From contig CM000208.1 of NCBI GenBank assembly GCA_000002445.1, forward strand, positions 3,990,026 to 4,054,025: a stretch of DNA of 64,000 bases. Direction: 5' to 3'. The translations under genes and the position numbers were made by a program. Below the pieces are notes generated by a model. That model made no database searches. It had not been told where the DNA came from and saw only the letters and a list, made by a program, of their open reading frames with translations. Positions 1-64,000 of the stretch are shown here, piece after piece. Every line of letters starts with the position of its first letter. Position 1 is the first letter of the stretch. The DNA comes from Trypanosoma brucei. Lineage: Eukaryota.

Positions 1-230
1 CTGCTAACTTTATGTGTTTGGTAGCATTTTATTATTGATATTTTTACTCAATTTTATTAAATTATATGTTTAGAGGAAATTTTCTAAATTTTTCTGAAAT
101 ACGCTAAAAAATCATAAATTTTACCACATTTATGATGAAAATGTGAAAATGAGTAAAACGTTTTTTGATATTTTTGTGAAATATACATGGTTTTTACCTA
201 CACGTTCAACGTAGTATGGTAATAGTGTAT
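1..230 (+). other. 3' flank of an upstream VSG that lies outside the window (hydrophobic tail coding remnant plus VSG-type 3' UTR)
   Basis: Resembles the downstream regions of other VSGs here, for example the 3550-3620 motif 'tactcaattttattaaatt...tttgatgaaaatg'. A 70-bp repeat follows immediately at 255-345. Confidence 0.4.
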
Positions 231-254
231 GAAAATGTTTTTCTATTTGAATTT

Positions 255-345
255 ATTCATTTTGTCGATATTAGTTAATGTTATAATAGTAATAATGATG
301 ATACTAGTAGGTGAATGTTATGTGTGTGAATGTATTAATACTCTA
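255..345 (+). repeat. 70-bp repeat (single copy)
   Basis: TRR triplet run (taatagtaataatgatgatactagtag) followed by gtgaatgttatgtgtgtgaatgtattaatactc, a divergent match to the 70-bp repeat consensus. Confidence 0.7.
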
Positions 346-2102
346 AGGCCAGCGTGCCTAAGTCTAACTGGACGGGAAAAAATAGAAGCACATAAAATTG
401 ACAGTATTGTTAAATGGAATTAAGTGAGTATATAAATTAATGGGATAAACTAAGAGGTGGAATACGCGCAGTTGAATACGCAAATGCGACTGTTGGTATC
501 ATCATAAAAAAGGAAATGTTGGGTAGACAATTCTGAATACACTAAAGCTAGTGTGCAATCGAAGTAGAGTAGCTAAGTGTTTCGTGGTATCAATGCCGGG
601 CACGATAAGGGAAATGAAATACACCATTCATAGACAGGATGTGCGACTGAGAACCTGAGAGGAAAATAATACATGAAGTGGATTAACCGATGGCACGCTG
701 CATTTTACGCAAATATGGGTATATACTGCTGAAACTTTGATAAAAGCGACTCTCATTTTATGATAATACTGGAAACTTATGGCTAGCTCTAGAGGAAAAA
801 CAGTAGCAAAAGGAGTAAGAAGGGATTTTTTATGAGTGTGGTAATATCGATGTCTTGTTCTCGTCATACATAGTAATCATCTCTAACATTTGTTTGAAAT
901 AATGAAATATTCTCAATACCATATTTTTAAAGAAGTGACCACTTTGGAATTACTGCAGTCATAAAAATGAAAATATAAAACGGAAATTGCTTAAAGTACC
1001 CCATTTGTCTGCCGTTGTAAGAGGTTTATGAAGTACTGAAAGTTTGTAATGACAGTCCTCCAATTCCGTATTGGTTTACTGGACAGATAATTTTTACTTT
1101 CAAGGGGCGAATAATAAACATAAGAGATGTCGCGGATGCGAAACTAACAAATCGCATCAACAAGAGAAAATCAGTAACTAATGAACTTTCTGCATTACAA
1201 TTATACAGTGCAAAACGGCAGCTAACTGAAGAGCAACACAATCTCAACCAGAAGAAAGAAAACAATAGCGTCTATCAAAAAAGAGACCGATACTTTTCTA
1301 TTCCACTAGCGGCAGTCATGGATAAATTTTCACAACATATAACCCAATAAAAACCATAAAGGTAAAAATTTTAATATTTAGGAGGTTTATCAGAAATTTG
1401 GACAGACGAGAGGCCTTGAATGCAGGAGTATAGATGTAAATATAACAGATGGGAAGTGAAGTCAAAGACAGACTGAATTTTTATTAGTAGAGGTATATTG
1501 GTACTTTTAATAAAAAACAATATGTCACCTGTCATCGATTGGCTCAGCGGTAAAAAACGCATATTGAAATAGAAGTATAGAAGCAATATCACTTTCTACA
1601 TTAATACTATGTAAATCCACATGAAGTTCATAAACTCTAACAATCTATGAATTATAGATAACTGCGAGAGTTTACAAAGTCACAGCAAGCAAACTCTATG
1701 TGAGAAAGAAAACAGCAATAGAACTAACTTGAAATAAAGGGCATTTCCGTCAGTAATAGCTAAATTATACAGCTAATATAGTTGAAAAATTTGTACTAAG
1801 AACATGATAATTAGTCGAAATATTTAAACAGTGATATGGCGTTTAAGTATGGAAAATTAAAGAAGTTTAATTTACAGAGGACCGAGAGAGTAGAGAAAGA
1901 AAAAGGGAAATGCAAGGAAAAGTTGTTCCGGAGGTGAAAGGTTCGTATTTTTGAAAATAACTAGACGGCACCATGCTTATTAGACCTTAAAAATAAAATT
2001 TGCTGGAAATGTCATGTGCAAAGACTAAGACAAAACGTACTGTTCTCTGAATCCTCAACGTCATCGCGACAAGTTAAAGCAAGTAAAAGTCAGTGACGGA
2101 AG

Positions 2103-3540
2103 ATGGCTATACAATTAAGTACAGCCCGACTTCTGTTGTACATAGCCACTGTGCTCGTGCTCCAAACTGCAAGAAAAAGCGATGCTGCTAAAGAGGCCCT
2201 AAAATGGAATGAGCTCACAAAACTTTGCAAAATAGCAAATTTTTTAAGAAAAATACCAGCATATGCATTACAAAAAGCAAACGAACAAAATACAGCCTTA
2301 CAAGCAGCGCTCAAAGCCAAGGTAGCGGCAGCGGCGGCGGCGGAAGCACAGACGGACGCCCACATCAGCATGGTGGCAGCAGCAACCGCAGCGGCAGCAG
2401 ACAAATGCATAGAAGACGCAACTGAGCAAGCGTGGAACATCCAAGAAAAAGCGATAAAATCCGCAGCTTTAGGAGCACTTCAAGCTGGACGGATCAGCGA
2501 GCTCGTACATCTTCTAAATAGCATGTCAACTGGTGGAGGGAGCAACGGATACTGTCTAGCACAAGACGGCGACAACGCACAGACGGACACGACAGTCGAC
2601 GGAGTCGGCTGCGCGACTCTAAGCCCCGATTTAGCCGCTGCGCCACTCGCGTACAATGACGCAAAATTCACAGACAAAGGCTTCAGTGAAGTTAAAGCCG
2701 GCACAGCTAAGCACAGCTCACCGACCAAATGCATTTTGCTACACAAAGCAGACACCGATAACCCAGCCGCAGGCGATCTATTTCAGCGCAAGGGACCGCA
2801 CCTATTAGGAGGCGGACTACTGTCAGTCACGGCGCACACAACAGCCATCGAAGCAACGATAACAGGCCTAGACAACATAGCTACTGCAGGCAGAATCGCA
2901 CAAGCCGAAACAGCCGCTCAGCACCTGTACAATGCTGTAGCAGACCTCAAAGCGGCGGTGCCGATTTCCTGCGGCTCATAGCACACCGGCGTTATAGAGG
3001 GCCTTGTAAACGATGGTTCAGTAGCAACACAACTAGCAAACATGATCAAAACAGCAAAGCCAGACCTGCGTGACGGAGAAGATGCCAAGCAGGCGGAGGC
3101 TATTCTCACGGCAATACCAGCAAAAGACAACAACAGAGGCAAAAACATTCGAGAAAAAATCCTAAAAACAAAAATTTACATGGTAAAGAACGGTAACAGT
3201 GTAGAAACGGCAATATCCGACATAAGTTCAGCAGCTGAGAGAAGGACAGGATATCTTTTAGGACACAACAAAACAAGAATTCAGCTGGCAGAATTGTCCA
3301 AGCAGCTGACGGCTGCAAGACAAAAGAAAGAAAAAGCGGACACCCCCAAAACACAAGAAACAGACGAAACTTGCAAAAAAATGGACAGGAGCCGAGTGCA
3401 AAGAAGGCTGAAAATGGGACGGCGAAGGCGACAATGAAAAGTGCGTAAATTATCCGGATTGTACACAAAAAAGGAAGCAAATCAAGATACAAAATACCAT
3501 GGCGAGTACTTCCGTTGTGACTAACGCACTATTTTGCTTT
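2103..3540 (+). pseudogene. VSG: VSG pseudogene with a type A N-terminal domain; frameshifted
   Basis: The 292-aa ORF has a signal peptide (MAIQLSTARLLLYIATVLVLQTA), an Ala-rich helical domain and conserved Cys residues. The reading frame then switches to the 3042-3437 frame, which carries the C-terminal-domain motif ETCKK...KWDGEGDNEKC in a third frame. A 70-bp repeat follows downstream. Confidence 0.8.
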
Positions 3541-3714
3541 TAGGATGCAAAACTTAAGTGTTTTATCATGCTAAGGATTGTTACTCAATTTTATTAAATT
3601 TAATATATTATAACACCTTTTGATGAAAATGCGAAAACTGATGATGAATCAATTAATATGGTATTTTCTACGATAATTTTTTATGAGCGTAATGTTGTAG
3701 GATAACCGGGTGTT

Positions 3715-4300
<586 letters not shown>

Positions 4301-5747
4301 GACTTAATGCATGGACACAATACACAAATTTAAAAATATGGTAAGGTGTAATCAGATCACGTAGCTGAGAACGAACGAGTAGAAACGAGCAGTAGTATTA
4401 TTTTAAAGAGACATGCAGAGGCTGGTGAATCAAACGCGGGTTCCAGCGGCGAAAGTAACAATGATGAATATGCGAAAGAATAGGAAGGCTGAGACCGTGG
4501 AGAGAACGAACGCGACGGAAGAAACAAATGTAGTTATTGCGTTTTATGCAGCGACAGCGAAAGGAAATGCATGACTAAAGTGCAAGGGAAAATAAGAGAC
4601 AAAAGAACAAGAAAGCAGTATATTAATCAGTGAATTATCTCTATGAACTGAACAGAATCGATGCCAGCACAACATTAACTCCGTATTGGTATACTAGGTG
4701 GTCACTAAGCCATTTAAAGAATTGAGTAATTAACATAATATTTTTCGCTGATACAAATCTAACGGAGCCTATTTATAAAGCAAAAGAAGCAAAAAGACAT
4801 TTTTGTACATCAATTCATGAAGCTTAGCCGCCATCTAAGCAACCCGATTGCAGATAATTGAGAGCAGAAGCTAAACCGAATTGCATTCAATAAAAAACAA
4901 CATCACAACTTGGCCATTTTAAGGAAAAATGCAGGCTGAGAATTAACGGAAGATAGTAGGGAGTAAGGGCTGTAAATGATAGGTATTTTAAATAAAAAAA
5001 TAGATTAACTTGCTTTGAATATATAAAGTAGAGATTCCTTAACTAAACTGAATACATTGCTACAAAAATTGTGGAAAAAACAACAGAATAGAACTTCCAC
5101 CCTAAAAACATCTAAATAAAGACACCAAAAGCGATTCAACAACTATAATCGTCGAAATACAAAAAGCAGCCACAAGATGTCACAGGCAAAATCTCTACAG
5201 AACAGTTCGGTCATAGTGAAGAAGCGGCTACGCATAATAGATAATCCAGGTAGAAATTGCCTAACTGTCAGAAAACAAAGCAAACATTGTTGATGACAAG
5301 AAAAAAATTAGAGAGACCAAACCGCACTAAAAGCGGGGCTCTAACATTAGCATGTTTATCTGTAACTGTTCCAGCAACCATTCTGAAAAAAGAAATTCAG
5401 GGAATGGCAAAACTGACTTTAAATGATTTTATAAAGTTGTTAGAAACATTTTTCTTGTAAGAAAATCTTGAGCCAATACAAAAGACCTTAAGCATCAACA
5501 AGTTGTATGTCAAAACATCACAAACAACGCGACGCACCAGCAATGATAGCCGCCTCACCGGAACCGACAAACACGTGTACAGAAACAACGCGGCGCACGC
5601 ACTATCGCTTGAGCCAATGACAGACCAACTGGAACCGCTGTGAAAAATGCGCAACGTCAACAGGATAGTTAGCCAACTAACCTACCACCGAACAACGTCT
5701 AAAAAACCGTCCTTTACAACCCTCATCCTGAAGAAAAAGAAGAAGCA

Positions 5748-7180
5748 ATGCAGTGCCTAGCCACAGCAGTATTTTTTTTGCTAGCATTTCTTTACAGCAC
5801 AGAGCAGGCTGTTGGCTCGAAAAAAGCTAATGCACAGTGCAAAAGCGCCTGCGGCTGTAAATCGCGACTGCTTAAGCGGTTAGACCTTTACACAAGCAAG
5901 TACGCCGACGGCATAAGCAATGAACGCAGAAATACCGAAGCCCACGCAAAACTCGTCGCGGCAGCGCTGGCAGCCCCACCTTCAATGAGGAAGAAGATCT
6001 TACCTTTACTAGTGGCAGCGGGCGATATCCTTGATACTTGTCGGGCTGATCTTGCAACAGCACGGCCCCTTGTGCAAACGGCAATGGCAAAAGTCACAGA
6101 AGCTGCCGGAGTCTACAATACACTGCAGAAGTTAGAAGACAACCTCGGCGAAGTAAAGATCGAATTTGGCGGCAGCGACCTCAACCTACCCGTAACCAAA
6201 TTTACAACAAAATCTCTAGGCGCTCTAAAACAAGCAAGCTGCACTGGCCCGGATGGCGAACCGCAAGGACTCAAACTAGCCTTCGAACACGAAGAAAACG
6301 AACCATAACCAGCAAAACTAATAACACACAGCCACATCGACCTGACCTGCAGGACGGGCGCAAGCCAAAACACGGCCTGCCACGGAAACGTAATCAACAA
6401 CCAAGCTCACATAACAATAGGGCATAGCTTTAGCAAAGCGGCAAAAGACGAAAGCGAATAGTGGGCGGCGGCAGCCGCAAAGAAAAAAAAACCATACACA
6501 GCAACGAAGCCGATTTCCTCGGCGGCAACGCGACGGTGGCGCACGAAGCGCTCAAAGCAATACGGTCAGCAGGAGCCACGACGCCCTGCAGCTCGCTCAT
6601 AACAGATTTCAATGCTGTTAGAAGCAACCCCAAATTCAAAATAATGGTAATCAAGGCATTGCTGAACAAGCCACAAGCGGAGAAGGAAAGTGACGCAACA
6701 CCCGCCGAAGTAACTGAGGCGATTAACACTGCCTACGGTCGGGAAGGCGCCGACTACAAGACCAAAACATGGAAAGATATAGGTTCAACTCTAATTCCCA
6801 AGGCAGATCCGTCAGGGGAAAAAACAGACACAATCGACAAGCTCTCAAGCTTGCCACTATGGGCCGACGCAATAGCACGAATCCTCCTACAACAAACGAC
6901 AAAGCAAGAGGAACAATCAATAAAAACCTCCAGCGACGAAACAACAAACAAAGAATGCGACAAACACACTGCTAAAACCGAAGGAGAGTGCAACAAACTC
7001 GGATGTGACTATGACGCCGAAAATAAAAAATGCAAACCTAAATCAGAAAAAGAAACCACAGCGGCAGGAAAAAAAGATAGAGCTGCGGGAGAAGCTGGAT
7101 GTGCAAAGTATGGAACTGAGAAAACTAAATGCGAAGCTAACAAAAGCTGCAGATGGGAAACCGAAACTTTTAAAAATTAA
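5748..7180 (+). pseudogene. VSG: VSG pseudogene (N-terminal ORF 5748-6308 plus C-terminal-domain ORF 6461-7180, interrupted by a stop or frameshift)
   Basis: Signal peptide MQCLATAVFFLLAFLYS. The C-terminal domain reads CDKHTAKTEGECNKLGCDYDAENKKCKPK...GCAKYGTEKTKCEANKSCRWE. The middle is interrupted, and no hydrophobic GPI tail is present after CRWETETFKN. Confidence 0.8.
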
Positions 7181-7444
7181 ACTTTTCTTTAATAAAATTT
7201 GCTTTGATTTCTTCTACCTTTGTTAGTTTGGCGTAATTCTAACATTTAAAGATATTGTTGCTCAATTCTCTAAAATTTATAAAATTTTATGAAACTTTAC
7301 ACTCTTGTAGCGCTTTTGCGAAATGTGTAAATTTTAAAAATATAAAAATATAATATTTTTGTATGAAAATGACCTATGGGAGAAAGTAATAGGGTTTCAG
7401 TGTCTGCAAAGTGGGTTATATTATGAAATTTAATAAATTTTTAA

Positions 7445-7560
7445 TGGATACTAGTTAGCGTTATAATTGTAAGGCTGATGATAATAATAATAATGATAAT
7501 AATAATAACAATAGAAGAGTGTTGTGACTGTTTGTATATACGAATATTATACTGAAAGTA
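7445..7560 (+). repeat. 70-bp repeat
   Basis: gatgataataataataatgataataataataacaatagaagagtgttgtgactgtttgtatatacgaatattatact. Confidence 0.85.
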
Positions 7561-8929
7561 ATAGAAAAGGCTGAAAGGGCGCTATAATACAAGCACTTAA
7601 AACAATGGTAATTGTGTAATATGAGTAATTTGTAAGTAGAAAAGTGGCTATGAGAACGATTAAAGTAGATTTAATATGTGCAGTTTCAAATACACACATG
7701 ATAATTTACACAATCATAAACAAGAAAATAATGGAAAGAAAAGTAAGGGAGAGAGTGCAGTGTACAGGCTAAATGGAGTTGCTGCGTTAACCGCAGAGAA
7801 TCTAATAGAAGCAGAAAAAGGTACAGAAGGGGAAAATACTGGATTGGGTGACGGAACATGCGGCACCTCGTCGCGAAATAAGAGTGCTAAAGGAGCCATT
7901 TATGCCCAGTATTTCAACAAAAAGTAAATAGATACTACAGCGGAGATGGCGATGGAAACTGTGGTCTTCTTCCGATGGAAGATCCTACTCTCCAGCTGTA
8001 AAAAAACACAACAAGCAGAGGAAGTAGAAAAAGAACGGAGGGGTTGGGTAAGCGTGAGGTAATTTCGTATAGGTCACAATAAATAGAGTAATATTGTTCG
8101 ACTCCTGTGTCCAAAAATATATTTCTATTTTGAGAAATATTTTAAAAATAGGACTGCTAATAGATTTCCATGAATAGAAAAGGAAAAATAAAAACAACAC
8201 CGAAACTGATTAAAACAACTTGTATATGAACACACGGATAATCTTTTTTAAATGAAGAGGGTCAATGGCGATACCACTCCAATTCCGAATTGACATACTA
8301 ACCAGAAATTAAGGGCTTTGACGGAACGAGAGATGCCTATAAAAGCGGTCGCTGACCGCATCATACGGTACAAATTAGCGCAGTAAAAGCACCGAATAAG
8401 GAAGTATATGGACCCAGAGTACCAATTCTTAGACGGCATAGATCTAAAACTACGCATCTCTTTAAGGCATAAAAACGATAAAAGCGAAACAGCAAAGAGC
8501 ATAAGCGTTAGATTGTTATTTATTCGAGATGTATTAATGACAATTAATGTGTAGATAGAACAGATGATAAACTATAAGATTCAAAATTTTAGCCATAAAA
8601 ATATGCAGAGTATTTTTAAAAATTACAGGATTGGGTTGAGCCAGAAACAGATGTAATAGATGCAAAACGACCTGAATTAAGAGCCAAAAATAAACTTAAA
8701 GAAAAATTTAATTTAACTCCTAATAAACATTGGTTTGTATGGTGGAACAACCCCTTTTATAGCTTAAAAATATAAAAAACAACCATTCATAATGATAACT
8801 TACATATCACAAATAGTTTAGTTGTTAGAAACATTGATAGAATGAAGAAACAACGTTTGACACAAAGCGGTTTGATATGGGGCAAATAACAGCTGATATT
8901 AAATGCTATAGTACTCCCAGAAAGTACGC

Positions 8930-10400
8930 CGGCTTTCGCTGCAGTAGCAGACGAAGGCAGCTCCACAGCCGGATTCGCCGTGCTCTGCAGGATCATAAAC
9001 CTGGCCAAGCAAACTCCGCCGCCGCCGCATCTACCGGCGAGCATCGACGACGTAGAGGAAACGATGGCACTAGTAAACCTGACCCTCGCAGCACATGCAG
9101 CGGCCAAGGAGCTAGCAGCTGCGGCGGGCCCAACAGCTGCACTAAAAAGCGAAGGCGGCCAAATAAAGTTACACTGCGCCGCCACGGCTGCTGCGAAATG
9201 AAACGCGGCCGCAAGGAGGCTAAAAAGCCACAAAGCTTCCGTGGAACTCAGAGCTTTACTTGAAGCGGCAACAGACCCTACTTTGGTGCATGCAATAAAT
9301 ACAACACTGCAGGACATGGTGCACAAATTAAGCGAAATAAAACAACAAGAAACTACAGCAAGAGCTGACACCGTGCCCAGCAAGCTAAGACAAGCTCTAG
9401 GAGCTCAACCAGACGGCACAACCTAAATCAAATTAACTGGTGCGACCGGAAACAGAGCTGGAAGCCGCTGGACTCCGAGCACCGATACAGCAGGCACGGC
9501 GGCAGGAAAAACTATAGCTGGCGACGTCGTTTGCACGTGCGCATCCGATAGCATCAACGACAACAACAAAGCGTTATGGAGATAAAGCGCAAACGACCAA
9601 CGTCGACTTCAGCACCGAAGCCGATACTAAATCTCAGTGGAAAACATTAGGCGACGCATGTAAAAACCAGCTATCTTCAGAGAAGCTAACAAGGACAGCG
9701 CTGAGGGCGTTTTTAGCAGCTTTTAACGTAGCAATCAACACAGGACAAGGCACCGACACCAAATTAGCCGGTGTCCTGGAATTGATACAAGGAGCAGGAA
9801 GCACCGGATGCGACGGAAGCAACGCTGGAACAGCCGGCAGCTGTATCTTCTACGGGAGATATCCGTCAACTAAAGCAGTTAAAACACCCGACTGGCTCGC
9901 CCCGCTGACAACCACGGCGGACGAACTAGAAGCACCGAAAAGAGCAGCCAAACACGCACACGCGACCTCAACACAACTAAAAAGCCTAAACGCAACAATT
10001 ACATCACTCATACTGCTCGGAAGCAGTACAAAAAACAGCAAGCAGCAGCGACACAAAAGCCAACTGAAAGCAACACCATTGGCAAGACTGAACAAGAAGC
10101 CGTCTCAAGGGAGTGTGCACAGAACAAAACAACAAAACTACATGCGAAAATGCAGGAAAATGTAAATGGAAAGAAAGAATGAAACAGATGGCCCATGCGA
10201 AGTAGATGAAAGCAAAGTTGCAACTCAGACAAATGCAGCAGGAACAGGAGAGACAGCAAAAGAGGGAGCGAAAACTGGGTGTGCAAGACACAAAACTAAG
10301 GAACCGTGTGAAAATGACAAAACAGGGGCAAGAACAATTGCGCATTTGGAAAGGTAAAGATAACAAAATAAACAAGGAGACAAAAATGCCTAAATGACAG
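8930..10400 (+). pseudogene. VSG: VSG pseudogene (type B N-terminal domain), 5'-truncated with multiple frameshifts
   Basis: VSG-like segments are spread over three frames: ...AAKELAAAAGPTAALKSEGGQIKLHCAATAAAK; MELRALLEAATDPTLVHAINTTLQD; LTGATGNRAGSRW...GDVVCTCASDS; GAGSTGCDGSNAGTAGSCIFYG. C-terminal-domain remnants read PCEVDESKVATQTNAAGTGETAKEGAKTGCARHKTKEPCENDKTGA. Confidence 0.75.
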
Positions 10401-10734
10401 TTTTATAGTAAACAAACAATTGACTTTGATTTCTTTTGTCTTTATCGGTTTGATATCATTTTAGAATTGTAAGGATTTTTACCAATTTTATGAAATTTAT
10501 GAAAATTTGCTTTTTGAGTGAATTTTCAATACTTGATATAATTTAATATATTTTATCACTTTTCGGTAGAGATGTGCGAATTAGCGAATATACAAATGTT
10601 GGAAAATATAAATAAAATGTGGATTATAGAGGAATTTTCGAGAGAGATAGTGTAGTAAAAAGTGTGAAAATTTTACTGTGCTGTTTATTTTTCCTATTTC
10701 CTTATTGCATAGATAATAGGCGTAATTTATGGTT

Positions 10735-10810
10735 ATAGTAGTAACATAAATAATTTTAATTTTGAGGGTGTGTTGTGAGTGTGTATATAATAATATTATA
10801 ATAAAAAATT
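10735..10810 (+). repeat. 70-bp repeat (divergent)
   Basis: gtagtaacataaataattttaattttgagggtgtgttgtgagtgtgtatataataatattataataaaa. Confidence 0.7.
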
Positions 10811-11927
10811 GAAAACTTATTTTCTTGTAAAAATAGAAATGCTAAAAAATTGGAAGGGAAAAGTGAGATTAAGTTATTTTGTGGGATGGTGAATTATAAA
10901 TAAAAAAACAGAGTGTGCGCATGCTCATATACAAAAAGGTAACTAGAGGTCTTTGTACACGAGAACAATAAAATGGCAATTATGAAGGCGGAGAGGTCAG
11001 TATACAAGGAAAGTGGCGTTTCTATGCAAATTTGGAGAAGCAGCATCAGTAAACGAAAAGAAATGAAAATATCGAGTAAAACAAGGGGATCCTTATAATC
11101 ACTGATTAGAAAAAATGATGCGTCAGGATGGGCGGGTGCAACCAATGAAACATCTTATTTAACTCTAAAATGGATAGATGCTGCTGTAGATATGGCGCAA
11201 TTTGTGCTTTTAAACACAGTAATGAAGTTTCAAAAAATCTAGTAATCCACAAACTTATCTTGTGTTTTTACTTTGTGAAAACATGGTCGTGCTGGACTGG
11301 TTTGGCAGGGTAAAAAGAAAATTCTATGTATGGAGTGATGCATTTCGGGAAATTTAACAGCGAGCAGGAAAAACTGAGACTGAAAATATTAAATCAAAAC
11401 AGACAAACGAGTGAAAGAACAAAAGAAAACAACATGCACCAGGGGTTACATTGATACCTAAAATAAAACCGCTTATCAATATACCTAACGTTATCTGAAC
11501 AAAGTTCAGCGACCCTTCATTTTACCTTCCAGACACTGGAAAATAACGTCAATATAACTAACTCGCAGTCTAGCCGGAAGAAAAACATGCCAATGCTCGC
11601 AGCAAGAGATACAGCGCAAAAGCCACCGTTGCTTCTACACCAAATCACAAATAATCTAGGAAGAAACAAAGACAACTCACTCTTATTTTTTATACCAGTC
11701 AATGAACAAAAAACAAGGGTACGCTACAAACCACAACAACGCAATCCTTAAACGACCAGTGGAGGAAATACAACACTTAATGTATGCACTGTCGAAGTGA
11801 TAAGGTTCTTTAATCAAACAAGTATTCATTTAATTTTTAATAGAACGCAATGTCTCCTCATCAACCGCAATACTAATGAACGAAGGTATATTTTCCAAGA
11901 AGAAGAAGAAAAAAGACAAAATCATAC

Positions 11928-12734
11928 ATGTTCCACACAGGGACTTGTTTTTTTCTTTTAGCCATAATAACAACAGACAGATGTGGATCCGCTATCGCTA
12001 AAAACACTAATAAACAGGTCAGGTCTGCCCCATGCAGTATCATAACAATAGGAGGCGCGAGAACGAAGTTTCCGGAAACAGGAAAGGAGCTGCTAATCAC
12101 AGATGCACAGCTGGGCAAGGCGTTGTGTGAAGCCCAAAAGGCCAAACCAGCAACGTACGACTCTCTTTCGACTGAAACTGCAAAAGGGCTAAGCGAGAAA
12201 CCAGAAGTACAAGCGCTAGCACAGCTTATTCTCTCCCCATTAAACAAGCTTTCAGACGACACAGAACAAAGAAAGGCTCTAGCAGCAAAGTTATTCGGGG
12301 GAGAACAAACAAACCTCAAAGAGAAATTTTTCAACTCACTTTCATCGGAAACTATAACCTACACAGCCGGCGCCGAAAAGAAAGAAGGGAAAATAACCGA
12401 CCTCGCTTCTGGAGATGACTTCGCTTCAGCAGTGGCATATTTTGTAGGTAAAGCAACAGTCACAATGCAACAAATTTCAAAAAAATTAAGGGAAAATGGT
12501 AAAGAAAAGGAGACAGGAGATGCAACAGGAGATAAGAAAGACGGGGATAAAAAAGACGAGGTTTGCACAGGCACCGAAGAGGGTAAATGTGACAAAACAA
12601 AGTGTGATTGGAACGCAGAAAAGAAAGAGTGCAAAGTTAAGGAGGGAGCGGTTGTTATTTCTGCAGTAATTAAAGCACCTCTTTTGCTTGCATTTTTGCT
12701 TCTAGCATATAACACTTTTAAGAATTATTTGTAA
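11928..12734 (+). pseudogene. VSG: Chimeric or truncated VSG: non-VSG-like 5' part fused to a VSG C-terminal region with a GPI signal
   Basis: The last ~170 aa (…AVAYFVGKATVTMQQISKKL…EVCTGTEEGKCDKTKCDWNAEKKECKVKEGAVVISAVIKAPLLLAFLLL) parallel the C-terminal third of the VSGs at 23763-24665 and 27009-28532. The N-terminal ~100 aa has no VSG signal peptide or helical-domain signature. Confidence 0.6.
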
Positions 12735-12954
12735 GGGAGTTTTGCTCATCTTTGAGAATTTTATGAGATTTTCTATTTTTCTGAGAATTTTATCACTCTG
12801 TGAAAACTTTTCTAAATGCTAAAATATAAAAATTTTGGTATGATAGTTGTCCGTTGGTGAGAAGTAATAAGTATATGATGTGAAAATGAGTGTTATTCCG
12901 AAGTTTTTTATTTTGTATATTTTTTGTTTATTTTATAGATATTATTTACGGTTG

Positions 12955-13020
12955 TAACTGCAAAGAAGATGATAATAAGGATAATGAAAAACGTATGCAT
13001 ATACTAATATTATAATAAGA
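12955..13020 (+). repeat. 70-bp repeat (divergent)
   Basis: gatgataataaggataatgaaaaacgtatgcatatactaatattataataagagtggcgg. Confidence 0.6.
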
Positions 13021-14076
13021 GTGGCGGTTGTTACTAATTGGACAGCCAAAATTGAAGCACTTACATCATTGTCAGGTGTTCAATTGGAGTGCGTCAGTGT
13101 GGTAACACGATGTATATTATTGGTGAAAGAATTGCAGAAAATGAAATAAGAAATGCGAAACTTTAAACACTAACATGAATATAGGAATAATCATACACAA
13201 GAAAATGATGAAGGGATTAATTAGTGGGAACATAGTCCAGCGTTTAAGACAAATGTATTCTCTATGTTATCCTCACAAGAAACAAAAGAATATGGAAGGA
13301 GTAAAAATACATCAAGAGGAGGAGGAGTAGTCGACAATACTCCGTATTTCATACCTAAATGTATAGATACTATTGCAGAGATTCTGGTGGAATAAATAAT
13401 AGCATTAATTTATAGATCTACGTTGATGGGAGTTATATTACAATTTGAAAATTTGGTAGATGCCACACGAAACTCTTATTATTTTTAGTATATTTGAATC
13501 AATCGGTTGAAAACATTACTGTGATTCAGATAAAAATGCAAGGAATAAATGAATTCATGTAGTGTAAATCAGTTGTTTTTTTAAAAGTTAACTCCTATAC
13601 AGAAACTATTTGACGAATTCTCAAAAAGATATGTTACAAACACATAAAATGCACGCTTCAAAAGATATATTATAAGTATAAGGCATCACCTATATCTACA
13701 AACAGATTTTTTACATAAGACCTTGGTAACAAAACTGACTTCTTTTGTTAATTTTTCCATAATTTTCTTATTAGCCACTCAAATTTAAGGGTATATTAGG
13801 GAATGAAATTTTGTATCTTTATAATTTCACTATTACTATTGATATTACATTTAAGGTTCTTAAATTATTTTGTAAAGATGATGAAATTAATGACGAAACA
13901 AATATAAGACAGAATTATCCAAGAAAACCAAGAGTTTTTGTGGCTGTAGTTGGAGTTCAAACTCATGCAACACAAGGATGATGTAGACTCATATTGAGTG
14001 CCAAACTAAGTAACATTCAAATTGTTACAATTGAAATGGGAGGTTTGTACAGTCATGTTAAAGACCTATATGGGTT

Positions 14077-14838
14077 ATGGAGTTTTTGGAGAGACAGAAT
14101 GCAAGTGATGAGAATATTTTAATAACTGTTGACGGGTCTGATGTTATTGTTTCTGATGGAAATAAGTATGAGAGTGCTGTGAAATATTTTATACAAAATA
14201 CTGCAGCTAATGAGGAAAAATTTAGTGGAGAGGATATAGTCAAAGAAAAGCAAATTTCCCCTATTATGTTCATGACAACATCAGAGTGTTATGCGCCTCA
14301 GTTGGATTTGCTCATGAACTCAGATCACAAGGAGCATGTGCAGAGATGTTTTCGGTTTTTTAATGTGGGCTACAGGAAAGAGGAGGATAAGAAGCTACCG
14401 CATTTACTGAAATTTCCTTCAAGTGGCAAACCTTTTCTTAGTGGGCGGAGGTATAATCATGAGAGTTTGGGAGTTTAATAAATTTGAATATGCTTTTGGA
14501 GAGTTACTAAAGGGAAGTGAGGAGTGGTGGTCAAAGCGGAGTATTTACAAACCATTGCTAATATGGAGTGTCATTCAGGAAGAATATGTTGGACAGAGAT
14601 TTTTCGAGGAGGAGAGGAATTATTTGGCTGGATTATGATGAAAGAATCTTTTCTCAGTCCGTACTTAACTTCTGGCAACGATCTCGCGTTTCTTCAGTTT
14701 CCAGGACGTGCGCTCTTCTGGAAGGCAAAGAATAGAAAAATAATATTCAACTTTACTTGGTATAAGCAGTTGGAGCGAAGGAAATTTACAAATAAAAGTT
14801 TGAGAACAATTTGTATTTATGTAGTTAGTGAAGTGTAA
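14077..14838 (+). pseudogene. Non-VSG degenerate ORF cluster of unknown family (three overlapping frames; candidate ESAG- or RHS-related pseudogene fragment)
   Basis: ORFs 14077-14478, 14423-14638 and 14524-14838 abut in different frames, which is the pattern of a frameshifted gene. The proteins are not Ala-rich or Cys/Lys-rich like VSGs, and no VSG motifs are present. The cluster lies downstream of the 70-bp repeat at 12955. Confidence 0.3.
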
Positions 14839-15072
14839 TTGTATTTGTAATATAAGAATATTTGTGGTGAAGCGTTTAAAGAAAAGGAATTGTTTAATCC
14901 GATCAAGTTGTAATTACTTGGCGACCATTTGCTGGCCGACTAGCTTGGATATTTCAAATTTTCTATAGTGGACATGCAACTGTAAAGTATAAAATGAGCA
15001 AACTAAGAAACAGTGGTCCATAATATCACTCTCTGCGCCTTTCACACAAGCTCTGATATAGAAACGCACAAA

Positions 15073-16632
15073 ATGGACCACAGACCTTCAGGGGAAGTGC
15101 TGACTTTAACAATCGTTGTAACTCTCGCAATATGCAGACCCCAGGTAGCACAGGCCATTGCCGACGAAACAAATGCCGCAGCTTTTGCCGCCGCATGTGC
15201 GTTGCTGCAAATCCAGGAGGCTGTAGCCCCGGCAGATTTACAGCCTGCAGATCCAACAGCGGCTCTTTACGAACTATAAGCCATCAACATGACAGTAAGC
15301 AACGAAAAATGGCAATCCAAATTTATAAAAGGTGAAGGTCAAGGGGTTAAGTGAGAGGATGACGAAAACAAAGATAAAACCACTAGACCAGAATGGAAGA
15401 CTAAATGGGAGGCGTGGGCCAAGGCTCGGCAGGCAATCAAAGATGCAAGCACTGAACCGGCCAAGACAATAAAAACGTCAGCCTTAGCAAAATTAACCGG
15501 TTGTGCGAAGAATCTAGCACAAAAGCGGGTAAATAACATTATAGAGCAGGCAAAGAAACTAGCAGCGTCCGGTAAAAGCGATGAGAACACATGGAAAGAG
15601 ACCACAAAGGAAAAAGTCGACGAAAAGATGTTAGAAGCGGTTTATGGCGATGCTAGCGGCAAAGTGAGTTTCACCACGGGCACACCGACCCTCGCTGCAG
15701 CCAAGTCGGTAGACGCATGCGGTACGGACGGCACAGTAGACAGCAAACAACCACTAGCGTATGTGCTCCTCTGTCTCGCTGCAGAAGCAGGAACCGGCGC
15801 CAACAGCATACACCCAGTTGCCAAAGCAAGTACTCCAGTGGGCTGGACAGCCGTAAACACAGCCCTGAACACACAATTCGCCGCTGTAAAAGGGCTTTGC
15901 CCCGCAAACCCCAAGCTAACTGTAACCCCAGAAGCAATCCGACAGGCACTTAGCGCACTGCAATCACAGATCCGAATAATAGGCAACAAAGGCTACCTTG
16001 GCTACTACGCAGCAAGCGGCTGCGACGGCAGCAGCAACAACGGCGTTTGTGTCAAGTACAGCACAAAAATAACAAATCTAGCGAATAACTTTGACAAACT
16101 CACTTACGTGTCCTCCATGGAAGAAGCAGCCAAGCTACTTGAGCGGCGCCGGGAGGCAGCACAGCGGCGGCAGGCTATAGCTGACCACATTGCGGCGCTG
16201 TTACACGGTGCGTACAACCTGGAGGATAAAGTAAACCAACTTGCAGATGTAGCGGCTATACCAGCCGGCAATCCTCCAGCAAAGCCTAAGTTATTAGACG
16301 CAGAGCTTGGCGCAAGAACAACTGAGTGCGAAGGAATAACCAAAAGTACTAATTGCGATGCCAAAACTTACTGCAGTTATGAAACAGAAAGCGATGGCAG
16401 TAAAAAGTGCAAATATAATGCGACAAAAGCCACAACAAATAGCGTCCCTGCAACGCAACATCAAACAGGAGGGACTGAAACAGCAACAGAGAAATGCAAA
16501 GGCAAACCTGAGAAAGATTGCAAATCTCCGGATTGTAAGTGGGAGGGAACAGATTGCAAGGATTCCAGCTTTCTCGTCAATAAGAAATTTTCTCTGATAG
16601 CTGCTGCTTTTGTGAGCTTGGTGATATTATGA
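15073..16632 (+). pseudogene. VSG: VSG (type B N-terminal domain) with a frameshift near 15280-15350 and an otherwise complete C-terminal domain and GPI signal
   Basis: Signal peptide MDHRPSGEVLTLTIVVTLAICRPQVAQA. A shifted frame reads DDENKDKTTRPEWKTKWEAWAKARQAIKDAS...; the 15628-16632 ORF ends CKGKPEKDCKSPDCKWEGTDCKDSSFLVNKKFSLIAAAFVSLVIL. A stop (G Q G V K *) lies at about 15350 between the segments. Confidence 0.85.
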
Positions 16633-16864
16633 GAATTTTATGGATTGTTGCTTAATTATATAAAGTTTATAATTTATATAATTTTTTATTTTAATATATT
16701 TAGCACTTTTTGATGAAAATATTCAAATAAATGAAAATATTAGTAATTTTGAAATATATAAAATTTTGGCATGAAAGCTCCTCATATATGTAAAGTATAA
16801 TTTGATAGGGTGAAATGTTAGCGCTGTTACGAGAGTTTCACATCCATAATTATTTTATGAATGC

Positions 16865-17015
16865 TAATTATGGTAAAAATAGTAATAATAATAATAATGA
16901 TTATGATAAGAGAGTGTTTTGAGTATCTGTATATACAAATATTATAATAAGATTATTAATGATAATAATATTATAGTAATAATAATAGTAGGTGTGTGTG
17001 GTATGAGTGAGTGGC
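16865..17015 (+). repeat. 70-bp repeats (about 2 copies)
   Basis: agtaataataataataatgattatgataagagagtgttttgagtatctgtatatacaaatattataataagattattaatgataataatattatagtaataataatagtaggtgtgtgtggtatgagtg. Confidence 0.8.
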
Positions 17016-18695
17016 ATTAAAAGAGAGCACGGGGACTTTTATTAACAGAGCAAACGCAAAAAGACAAAGTATATTATGTAGATATAATATGCGTAGTTTA
17101 ATACACAAAACGCGGCTGTTACCGTCATCATATAAAAGAATATGGAGGAGAAAGATGTTTTACTGTACAAGCCAACTGATTTATTACGTTATTCATGTAA
17201 GAAACGAAATAAAAAAGAAGGAAGCAACTACGGAATTAAACAAGGTTATAAGTGAAAGCATATCATAGAAAGAAATGATAAATCCGGAGGAGATGATGCT
17301 CCGTGTTTCTAACAAAAGTGGATAGACGCTGCTTTAGTGATGATGGTGGATACTTTAGTTTATAATTTGATTATGAATCATAATATTCATTTATAAAATA
17401 ATATAAAGAGGAACGGAATGAAGAAGTGATTGGATAGCTGTAAGGAAATATTAAAGTCTTCTTTCCATAAGATATAGTATTAATAGTCAACATTTGTGGG
17501 CAAAAATATAATATTATTTGAAGGAGGATTTTTAAAACTATGATTGCTAGTGAATTAGTGTGAAAATTAAAAGACGAAATTTATGGCCTAAAACGCTTGA
17601 AATAGCCCATACATAAACATAATTAAGAACTTTATGAAGTGGACAAAACGTTCTTAATTATGCTCCTTCAATTCCGTATTGGTACACTGGGGAAACGTTA
17701 AGAGCTCTAAAGGAGCTTTTAATTAATATAAAAAATTGTTTACTAATGCAAGAATAACAGAACGTATTGGCGAAAGAAAACCAACGAACAACGCAGTTTC
17801 CATCTGCGAATTACATAGTCTGAGACCCAGGTGAAAGAAAACGAAGCAATATTATAGACAGTAGGAGCAGTAGGCGAACTGTATTCATAAAAACACGTTG
17901 TTCTTTTATTTCAGTAGAAGAATTTGGGAATGAAACTATACAAAATGAACACATTAACAGCCATAAATGATGAATTATGAGATATAAAAAGTTTCATAAT
18001 GTTTTGGTGAGATAAGAGTCTGGAATTCTTGATTGCATATGGGAATTTGAAAGTTGACGATAGAGAATAGTTAAAATTTTATAAATGGATGTAACTTAGA
18101 GTTTTGGATTACAGAACAAGCCTTCATCTGTCAACAATTTTTTATACACTAAACATACGTGTCACATAAAAAATCCCGGCTGCAGTATCATTTATGACAA
18201 CAAGACCATATAAAGTCGCAGTGAATTCAAAACTTAAAAAAATCTACAAAGCACATCCAATGGAGGAGTTGGCTTCTGAACTACGAGGACCTCCAATTAA
18301 ATAAGAGACTAGAAATGTAGCTAAAAAGAAAACAGCTGCACTTAGCTCAGCGACGGAGATATGGTATGACTGAATTAGCCGCGAAACTGGCTGTAAAATC
18401 CATGAAAACTACGGAAGATATTCGCATCGTTTTGTAAAATACAACAGTGTGAAAATGCGGGTAAGTGGCATAAAGACAATAAAGGAGATAGAAGAGATAC
18501 AAAAGATAGAGGGTAATTAATACAGGGGTTGTTTTGGCCGTCACTATAACCGAATGAAGCCGCTCTCTAAGCCCAGAGCACAGCGTGACTCTAAATAGGC
18601 TACGCATCCCCAAGGGTGCAAAATTCGTTACTCCTCTTTTTTTCTTTTCAATTACAACCGCAGACCCAGGGAAAGAGACTACCATCAATTCACAA

Positions 18696-20201
18696 ATGAC
18701 AGCAGCAATCCAATTTCTTGTAGCAGCATGCGCCGTGATAAGCGTCGCACGACCCGACGACACTAAGCCAGCCAATGTCATGACAACAGCAACTTCGGCG
18801 GCACTCGTTCTTTCAGACGTAACAGCTCAGATGGCGGAGGCCCTAACACCTGCGTCAGCAGAAGCAGACAAACTAAGACAGGCGCTCGCGCAAGCGGCCG
18901 GAGCAGCACTTTACGACAATAGTCGACTCGGCACGGCGGCACTACCGGTCGCAATAGTTCTCTCTAAGCGGCTCACAGCATGGACGCAAGGGAGGCTGGA
19001 ACTGGCACCGCGACTAATACGAGCAGTGGCCAAACTAGCAAATCTCACAGGCCACCAATTCGATGCGGCATTGATGCAGGACCTCCGTATACCGAATATT
19101 GACACCGGAAACACGGACCCACAAACGGCAGCGGCGGCGTCAAATCTCTATGTAACAGCTGGAGACAACACTTTCAGCAGCAAATCAGTAACAGCTTTCA
19201 ACAAAGAGCGCGCCCAAAAACACGAGTGGATAAAGCCCGCGAACTTCGAAAGCTTAAATATATTCCTTCCAAATCCGAAAACCAGGGACACGGGGACGGC
19301 AGCAGCGCCGACCATCGGCAAAGAACAAAACGACGGCGGCAACAAGTGCAAAAATGGAGACGTGACAACAGACGCCGACGAGCAAGGCGGCGAAATCTGT
19401 GTCATTGGAGGAACGGTCGTCAATACGGAAAAGATAACAATAACCAAGGGAAGTAACAACTTCGGAAACCCCGAGGGCGAGGCTTTCAACGACGGCAATT
19501 TCGAACATCACGCGCGGAGCGCCGTCGCGACAGCCTACGCAGTATTAAAGGAGCTAACACCACCGCCCACCTTCGACATCGATAATGCAGAAAGCTTTAA
19601 AGCTGACACCGACTTCAAGGCGGCGGTAGGCGCAATTTTTGGCAATCTCGACAAAAAAACGAGCTTAGCAGCAGACGACGACAAAATTACAACCATAATC
19701 AAAAACATCTACGGAGAAGGTACCGAAACGAAAACCAAGTTCTGGGAGAAACTGAAAACGATCAAAAAGCCATCAAAAATACTGGGCGAAGATGCTTCAG
19801 GGGATATAACAACCGTATCGGACTTAGGCACAGCATTCAAACTGCTTTTGGAGACAAAAGTCAAGGAAAGCAAACACAAACAACAAGCGGCCGCCCCTGT
19901 AACCGCGACTACAGGAAGTGAGAAAGAAACAGAAACCAAAAAAGAAGACGAATGCAAAAAGCATAAAACAAGCGAAGATTGCAAAAAGGAAAAAGGTTGT
20001 GATTTTGATGATAAAAAGCCTGACGGTGAAAGATGCTTTCCTAAAGTTGAAACTGAAAGAAAAGATGAAAAGTCATTTTCTAGCAATTTGAGAGTTTCTG
20101 TTTCTCAGATATTTGCTGCGTTCTTTTGGTTGCATTTTAATCATTTTTGTTTCTATAAAATTTTTATGATTTTTGCTACTCTGATATATTTTAACACGTA
20201 A
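18696..20201 (+). CDS. VSG: VSG (type B N-terminal domain) with an atypical read-through C-terminus
   Basis: Start MTAAIQFLVAACAVISVA lies inside the 538-aa ORF 18585-20201. The N-terminal domain is long and Ala-rich. The C-terminal domain reads ECKKHKTSEDCKKEKGCDFDDKKPDGERCFPK. The stop at the canonical position is missing, so the ORF continues through a hydrophobic tail and through a perfect 16-mer TGATATATTTTAACAC at 20181-20196. Confidence 0.7.
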   Translation: MTAAIQFLVAACAVISVARPDDTKPANVMTTATSAALVLSDVTAQMAEALTPASAEADKLRQALAQAAGAALYDNSRLGTAALPVAIVLSKRLTAWTQGRLELAPRLIRAVAKLANLTGHQFDAALMQDLRIPNIDTGNTDPQTAAAASNLYVTAGDNTFSSKSVTAFNKERAQKHEWIKPANFESLNIFLPNPKTRDTGTAAAPTIGKEQNDGGNKCKNGDVTTDADEQGGEICVIGGTVVNTEKITITKGSNNFGNPEGEAFNDGNFEHHARSAVATAYAVLKELTPPPTFDIDNAESFKADTDFKAAVGAIFGNLDKKTSLAADDDKITTIIKNIYGEGTETKTKFWEKLKTIKKPSKILGEDASGDITTVSDLGTAFKLLLETKVKESKHKQQAAAPVTATTGSEKETETKKEDECKKHKTSEDCKKEKGCDFDDKKPDGERCFPKVETERKDEKSFSSNLRVSVSQIFAAFFWLHFNHFCFYKIFMIFATLIYFNT

Positions 20202-20789
20202 GCAAACTGGAAAATAATTTTTTTCGGTTCTGCCAACGCGTGTAAATTTTTTGTTGATAGCCAAAAAACTATCCTTTTTTCTGTTGAATTTTTTATGAAT
20301 TCTTTTTGTCCTGCAACCTAAAACTATAAAAAAAGAATGAAGGAGGATAGATAGGAAGGATAAAGAATGCTATTGTGGTTTAAATTATGTTTATTTCTCC
20401 TCTTACTAATAATTTTATTTTTATTATCAGTGAAGCGTCACGACTTTAGTTTTTTATTTTTTGGTGATGCAGAGACTCTATCTTGATGCGGAGCCTAACC
20501 CTCATTCGACAGACGCACATCTTCGCTTGCTTTTGGCGACACCACCTCGCTGTAAGCTTGTTGCGATTCCCCTTTTTATGCTTTTCTGAATGTCAGCTCT
20601 GCCTCATGCTGTGCGATTTTTTTGTTTCAAACTTTACTTTTTTCCGCCGTCTTTTAATTAAATATTGATACCACGGTTTTTTTTTAAAAACGAAACCACA
20701 AGCTTTTGTTCGACGAGAAGCCGATCAACCTTTTTTTTTTTGTAAATTATTTTTTGTTGAATCCAGGTGCTTAACCGTCACACACTTAA

Positions 20790-21004
20790 ACACAACGAAA
20801 GATCCCCAAAAGATACAGAAAATGCAAGGGAGAAACCGACGAGGGTAAATGCAACAAAAGGATGGGTGCGATTTCAGATATGGAAAATGAAAACTTAAGA
20901 AGGTAGTTAAATTGGAAGACGAAAAAGCCACAAACACCACAGGAAGCAATTCTTTTGTCATTAACAAGGCTCCTCTTTCGATTACATTTTTTGTTCTAGC
21001 ATAA
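20790..21004 (+). pseudogene. VSG: Orphan VSG 3' fragment (C-terminal domain and GPI-signal remnant)
   Basis: Reads ...TTGSNSFVINKAPLSITFFVLA*. Compare the terminal VSG ending TTGSNSFVISKGPLLLAFLLF and the copy at 57159 ending NSFVIHKAPLLLAVLIIA. No N-terminal domain lies upstream. Confidence 0.7.
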
Positions 21005-21284
21005 CAATTATAAGAAATATTTTTAAAAGCTTTTTACTCAATTTTTTAAAGCTTATAAAAGCTAATAAACATTTTTTTGAGGAGACAATTTTTTTAATTT
21101 CATAAATATTAAGATAGTATCACACTTTTTGATGAAAGTCAAAAAAATAGTGGAAATTGGAAGTGTGAAAAATATGATATAAAATTCCAGTAAAATGTGT
21201 ATAACAGTGGCTTCCGGATGTAAAGTAGTAGGGAGGTAGTGTTTGAATGTGAGTGCTTTTATAATTTCCATTATTTTCTTTATA

Positions 21285-21375
21285 TTATGAATTTCAGTTG
21301 TGGTGATAATAATGATAATAATAATAATAGGAGAGTGTTGTGAGAATGTATATACTAATGTTATAAGGACATTAG
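21285..21375 (+). repeat. 70-bp repeat (1 copy). This is the 5' boundary of duplicated cassette copy 1.
   Basis: gtggtgataataatgataataataataataggagagtgttgtgagaatgtatatactaatgttataaggacattagtc. Confidence 0.85.
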
Positions 21376-23172
21376 TCAAGACTAAATAGGTGGGGAAAAT
21401 AGAACTAGACAAAACAGTGGTTAGTGTGCTGTAGGAGTAAATTAGTGGGAGATTACAAGAAATATTATTGAAAGAAACTTAAAGAATACAAATGAAGAGG
21501 GGGGTATGGAATTGTGCAGTTTAAGGCGTACAGACGGCGGCAACAATAACTATACACGTGAACACGATAGAGGAGAAAGTAAGAGAGACAAAATCTACTG
21601 TACAGAACAAGTGAAGGCACTACATTATACGCATTGATAGAAACAGTATGCAAAAATGAGGAAATAAAAAGCGGAGTAAAATAAGAAAAGGTGTGGCAAA
21701 TGACCACGGATGACAGTAGCACAGAAGGAGAAAGGGATTTTGCTCCACATTTCACACATAAATTGATAGATGCTACTGAAGAGATAATACTGATTTTAAT
21801 TTTAAATTTGATGATGCATCCTAATATTACGATTTAAAGATTGTAATGTACGAAGGGGTAATAATTTTCAGGTCACATTGAAGTCTTTTATCATATATTT
21901 TAACAGCCAATAACATTTGTGGCCAATAATTTAAGATAAGTAAATTTTTAAGCTTTAACTACTGATGAACTAGTGTGGACAGAAAAAATTAACAAAAAGC
22001 AGAAGCTGCTTAAAATGAAACATTTATGTACCTTTATAGAAAAATTGTGAAGTACGATAAGTTTTCAATTACTCTAATACAATTCAGCATTGGTGTACTG
22101 GCTAAAAACTAAGACCTTTGAAGGAGCGAGTAATTCATATAAAATTGGTTGCCAATGCACAACAATTAAGAATATTAATAAAACAATAGCATAGATAAAG
22201 GCGCTTCTTGTCCACAAATTTCCTAGGCTTAACATTCGACGAGCCAACTTGTAGCGAAGCAAAAACAAGAAGGAGGGAAAATCGTATCCGTGAACAATTA
22301 ACACCGTTACTTTGTTTTTCCAGGAGCATAGATTAAACTGTATAAAATTGAACCAACTAGCAGCCAAAATGGTTAAAGTGTAGATACAGAAAGTTTTCAA
22401 ATAATTAGAGACATAGAGGATTGAATGAGGGAGCGTATATGGAAATTTAATAGATGATGACAAATACGTGACAAAATGTCATAAATGGAAGTAGATTGGA
22501 GTTTTAATTACAAAGTGAACTGGAACCTATCAACAATTGCTTCTCCGCTAAAAAAAAGACGTATCAAAAATAAGTCCAGTATCAGTATCGAACACAAAAA
22601 AATAAAAGTCATAGAAAATGCAAAAACTCTCATAATATATGAAGCGCAACTAAATAAAAGATTATCTCCAGTTGTCGAACGAGAAATACAAGCTTAAGCA
22701 ATGAGGACTGCAATGGAATCGGCCGGCAGACAGAAAGGGGTTAGAAAGAGGTGGGTGATCTTAGTAGCGTAAATCGTTTTGAAACAAGTACTAAGAGGTA
22801 TGATCACTGGAAAAGATATTCCTGTGGTGTGATGGCCTGCAAGTGTGGGAAATCAAATAAGTTTAACATAGAATAAATAGAGGAGATAAGTTCAATAGAA
22901 GAGAAAGTTTCTTCCTTAATTAGACGAATAAATTTAAAATAACAGCAGAATTTAACAAGAGTCTGAAAAAAATGCAACCAGAACAAAAACTTCCCCCTGA
23001 CGAAATCACAGGCAACCTTGGAAAACCAAACCAGAACAGAGTTACTCGTCAATGCTATCAATTCGAATACCAAAGAAGTAAGAGACACTTTTCCTGTTTT
23101 TTAAAAACAAAAAGAAGCACCTAAAGGCAACTCAGCACGACCTCAAACCAGACGTTAATACAGTAAGGACGC

Positions 23173-24665
23173 ATGGCGGCTAGCAGGCTAACGGTAGTTC
23201 TCGTCTGTTACTATATCGCAGGGCAAACATCGGCCCAAACCACGGAAGACACTGCAAACAGCGCCTCTAAAACGCCCTGTACACTAAATGCATACTACAG
23301 AGCTATAGAAAGCAAACTAACAAGTTGGATAAACGACGCAGCAGCCGCGCCGCAAAAATTGAACCTGCAGCTAAATGAATTGCAGTTGGCGGCGCTAAAA
23401 CACGCAGGCACAAAAAAAGGGGTTTCGTACACAGTACTAGCGGCAATCATCCGAAGGCGCCAAGCAGGCGCGATCACCTACACACAAACGGCAGTACCAA
23501 AGTTTGCAGCGGCCCTAGAACTAGTAGCCACAAAAAGGGCAGAAACTCTAGTCTTAACAGGCGCAGCGGCTGCTACCACATCATCAGCGGTTAAACACGA
23601 GCAGGCGACCGCCGAACTTACCAAAGTATTGATGCAGGGAACCGGCAACAACAACGTCGGCTGCAAAGTAACGACAACGCCTACTATAGTAACTCAAACA
23701 AACTGCATTTCAGAGGCGACGGACGTCACTAACGCACAGAAAATAGCAGACAACCTCAAGACATGAAAAAAATGGCGATAATAAAGCAGACGGCCATGAC
23801 GCTACCCGAAGTAACCGCGCTCATAGAGGCACGAGGAACGATCAACAATCCCTCTCAATGGCTAGCCGGCACCAGCGCAACTCACTGCGAGCAGAATGCC
23901 AGCCCACAAGGCGCGACCGAAGCGCAACACGCCGTAGCGGCCCAGAAAATAAAGCTAACTGCAAAGACCACACCAACAATCGAAACGCTAGCAGACCTCA
24001 CACAAGCTCAACAGCAACAGCAACCTGCCGGCACCGCCGACACAACAGCGCTACTAACAAGCGACAGCGACCTAGCAACGGCTCTAACAGCAGCAACAGC
24101 GGCACAAAGCGAACAGCCGGGAACACTAGCGACCGAAGCACTAGAGGCCCTAGCAGGGGAGCCAGAGGCCACGGACATGTACAACTTTATGCGGCAAAGC
24201 ACAGGAGCAGGAAGCAAAAAGACCCCAACAGCAAAAGAGGTTGCAAATTTAGTTTTTGGCACTGCAACAGCCACAGTAGACAAAGCCTTTTTGCAACCCC
24301 TCAGCACGGACGCAGTTTCTATCCCAACAGCCGGCAACGACATCAAAACGAACATAAAAGCAATTGCAGTCCAAGAAGGTTTCGAACAAGCAATGGCTTA
24401 TTACTATGTTCAGAACATGCAAAAGCTAACAAAAGCTGTAGAAGGAGTCAAAAAAGAAGAAAAAGAAAAAGCAGATGCAACAGAAAAAACAGAAGAAAAG
24501 AAAGACGGGGAGACAAAAGAGGAGTGTACAGGCACCGTTGAAACTGATTGTGACAAGACAAAATGCACTTGGAATAAGGAAAAGAATGAGTGCAAAGTCA
24601 AAGAAAGTGCATATATTTCATCTGTGACTAAAGTCCCTCTTTTGCTTGCATTTTTGCTTCTATAA
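23173..24665 (+). pseudogene. VSG: VSG, copy 1 of a tandemly duplicated cassette; single-base frameshift near 23757
   Basis: ORF 23173-23766 (MAASRLTVVLVCYYIAGQTSA...) joins ORF 23763-24665 in the +1 frame. The sequence ...ctcaagacatgaaaaaaatg has lost a g relative to copy 2 (ctcaaggacatgaaaaaaatg). The C-terminal half is nearly identical to copy 2 and ends VTKVPLLLAFLLL. Confidence 0.9.
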
Positions 24666-24954
24666 TTAAGTTTTTAAAAGATTTTTGATCAATCTTATGA
24701 AACTCATAAAATTTGGTATTTTGACAGGATTTTCTAAAAAGGTGCAAATTAAGAAATTTTGAGAAAAAAAGTTAACATTTTCTCAAATATGTAAGAAACT
24801 GTCCTTTGGATGCAACATAATATGGTGATAATGCATTCAAAGAGATTAAAGTTATAAGAATGTTGCTATTTTGGTTCATATTATTTTATTTGTGTACATT
24901 AAGAGAAATTTACGGTTATCATAGCAATAGTTATAGCATCAAGAAAGAAATATA

Positions 24955-25245
24955 AGTAGTGACACTGATAACACTGATGAAACTGATGATGATAATGATA
25001 GGAGAGTGTTGTGAGTGTGCATATACAAATATTATAATAAGAGCAGTAATAATAATAATGATAATGATGATGATAATAATAGGAGAGTGTTGTGAGTGTG
25101 CATATACAAATATTATAATAAGAGCAGTAATAATAATAATAATGATAATGATAATAGTAATGATAATAATAATGATGATAATAATAATGATGATAGGAGA
25201 GTGTTGTGAGTGTGTATATACTAATGTTATAAGGACATTAGTCAA
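24955..25245 (+). repeat. 70-bp repeats (3 copies). This is the 5' boundary of duplicated cassette copy 2.
   Basis: The unit ggagagtgttgtgagtgtgcatatacaaatattataataagagcagtaataataataatgataatga occurs three times. Confidence 0.9.
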
Positions 25246-27038
25246 GACTAAATAGGTGGGGAAAATAGAACTAGACAAAACAGTGGTTAGTGTGCTGTAG
25301 GAGTAAATTAGTGGGAGATTACAAGAAATATTATTGAAAGAAACTTAAAGAATACAAATGAAGAGGGGGGTATGGAATTGTGCAGTTTAAGGCGTACAGA
25401 CGGCGGCAACAATAACTATACACGTGAACACGATAGAGGAGAAAGTAAGAGAGACAAAATCTACTGTACAGAACAAGTGAAGGCACTACATTATACGCAT
25501 TGATAGAAACAGTATGCAAAAATGAGGAAATAAAAAGCGGAGTAAAATAAGAAAAGGTGTGGCAAATGACCACGGATGACAGTAGCACAGAAGGAGAAAG
25601 GGATTTTGCTCCACATTTCACACATAAATTGATAGATGCTACTGAAGAGATAATACTGATTTTAATTTTAAATTTGATGATGCATCCTAATATTACGATT
25701 TAAAGATTGTAATGTACGAAGGGGTAATAATTTTCAGGTCACATTGAAGTCTTTTATCATATATTTTAACAGCCAATAACATTTGTGGCCAATAATTTAA
25801 GATAAGTAAATTTTTAAGCTTTAACTACTGATGAACTAGTGTGGACAGAAAAAATTAACAAAAAGCAGAAGCTGCTTAAAATGAAACATTTATGTACCTT
25901 TATAGAAAAATTGTGAAGTACGATAAGTTTTCAATTACTCTAATACAATTCAGCATTGGTATACTGGCTAAAAACTAAGACCTTTGAAGGAGCGAGTAAT
26001 CCATATAAAATTGGTTTCCAATGCACAACTAATTAATAATATTAATAAAACAATAGCATAGATAAAGGCGCTTCCTGTCCACAAATTTCCTAGGCTTAAC
26101 ATTCGACGAGCCAACTTGTAGCGAAGCAAAAACAAGAAGGAGGGAAAATCGTATCCGTGAACAATTAACACCGTTACTTTGTTTTTCCAGGAGCATAGAT
26201 TAAACTGTATAAAATTGAACCAACTAGCAGCCAAAATGGTTAAAGTGTAGATACAGAAAGTTTTCAAATAATTAGAGATATAGATGATTGAATGAGGTAG
26301 CGTATATGGAAATTTAATAGATGATGACAAATACGTGACAAAATGTCATAAATGGAAGTAGATTGGAGTTTTAATTACAAAGTGAACTGGAACCTATCAA
26401 CAATTGCTTCTCCGCTAAAAAAAAGACGTATCAAAAATAAGTCCAGTATCAGTATCGAACACAAAAAAATAAAAGTCATAGAAAATGCAAAAACTCTCAT
26501 AATATATGAAGCGCAACTAAATAAAAGATTATCTCCAGTTGTCGAACGAGAAATACAAGCTTAAGCAATGAGGACTGCAATGGAATCGGCCGGCAGACAG
26601 AAAGGGGTTAGAACGAGGTGGGTGATCTTAGTAGCGTAAATCGTTTTGAAACAAGTACTAAGAGGTATGATCACTGGAAAAGATATTCCTGTGGTGTGAT
26701 GGCCTGCAAGTGTGCGAAATCAAATAACTTTAACATAGAATAAATAGAGGAGATAAGTTCAATAGAAGAGAAAGTTTCTTCCTTAATTAGACGAATAAAT
26801 TTAAAATAACAGCAGAATTTAACAAGAGTCTGAAAAAAATGCAACCAGAACAAAAACTTCCCCCTGACGAAATCACAGGCAACCTTGGAAAACCAAACCA
26901 GAACAGAGTTACTCGTCGATGCTATCAATTCGAATACCAAAGAAGTAAGAGACACTTTTCCTGTTTTTTAAAAACAAAAAGAAGGCCGTAGAGAGAGTTC
27001 AGCACTCGGTGGAAGCTGGATTATTACACTCATACAAA

Positions 27039-28532
27039 ATGCCAACAAAAAGGCTCGCGTTAGTTCTCGTCTTCTGCTATCTCACAGACCAAACGACATG
27101 TGAAACAACGGAAGACACTGCAAACCGCGCCGCCAAAACGCCCTGTACACTAAGTGCATACTACAGAGCTATAGAAACCAAACTAACAAGCTGGATAAAC
27201 GAAGCAGCAGCCGCGCCGCAAAAATTGAACCTGCAGCTAAATGAATTGCAGTTGGCGGCGCTAAAGCACGCAGGCACAACCAAAGGAATTTCGTACACAG
27301 TACTAGCGGCAATCATCCGAAGGCGCCAAGCAGGCGCGATCACCTACACACAAACGGCAGTACCAAAGTTTGCAGCGGCCCTAGAACTAGTAGCAGCAAA
27401 AAGGGCAGAAACTCTAGTCTTAACAGGCGCAGCGGCTGCTACCACATCATCAGCGGTTAAACACGAGAAGGCAACCGCCGCACTCACAAAAGTATTGATA
27501 CAGGGCAGCGGCAGCAACAACGTCGGCTGCAAAGTAACGGCAACGCCTACTATAGTAACTCAAAAGAGCTGCGATTCAGAGGGGACGGCAATAACCAACG
27601 CACAAAAAATAGCAGAGAACCTCAAGGACATGAAAAAAATGGCGATAATAAAGCAGACGGCCATGACGCTACCCGAAGTAACCGCGCTCATAGAGGCACG
27701 AGGAACCATCGACGACGCCTCCCAATGGCAAACAGGAACAGGCGAACCTCACTGCGAACAGAATGGAAGCCCACAGGCCGCAAGCGCAGCACAGCACGCC
27801 GTATCAGCACAACAAATAAAACTAACTGCAAAAGCCACACCAACAATCGCAGCGCTAGCAGACCTCGCACAAGCGCAACAGCAACAGCAGCCTGCCAACC
27901 GCGCCGACACAACAGCGCTACTAACAAGCGACAGCGACCTAGCAACGGCTCTAACAGCAGCAACAGCGGCACAAAGCGAACAGCCGGGAACACTAGCGAA
28001 CGAAGCGCTGGAGGCCCTAGCAGGGGAACCAGAGGCCACGGCCATGTACAACTTTATGCAGCAAAGCACAGGAGCAGGAAGCAAAAAGACCCCAACAGCA
28101 AAAGAGGTTGCAAATTTAGTTTTTGGCACTGCAACAGCCACAGTAGACAAAGCCTTTTTGCAACCCCTCAGCACGGACGCAGTTTCTATCCCAACAGCCG
28201 GCAACGACATCAAAACGAACATAAAAGCAATTGCAGTCCAAGAAGGTTTCGAACAAGCAATGGCTTATTACTATGTTCAGAACATGCAAAAGCTAACAAA
28301 AGCTGTAGAAGGAGTCAAAAAAGAAGAAAAAGAAAAAGCAGATGCAACAGAAAAAACAGAAGAAAAGAAAGACGGGGAGAAAAAAGAGGAGTGTACAGGC
28401 ACCGTTGAAACTGATTGTGACAAGACAAAATGCACTTGGAATAAGGAAAAGAATGAGTGCAAAGTCAAAGAAAGTGCATATATTTCATCTGTGACTAAAG
28501 TCCCTCTTTTGCTTGCATTTTTGCTTCTATAA
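27039..28532 (+). CDS. VSG: VSG, intact (copy 2 of the tandem duplication), about 497 aa
   Basis: Uninterrupted ORF. Signal peptide MPTKRLALVLVFCYLTDQTTC, type A-like N-terminal domain, C-terminal domain ECTGTVETDCDKTKCTWNKEKNECKVKE, and GPI signal SAYISSVTKVPLLLAFLLL. The upstream 1.8 kb (25245-27008) duplicates 21375-23172. Confidence 0.9.
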   Translation: MPTKRLALVLVFCYLTDQTTCETTEDTANRAAKTPCTLSAYYRAIETKLTSWINEAAAAPQKLNLQLNELQLAALKHAGTTKGISYTVLAAIIRRRQAGAITYTQTAVPKFAAALELVAAKRAETLVLTGAAAATTSSAVKHEKATAALTKVLIQGSGSNNVGCKVTATPTIVTQKSCDSEGTAITNAQKIAENLKDMKKMAIIKQTAMTLPEVTALIEARGTIDDASQWQTGTGEPHCEQNGSPQAASAAQHAVSAQQIKLTAKATPTIAALADLAQAQQQQQPANRADTTALLTSDSDLATALTAATAAQSEQPGTLANEALEALAGEPEATAMYNFMQQSTGAGSKKTPTAKEVANLVFGTATATVDKAFLQPLSTDAVSIPTAGNDIKTNIKAIAVQEGFEQAMAYYYVQNMQKLTKAVEGVKKEEKEKADATEKTEEKKDGEKKEECTGTVETDCDKTKCTWNKEKNECKVKESAYISSVTKVPLLLAFLLL

Positions 28533-28814
28533 TTAAGTTTTTAAAAGATTTTTGATCAATCTTATGAAACTCATAAAATTTGGTATTTTGACAGGATTTT
28601 CTAAAAAGGTGCAAATTAAGAAATTTTGAGAAAAAAAGTTAACATTTTCTCAAATATGTAAGAAACTGTCCTTTGGATGCAACATAATATGGTGATAATG
28701 CATTCAAAGAGATTAAAGTTATAAGAATGTTGCTATTTTGGTTCATATTATTTTATTTGTGTACATTAAGAGAAATTTACGGTTATCATAGCAATAGTTA
28801 TAGCATCAAGAAAG

Positions 28815-28995
28815 AAATATAAGTAGTGACACTGATAACACTGATGAAACTGATGATGATAATGATAGGAGAGTGTTGTGAGTGTGCATATACAAATATT
28901 ATAATAAGAGCAGTAATAATAATAATGATAATGATGATGATAATAATAGGAGAGTGTTGTGAGTGTGTATATACTAATATTATAATAAAAGTGGT
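28815..28995 (+). repeat. 70-bp repeats (2 copies)
   Basis: gatgatgataatgataggagagtgttgtgagtgtgcatatacaaatattataataagagcagtaataat... occurs twice. Confidence 0.9.
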
Positions 28996-30402
28996 GGTCA
29001 ATACAAAATGGAACCCAAATAGAGGCACAAAAACAAGAGAAAGTGTCTAATTACAGTAAGTTAGTAGGAAATTGAAAGAAGTAGATGTAGTGTGAACGGT
29101 TTCAAGCGCAAAAATGGCAATGCGTACAATCTTACAAAAGAAGATGATAGAAACGACAATCAGACAGAGAAAGAATGCAGTGTACTGGCAAAAGGATGTC
29201 GCTGTGCTTTCCGTACAGAAAGCTACAGAAAAATAAAAGGAAAAAGGGAATGAAATAACTGAATATTAAATACCAGCAAACAAAGCAGGAGAAAATGAAA
29301 CAGGAGGAGAGGATATTGGTTACGTGGTTTTATAATATGATGGCATATCCTAGTATCAAGCTGTGAATAAGCATAAGATGAATTGTATAGGTGTGATAGA
29401 ATGTAAAAGTTTTTTCTTTTTAAGTATAGTAATAATGGCAATATTTTGTTGAATAATATTATTTTATTGAAGATGTGTTTTAGAAAGAAGGATACTAATG
29501 GATTGTAGTAGAAAACAAAACATGAATAAAACTAAAAAAACCTGCTAGTATAGCTTATATGTGAAGAAATGGAAAGATTTTGTGAGGTAGAGAGAATTAA
29601 TGGCAATACTTTATCAACTCCGTGTTATCATACAAAACAGAAGTTAAGAGCTTTAAAAGAACGAATAATTAACATAAGAGTTGATGCTCTTTCGGAGCTG
29701 ATAGAACGGACTAACAAAGTGTGGATAAATCACTTTTAGCGCCGAACCCACTCAAAATTAAACGAAGACGATACAAAACATTAGCATCTGGGAAAAAATA
29801 GAGACCGACATTTGGACACGCGAGCGAGACGCACTAACGGTATCTTTTTATTCCAAGACAAAACAAAGCTCCGGATTAACAGATTATAATCAACTGCAGT
29901 GTGCAAATGACATATGTTTAGATATAGATATATAATGCTATAAATTAGATTTGAAGTGTAATTTTTTTGCGCAACTAAGTGTTGGTTTGAACCGCTACTG
30001 AGCAACCGTAGAACACTGATATTCAAACTTTATTTCCCCTTTACAATACTCCAGTAAACGGCCGCGAGTTGCGACATCCATCATTGGTTGAACATTTGAC
30101 TATATCACTGTTTGTTTTAGACATGATAATAAGAAAAGTAAGTTGCAGCTAGTCTTTGGGTGCAACCCAAAAAAAGAAATGGAACCTGAGGTCAAAACCC
30201 TAGAACAGCCGAGAAGATAGAACACACATCAGCAGTGCACTTTACTCAAACTCAAGCCTTTTTTTCGCGGAGACGAAACACTCACTTTGCAGCGATCAAC
30301 CCAAAGTAAGTAGACTACATAGGTTGTTCTTTCAAGGTTCTGACGTCAATAACGCAGCTTCATTTTGTAAACAGCATTACTTCACGAAGAGTAACGCTAG
30401 AG

Positions 30403-32013
30403 GTGCAGCAAGAGATGCACAAGTCCAAGATATTCAACCTCATAACTAAAATTCTGCTGACTCTTGCAGTCATCAAAACCATCGAGTCAGCGAGCAAGGG
30501 CCCGATAACACATGCAGCGTGGAGCCCGCTCTGCACACTGAGCAAAGATAAGCAAAAGCTATACAACAGGGCAAACAAACTTCAAGACGACATCAGCAAC
30601 TTCTTCCAAACTGCGGCGAAGGCGTCCATTAAAGCGGCAATCGTCGCGGTCAAACTAAACTCAGCAGATGCAATGAAAGCGGCGATGGGTCTACAAGCAA
30701 AAATAAAGGCAGATGTGACTGCGAAAATGGCTGCAGCTGAGCAGTGTCGCACAATATCAACGGTGGTGACGCTGAGGTCAGCTTACTTACACGGGCGGAT
30801 AGCTGAATTCATCGAAATGATGACAGCCATGAGGGGAAAGACCAACGAGCACGCCTGTTTAAGCAAGCAAGGCGACGGTACCGACAGAGCCGCAGGCGAG
30901 ACGATCACCAAGCAACAAGCGACCTGCAAGCTTCATTCGGAGGAACTAACAAAACATAGCGAGGAGCTAACCGAACTCACGGCAACAGGATACCCAAAAC
31001 TAACACTGCCCACGGGCCTCACGACCAGCGAACAAGGAGGAGACACCAACCCCAACTGCATTTTCCTAACGACAACCGCAAACGAGCTAAACGGCAACGG
31101 CGGTTTCAAAGAAGCGATACCGCTGGCGGCGGGGTACTTGCTTAGAAAAGAGGACATGACCGCAAACTCAAAACAGGCGATTAATCAACTTCAAACCGTT
31201 GATGAGCCGGCAAGCGCCAAAACGACTGTAAGGCCCTACGTAGAACTTTGGAAGGCGTTCAAGCAACTGACAAACTGCGAAGCGATGTTCAGCGCGGCGT
31301 ACACACTGCCAACAGCGGAAGCATTAGTGGACAGCCCGGAAGTCAAAACGGCAATAAAGAATCACTTCCTACGAAAAGAAGGCCAGTATGAAGACAGTAA
31401 AGACAGCAAGGACGTCAACCCGATAGTAAAGCGTTTGTATAAACCAGACGATGAACACTATCCCAAAAAGTTCTGGCAGGAAACCGCCAAAAAGGACACA
31501 CCCCAAGCAGCCACTGGGAAAGCAGAGCTTTCTAAACTAGACGACATAGTGACTGAAGAAGAGTTAGCCCAGGTTCTGAGCTATTACACAAACATGCAGA
31601 TCCAAAATTTACACAAAGAACTAAAAGAAGCTCAAGAAAAAGCCTCACAGGCGAACCAGAGCGACGCTGCAGCCAAAGCAGCAGAAGACGCTTGCAATAA
31701 ACTAGATAACGAAGAAAAATGCAACAACGAGAAAAAGTGCAGTTATGACGATTCTAAGGAAAGTGGCAAAAAGTGCAAATATAATGCCACAAAAGCAAAA
31801 TCAAAAGTAAATGGTGTCCCTGTAACACAAACTCAAGATGGAGGAGCAATAACTGTAAACTGTGGCCAACATGCCGACAAGACTAAATGTGAGGAAAAAA
31901 CAAGGGAAAAACAACCCCTGTTTGTGTATGGAGAAAAGGCAAAGAGGGTGAACCTGATCAAGATAAAGAAATGTGCCGAAATGGTAGTTTCGTCAATAAA
32001 AAATTTACTCTGA
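30403..32013 (+). CDS. VSG: VSG (type A N-terminal domain). The C-terminal domain is frameshifted; the canonical end continues in another frame to about 32080.
   Basis: 536-aa ORF with signal peptide MQQEMHKSKIFNLITKILLTLAVIKTIESA. The C-terminus ...KCEEKTREKQPLFVYGEKAKRVNLIKIKKCAEMVVSSIKNLL* is out of frame. The +2 frame reads ...CVWRKGKEGEPDQDKEMCRNGSFVNKKFTLIAAVFMSFVCF. Confidence 0.85.
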   Translation: MQQEMHKSKIFNLITKILLTLAVIKTIESASKGPITHAAWSPLCTLSKDKQKLYNRANKLQDDISNFFQTAAKASIKAAIVAVKLNSADAMKAAMGLQAKIKADVTAKMAAAEQCRTISTVVTLRSAYLHGRIAEFIEMMTAMRGKTNEHACLSKQGDGTDRAAGETITKQQATCKLHSEELTKHSEELTELTATGYPKLTLPTGLTTSEQGGDTNPNCIFLTTTANELNGNGGFKEAIPLAAGYLLRKEDMTANSKQAINQLQTVDEPASAKTTVRPYVELWKAFKQLTNCEAMFSAAYTLPTAEALVDSPEVKTAIKNHFLRKEGQYEDSKDSKDVNPIVKRLYKPDDEHYPKKFWQETAKKDTPQAATGKAELSKLDDIVTEEELAQVLSYYTNMQIQNLHKELKEAQEKASQANQSDAAAKAAEDACNKLDNEEKCNNEKKCSYDDSKESGKKCKYNATKAKSKVNGVPVTQTQDGGAITVNCGQHADKTKCEEKTREKQPLFVYGEKAKRVNLIKIKKCAEMVVSSIKNLL

Positions 32014-32254
32014 TTGCTGCTGTCTTTATGAGTTTTGTATGCTTTTATAATTCAAGCGTTTTGCGTATTTTTGCTCAATTTTGTGGAATTTATGAAGTTT
32101 GATATACTTTAACGCTTTTGTAAAGCTTTTGAAAAATATGAAATTTTTAAAATATTGTGGCTTATGAGTATAAAGTAGTAGAGTGATATGGTATGAAAGA
32201 TGGGTAAAATTCTAAATTTTTCATATTTTGTTTATTGTAGGGATGTTGCTTAAG

Positions 32255-32430
32255 GTCATTGTAGGAATAATGATGATGATAAGATAGTTGTGAGTGTGTA
32301 TATATACGAATTTTATGATAGGAGCAGTAATAATGATAATAATGATAATAATAATAGTGATAATAATAATAGGAGAGTGTTGTGAGTGTGTATATATACG
32401 GATATTATAATAAGAGCAATGATGGCAGAG
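32255..32430 (+). repeat. 70-bp repeats (about 2 copies)
   Basis: ggaataatgatgatgataagatagttgtgagtgtgtatatatacgaattttatgataggagcagtaataatgataat...aggagagtgttgtgagtgtgtatatatacggatattataataagagc. Confidence 0.85.
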
Positions 32431-33336
32431 AAAAAATTTACAGTCTAATTAGAGGCATTAAACAATGATAAGAGTGTAGTAGGAAGAAGTGAGTGACACA
32501 GAATGTCCAGTAGCGGATAATAATATCACTTTAGAGGTAATAACTAAAGGAGAGCGGAATACAGCTACTTTAACAGTAGAGATAAAACATGAACCAATAA
32601 CATGAAGTAATATTCGTCCACTATCATGAAAAGACGCAGGCCAAAAGGTAGGAGCCTCTGTATCTACTTCCTTGTACGTAACGGCAGAAACTCAGATGGT
32701 ACTGATAAAAGGTAAAGGAAAATGTGTCCCTAAAAAGGTAAGAAAACGCAAATAAATTAACGGAAGATCTTTAAGAAGTGTGGTAAATTAATTAAGATAT
32801 CCAATCAATTTCGTATAAGTATAAACACCAGACATTAATACATTTGTTGAAGAAAATAACCCATGTAAAAGTTTTTGTTGATACGAAGCTGAAATAATGA
32901 TTGATAAACAAAACGGTAAAAAAATACTTTGTGGTTCAAAAATTAAACGTATTAAAAGTCATAAAACTAAACTGACGTCATATAATCACAAACGGAAACA
33001 ATAAGTCGATAGGGTCTTCCAGAAAGAGAAGTGTTACCTTGTTATTCTTAGTCAAACCGAACCTTCAAATTAAAAGAAGATAGAAGAAAGTGAGAACCTC
33101 AAATTTAGATGCAATAGATGCAGATAGAAAGATGTGGCTTAAAAAATCTCAATATTGTTGAAGATAAAATCTCGCTCATAGTTGCAATTCTTCTCATGAA
33201 GTTTTTGTTTTGCATCTGCACTTGATGTTCCGTCTGGGAGCTCATCTGATATTCCCACTTTTTCTCATCCTCACACGTTGGGCGACTAAATTCTGAAAGA
33301 ACGACCATATACAGCCTAAGACAAAAACCTTTCAAG

Positions 33337-34875
33337 ATGACGGCACTTCGAACAGCAGCCGTTTGTGTTATTGTATTACTATCCATGCGACCCGGAAGTG
33401 ATGGGGCAGGCCAAGCCGGTTTGCTCAAAACGGTGTGGCAACCAGTATGCGGACTTTCAGAAGAACTAGATGTTGTCGGCGGAAATAGCCTGCGAATAAT
33501 AGATGACATACTCTCCGCGGCAACAAACCAAACCAACACCGCGATTCGCTTGCGCATCTACGCCCTAAAAAACATTGAGGAGAAGCCTGTCAAGGAGATC
33601 AGTGCTTTAGCGTCCTACTATGCCGCGCGCGGCCACGCAGCGATAATGGACATGCAAGCTACAGAGTTAGCAAAACATATAGCCGCGGTGCGGTCAGCCA
33701 CATACCTGAAGGGCAGAATCGACGAAGGGATAAACATGCTAGAACAGGTCAAAGGTGGGCAAAACGGCTGCCTAGTCGCCACCGCAGCTGACGACACCAC
33801 CGAGGTCAGAACAGGGACAAGGATAGGAGGCGTCGAATGCAAGCTGAAGCTGAGCGAACTTTCCAAGACAACATGGAGCAAAGCCAACATCGACGAAACC
33901 GGCTACCCAAACTTAAAGGAAGGAGGAACAACGTCGGGAACTGCCGTCCAGCCAACCGATAGCAACAACGTGTGCCGGCTGTTACACCACTCGAGCGCAC
34001 ATGGCCTAGGCAACAGTGCAAACCTAGACACCGCAGTCAAGAGCCTCGCCGGCTACATAACAACGGGCGCGACTGCAGCGCCAACACTAGCAGCAAGGGC
34101 AAGCTTAACAACAACTAAAACAAGCGCCACAGGCGCGTGGGTCGACGCCTACGAACGCGCCGGCAAATATCGGCCGAAATTAAACACAGAGTACTCAAGC
34201 GATACGAGCCCCCTGGACAAGCGCCCAGATTTAGTAAAAGCCGTACGTTCAACGGAAACAAAACTTGAAGGTGAAGGTGAAGAACCAGCAGCAAAGCTAG
34301 TAACAGCTTATTTTGGGGGCACAGAACCAAATAAACTAGACGCTTTCCTGAAACTCGTCGAACAAGACAAGATACCCAAAGGCATCGCCGGGTTACAAAA
34401 AGACACTTTCATCGGGCAGATCACAAACACCGAGCAACTAAACCAAATTCTTTCTTATTATGTGTACCATGCCAGCCTCAACTATAATGCACTGCAGAAA
34501 AAACTAGATGAAGCAACAAAGAAAAAAGACACAAAAGCAGCGGAAGATACCTGCAACAAAATAAAGGATGAAACAGCCTGCAGCAACAAGCCTTTTTGCA
34601 CCTATAACACAACAGAAACCGACGAAAATAAAAAGTGCAAATTTGATGAAACAAAAGCAAAATCAAAAGTAAATGGTGTCCCTGTAACACAAACTCAAGA
34701 TGGAGGAGCAATAACTGTAAACTGTGGCCAACATGCCGACAAGACTAAATGTGAGGAAAAAACAAGGGAAAAACAACCCCTGTTTGTGTATGGAGAAAAG
34801 GCAAAGAGGGTGAACCTGATCAAGATAAAGAAATGTGCCGAAATGGTAGTTTCGTCAATAAAAAATTTACTCTGA
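33337..34875 (+). CDS. VSG: VSG (type A N-terminal domain). Its 3' end is identical to that of the VSG at 30403 and carries the same frameshifted C-terminal domain.
   Basis: 512-aa ORF with signal peptide MTALRTAAVCVIVLLSMRPGSDGA. Its N-terminal domain is unrelated to that of 30403-32013, but from about 34650 the nucleotide sequence equals 31790 onward (...KAKSKVNGVPVTQTQDGGAITVNCGQHADKTKCEEKTREKQPLFVYGEKAKRVNLIKIKKCAEMVVSSIKNLL*). Confidence 0.85.
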   Translation: MTALRTAAVCVIVLLSMRPGSDGAGQAGLLKTVWQPVCGLSEELDVVGGNSLRIIDDILSAATNQTNTAIRLRIYALKNIEEKPVKEISALASYYAARGHAAIMDMQATELAKHIAAVRSATYLKGRIDEGINMLEQVKGGQNGCLVATAADDTTEVRTGTRIGGVECKLKLSELSKTTWSKANIDETGYPNLKEGGTTSGTAVQPTDSNNVCRLLHHSSAHGLGNSANLDTAVKSLAGYITTGATAAPTLAARASLTTTKTSATGAWVDAYERAGKYRPKLNTEYSSDTSPLDKRPDLVKAVRSTETKLEGEGEEPAAKLVTAYFGGTEPNKLDAFLKLVEQDKIPKGIAGLQKDTFIGQITNTEQLNQILSYYVYHASLNYNALQKKLDEATKKKDTKAAEDTCNKIKDETACSNKPFCTYNTTETDENKKCKFDETKAKSKVNGVPVTQTQDGGAITVNCGQHADKTKCEEKTREKQPLFVYGEKAKRVNLIKIKKCAEMVVSSIKNLL

Positions 34876-35119
34876 TTGCTGCTGTCTTTATGAGTTTTGT
34901 ATGCTTTTATAATTCAAGCGTTTTGCGTATTTTTGCTCAATTTTGTGGAATTTATGAAGTTTGATATACTTTAACGCTTTTGTAAAGCTTTTGAAAAATA
35001 TGAAATTTTTAAAATATTGTGGCTTATGAGTATAAAGTAGTAGAGTGATATGGTATGAAAGATGGGTAAAATTCTAAATTTTTCATATTTTGTTTATTGT
35101 AGGGATGTTGCTTAAGGTC

Positions 35120-35200
35120 ATTGTAGGAATAATGATGATGATAAGATAGTTGTGAGTGTGTATATATACGAATAATATAATAAGAGCAATGATGGTGTAT
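35120..35200 (+). repeat. 70-bp repeat
   Basis: ggaataatgatgatgataagatagttgtgagtgtgtatatatacgaataatataataagagcaatgatgg. Confidence 0.8.
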
Positions 35201-35945
35201 AATAACTACAAACCTAAGAGAAAGGCACTTAAAACAGTGGCAAAGTGAAATGGGAGTACATAATGGAGTCAAATAGAATACAAGAAATATTATTATTTAA
35301 AAGTTGCAGAAACGGAAAGTAAAGATGATAGAATGTGGTCATGTTAAAACATATACGGGACTATTGCATCATGATATCGACAGACTTGATGAAGGGTACA
35401 ATTAAGGAAAGAGTGAGTCCAGTATAGAATTATAATGCAGGCGCTACTTAATCATTAGTAATATAAGCATAAGAAAAGAGGAAGAAACATAATATGGAAT
35501 GAGACAATGCAATTAGCAAAAGCACAACGCAGAAAGAAAATTGTACAGGGGGAGATTGTGCTCCACATTTCACACACAAATGGATAGATGCAATTTCGGA
35601 AATGGTGGAGGCAGTGGTGTTCAACTTTATTGTGCAGTAACATGTCAAACATTAAACTCAGGTAGCTGAAAATGATGGCCTGCACATGGGTGTTTTCCAT
35701 AAAAGCAGAAAATCAGGAGCTCTAGAGTCCATTTGTTACCTGATTGTGAGTGTTTAGTTAGAGTGCTTCAAACGAATGTAAATTTTAATTTGAGGTGTAA
35801 AGAATACCGTGCCAGAGGAAATGGCAAATCACAAACAAAAAACATCAAAATGACTTACTTGGTTAACCATAATGAACTCAACTTTAACTGTCACTTTGGT
35901 AAGTGGACCTAAATCAAAGTCAATTACCAGGTTCATCAGCGGATT

Positions 35946-37461
35946 TTGACGGAACATAAAATTCTGCTTTCAGTGGCCTTGACAACCTTAGTAGCACCGC
36001 GCAGAGGTTACGGGGACGACGTTGCGGTGTTGCAAAAGGAACAGGTGGAGCAGCTGTGCAGCCTAGCAACGGAGCTGGCAGCGTACCATGCGTTATACAT
36101 CTCAGACTTTGTCGGACACGTTAGAGATGAGTAGAAAATTCAGCGCACGGAGCTCAAGTTCAGAATATATGCAGCCCAACGCAGCGCAGAAGAGGCGAAG
36201 CTGATGCTTTCAATAATGGTTGCGTGCACAAAAAAGTGCAAAGGTAGCTTATCTTTTCTCATGATGACGATCAAGCCTGGCTTCAAAGCGTTTGATGCCA
36301 GTTCATACCTGTCGGGAAGAATAATGGAAAGCCTAGAATTTTTAGCAGAACTTCATCAAGACGGTGGCACGGGCAATTCTGCCGGATGTCTGTCAGAAAG
36401 CAACTCAAAAGTAATTGAAGGCAAAGCTAATCTACGAGGATGTCCAAAAGGAAGCCGAAAAATAACCAGCGTTGCGAAACAGCCTTCAGCGCACCTTACA
36501 GCTAAAGGATTCATAAACCTGCCAACAGCTGTAAGCAGCAGTAACCACCAAATGCGATATAGTAGGCACGCAAAGCGGCAACAGTGCTTAACGCAGCGCA
36601 GGTGACAAATGGCGCAACACTACTAGCAGGGTACGTCCACCTAGGCAAAACAGCCAGACATATGGCGTAACAGACCTAAGCAACTTACAGGCTAACGGCA
36701 AAGCAAATGACGCGCCTCATTTTCAAACGGCATACGACAAGCACAAGGCCTACACACCCATATCCAAAGCACCCTGCGATATCGCGGAATTTTCAGTAGC
36801 GGACATAGTAGAGGATGAAACAGCCACACAACTCTTCGCCGAGCTACTAATGAATAAAACCAGCAAAGTCACTGGCTCCGACGCACAGGCAATCAAACAA
36901 AAAATAGAGAAAACCTACAACAAGAGCAATGACTTCCAAAAACACTGGGTCTAGAAGGAAACAAAAAATAAAGTGCCCAAAGAGGCAGCCAGAGAACAAG
37001 GAAGCGGCCAACTCAACCTCGAATCGGACGACGACATAGATAAGCTTCGGAGAATATTAAACTGTTATAGCGCACAAGCAATAAAGAGGGAACTGATGGC
37101 AGCAGCGGCAGGGACAGGAAGCAATCCATCTTGCACATCCGATACAGAGGCAAGCAAAAAAGCGTCTTCCAAGGAAGATTGCAAGGAAAACAAAGACAAA
37201 GGACCCTGCCAAGAAGCGGGATGCAAATTTGATGGTAACAAAAAAGATGGTGAAAAATGCTTTCCAGAGACACACACAAAAACAGACAAGAGAGATGGCA
37301 AATATGGGAAAAATACCTCAAATTGCGCAGTGAAATACAAGGTCCAATGCAAATCTCCGGAGTTTAAATGGGAAGGTGAAAGTTGCAAAGATTTCAGTTT
37401 TCTCGTCAATAAGACACTTGCTATGATGGCTGCTGTTTTTGTGAGTTGGGTAATATTTTAA
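35946..37461 (+). pseudogene. VSG: VSG pseudogene (frameshifts and stops; C-terminal domain and GPI signal intact)
   Basis: N-terminal fragment MTEHKILLSVALTTLVAPRRGYG...; middle ORF 36204-36605; C-terminal ORF 36973-37461 ending CKFDGNKKDGEKCFPE...VQCKSPEFKWEGESCKDFSFLVNKTLAMMAAVFVSWVIF. A near-perfect 16-mer tgatatattttaacat lies at 37547-37562. Confidence 0.8.
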
Positions 37462-37704
37462 AGATTCTAAGGATTTTTGATTATTTTTCTTTAATTTTTT
37501 TCAGTGTATGAAAATTTACTATTTTTATTGAGAATACGGTAAATTATGATATATTTTAACATTTTTTGATTAAAATTTGAAAAATAATGAAAATGTAAAA
37601 AATATGAAAATTTAGCATAATAGTAATTTATAGATGTAAAGCAGCACTGTGACAGGCTATAAACATGTGTTTCATTGTAAGTTGGTTTATTTTGTTTATT
37701 TTAT

Positions 37705-37800
37705 GGATATTAATAGTTAGGGTTATGTCAGAAATAGCAATGGAAACGATGATGATAATAGTAAAGCGTTCTGAGTGTGTATATACGAATATTATAATAG
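37705..37800 (+). repeat. 70-bp repeat (divergent)
   Basis: gttagggttatgtcagaaatagcaatggaaacgatgatgataatagtaaagcgttctgagtgtgtatatacgaatattataatagg. Confidence 0.7.
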
Positions 37801-39084
37801 GAGAGGTGAACAAGAAATGGAAGGAAAAGACAAGCAGTTAAAAGTATTGCAATTGTGCAATAAGAGAACTAGGTAAATCTGAAGGATTGTAAGAAAGAAG
37901 GGCGGTGCCGCCACTTCCAGAAGCGGCAGCGAAAAGAAGATGATGTAACATGCGGCATTTAAAGCACAAATATGAGGATGAGCATAATCATAGACAGGCA
38001 GGCAATGGAGGAGACAGCGACGGAGAAAGAGTACAGTGTGTGGGAAAATGGAGTTGCAACGTTATCTGTAGAAAAATAACCTGATAAGTAAAAAGGAAAA
38101 AATATGAAATGACGTAACAAAATAAGCGGTAACACGGAACACCACAGAAGGAACTAATACAAAAGATTGTGCTCCATATTTTACTGTCTAAATAGACAGA
38201 TTCCACTGTGTATATCGTCGAGACTTTAGTTTTTAATATAATTGAGATCATAATATTCACCTGTAAAGTAAAAGTAAAAGAGGAAGGAGGAAGACATTGA
38301 GTGAGTGTGAGGCAATTTCTAAGTCTTATTTTTATTAAATATAGTAATAATGATCATCATATCCTTGAGACAATATAATATTATCGAAATGGGAATTTTA
38401 AAATAAGGAATATCAATTTATTACCGCGTACAATCTAAAACGTAAAAAACTCTAAATATGCTTCTAATACCGCATATATAAAGCTATGAAATAGATTTAT
38501 GAAATACGAATAATAACTGTAGAAGAGACCCGAATTTTATAGGGCCACAGAGGCCAAAATTCAGCTTATTGAACGGCCATCTGCGGCATATTAAGCCAAC
38601 CCTTGATACACATTTAATGTGAATGTTAAAGAAGATGAACCAGTAAAGCAAGTGTAAAAGAGACAGAAAGTGCAATATTTAAGCGGAAGCCCTATCAAAT
38701 CACACAGACTTATAAACTAGTACAAGGAAAATCCCGCATTCTCCAAAAACAGAGTACTATCATAACTCCATCTAGAAGTAGAAACGAAGACTAATCCATA
38801 AATTAAACAGATTATAAACTATAAACTTCAAGCCTCCTAGATTAGATGTTTGTGTGGAAATTCAAACGGTTGGATGGTTGGAACTTTGGCGACAGGTAGA
38901 TACAAGAAACCAAACAAATGAGAACATCTTTAAGAAAATCGTTAATAAAAGAACACATGTATATAGAAAACTTAAATCATCGAATAACAGAAGTGTTCTT
39001 TTTACTGACCAACGGCTAAAAAATAGTCGCTGTACGATTACAACATTTAGAAGTTTCAAAACTTACAGAAAAAGACGATAGAAA

Positions 39085-40640
39085 ATGTATAAAATAACTA
39101 CAAACTCTGCGCTGATTCTTATGTTGACGCATCTGATCCTGATGCGTTTACCGGTGCTGCGTGCCACAGGACGCACCCCGGCGCCAGACACAGCAGGCGG
39201 AAAAGTCGCAGACCTTTGCGGCGATGCCCGTTACACCAGGTTCCTAGTCGACAAGTTGATAGAAGATTACAAGGAAGCTTTAGCGGCTCTACCGGCCTTA
39301 TCAAGGGCGGCGAATTCTTATACAATAGCTGCGGGCAACCCCGCTACCCCAACAACGCAAGCCGCCATGCATGTACTGGCAGAAGTGCAAACAATGAAAG
39401 CGAATGCAGCAGCAGCAGAGCTAGCGACAGTAAACCCCCGCTACGACCTAGCAATAAAGCTACTCAAACAAAGGGAAGGCCGACTGCACGCAACCATCCA
39501 GTCGAGCTATAACCAAGTGACGCAAAGTGACGGCGCGACGATCGGCTCTGACACGGTAAAAGAGAAAGCCAGCACAGTAGGCTGCAAAGCAACAGCCACT
39601 CTCGTGCCAGACCAGTCAAAAAACTGCAGTTTAGCACGAGATGCAGACCACGCCGTAAAATACGCCGACGTTAATTTGAACAGCGCCACACAACTCCAGC
39701 ATGTAACGGAAGATTCGCTAAAACACCAAAAGATGATAGCCAAGGCGTTCGGCACAAGCACAGCCACGACAGCAACAACAGCGTCAACTCACCATCACGG
39801 ATTCTGCGTAGGTGCAAGCGACGGCCCCAGGTTAAACGGCGCGGGCGCGATACTAGGAGCCGAACTAGCAATTGAAGAGCGAACGGTAAACATAAAGCAG
39901 ACAAATCTTCACGAAATCGGCACAACAGGCACATGCACAGCAACAAAGATTACGGAACCATGGGGCAAGCAAGAAGAAGATACACTAGCATCTACACTTT
40001 GTACTATCAAGCAGCAAAAAGTAGCAAAAAGTCTGCCACTCCACAAGCAGCCACTAACAAACCTTGATATTAGTGTACAAATAGCAGAGGCTCTAAATCA
40101 GGTACAATCACCAGGATCACCACTAACAGATGACGCCAAAGAGAAAAAACAGCTTGTTAATAAGTATTTCGGGAGCAGTGACAACGAGTAAAAGCAAAGA
40201 TAGAGAAAGCAATCGAGACAACGGAGGTTGATGTGACAATCGGCAAAACAAAGATAAAAAAGTCACCCTTAGCACTTGCTGGAACAGATGAAGGTATTCA
40301 AGTCTTATCGTATTACTTTGGGAAGGATTTGGCTGCTAAAGCAGAGACAACTGTACTCGGACCTGTTCCTACAATGAACAAAGAAGCCAGCGACAAATTC
40401 AAAACAATAACAGACAAAGAGATATGAAAAACAACGGACGGATGTAAATATAAAAAATGCGTGGTAGGGGGTAAAGGTGAAGAAAAGAGGGGTGAATTTT
40501 CAGTGAAATTGCAAAATGCCCCCACTAAGACTACTTGATGCAAATGGGATAGAAAATAGTTCAAGGATTCCAGTTTTCTCGTAACTGAGAAATTTTCTTT
40601 GCTGTTGCTTTCGTGGGTTTGTTGCATATTCTCATTATAA
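39085..40640 (+). pseudogene. VSG: VSG pseudogene (type B N-terminal domain, 368-aa ORF, followed by frameshifted C-terminal remnants)
   Basis: The N-terminal domain ORF 39085-40191 (signal peptide MYKITTNSALILMLTHLILMRLPVLRA) stops prematurely. Downstream fragments in other frames read SYYFGKDLAAKAETT, CKYKKCVVGGKGEE and KDSSFLVTEKFSLLL. Confidence 0.8.
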
Positions 40641-40849
40641 AAATAAAGGATTTTTTTAAAACTTTATTATTTTATAACATTTTACTAATATTTGATTTCT
40701 CATAACACTTTTTTGTGGAAATGTTCAAATTAGTGAAAATTTTGGGAATTTAAAAAATCTGAAAACTTGGCGTGATAGTAGTACATCGGTTTAACGTATT
40801 AGGGATAAAGAGTATGAAAAAATGAATATTATTATAATTTTTTGTTTAG

Positions 40850-40915
40850 TTTATTGATCTCAGAAGTTAGGGTAATAATAATTATAATAGGAAAGTGTTG
40901 TGAGAGAGTTAAAAA
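40850..40915 (+). repeat. 70-bp repeat (divergent)
   Basis: gttagggtaataataattataataggaaagtgttgtgagagag. Confidence 0.6.
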
Positions 40916-42039
40916 TGTCGAAGAATATTTTTTAAAAACAAAAAAACAGTGTGTGAGAAGAAGAGATGGGATGTCCGCTGTTTCATACAAAAACATTACG
41001 ATGAGCACCATTATATAGTAAGATGATGGTGATAAAATGAGGAGGAGAGAAAATGCAATGGAAATAACAAATGGAAGCACTATATCAGCCCCAAAGCAGC
41101 TATATAACAAAATAAAATTCAGAATTAATTAAACAATAAGCGACAACATAGCACAGAAGAAAATGACACACGAAACATGGTGAAATTGTATAGCACATTT
41201 TGCTCAATAATTGACAGACTCTGTTGCAGAGATGGTGACGATTATAGTTTTCAGTCTTATTACAGATCTTAATATCAGATGAAAGAAGAATTAAAAAGAA
41301 TGGAAACTTGTAGAAGAGGTGCTTGGGCTAATTTGAGGTAATATCGAAGTATTATCATATATAATTTCCAACATTTGTGGACAACGATACAATATGTCTG
41401 GGAGGAGCATGTTAAAAATATTTTTACCAATGTATTGCTGTAGATGGCAAAGGTAGATAAAAGTAGCGGACACTGCTTCAAAAAAAAGTATTTATAATCA
41501 TTTTGATGGCCATTATTAGTTTTTAAAAATGTGTAGCGATTCCTCTTCCAATTCCGTATTGGTATACTGGAAAACAATTAGGTGTTTTTGAAAAGCGAGT
41601 AATACATATAAAAGTGGCTCTTATTAGCAACTAACGAATCGTATTAAGACAAGGCACAAGTTTTGAGTCTCAGCGGAGGGAGATTGGCACTCAATTTTCA
41701 AGTTACAAAGCATTGGATTGAATCAAGAGTGAATCCGATAGATATAGAAGAAACTGTCTCGTAATTAAATACTGTAATTCATTGCCTGAACTATGAGCTT
41801 TTTCCAGAAAAAAAATGTTTCCAAACAACATTACTGCAAAGATAATCTATTTTTATTAACAAAAACACCGGCAGACAAGGCGTTAGCATACAACAGCCAA
41901 ACTAGGCAGAGACAGCAACGCTGCGGTGAAGAGGCCAGCTTGAGAAAGCACTTTAGATTTTTAAACCCGCCACAAAAAAACGGTGACAGGAAGCTCCAAG
42001 AACATGACGGCAACAAAAGTTCTGTTTAGTGTACTCTAT

Positions 42040-43431
42040 ATACTCGCCTCTCCATGAAGTGCAAAACTGGAGGATTGTGCATCTCCATGTACCTGCCAGG
42101 CTCGAGCAGCCGCGCTTGCGGGCGACCTAAAAGCAAAGCTCGACTCAGCGACAACCACGGCAGCCGCCAATACAAAGCAAGCGCTGCAGCTGACGGCGGC
42201 CGCAGCCTCAGCCACCGGCGAAAAGCAGAAATTTTTAGCGCCTGTAGCGGCGCTAGCCCTAGGAATAATAGCTAAGGATACAGAAGCGTTAAAAGAAGCG
42301 ATCCCAACGATAACAAAGGCGATCGAAACTTTCACACAACTTTCAAGCCACTATGCCATGGTGGCCAAGCTAGCAGTAGAAGTGACAGCAGCAGCGCTGG
42401 ATGCATCAGGCAGCAACCATTACGGCGACGCAACCGTAACCGCGGCGGATATACGGCCGAAGCCGGCTCAGGTCTGTGAAGGCGGCGCGGCAGAACAGCC
42501 GATGTCAGCCAAAGCGGCACAGTTTCCGGCGGACCTCAAGTTTAAGCAGACCGACCTACACATGGCAATCCAAATAGCATGTGCGCAAGACAACGGAGCA
42601 GCCTGTAGCGCAGCAACAGCAGGAAACAAAATTAAAAGCAAAGCCAGTTTCTCAACCAGCGCCATCAAGAAAGCCGACGGTGCGCTAAGCGGGGGCCAGT
42701 ACAAGCCGATAGCAACGGGGACGCTGCTCACGCAGGAAACCACTCCACAGACGCTAAATGCCGGCAGCAAATCCATACAGGAAGCAGTAACTAAGGTAGA
42801 GCAAATAAAGGCCCTAGCCGACAGCGACGTCTTCACAAATAACGGTAAGCTGCGCGATTACATTAAAACACAAATCTACAACCTGCAACCAGCAGATAAA
42901 GAACAACAAGCAGTAGCAACGCAAATAACCGAACATATTTCGAAAAATTACGGCGCAGGCTCGACTGGTTTTTCCGACAAAATTTGGAAAGCAGCAAAAG
43001 ACACACCACTCGAGTACTTAACCGCCAAACAAATTGAGAGGAAAAAACTCGAAATAGTGACTGACATCGACGATCTCACCGCAGCTTTAGCATTGTCTTT
43101 AAGCGAAGAGGACACCAAACTAGAAAATACGTGTGAAACTGAATCAATAGCCAAAAAGCCCAAGGGGTATTGCAGTGCGATAACTGACAAAACTCAGTGT
43201 AACGGGAAACCTGGCTGTAAATTTAATGACGTAGAGAAGAAATGCGAAACTGACCCTGAAATAAAAACAGAGAAGAAAGCTGAAGGAGATGATGGGAAAG
43301 CAAGCTCCGACTGCAAAGATAAACAACAAAAAGATTGTACTGACAATTGCAAATGGGAAAATAATGCTTGTAAGGATTCCAGTTTTTCCTCAACAAACAA
43401 TTCGCTCTCAATGTGGCTGCTGCAATTTTAA
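42040..43431 (+). pseudogene. VSG: VSG pseudogene (5' frameshift, and the C-terminal GPI signal is also frameshifted)
   Basis: The upstream frame reads ...LAGDLKAKLDSATTTAAANTKQALQLTAAAASATGEKQKFLAPVAALALGIIAKDTEALKEAIPTITKAIETFTQLSSHYA, then switches to the 357-aa ORF 42358-43431. That ORF has C-terminal-domain motifs CNGKPGCKFNDVEKKCETDPE and CKDKQQKDCTDNCKWENNACKDSSF and ends in the non-canonical tail SSTNNSLSMWLLQF. Confidence 0.8.
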
Positions 43432-43679
43432 GTTTGGTAGTATTTTAGTATTTCATATATTTTGCCCAACTTTATGAATATTTGCGAAGTTGAATGAAAT
43501 TTAATATAGTTCAACACTTTTGTGAAACCTTTGATAATTTTGAAAATTAGTGAAAAAAAATGAAAATATTAGAAACATGCATCTTATGGCGGCATATAGG
43601 TGTAACTTAACAGTGTGTTAAGTATTATAGTGTATATTGCACAAAAATTAGTGTTATTCTACTTTTGTTTAGTTTTTCT

Positions 43680-43760
43680 CATTTTATTGATAATAATGAT
43701 AATAATAATAATGATATTAAGAGAGTTTTGTGAGTGTGCATAATATTATAACAAGAGCAC
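43680..43760 (+). repeat. 70-bp repeat
   Basis: gataataatgataataataataatgatattaagagagttttgtgagtgtgcataatattataacaagagcac. Confidence 0.8.
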
Positions 43761-44700
43761 TTAAACCAACTTCAAGGATGCAATGGAAGCAACTTAGAGA
43801 AAGAGAGAGTAAAAGTATGCAGAATATTATTAAGGGAAACACAGAAAGACAAAAAGAGAGAGAGAAAGAGAGAGAACATGTATAGTCAAAAAAATAAATG
43901 ACAATGAGGAAAATCATACAAAAGATAATGTAGAAAACAATAAAGTAGGCACAACTGTAGTGTAGAGACCATATGGAGTCGCTAATTCATATGTAGAAGA
44001 ATAAACAGAAGCAGAAAAGAAAAGGCAAAGAAGAAAAAAGACGGAAGGAAAAAACAGAATAGAAAACATAACGGCACAGAAGAAAACGATACAGTAGGAT
44101 ATGATGCTCTATGTTTCACACAAACAATGGACAGATCTTACTGTAGATATGATGGGAGCGACTGTGATTCTTAATGTGATAACGGAGGATAGTCTAAAGA
44201 GATACCTACTGAAAATGATGAGTCATAGAGTTTTCAGGCTTCATATGGACAAGAATGGAAGAGATTAAAAAAGCATTGAAAATAAAAGAAAATGTGTTTA
44301 TACGGGATAATGTTTGAAAGTGTTAACAAGTAGCCGAGAGATCATTTCGAGACGAGTAAGAGTTACAACCTAGTAATATTGAGCGGTTTCTTAGAGATGG
44401 GCAGCCAAGCACCAACAAACGTGTGGAAAAACCTTCTTTTCTTATAACCAGGCAAACCGGCCTCAGCCATCTAGACCAATCTCAGACCAAGTGGACATCC
44501 ACCATAAGAAAAAAAAACAAGGTCTACAAACGTTTTCCTATAACCAAAATTGGTCACACACGTACCTGTGACTGAATATAACAGAAATCTTAGAAAGTTT
44601 TTAAAAATTACAATCGTTTCCGCTACAGCTGCAAGCAACAATAAGACTTTGAATATCCACACGATATCAGCAGGGAAACAGGAAGACTGTACCAGAAAAT

Positions 44701-45740
44701 ATGGTGACATTCACTTCAGTGATGCTGTTAGTCATAGTTTTACAATTCGGATTCAGCGCCCCAGCAGCCGACAAGGACGCAGAAGTGTTCCATGCATTCT
44801 GCAGCATCTTGCAGTTAGGCGACACAACGCAGCCAATCCAGCCACCACTGGAGCCGGAACCTTCAGACCCCGAAGAACTGTTCAAATTGAACATGAAGCT
44901 AGCACAACCAGCATGGGTAGCCAAATTCCTAGACAACACGAATCCAGCAACACCGCAAGCGAAAAAAAGCCAACGACGAGCCTAGACGAAACACAAGCAA
45001 AAATGTGGGACACATGGGCAAAGCACGCAGCTAACGTAGAAAAAGCCGAAGGAAACGGTAAAACTGCAGCAGACGAAATTAAAGCCAAGTATGGTACGAC
45101 CGCTTCATCGGAAGCACAGCTCCTTCATTTAGTCATGACATAGCTAAACTCGCAGACGAAGCGCACGCAATAGCCTGTCACAGCGATTCTGGAATCAAAC
45201 GAACGGACGTCAGTGACGCTTCAATCTTAGCAGCCCTACAGAAGCGACAGATATACAATGTAGAAACAAAAGCAAAGAAAGCTACGCTAAACAAGTTGTT
45301 GCAGGAAGCGGAGACGATAGCACGGCGGGCACAATACGACCCGGCATATCCGAAGCCAGCAACCCAAGAAGCGGGCACCAAAGTCATGAAAAACGCAGGG
45401 TCAAAAGATTGCACAACGATAGCAAAGTCAGAGGAATGCAAACCTGAAGTGGGATGAAAATATAATGAAACAACTAGCAAATGCGAAAAAGATCCAAAAA
45501 GTCCAGTTGTACAAGCCACAGGATCAGAATGGGTAGGTATAGTCGTAGATTGCGGTAAAAACCAAACTCAAAAAGCTTTTGAGGTAGAAAACAATAATGT
45601 AAAAGCAGGTGCCAAAATGGTTTGTGGTGGGATAACTTACGTGAACAGTACAGAAAAACTTTCCAAACCTGAGTGCCGCTCCTCCAGCTTCCTCGTAAGT
45701 AAAAAACTTTGCTCTGATTGTTCCCGCTTTCGTGAGTTTG
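44701..45740 (+). pseudogene. VSG: VSG pseudogene (frameshifted); an ingi-type element sits in its 3' flank
   Basis: Signal peptide MVTFTSVMLLVIVLQFGFSAPAADKDAE. Later frames carry C-terminal-domain motifs (…CTTIAKSEECKPEVG-KYNETTSKCEKDPKSP…CGKNQTQ…) and a GPI-signal remnant CRSSSFLVSKKL. A VSG-type 3' UTR (aattttatgaaaattatgaaacat) follows and runs directly into the retroelement. Confidence 0.7.
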
Positions 45741-45785
45741 GTAGAGTTTCAGCATTAAAAGGATATTTCCCAATTTTATGAAAAT

Positions 45786-48700
45786 TATGAAACATCACTG
45801 GTGAAACCGGCCACCTCATCATGGGACCCAGTGCCTAGTACTTCATCCAGGAGGAAGCTAAGTGCTCGCATTAAACCAGGCCCGACAGGATTGTGGTGGG
45901 CAAAAAGCTTTCGGTGACCAGAGAATGAGAAAGCAGCGGTATAGGCATCTGCGGTGAAGAAATACATTAGACTAATCTTCTGCACGTGCAAGTGTGCCTA
46001 TATTGGGATCCATAGGCTTATATTACTTCTTATAGTAGATTTGGAACGGAATTCCTGTCCTGTCCTTTGTGGAGCCCAGTGGAATTCTGTGGATTTCTCC
46101 AGGGCAAAGTGGAACGCCTTAGAGAAGAAACTCCACGAGTATATGGTAGTCTTCTGTCTATTGCGGGAGATTCACTTGGCAGTAGAAGAATACTGCGCAT
46201 TGAAAATTAGTAGATACCAACACATGGTGTCACATTCTCCGCATGGTGGTAAGGTATTAATTCTAGTGAGAGAACGCGTGAAAATCATCTAAGGTCCGAA
46301 GGAGGAAGCACTGCCGGAAAGAGTCTTGGAAAGCTAATGTTTTCATCTGATCTAATGTTAACTATAAAATCAGCTTACTTCACACGAAAGAAAATGTCAT
46401 TACCTCCACGGTTGAGTGCCTTGAAAGCTCAACAGTATCAGCGGTGATAGGATTTGATACAAACGCACATCACGAGTTATGGGACCCACTTCGCCCAAAT
46501 GGTACAGCAGGAGAATGCATTATAGGCTGATGTCTACGAAATGATATCAAAATTTCAAATGATGGCACCCCAACGAGAAGAATGACTCACACTGCAACCA
46601 TGTCGTCTCCAGATGTTACGATGTACAGAGACTGCGAATTCACAAGATGGAAGGCAAGCATCAGTCCGGATATTGACCACTACTGGATAACGTTTGAGGT
46701 ATGTATTGGGATTGATGTAGAAATGATCGCCATCACTAAGTCACGAAGTACGTTGCATGTTTTTAACGAAGCAAATTGGCAGGAGTTTCGAAAAGTGTAT
46801 GATGCCACAAAGGTGAAAAATTAAGGAATCGAAAAAGAAAGTGGATGCCATGAATGAGGCAGTGACTAAAGTCATTCGCACAGCAGCAAAGAAAACGATA
46901 ACGAAATGTAAGTGAGTATTGCTACAGTTCCGGACACAAGAACTGGCCGAAATGGACATAAAAATAAGAGAATGTACAAATGAAAAGCACAGAGATATTC
47001 TTATACACAAGAGAAGGAAGGTTTTTGCCGAAAATTCCCTACAGCGATGGAAGGAAAATGCGTTGAAGATGTCAGTGATTGACACAAAAAGTTGGAGTGT
47101 AGTCATGTCGGTGTATGCACTAAGGTCACTGTCATCTCCGGTTATGGTAGTGAATGACCACCCCCTAACACGCAGACAGCAAGCCAATAAGCTAGCATAG
47201 ACGTATTGAGAGAGCGGTTGACAAGAGCACTAGATGCTCCTCCCATGAGTACACCATATCGAGTGAGCGTAGAATTCGCACCAATAACGATTTAAGAACA
47301 TGAGACAGCACCAAAAGACCTCTATTCAGGCACTGCCACCGGTAAAGACAATACACATTGTGAACTGTTGAATTAATCAGGACGCCGTAGCAAGAAATGT
47401 GTCATACAGTTCTTCAACTGCGCCCTACAGGGACACAAGGTGCCGAAGAAGTGGAATCAGGAAGTTATCGTCTAACTGCTCAAACACGACAAACCGGTCA
47501 AGTGTATATCATCGTTTCGGCACATCACGGTCACTAGCATGCACTGTAAGTTCATGGACAGGATTGTAGAGAGACGCATACAGGACACAGTAGAATGTAA
47601 GCTACAAATACAGTAAGCTGGTTTTCGTCCAGAGAGGTCTACGTTAGAGGCCCTGATGGCACTCACAGACTTCGTGACACATAGAATAGCAGGAGAGACA
47701 GCCGCAGCGGTATTCATATATTATGTGGGGGCATTTGACTCTGTAGAGCACAGGTATATAATAGAATCACTAAAAAAATATGAGGTAGACATGCACCTCA
47801 TTACATGTGTTGCAAATTTCCTGGATGGATGGACTGCAGTAGCAAGAATAAACAACACCCTTTCAAATAAAATACAATTCACATGTGGTGTTCCGCAAGG
47901 GTCTGTATTGGGGCCGTTACTATTCATTATCTCAATGCACTCCTTTAGCGCGAAATTGAATGCCATACCAGTCCTTAAACACTGCTTCTTCGCAGAAGAC
48001 CTCACAATAGTATGCTCTTACACTGACCGGAAAGCTATTAGGAAGACACTACAAACAGGATGAGATTGCATAGCAAGCTGCTCGACAGAGCATTAAATAG
48101 AGGTGTCCGCCGATAAAACGGAGTACACGTTCTTCAAGGTTAGAAAGACAGAGACTCATTACATCTAATGATGTGAGAACACAGATTAAATGAGACGAGA
48201 AATCCCATAATCCTTGGGGTGACGATGCAGCCACACAGTGGTGTAAGAAAACATGCTCACAACATACAAACAGCAGCAAATACAAAATTAATGAAACTAC
48301 GGGCCGTTGCATTACCTGAATGAAGGGTGAGCAAAGAAAGCTTCCGAGCATTTTACGTAGCCTAATCCAGATAAAGTTATGTTATGGGATAGCTGCGTGG
48401 TGGTTAAATGCTTCTTCATCTATCAAGAAGAAGCTTGAACGAGTACAAACGCAGGCTTCACATGTTGTCGCGGGTATTTCAAAGTGCGCGAATCGGCATG
48501 ATGTTATGAAGGAGTCTCACCTTCACACGATAGATGATATTGATCATAGACGAACAATAGAATACTGTTGAACAAGGAAGGTGAACGGTAAGGCATCAGC
48601 CGATACAGTGGGGAAAATGTTCCCACCCAGTCATCCAATACACACGCACCTGCAAAGCGTATCACACTTGTATGAGGAAGTAGACAGACCGGAAAAGTCA

Positions 48701-51100
48701 CACACGGCAAGCGTATTGCAACCGATGAAGATATCGTACTTCAATACCATAACATCAGGTGGTCTCCATTATGACTCTTCAGACAGCGAAAAGAAAAGAC
48801 ACACAATGCAAATGGTATGTAGATTCAGAGACTACGATTATCAAGTGTAGACGGATGGGTCGGTAATACTGTACGAATCCTCTGGCACCACCGTAATAAT
48901 ATACCCTAGACAAGGTAATGCAGTAAGGGTGAAGAAGGGAACAAGCAGGTTATCGTGCAGCTACAGAGCCGAGTGTGCAGCTATGGATGCAGGAATTATA
49001 AAACTTAAGACAACAATAAAGATCAATGAGAGCAGAAAAATGAAAGTGTAAATATTCACAGAATCGTTGCCCTTATTAATGGAGCTCAAAACAGGTCCTG
49101 CAGCAGTGACTGATTTTATTCTACGACGCATATGGGATCTGATCATACACTTCATGAAACTGAGAGTAGCCATGTCGTTTCAGCTTGTGTTTTGGCATTG
49201 CGGTATGCAGAGAAATGACAAAGTAGACACGCTCACAAACAAAGGAAACCACGTGCCGCAACCCTACCCTGCACGGATTACCCACATTGTCACGGGTATA
49301 ACACGCCAATTACTTAATCAGGAACAATGCGAATTTGCGGAAGGCTGAGGCCCAAACACACACCACAGTGCGTTACTAAGCTATATAAAAACGACCCAAA
49401 AATAAAGCAGCTAGGAAGGGAAGATGAGTCACCTTTAGCTCAATTTAAACGAGGGACTTAAAAACATTTTTGGTAGTTACATAGGGTGATCACATGAAAG
49501 ATTAAAGAAGTGGAGTGTAGATGGTATAAAAATCACCATGGGAAATTTTTTTAATAATTCCCCTGCCCCACTCAAAACACTGTAAAGATAGAAGAAACTG
49601 AGGAAGGCAAGATGGTATTAGCTACAAGACAGAATAACTAGATCATATGCACAGTGTGCAATATCGTGTGTGCGAGAAGACAAGCAGGGGCTGTTCACAT
49701 GATGAAAATACATCAGTGTGTTCGTGAAAATGCACTAGCTGTATTAACGATTGCTCCAAGAGCAGAACAGGTATATGATGGTGTCTATCGATGTCACGTA
49801 TGCGGTAAAGTATTCGACAGAAAGTAGCTACTGCAAGAACAAATCCCACAACACCCTCCAACAGATCAATTAGTATGTACAGAGCAGCAAAAGAGGAAAC
49901 GGGAAGAAGAAAAACAGTCGTTACCAACTGTTCACAAGTTTCAGTGGTGCCCAAAGCAGTATGGCAGGCATGGCTGGTTTTCTAGACATATACATCTGAC
50001 ACGTCCTGAAAAGCAAACCGATTTGACAAAACAAACGGAAATACAGGATGTGAGCAGGGAAGATGAACAAGCGCAAGCACTACAAGCATATGAACGTCTC
50101 AACTGCAAACAGGTGTATAGAAACAAAACCTGGTTCACCAGACATAAGTGCATACCGGAGCTGAGTGAACGGGAACCAAGCGCACCACTACAATAAATAC
50201 TGTTGGAGAGAGAAACATGTAAGATATGCAGTAAAGAATACCACCACAGCTGGATGTTGAGCCATATGACTGCAAAACATCCCGGGAACGACATTTCACT
50301 CAGACCACAGCCGATAAAGATAAGAAAAGTGAAGAAGGAGATATCAAAGTTTCAAACAAAGAAGAACACCGGTGGTGAAAACAAAAATAATGATGACAAT
50401 AATACACCACGTTATGTTTGTGACAAATGTAATAGGGTTTTCAAAAGCAGGCATGGCTAACACACCACAAGTGCGTGATCATCGAGAACGCGGACCTAAA
50501 AATGGGAGAAAGTGAACAATCCCCATGGATAAGCTACACATCTAGAAACCACTACCAAAAATGGATTGAATCCCGGCACCATGGATAGAGCGCTTCTCAA
50601 CTCAGACTTGTTACACACAACAAAACTTGAGCTCCACGACAAGAAAGAGAGAAAGAGGAACCGAGCATGACACGTCAGCAGATGAAATGAATATATGCGA
50701 TCAGAAAGAGGAGCCGAAAAACAAACGGCATAAGGATCAATGGCACACAGATAACCCCGTAGAGAGTTTGCATGTGGAAGGCGTAAGAACACCTACATGT
50801 CATGGTGTACACCAGTTTGGCATACCAACACACACCACAAAAGTGCAATCACTTTAAAGAGGGAGTGTGAAAAAGGACCCCTTTAAATCACACCGCTAGC
50901 CCCTCTCAGCCACCAATGCCCACTCTGCTCGAAGGTATGTTCACACAAGCAATATCTAACAATGCATGTCCAAGCAGAAAATGCGGAGACACGTAGCTTT
51001 TATAGGCGAAATGAGCTAAAAGAGATATGTAAAGAAACATCGATTCACCTGTTACAGTGTCCGGCTTTGAGTAAACTCAGGTATTAGCATGTAGTAGACA
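45786..51100 (+). mobile_element. Degenerate ingi-type (ingi/RIME/DIRE family) non-LTR retrotransposon; 3' boundary uncertain
   Basis: AP-endonuclease-like ORFs 45954-46292 (...FCLLREIHL...GGKVLILVRE) and 46582-46824. Reverse transcriptase motifs in 47656-48063 (AFDSVEHRYIIESL; GVPQGSVLGPLLF; FFAEDLTIV, the YxDD-box position). RNase H-like motif HCGMQRNDKVDTLTNKG in 49067-49348. C2H2 zinc finger (CKICSKEYHHSWMLSHMTAKH; YVCDKCNRVFKSRHG) in 50203-50460. All are + strand in different frames with many stops, so the element is degenerate. Confidence 0.75.
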
Positions 51101-51479
51101 GTCTGATAGGGGAAGATATATACTTCAGTGTTAAGCTGGTAAACTTCTTAAATGCACTCTTCTTTTCGCCAGAAAATTGGACTCCCACAATAGACACTAA
51201 AAAAATTGATAAACAGACCGCAAATAAAAAGAGAAATGTCGCCATCATGCTAAATATCCACTGACCACATACGATACATTCGGATGAGCACCAGTGGGAT
51301 TTATTTAAAATGATGGAAGGCAATATCCAAATGGGGGATTCCCAAAAAATAAAACTTTATCCAAGCCCTGCAGAAGGGAGTGAATGACAAATTGTGAAGA
51401 TTATAAACATATCATCGAAAAAAGTAGCTGAAATGGAAGCGTATATTGATATATTGAGGTGTGTGCAGGTTAATGAACA

Positions 51480-51660
51480 ATGAAAAATTTAAGAAATTTT
51501 TAATAATTTCCACTTTTTTGTCGGTTTGGTAGCACTTTATAAATCTAAAGATTTTTGCTCTACTCTATGAAATTTACTGAACTTGTTAAAGCGTTATACA
51601 TTTTCACGCTTTTTGATGAAATATGCAAATTTTGAACAACTCAAAAAAATATTTTGTAAT
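51480..51660 (+). other. VSG 3'-end fragment (hydrophobic tail remnant plus VSG-type 3' UTR) just downstream of the retroelement
   Basis: aagaaatttttaataatttccacttttttgtcggtttggtagcactttataaatctaaagatttttgctctactctatgaaatttactgaacttgttaaagcg resembles other VSG 3' ends, for example 32000-32100. Confidence 0.45.
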
Positions 51661-51734
51661 GTACCCTACTAATGAAATGTAGTATGGTAATATGGTATGG
51701 AATGTGAGGGTTATTATGAAATTAATTTATAATT

Positions 51735-51850
51735 TAGTTTGTTTAGAATTATTATATGTATAATAGTTAGTGTTATAAGAATAATAGTAACGAAAACAGT
51801 GATAGAAGAGTGTTGTCAACATGTATATGCTAATATTATGACATAGATAG
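51735..51850 (+). repeat. 70-bp repeat (divergent)
   Basis: gttagtgttataagaataatagtaacgaaaacagtgatagaagagtgttgtcaacatgtatatgctaatattatgac. Confidence 0.7.
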
Positions 51851-53122
51851 CGACGAAGATAAAACAGAAGGGAAAATACAAGCACTTAAAACAATGGCAG
51901 GGTGCAATAGGAGGAAGTTAGTCAGTTGTAGATAGCGTGAGGAATAGTAACATCTCTAAAGGAGTGAAAGAAAGAAATGAAGATAGTATATGCACGGTTT
52001 TAAATACAACCATGCAGGTAGATATCGTAACACGCAAGAAAGGAATGAAGGCAACAATAAGAAAAAAGAGTCCAGTGTGCAGTGCACATACAAAATCGAA
52101 TCTGTACATTATATTCGTAAAGACTGTCAAGGCGAAAAAATGTAAATAAAATGTACAATGAAACAGCTGTACGCGATGCAGCGTAGAACAGAAAAAATTA
52201 TATATCAGGAAGAGAAGACGCCAATAAATTGCTGAATATTAATGAAAAAATAAATGAAACAACTGCTATAGTAGCAACTGTGCATTTTTACCTTATAGTG
52301 GATCCCAAATTTAAGAATTTAACTCACGTGGTGGTTCTCTTTTATAAAATGAATGCGAGGCTTTTGGTTGGAAAAATGAGGAGTTGTAGGGGAACTGTTA
52401 AAGATGAGGAATGAATATGGTTTGGTACATTATACCTGCAGGTAGCTCGAAGTCAGGGTTTTTAAAAGCCCTTACTTGTCAAAAGTTGGTTCTACAGAAA
52501 AAACAATCAAATATTATAAAAAGTGCAACAGTAACCCCAGAAATAGCAAGTAAGGCATATACGCCAAGTATCAAAAAACACAAGCAATCCATGAAATTCA
52601 ACTAACTGCAAGATTAGCATAAGCAGTATTACAGGAGATACAATAAAAACCGAAAATAGAAATGACACTAAATTCCAAGATAGTGCAGTTTAGTAAGTGA
52701 CGGATGACAGAAGCAGCTAAATTAGTGGCTAAACTCGTACGAAGACAAACAGCAACTGGAAAAGATATTCCTGTGGTGTGATGGCCTGCATGTGTGGGAA
52801 ATCAAATAAGTTTAACATAGAATAAATAGAGGAGATAAGTTCAATAGAAGAGAAAGTTTCTTCCTTAATTAGACGAATAAATTTTAAATATAACAACAAA
52901 ATTTAAAAAGTCGGAAGAAATTGAAATCAGAACAAAAGAGTTTTACCCCTGAAAAAAACACCGACACCTCTAAAAAGCCAAACAGAAGCAGAATTACTCG
53001 TCAATGCTATTAATGTGAATAGAAAAGAATTAAGAGACACTTTTCCTGTTTTTAAAAACAAAAAGAAGGACGTAGAGAGAGTTCAGCACTCGGTGGAAGC
53101 TGGATTATTACACTCAGACAAA

Positions 53123-54360
53123 ATGCCAGCAAAAAAGTTTGCGGTAATTCTCGTCTGCTGCTACCTCACAGACCAAACGGCGTCTGAAACGACGGAGGAC
53201 ATTGCAAACGCCACCGCGACGACACCTTGTACACTGAGTGCATACTACAGAGCTATAGAAACCAAACTAACTAACTGCATAAACGATGCGGCAGCCGCTC
53301 CTCAAAAATTAAACACGAAGCGGGCGCCGAAGCCCTAATGAAAATTCTAACACAAAGCGGCGGGGGAAACAACGTGGGCTGCAAAGTAACGACGACGTCG
53401 ACGTTAACCACTGAGACCTAATTAGAAAGGGGAAGAAATGGAAGTAATAAAGGCCCAAAAGATAGGAGAAAGTCTCAAAACAATCACAAAACTGACGATC
53501 TACAAAAAGGAAAGCCTCAAGATGCCGGACCTAAGCGCGATAATCGAGGCCCAGGCACCATAGCAGGCGACACCAACTAGAAAGCAGGGAACGGCGACAT
53601 GCAATTCCAAAAATCCATGGCAGTGGAAGCAGTGGCCCAAGCCCAGAACACGGTAGCAGTCTAGCAGATAAAACTAACAGCAAAGGTGGAGGCAACAATC
53701 GAAACATTAGCTGATATCATCCAGGCAGAGCCACAAGAACAAAACAGGGGTCACAGCGAAAAACTGCCGCCACAGACGCCGCCAAAAACCCACCGGTAGT
53801 ACTGATGGACGAACAGCTAGAAACGATAGCAGTGGATTCAGAAGCAACAGCTACGCACACCTTCATGCAGAAGCCTACGGGTGCTGGCCTCAAAAAGTCC
53901 CCCTAAGCAAAAGAAGTCTCAATTTTGATTTTTGGCACTGCAACTGGCGCAGTGGACAACGTTTTTCTGTAACCCGTCAGAACGGACGCAGTTTCAGTCC
54001 CTACAGCTGGAAACGACATCAAAACGAACATAAAAGCAATTGCAGTCCAAGAAGGTTTCTAACAAGCGATGGCTTATTACTAAGCACTTAACAGGAAAAA
54101 ACAGCAGCTAATGGAGCAGGAACAAAGCCTGAAGGAGACGAAAAAACAGATACAACAGAAGAAATAGTAAAAATAAAGAGGGGGGATAATAAATCCGCAA
54201 CTGCAAATTGCACCAGCTATTCAACACAAGATGCCTGTACAAAAGGGAAGAATTACAAATGGGAAAATAACGCATTCAAGGATTCCAGTTTGCTGATCAA
54301 TAAGAAATTGGCTCTGATGGTTTCTGCTGCATTTGTGAGTTTTCTGCTTTTAATTTTTCA
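53123..54360 (+). pseudogene. VSG: VSG pseudogene: third, heavily decayed member of the 23173/27039 family, with a different C-terminal domain and GPI tail
   Basis: Upstream 52740-53100 matches 22790-23170 and 26660-27010 (ctggaaaagatattcctgtggtgtgatggcctgca...gacgaataaat). The N-terminus MPAKKFAVILVCCYLTDQTASETTEDIANATATTPCTLSAYYRAIETKL matches copy 2. After that there are many in-frame stops, frameshifts and an internal deletion. It ends CTKGKNYKWENNAFKDSSLLINKKLALMVSAAFVSFLLLIF. Confidence 0.85.
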
Positions 54361-54544
54361 CACTCTAGTTCTTTCTATTTGGTATATTTTAAAACGTTTG
54401 TAAAATCTTTCCAAAATGTAAAGATTTTGATAATATGAAGTTTTGGCTTTAAATTTACCCGAGAGTTTTATGTATTAATTTGATAAGTGTGAAAAATGTG
54501 TGCTCATCTCAATTTGTTTAATTTATTAGATATTAGGAGTAATT

Positions 54545-54615
54545 TAGGGTTACAACAATAATAATAATGATGATAATTGGAGAATGTTTTGAGTGTGTTT
54601 ATACTAATATTATAA
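54545..54615 (+). repeat. 70-bp repeat (1 copy). This is the 5' boundary of the duplicated telomeric-type cassette.
   Basis: aataataataatgatgataattggagaatgttttgagtgtgtttatactaatattataacaataattg. The same junction recurs at 60980-61045. Confidence 0.85.
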
Positions 54616-55707
54616 CAATAATTGTGGTGAAAACCGAATGCGCGGAAAAATAGAGGAAGTTAAAATAAAGTTTAGAATATATAAAAATAATTGAACCTGT
54701 TGGAGAAAGAGCACAAAAATTACTATTTTAAAGAAAATTTTGATAAGAAGGGCAATTATGTGCGGTTTAAGTGCAGAAATGACAAAAGGTATTATAACAA
54801 ACAAGAAGAAGGTTGAAATATGAAAGACACAGTAAAAAGCTGTGGTGTGAAGTTTTCACGGTTTACTAAAAAATATAAGTAACAGAATCTGTAGAATAAA
54901 GTGGAAGAAAAACAAGAAACCTTAAAATAATAAGAAAATACTTTGATGGGTAATAAGTGGAAAAATTTTATATAAAGTAGGAAAAAGTTTCAATGATACA
55001 TTGCTAATTTTATACTTATATAAGGGTAATAAGGTAACACTATTTAGCGAGCAGGTGCTCCATATTAGTATTTGGTCTTGTCTTCAATTTATGAAGAGAT
55101 TTAACAAGTTACAACATTTAAGATAGGGTAAGACATTCCAAAAATTAACGATTCATAAATGGAAACAACCTGAAAGAAACAAAGTTTTGAACGAGCGATA
55201 AACAAACTAGTTTCTTTTCAAAAACCTAAGATGTTTTATTCTCACAAAAATAACATGTAACAAATCAAAATTAGCAGCGTACGAAAGTAGTTAAAATAAG
55301 TAAGGTTTGAAATTCTAAAAATAAAAAAATATGTGATACTTTAAAGATTGACAGGAGTGGATTGAGTCAGCGATAAATTCAATATATATGTATAAAAAAC
55401 ATAGAATTAATGGCATACTGTGGTTGACAAACAAAAGTGAGGCTAAATTTTTTTCATGATAACCATGAGGTTCTATAGTGAAACCCTCATTTTGACAGTT
55501 TGAACATAAAACACATACAACCATTTAGACAAATAATTCACACATCACAAAAAAAGGGTATAGTAACTTTGGGCTTTTTGAATATTATTTCAACAAAAAT
55601 ATGCGAATTATTTAACTTTACAGAACCCAGACCATCTTTAAAAGCCCAAACCCTAGTCTCAACTTTGCAGCAAACACAACGCTAAAGATCAGAGGTCTAA
55701 CTTTAAA
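54616..55707 (+). other. Upstream block (co-transposed-region-like) of VSG cassette copy A; duplicated at 61041-62139
   Basis: Minus-strand ORF 54610-54804 is identical to 61041-61235. ORF 55500-55685 is about 90% identical to 61932-62132 (MNIKHIQPFRQIIHTSQKKGIVTLGFLNIISTKICELFNFTEPRPSLKAQ…). Confidence 0.8.
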
Positions 55708-57159
55708 ATGCGTTTAGAGGTGCGACAAGCAGTTAGCAAAAGCCTGCCCGTGCACGCAATCGACTTTCTGATCGTGTTCGTGACTCTAACAATGCGTACG
55801 GATGCAGCGTTTAAAGAAGATGCGGCGGCCGACATGCACCTTCTTTGCGAGGCAATGGCGTTGGAAAACGTAGAACCAGCAGCGCCGACACTAGCTGACA
55901 ACTTCGACAATGATATTAGCGAATTGCGCATAATGAATATGTTTACAGCCGACGATAGCTGGCGAAGCAATTTCAAAGGCGACCCCAAAACGGACACATG
56001 GGAAGCCCGTAGCAAGGGCTGGTGCAACAGAGCCATTTGTATCTCATTGGCAAGGCGAATTCACCAAGTGGCAGCAGGACTACCAAACGGCGGAGGTTGC
56101 AAACAATCCGAAAACCTGACTAGCAAACAACCCACCACCGCAGGGACCGTACGCCAAAAGACTGGAGCACAGACAGATCAACGACACACTAGTGGAAGTA
56201 GCAGCCAAGATTGAGAGCTACAGGAAAAGTAAACAAAAGATAGTGCCGGACGGCGTCAAGAAAGTGAAGGAGCTTATTTCAGAGGCACTGTACGGCATTG
56301 GTCAAACAGATTACACGGAAAAGACAGGCAGCACGTACACTTCCTCTACCATTTACACGGCCGCGTGCGGCGTGAACGGCGGCAAGAGCATCGTAGGAGA
56401 TCTGCTATGTATATGTTGCCAAGCCGCATCCGGCACAACCAATGCATGCAACAACAGCGGCGTAAGCTGCAACTGGACCGGCGCAATGACAACTCACGTC
56501 ACCACCCTCAAAGCCAAATGTCCATCAAAGAAGCCGACTAAACCAACCTTAGCGACGTTAATGCAATTGTCGTACAGCTCAAGAGCGGCATCCGTAAGGG
56601 CAAAAAGTGGAACGCAATCAAATTCTACCTCAGCGGCGACCTCGCCACCTGTGACGGCGCAACAGACAAAACTTGCGTTGACTACAGCGCGCACTACGCT
56701 GCTGGCAGCAGCAAGAGTGGAGTCGACAGCATACCATGGATAGCCAAACTCAACGACGCCATCACCGCCATGGAAGAGATGGAGAAAGATGCCCAGAAAG
56801 CCAGAGAAGAAGCAAAGGAAGTACGGATGCTAATAGCCGCTGCGAAAAGAGCGTACAGGATTGCCATCGAGCCTTAAATGAAACAAAGCAACGAACCAGC
56901 CAAAAGCAGTGAAGCAGAAACAAAAATGCAGCAGCCAACCGAAACAGAAGATAGATGCAACAAAAAGGGGCAAAATGAATGCAACTCCCCATGCAAGTTG
57001 GTTGAAGAAGGTGGCACAAAGAAGTGCAAATTGGATAAGGAGGAAGTAAAAAAGATAACAGATGAGGCTGCAAAGGATGCAAAAACAAACACCACAGCCA
57101 GCAATTCTTTCGTCATTCACAAGGCCCCTCTTTTGCTTGCAGTTTTGATTATAGCATAA
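55708..57159 (+). pseudogene. VSG: VSG pseudogene (type B), a paralogue of the terminal VSG, with at least two frameshifts
   Basis: MRLEVRQAVSKSL...AFKEDAAADMHLLCEAMALENVEPAAPTLADNFDNDISELRIMNMFTADDSWRSNFKGDPKTDTWEARSKG matches the terminal VSG, then falls into the frame that the terminal gene uses only as an alternative ORF (GWCNRAICISL…). The middle ORF 56192-56743 and the C-terminal-domain ORF 56878-57159 (…CNSPCK…KCKLDKEEVKKITDEAAKDAKTNTTASNSFVIHKAPLLLAVLIIA) continue the alignment. Confidence 0.85.
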
Positions 57160-57394
57160 GGCTTTTAATAACTACTGGCAAAAGCTTTTCTCAAAATTAA
57201 AAATTTATTTTTTTTATTTTGAGAGGGATTGTTTAAATCGTTTAAATTTGACATATTTTTAACACTTTGGGATAGAAATGTAAAAATTCGAAACATTATG
57301 CTCGATTTTGACATCTTTGTGTAAAGTAAAACTGTGACAGAGTACAGAAAATGAATGGCATTATGAAATTTCATAGTTAGATTTATTTTGTTTA

Positions 57395-60335
57395 TTTGTG
57401 AATAGTAACAGTAATAGTAATAATAATAGGAGAGTATTGTGAGTGTGTGTATATACGAATATTATAGTAAGAGCAGTAATAATAATAATAATGATAATAG
57501 TAATAATAATAATAATAATAGGAGAGTATTGTGAGTGTGTATATATACGAATATTATAATAAGAGCAGTAATAATAATGATGATAATAATAATAATAGGA
57601 GAGTGTTGTGAGTGTGTGCATATACGAATATTATAATATGAGCAGTAATAATAATAATAATGATAATAGTAATGATAATAGGAGAGAGTGTTGTGAGTGT
57701 GTGTATATACAAATACTATAATAAGAGCAGTAATAATAATACTGATAATAATAATAGGAGAGTGTTGTGAGTGTGTTTATACTAATATTATAATAAGAGC
57801 AGTAATAATAATGATGATAATAATAATAATAGGAGAGTGTTGTGAGTGTGTGCATATACGAATATTATAATATGAGCAGTAATAATAATAATAATGATAA
57901 TAGTAATGATAATAGGAGAGAGTGTTGTGAGTGTGTGTATATACGAATATTATAATAAGAGCAGTAATAATAATAATAATGATGATATAATAATGATAGG
58001 AGAGAGTGTTGTGAGTGTGCGTATATACGAATATTATAATAAGAGCAGTAATAATAATAATAATGATAATAATGATAATAATAATAATAATAGGAGAGTA
58101 TTGTGAGTGTGTATATATACGAATATTATAATAAGAGCAGTAATAATAATGATGATAATAATAATAATAGGAGAGTATTGTGAGTGTGTATATACAAATA
58201 CTATAATAAGAGCAGTAATAATAATAATAATGATAATAATAATAATAATAATAATAATAGGAGAGTATTGTGAGTGTGTATATATCCGAATATTATAATA
58301 AGAGCAGTAATAATAATGATGATAATAATAATAATAGGAGAGTATTGTGAGTGTGTATATACAAATATTATAATAAGAGCAGTAAAATAATAATACTAAT
58401 GATAATAGTAATAATAATAATAATAGAAGAGTGTTGTGAGTGTGTGTATATACGAATATTATAATTAGAGCTGTATTAATAATAATGAAAATAGAAGAGT
58501 GTTGTGAGTGTGTGTATATACGAATATTGTAATAAAAGCAGTAATAACAGTAATGATAATAATAATAATGATAGGAGAGTGTGTTGTGAGTGTGTGTATA
58601 TACGAATATTATAATGAGAGCAAAAATAATAATACTAATAATGATAATAATAATGATAGGAGAGTGTGTTGTGAGTGTGTGTATATACGAATATTATAAT
58701 AAGATCAGTAATAATGATAGTAATAATGATAATAATAATGATAATAATAATAGGAGAGTGTTGTGGCTGTGTATATACGAATATTATAATGAGAGCAAAA
58801 ATAATAATACTAATAATGATAATAATAATGATAGGAGAGTGTGTTGTGAGTGTGTGTATATACGAATATTATAATAAGAGCAGTAATAATAATAATAATA
58901 ATGATAGGAGAGTGTTGTGAGTGTGTGTATATACGAATATTATAATAAGAGCAGTAATAATAATGATGATAATAATAATAATAGGAGAGTATTGTGAGTG
59001 TGTATATACAAATACTATAATAAGAGCAGTAATAATAATAATAATGATAATAATGATAATAATAGGAGAGTATTGTGAGTGTGTATATACAAATACTATA
59101 ATAAGAGCAGTAATAATAATAATAATGATAATAATAATAATAATAATAATAATAGGAGAGTATTGTGAGTGTGTATATATACGAATATTATAATAAGAGC
59201 AGTAATAATAATGATGATAATAATAATAATAGGAGAGTATTGTGAGTGTGTATATCCAAATATTATAATAAGAGCAGTAAAATAATAATACTAATGATAA
59301 TAGTAATAATAATAATAATAGAAGAGTGTTGTGAGTGTGTGTATATACGAATATTATAATTAGAGCTGTATTAATAATAATGAAAATAGAAGAGTGTTGT
59401 GAGTGTGTGTATATACGAATATTGTAATAAAAGCAGTAATAACAGTAATGATAATAATAATAATGATAGGAGAGTGTGTTGTGAGTGTGTGTATATACGA
59501 ATATTATAATGAGAGCAAAAATAATAATACTAATAATGATAATAATAATGATAGGAGAGTGTGTTGTGAGTGTGTGTATATACGAATATTATAATAAGAT
59601 CAGTAATAATGATAGTAATAATGATAATAATAATGATAATAATAATAGGAGAGTGTTGTGAGTGTGTGTATATACGAATATTATAATAAGAGCAGTAATA
59701 ATAATGATGATAATAATAATAATAGGAGAGTATTGTGAGTGTGTATATACAAATATTATAATAAGAGCTGTATTAATAATAATGAAAATAGAAGAGTGTT
59801 GTGAGTGTGTGTATATACGAATATTATAATTAGAGCAGTAATAATAATGATGATAATAATAATAATAGGAGAGTATTGTGAGTGTGTATATACAAATACT
59901 ATAATAAGAGCAGTAATAATAATAATAATGATAATAATAATAATAATAATAATAATAGGAGAGTATTGTGAGTGTGTGTATATACGAATATTATAATAAG
60001 AGCAGTAATAATAATAATAATGATAATAGTAATAATAATAATAATAATAGGAGAGTATTGTGAGTGTGTATATATACGAATATTATAATAAGAGCAGTAA
60101 TAATAATGATGATAATAATAATAATAGGAGAGTATTGTGAGTGTGTATATACAAATACTATAATAAGAGCAGTAATAATAATAATAATGATAATAATGAT
60201 AATAATAGGAGAGTATTGTGAGTGTGTATATACAAATACTATAATAAGAGCAGTAATAATAATAATAATGATAATAATGATAATGATAGGAGAGTGTTGT
60301 GAGTGTGTATATACGAATATTATAATAAGAACAGT

Positions 60336-60370
<35 letters not shown>

Positions 60371-60424
60371 TAATAGGAGAGTGTTGGGAGTGTGTGTATA
60401 TACAAATATTATAATAAGAGCAGT

Positions 60425-60465
<41 letters not shown>

Positions 60466-61040
60466 TAGGAGAGTGTTGGGAGTGTGTGTATATACAAATA
60501 CTATAATAAGAGCAGTAATAATAATGATGATAATAATAATAGAAGAGTGTTGTGAGTGTGTTTATACTAATATTATAATAAGAGCAGTAATAATAATGAT
60601 GATAATAATAATAATAGGAGAGTGTTGTGAGTGTGTGCATATACGAATATTATAATATGAGCAGTAATAATAATAATAATGATAATAGTAATGATAATAG
60701 GAGAGAGTGTTGTGAGTGTGTGTATATACAAATACTATAATAAGAGCAGTAATAATAATACTGATAATAATAATAGGAGAGTGTTGTGAGTGTGTTTATA
60801 CTAATATTATAATAAGAGCAGTAATAATAATGATGATAATAATAATAATAGGAGAGTGTTGTGAGTGTGTGCATATACGAATATTATAATATGAGCAGTA
60901 ATAATAATAATAATGATAATAGTAATGATAATAGGAGAGAGTGTTGTGAGTGTGTGTATATACGAATATTATAATAAGAGCAGTAATAATAATACTGATA
61001 ATAATAATAGGAGAGTGTTGTGAGTGTGTTTATACTAATA
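57395..61040 (+). repeat. 3.6-kb array of 70-bp repeats (about 50 units) with higher-order duplicated blocks
   Basis: Continuous reiteration of (TAA/TGA)n + AGGAGAGTGTTGTGAGTGTGTATATACGAATATTATAATAAGAGCAGTAATAATAAT. Exact block repeats show in the ORF track: 57631-57855 = 60650-60874; 58107-58298 = 59805-59996; 58508-58699 = 59403-59594. Confidence 0.95.
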
Positions 61041-62139
61041 TTATAACAATAATTGTGGTGAAAACCGAATGCGCGGAAAAATAGAGGAAGTTAAAATAAA
61101 GTTTAGAATATATAAAAATAATTGAACCTGTTGGAGAAAGAGCACAAAAATTACTATTTTAAAGAAAATTTTGATAAGAAGGGCAATTATGTGCGGTTTA
61201 AGTGCAGAAATGACAAAAGGTATTATAACAAACAAGAAGAAGGTTGAAATATGAAAGACACAGTAAAAAGCTGTGGTGTGAAGTTTTCACGGTTTACTAA
61301 AAAATATAAGTAACAGAATCTGTAGAATAAAGTGGAAGAAAAACAAGAAACCTTAAAATAATAAGAAAATACTTTGATGGGTAATAAGTGGAAAAATTTT
61401 ATATAAAGTAGGAAAAGTTTCAATGATACATTGCTAATTTTATACTTATATAAGGGTAATAAGGTAACACTATTTAGCGAGCAGGTGCTCCATATTAGTA
61501 TTTGGTCTTGTCTTCAATTTATGAAGAGATTTAACAAGTTACAACATTTAAGATAGGGTAAGACATTCCAAAAATTAACGATTCATAAATGGAAACAACC
61601 TGAAAGAAACAAAGTTTTGAACGAGCGATAAACAAACTAGTTTCTTTTCAAAAACCTAAGATGTTTTATTCTCACAAAAATAACATATAACAAATCAAAA
61701 TTAGCAGCGTACGAAAGTAGTTAAAATAAGTAATGTTTAAAATTCCAAAAATAAAAAAATATGTGACACTTTAAAGATTGACAGGAGTGGATTGAGTCAG
61801 CGATAAATTCAATAGATATGTATGAAAGAAGCTTGGGATTAAAGACGCAGAGCTTTTAAAAAACAAAATTTATGCTAAATTTTTGTCATTATAACCATGA
61901 GGTTCTATAGTGAAACCCTCATTTTGACAGTTTGAACATAAAACACATACAACCATTTAGACAAATAATTCACACATCACAAAAAAAGGGTATAGTAACT
62001 TTGGGCTTTTTGAATATTATTTCAACAAAAATATGCGAATTATTTAACTTTACAGAACCCAGACCATCTTTAAAAGCCCAAAGCCTAATCTCAACTTTAA
62101 ACCAAGCACAACGACGAATATCAGAGGTCTAACTTTAAA
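61041..62139 (+). other. Co-transposed-region-like upstream block of the terminal VSG (copy B of 54616-55707)
   Basis: See 54616-55707. It lies between the 70-bp array and the VSG start, as in expression-site-type cassettes. Confidence 0.8.
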
Positions 62140-63591
62140 ATGCGTTTAGAGGTGCGTCAAACACTTAAGCCAAATGTGACAAAACGCGCACTCGCAACTC
62201 TGACCGTACTCACGACGGCCGCACTGCGGGCCGAAGCTGCGTTCAAAGCGGACGCAGCCGCCGACATGCACCTTCTTTGCGCAGCAATGGCAATCGAAAA
62301 AGTAGAACCAGCAGCGCCGACACTAGCTGACAACTTCGACAATGATATTAGCGAATTGCGCAGAATGAATATGTCGACAGCCGACGACAGCTGGCGAAGC
62401 AATTTCAAAGGCGACCCCAAAACGGACACATGGGAAAGCCGCAGCAAGGCTGGTGCAACAGAGCCATTTGTATCTCATTGGAAAGCCGACTTCGGCAAGT
62501 GGCAGCAAGACTACCAAACGGCGGAGGTCGCAAACAAGCCGAAAACCTGGCTAGCAGACAACCCACAACCGCAGGGAACATACGCCAAAAAAGTAGCGCA
62601 CAAACTAATAAACGATACCCTAACTGAACTGATAACCAAGATCGCGGACTACGCACAAACCAAACACAAGATAGCCCAAGCAGGTGCAACGAAGGTGAAA
62701 GAGCTAATCTCAGAAGCACTATACGGCGCCGGCCAGACAAGCTTCGAACCGAAAAGCGACGCTACGTACAAGTACTCCAGCAACTACGGCACCGCCTGCG
62801 GCGGCAACGGAGGCATGAGCATCGCAGGCGACTTACTCTGCATATGCTGCCAAGCCACAACCGGCACTACCAATGCGTGCGACAATAGCGGTATACAATG
62901 CGACTGGTCATCAAACAACATGAACAATCACATCGCCACAGTAAGAAAGAAGTGCCCCACAAGCAAGCCATCTAAGCTAACCTTAGCAGGACTCATACAG
63001 CTAGCAGCTCAACTAAAAGCCGGCATCAGGAAGGGAGCCAAAGGCACCGCAGTCGCCTTCTACCTCGGCGGAAGCCACGACACCTGCGACGGCACCACCG
63101 ACCAAACTTGCGTTGACTACACCGCACATTACGGCGCTGGCGGCACCAAAAGCGGAGTCAACAGCATACCATGGATAGTCAAGCTCAACGACGCCATCGA
63201 AACCATGGAAGAGATGGAGAAAAATGCCCAGAAGGCCAGAGAAGAAGCAAAGGAAATCCGGATGCTAATAGCCGCTGCGAAAAGAGCGTACAGGACCGCA
63301 ATCGAGCCTTCAATGAAACAAAGCAACGAACCAGCCAAAAGCAGTGAAGGCCAGACGAAGATGCAGCAGCCCAGCGAAACAGAAGATAGCTGCAACAAAA
63401 AGGGGCAAAATGAATGCAACTCTCCATGCAAATGGAATCCCGAAGCAGAGGGGAAAAAATGCAAATTGGACAAGGAGGAAGTAAAAAAGATAGCAGATGA
63501 GGTTGCAAAGGATGCAAAAACAAACACCACAGGAAGCAATTCGTTTGTCATTAGCAAGGGCCCTCTTTTGCTTGCATTTTTGCTTTTTTAA
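62140..63591 (+). CDS. VSG: Intact telomere-adjacent VSG (type B N-terminal domain), 483 aa
   Basis: Uninterrupted ORF with signal peptide MRLEVRQTLKPNVTKRALATLTVLTTAALRAEA, Cys pattern GTACGGNGG…LLCICCQATTG…CDNSGIQC, C-terminal domain CNKKGQNECNSPCKWNPEAEGKKCKLDKEE, and GPI signal GSNSFVISKGPLLLAFLLF. A perfect 16-mer TGATATATTTTAACAC lies at 63643-63658, and the telomere repeats begin about 130 bp after it. Confidence 0.95.
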   Translation: MRLEVRQTLKPNVTKRALATLTVLTTAALRAEAAFKADAAADMHLLCAAMAIEKVEPAAPTLADNFDNDISELRRMNMSTADDSWRSNFKGDPKTDTWESRSKAGATEPFVSHWKADFGKWQQDYQTAEVANKPKTWLADNPQPQGTYAKKVAHKLINDTLTELITKIADYAQTKHKIAQAGATKVKELISEALYGAGQTSFEPKSDATYKYSSNYGTACGGNGGMSIAGDLLCICCQATTGTTNACDNSGIQCDWSSNNMNNHIATVRKKCPTSKPSKLTLAGLIQLAAQLKAGIRKGAKGTAVAFYLGGSHDTCDGTTDQTCVDYTAHYGAGGTKSGVNSIPWIVKLNDAIETMEEMEKNAQKAREEAKEIRMLIAAAKRAYRTAIEPSMKQSNEPAKSSEGQTKMQQPSETEDSCNKKGQNECNSPCKWNPEAEGKKCKLDKEEVKKIADEVAKDAKTNTTGSNSFVISKGPLLLAFLLF

Positions 63592-63642
63592 GTTTTTCCC
63601 CTCTTTTTCTTGCTAAATTTTCTTGCTACTTGAAAAAGTTTC

Positions 63643-63658
63643 TGATATATTTTAACAC
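63643..63658 (+). promoter_or_regulatory. Conserved VSG 3' UTR 16-mer, the known mRNA stability element of VSG transcripts
   Basis: Exact TGATATATTTTAACAC 52 nt after the stop codon of the terminal VSG. The same exact 16-mer occurs at 20181-20196. Degenerate versions follow most other VSGs, for example 37547-37562. Confidence 0.85.
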
Positions 63659-63789
63659 CTAAAAATTTACCCGAAAAAAATTGAGCTGTTTTTTTGTAAG
63701 TTGTAAACTCTCTGATTGTCTAGAAATTTTTTCTGACAACTAAAATTTTTTCCTTTTCCTGTTTTTTTTGAGAAAGTGGGGGGGGTAGT

Positions 63790-64000
63790 TAGGTAGGTTA
63801 GGGTTAGGGTTAGGGTTAGGGTTAGGGTTAGGGTTAGGGTTAGGGTTAGGGTTAGGGTTAGGGTTAGGGTTAGGGTTAGGGTTAGGGTTAGGGTTAGGGT
63901 TAGGGTTAGGGTTAGGGTTAGGGTTAGGGTTAGGGTTAGGGTTAGGGTTAGGGTTAGGGTTAGGGTTAGGGTTAGGGTTAGGGTTAGGGTTAGGGTTAGG
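63790..64000 (+). repeat. Telomere: about 34 TTAGGG repeats, with the G-rich strand running 5' to 3' to the end of the window (a chromosome right end)
   Basis: gggggggtagttaggtaggttagggttagggttaggg..., then perfect hexamers to position 64000. Confidence 0.97.

What the first reader, a model, noticed from the sequence alone, without database searches (positions are those of the whole stretch)
62140..64000. Intact VSG about 200 bp from the telomere with an expression-site-like cassette but no ESAGs
The terminal gene shows the full layout of an expression-site-type VSG cassette, an expression-competent or recently expressed telomeric VSG: a 3.6-kb 70-bp repeat array, a ~1.1-kb upstream block, an uninterrupted 483-aa VSG, a perfect 16-mer 52 nt after the stop, and TTAGGG repeats 130 bp later. 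What lies upstream of the 70-bp array is unusual. There is no ESAG1, 2, 3 or 11 in 57 kb, only a VSG pseudogene array and an ingi-type element. The end is therefore not a canonical bloodstream expression site. The long 70-bp array is atypical for a metacyclic expression site. The absence of 177-bp repeats argues against a minichromosome. It may be a silent telomeric VSG at the end of a subtelomeric array, or a novel or minimal expression-site type.
Basis: partly seen in the sequence, partly recalled or inferred. Interest (0 to 1): 0.6.

Follow-up and report, generated by a model that had tools for sequence, protein, structure and literature searches.

The report
Silent telomeric VSG gene, chromosome 10
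This is the last gene before the telomere of chromosome 10 in the Trypanosoma brucei TREU927 reference genome: an intact surface-coat (VSG) gene that shows no expression-site promoter or accessory genes and most likely serves as a silent, easily copied donor for antigenic switching, which is an ordinary, already recognised arrangement.

Summary
The window ends with 45 copies of the 70-bp repeat (57412-61040), a 1.1-kb upstream block, an uninterrupted 483-aa class-B VSG (62140-63591), a perfect 16-mer 52 nt after the stop, and TTAGGG repeats about 207 bp after the stop. The VSG is 100% identical to EAN78982.1/XP_828094.1 (Q387P0) of T. brucei brucei TREU927, on a 4,054,025-bp contig I take to be chromosome 10, so it is an annotated reference gene. 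I found no ESAG-type protein family, no 50-bp or 177-bp repeat array, and no site matching eight primers that span about 700 bp of the conserved bloodstream expression-site promoter region. The "ES-like cassette" is a tandem paralogue of the neighbouring array cassette: the 1.1-kb block is 96% identical (99-100% over 700 bp) to the block upstream of the VSG pseudogene at 55708-57150, which has a single 70-bp repeat. Identity along the two cassettes is patchy, as segmental gene conversion produces. A deposited T. brucei VSG (AGQ50253.1) is a mosaic whose first 142 residues (bar two) and last 110 (bar one) match this gene. Best reading: a promoterless silent telomeric VSG donor at the end of a subtelomeric array. 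A metacyclic-type promoter could not be properly excluded. Low interest.

The parts
54555..54625 (+). Single 70-bp repeat heading the neighbouring array cassette.
   Evidence: Core motif at 54586-54603; sequence read. Homologous to the last repeat of the long array at 61000-61060.
54609..55707 (+). Upstream block, copy 1 (5' flank of the VSG pseudogene).
   Evidence: 96.4% identical over 1100 nt to 61040-62139. Identity is 99-100% over 54579-55279 versus 61010-61709.
55708..57150 (+). VSG pseudogene (class B, frameshifted), paralogue of the terminal VSG.
   Evidence: 79% nucleotide identity to 62140-63591. VSG_B hits on two separate frames. Identity is patchy, 56-96% per 100 columns.
57412..61040 (+). 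70-bp repeat array of 45 copies, with higher-order units of 234 bp and 895 bp.
61040..62139 (+). Upstream block, copy 2 (the position of a co-transposed region). AT-rich, with no long ORF.
   Evidence: Differs from copy 1 by only one 1-nt indel, so nothing is inserted that is unique to the telomeric copy.
62140..63591 (+). Intact 483-aa class-B VSG gene, identical to EAN78982.1 / XP_828094.1 / Q387P0 of TREU927.
   Evidence: Its AlphaFold model is placed in class B in PMC10501684.
63643..63658 (+). Perfect VSG 3'UTR 16-mer, TGATATATTTTAACAC.
   Evidence: The only other perfect copy in the window is at 20182-20197.
63786..64000 (+). Telomere: a short degenerate junction, then perfect TTAGGG repeats to the window end.
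45900..51100 (+). Context: a degenerate ingi-like non-LTR retroelement of about 5.2 kb, lying 11 kb upstream of the terminal VSG.
   Evidence: RVT_1 at 47617-48060 (E=1.2e-16); Exo_endo_phos_2 and zf-C2H2 hits. Part of the GC-rich block 44526-51103.

Best explanation
This is a transcriptionally silent, promoterless VSG gene adjacent to the telomere.

It is built like any array cassette: 70-bp repeat, 5' flank, VSG, then a 3' flank with the 16-mer. It arose by tandem duplication and gene conversion with the cassette next to it. It differs only in that its 70-bp tract has expanded to 45 copies and a telomere follows it.

Inferred mechanism: the gene is not expressed in place. It acts as a high-probability donor. 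After a break in the active bloodstream expression site, recombination begins in the long 70-bp tract upstream. It resolves either in the conserved 3' end/3'UTR or runs on to the telomere. The result is that the intact gene, or segments of it, is copied into the active site. Telomere exchange is an alternative route.

Shown here: the anatomy, the paralogy, the absence of BES hallmarks, and the identity to the reference gene. Inferred: silence in situ, and donor use.
For: 1. Identity. The VSG is 100% identical over its full length to EAN78982.1/XP_828094.1 of TREU927, on a 4,054,025-bp contig.

2. No BES features.
- No ESAG-type Pfam family in six-frame fragments of the whole window.
- Every block with GC above 0.40 is VSG-sized and is VSG, except the pseudogene-plus-retroelement block at 44.5-51.1 kb.
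- No tandem array of period about 50 or about 177.
- None of 8 primer sites covering the BES promoter core and the -150, -200 and -600 regions, nor the ESAG6/7 sites, matches with 3 or fewer mismatches, and there are no paired hits (primers from PMC8034637 Table S3; scan).

3. Array-cassette nature.
- The 1.1-kb block is 96.4% identical to the block upstream of the internal pseudogene at 55708-57150, with a single 1-nt indel, and that pseudogene has one 70-bp repeat.
- All VSGs in the window point the same way, towards the telomere.
- Tandem duplication is common elsewhere in the array.

4. Conversion. Identity between the two cassettes is patchy. It is 99-100% in the flank, 73-74% at the start of the CDS, 96% shortly after, 56-68% in mid-CDS, and 84-93% near the C-terminus.

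5. Donor use. AGQ50253.1 (P0002), a deposited T. brucei VSG, matches this gene at 140 of residues 1-142 and at 109 of the last 110. Its middle comes from another family member. Its accession probably falls within the expressed-VSG set of Hall et al. 2013 from TREU927 infections (KC434459-KC434954). I could not verify this.

6. Field knowledge.
- Many VSGs lie immediately adjacent to telomeres of megabase, intermediate and mini chromosomes, and telomeric VSGs predominate as silent donors because of flanking homology (PMC3963442).
- Activation frequency tracks the length of the 70-bp tract (PMC10374056).
Against: - A 45-copy 70-bp tract is the length typical of bloodstream expression sites. Archival, minichromosomal and metacyclic-site VSGs usually have short tracts.
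- Metacyclic promoters diverge between sites. I could test only the primer sites of one Lister 427 metacyclic promoter (MES653), so a Pol I promoter in the 1.1-kb block or further upstream is not excluded.
- No transcript, ChIP or read-level data could be examined. Silence in situ and the physical linkage across the repeat array are therefore inferred, not shown.
- The origin of AGQ50253.1 as cDNA from TREU927 is probable but unverified.
Confidence: 0.8

Rival explanations
1. It is a metacyclic-type or otherwise minimal expression site. A Pol I promoter that I could not recognise lies in the 1.1-kb block or just upstream of the 70-bp tract, and drives monocistronic transcription of this VSG in some life-cycle stage.
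For: - The gene is telomeric and intact, has no ESAGs, and carries a perfect 16-mer.
- An ingi-like element lies upstream. From my own recollection, not checked here, such elements are often seen near metacyclic sites.
- Metacyclic promoters diverge, so the MES653 primer test is weak.
- The nearest Lister 427 relatives are named VSG 3073 and VSG 393; VSG 3073 is 69% identical and VSG 393 is in the same 90%-identity cluster. A 'VSG-393 (KC612418.1)' is reported as the most abundant metacyclic VSG transcript in AnTat1.1 (PMC8509897). I did not verify that these are the same gene.
Against: - Metacyclic promoters normally sit 1-2 kb from the VSG, with short 70-bp tracts (PMC8034637; PMC10374056).
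- Here the first 1.1 kb is a block also found, 96% identical and with no extra insertion, in front of an internal pseudogene. The next 3.6 kb is pure 70-bp repeat.
- No MES653 or BES promoter primer site matches.
Confidence: 0.07
2. It is the distal remnant of a former bloodstream expression site. A crossover within 70-bp repeats, between an array cassette and an expression site, moved a long 70-bp tract, a VSG and a telomere onto the end of the array and left the promoter and ESAGs elsewhere. This is a statement about history. The present function would still be that of a silent donor.
For: The 45-copy tract is of BES length. 70-bp repeats are the usual recombination substrate.
Against: The flank and the VSG downstream of the tract are paralogous to the cassette immediately upstream of it, 99-100% over 700 bp of flank. 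That is more simply explained by local tandem duplication followed by repeat expansion. The tract has internal higher-order duplications of 234 bp and 895 bp, which fit in-place expansion.
Confidence: 0.08
3. The junction is an assembly artefact. An array contig ending in 70-bp repeats was joined wrongly to a telomeric clone beginning in 70-bp repeats, or the tract length is mis-assembled.
For: A 3.6-kb tract of near-identical repeats is hard to assemble. The near-identical 1.1-kb blocks could also mislead an assembler.
Against: The two cassettes are each other's closest relatives in the window, as expected for true neighbours in an array that evolves by tandem duplication. The telomere junction has the usual degenerate transition, and the G-strand is correctly oriented. 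Read data were not available to test this.
Confidence: 0.05

Closest known systems
Distal end of a bloodstream VSG expression site (BES): 70-bp repeats, co-transposed region, VSG, telomere.
   Same: A long 70-bp tract (45 copies), a flank of about 1 kb, a single intact VSG with a perfect 16-mer, and a telomere about 200 bp downstream.
   Different: No BES promoter region, no ESAGs and no 50-bp repeats in 57 kb upstream. What lies upstream is a VSG (pseudo)gene array. The flank is shared with an internal array pseudogene.
Subtelomeric array VSG cassette (70-bp repeat, 5' flank, VSG ORF, 3' flank), as defined for TREU927 arrays (PMC3607257).
   Same: The same parts in the same order and orientation as the other roughly 16 cassettes in the window. 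It is a tandem paralogue of its neighbour.
   Different: 45 rather than 1-3 copies of the 70-bp repeat. It is followed by a telomere rather than another cassette. It is one of only two genes in the window with a fully canonical ORF and GPI tail.
Minichromosomal silent telomeric VSGs.
   Same: Promoterless, telomere-adjacent, intact donors preceded by 70-bp repeats. They are expected to be activated early by duplicative conversion.
   Different: No 177-bp repeat core. It sits at the end of a VSG array of at least 57 kb on a 4-Mb chromosome. Its 70-bp tract is longer than is typical.
Metacyclic VSG expression site (MES).
   Same: Telomeric, with a single VSG and no ESAGs.
   Different: MES have a Pol I promoter 1-2 kb upstream and short 70-bp tracts. 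No promoter was detected here (a weak test), and the tract is 3.6 kb.

Membership tests
Bloodstream expression site (BES) | Conserved Pol I BES promoter upstream of the unit. | tested here: not met
   8 primer sites spanning the promoter core and the -150, -200 and -600 regions (PMC8034637 Table S3) have best matches of 4-8 mismatches, with no paired sites. A promoter outside the window cannot be excluded, but the 57 kb upstream is not BES-like.
Bloodstream expression site (BES) | ESAGs between the promoter and the 70-bp repeats. | tested here: not met
   No ESAG1, adenylate cyclase, LRR, BT1 or other ESAG-type Pfam family in six-frame fragments. ESAG6/7 primer sites are absent. All GC-rich blocks are accounted for by VSGs and one retroelement. 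I do not know whether ESAG2, ESAG3 and ESAG11 have Pfam models of their own, so for these the only evidence is the absence of unexplained coding-like blocks.
Bloodstream expression site (BES) | Long 70-bp repeat tract, a single telomeric VSG with the 16-mer, then the telomere. | tested here: met
Bloodstream expression site (BES) | 50-bp repeat array upstream of the promoter. | tested here: not met
   No tandem array of period about 50 in the window. One could lie outside the window.
Metacyclic expression site (MES) | Pol I metacyclic promoter within a few kb upstream of the VSG. | tested here: inconclusive
   Only the Lister 427 MES653 core and -250 primer sites could be tested, and they are absent. 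MES promoters diverge between sites, and the consensus sequences were not obtainable here.
Metacyclic expression site (MES) | Short or absent 70-bp tract. | tested here: not met
   45 copies over 3.6 kb.
Metacyclic expression site (MES) | Transcribed in metacyclic forms. | not testable with these tools
   No transcriptome data were accessible.
Minichromosomal telomeric VSG | 177-bp repeat core and a small chromosome. | tested here: not met
   No array of period 177. There is at least 57 kb of VSG array upstream, and the gene lies on a 4,054,025-bp contig.
Subtelomeric array VSG cassette | 70-bp repeat(s), 5' flank, VSG ORF and a 3' flank with the 16-mer, in the same orientation as the neighbours. 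| tested here: met
   Paralogous to the adjacent cassette.
VSG, class B N-terminal domain | VSG_B domain, plus an N-terminal signal sequence, a C-terminal domain with 4 Cys, and a hydrophobic GPI signal. | tested here: met
   PF13206 at E=5.7e-73. N- and C-termini read. The Q387P0 model is grouped in class B in PMC10501684.

The most novel reading that the evidence does not exclude
The locus is a functional expression site without ESAGs, of a type not yet described. A Pol I promoter unlike the BES promoter or the MES653 promoter, the only ones I could test, would lie in the duplicated 1.1-kb flank or upstream of the 70-bp tract. It would be combined with a BES-length 70-bp array at the end of a VSG array on a megabase chromosome.
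Probability: 0.05. Interest if true: 0.7.

Novelty: already known. Interest (0 to 1): 0.2.

Why it matters
If the ordinary reading is right, the locus matters only as a clean, fully sequenced example of a silent telomeric VSG at a megabase-chromosome end in the reference strain. It has a long 70-bp tract and a canonical gene, so it should be among the earliest-activated donors in TREU927 infections. It also shows, within one 9-kb stretch, how array cassettes duplicate, exchange segments and expand their 70-bp repeats. It does not open a new question. Only a functional promoter here would, by adding a new kind of expression site.

Tried and rejected
- Exact look-up of the VSG, and of P0001, in the contig index, to fetch the surrounding public record. 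Neither is on record, so the chromosome assignment rests on the contig length and names.
- Attempts to obtain BES and MES promoter sequences. Ginger 2002, Kolev 2017, Kolev 2012 and Marcello & Barry 2007 are not held. Only ChIP primer sequences were obtained. These gave a good test for the BES promoter but a weak one for MES.
- A fuzzy-regex scan for whole 70-bp units timed out. It was replaced by an 18-nt core motif search.
- Two PF19013 (DUF5742) hits were followed up in case they marked an ESAG. They are antisense frames of VSG C-terminal domains and fall below the curated cut-off.
- I considered that the middle of AGQ50253.1 came from the neighbouring pseudogene. Rejected: only 53% identity there.
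- I tried to identify the gene's Tb10/Tb927 locus tag and match it to a donor in Hall 2013 Table S1. This was not resolvable.
- I searched for papers describing this chromosome end. None was found, and the cap on papers was then reached.
- The sigma-70 promoter/terminator scan was not used, because it is irrelevant to trypanosome Pol I.

Full report
**What is there**

The last 6.6 kb of the window reads, on the + strand, as follows.
- A 3.6-kb tract of 70-bp repeats at about 57412-61040. There are 45 copies of the core motif between 57436 and 61034, against 0.17 expected by chance for the whole window.
- An AT-rich 1.1-kb block at 61040-62139.
- An uninterrupted 483-codon ORF at 62140-63591. 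It matches Pfam VSG_B at E=5.7e-73 and ends in a canonical hydrophobic tail...SNSFVISKGPLLLAFLLF.
- The perfect 3'UTR 16-mer TGATATATTTTAACAC at 63643-63658, starting 52 nt after the stop.
- A short degenerate junction from about 63786, then perfect TTAGGG repeats to the window end (34.2 copies by Tandem Repeats Finder). The G-rich strand points outward.

**Where it comes from**

The VSG is 100% identical over its full length to EAN78982.1 / XP_828094.1 / UniProt Q387P0. This protein is annotated "variant surface glycoprotein (VSG), putative" in Trypanosoma brucei brucei TREU927 and lies on a 4,054,025-bp contig. From the contig size, and because a neighbouring accession (XP_827503.1) is assigned to chromosome 10, I take this to be the end of chromosome 10 of the reference genome. 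This is an inference, because the contig itself could not be fetched. The protein has already been used in a structural classification of VSGs, as class B (PMC10501684). The locus is therefore public and annotated.

**What lies upstream**

- The window holds about 17 VSG-sized blocks with GC above 0.40, all on the + strand. All are VSG by Pfam or by translation.
- Most are frameshifted or truncated.
- The gene at 27039-28532 is intact with a canonical tail.
- The genes at 30415-32013 and 33337-34875 are uninterrupted but end in an atypical ...SSIKNLL.
- Each array cassette has at most three copies of the 70-bp motif.
- The block at 44.5-51.1 kb is a VSG pseudogene followed by a degenerate non-LTR retroelement of about 5.2 kb on the + strand, with RVT_1, an endonuclease domain and a C2H2 zinc finger.
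- Scanning 262 six-frame fragments against Pfam gave only VSG and retroelement families, plus a few weak sub-threshold hits to unrelated families. No ESAG1, adenylate cyclase, LRR, BT1 or similar family appeared.
- Two sub-threshold DUF5742 hits are antisense frames of VSG C-terminal domains.
- There is no tandem array of period about 50 or about 177.

**Promoter test**

I could not obtain promoter sequences directly. I did find published ChIP primers for the conserved BES promoter core, for the regions about 150, 200 and 600 bp upstream of it, for ESAG6/7, for one Lister 427 metacyclic promoter (MES653), and for the rDNA promoter (PMC8034637 Table S3). None of the 16 primer sites occurs in the window with 3 or fewer mismatches. 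The best hits (4-8 mismatches) are scattered and unpaired.

BES promoters are highly conserved, so this is a fair test that no BES promoter region is present. For metacyclic promoters, which differ from site to site, it is weak.

**The key new observation**

- The 1.1-kb block is not specific to this telomere. It is 96.4% identical, with a single 1-nt indel, to 54609-55707.
- That stretch is the flank of the VSG pseudogene at 55708-57150.
- The pseudogene is itself the closest relative of the terminal VSG in the window (79% nucleotide identity) and is preceded by a single 70-bp repeat.
- The terminal "expression-site-like cassette" is therefore a tandem paralogue of the ordinary array cassette next to it.
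- Identity along the pair is patchy. It is 99-100% for 700 bp of flank, 76% in one 100-bp patch, 73-74% at the start of the CDS, 96% shortly after, 56-68% in mid-CDS, and 84-93% towards the C-terminus. It is lost after the stop.
- This is the pattern left by segmental gene conversion among family members.
- Elsewhere the array also shows tandem duplication: 21306-25121 versus 25169-28988 at 95.9%.
- The 70-bp tract contains higher-order duplications of 234 bp and 895 bp. These fit in-place expansion by unequal exchange.

**Evidence of use**

The only close relative among about 5.8 billion clustered proteins is AGQ50253.1 (P0002), a T. brucei VSG. Residues 1-142 (apart from two) and the last 110 (apart from one) are identical to this gene. 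The middle resembles Lister 427 VSG 3073, which is 69% identical to this gene and clusters with VSG 393. The middle does not come from the neighbouring pseudogene, which is only 53% identical there.

The accession probably belongs to the expressed VSG cDNAs of Hall et al. 2013 from chronic TREU927 infections (KC434459-KC434954). If so, segments of this gene have been expressed as part of a mosaic. I could not verify the record or link the gene to a named donor in their Table S1.

**Interpretation**

The field already recognises that many VSGs lie immediately next to telomeres of megabase, intermediate and mini chromosomes. It also recognises that telomeric VSGs are the preferred silent donors because of their flanking homology (PMC3963442), and that activation frequency follows the length of the 70-bp tract (PMC10374056).

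The simplest account is a promoterless silent telomeric VSG at the end of a chromosome 10 array. It would be copied into the active expression site by recombination that starts in its long 70-bp tract and ends in the 3' region or at the telomere (confidence about 0.8).

The one untypical feature is the BES-length 70-bp tract outside a BES. It makes the gene an especially good donor but does not require a new kind of element.

Rivals:
- An unrecognised metacyclic-type promoter (0.07).
- A relic of a former BES distal end (0.08). This concerns history only.
- A misassembly across the repeat tract (0.05).

**Verdict**

The locus is an annotated part of the reference genome and belongs to a known kind, so interest is low (0.2).

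Noticed in passing
window 62140-63591, compared with protein P0002 (AGQ50253.1): A deposited T. brucei VSG is a mosaic. Residues 1-142 (apart from two) and the last 110 (apart from one) are identical to the terminal VSG. The middle comes from a relative of Lister 427 VSG 3073/393. It is probably an expressed mosaic from Hall et al. 2013.
   Followed up: partly
window 54557-57147 versus 60985-63582: The terminal cassette and the neighbouring pseudogene cassette are tandem paralogues with patchy identity, from 100% in the flank to 56% in mid-CDS. This is a signature of segmental gene conversion.
   Followed up: yes
window 21306-25121 versus 25169-28988; also 52755-54184: A 3.8-kb tandem duplication of a whole VSG cassette at 95.9% identity. 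One copy is frameshifted (23173-24665) and the other intact (27039-28532). A third, more diverged paralogue lies at 52.8-54.2 kb.
   Followed up: partly
window 30415-32013 and 33337-34875 (shared 3' part 31768-32342 / 34630-35205): Two adjacent uninterrupted A-type VSG ORFs share a 97.7% identical 3' end. It encodes an atypical C-terminus (...KKCAEMVVSSIKNLL) and a 16-mer with 2 mismatches. This may be a shared 3' conversion tract or frameshifted tail.
   Followed up: no
window 18585-20201: This VSG-like ORF runs through its normal end into the 3'UTR, so the only other perfect 16-mer in the window (20182-20197) lies inside the ORF. The stop codon appears lost or shifted.
   Followed up: no
window 57412-61040: The 70-bp tract has higher-order structure. 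A 234-bp three-repeat unit recurs at both ends (57532-57831 versus 60551-60850, 98%). There is also an 895-bp internal duplication (58103-58402 versus 58998-59297, 93%).
   Followed up: partly
window 3776-4249: An almost perfect (ATA)n microsatellite, 158 copies and 474 bp, directly precedes the single 70-bp core motif at 4257-4274. It looks like an expanded TAA/ATA portion of a 70-bp repeat.
   Followed up: no
window 24413-24673 (-) and 28280-28540 (-); similar antisense ORFs at 56762-57088 (-) and 63185-63523 (-): Antisense frames of VSG C-terminal domains give sub-threshold hits to Pfam DUF5742 (24.6 bits against a cut-off of 27.7). That Pfam family may be built partly on antisense translations of VSG genes.
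   Followed up: partly
proteins P0003 and P0015 (Lister 427 VSG 3073 and VSG 393): The nearest Lister 427 relatives are VSG 3073 (69% identity) and VSG 393, which shares its 90%-identity cluster. A 'VSG-393 (KC612418.1)' is reported as the most abundant metacyclic VSG transcript in AnTat1.1 salivary-gland trypanosomes (PMC8509897). I did not establish whether it is the same gene.
   Followed up: no
window 45900-51100: A degenerate ingi-like retroelement of about 5.2 kb on the + strand, inserted directly after a VSG pseudogene (44544-45800). It has many stop codons and is therefore inactive.
   Followed up: partly
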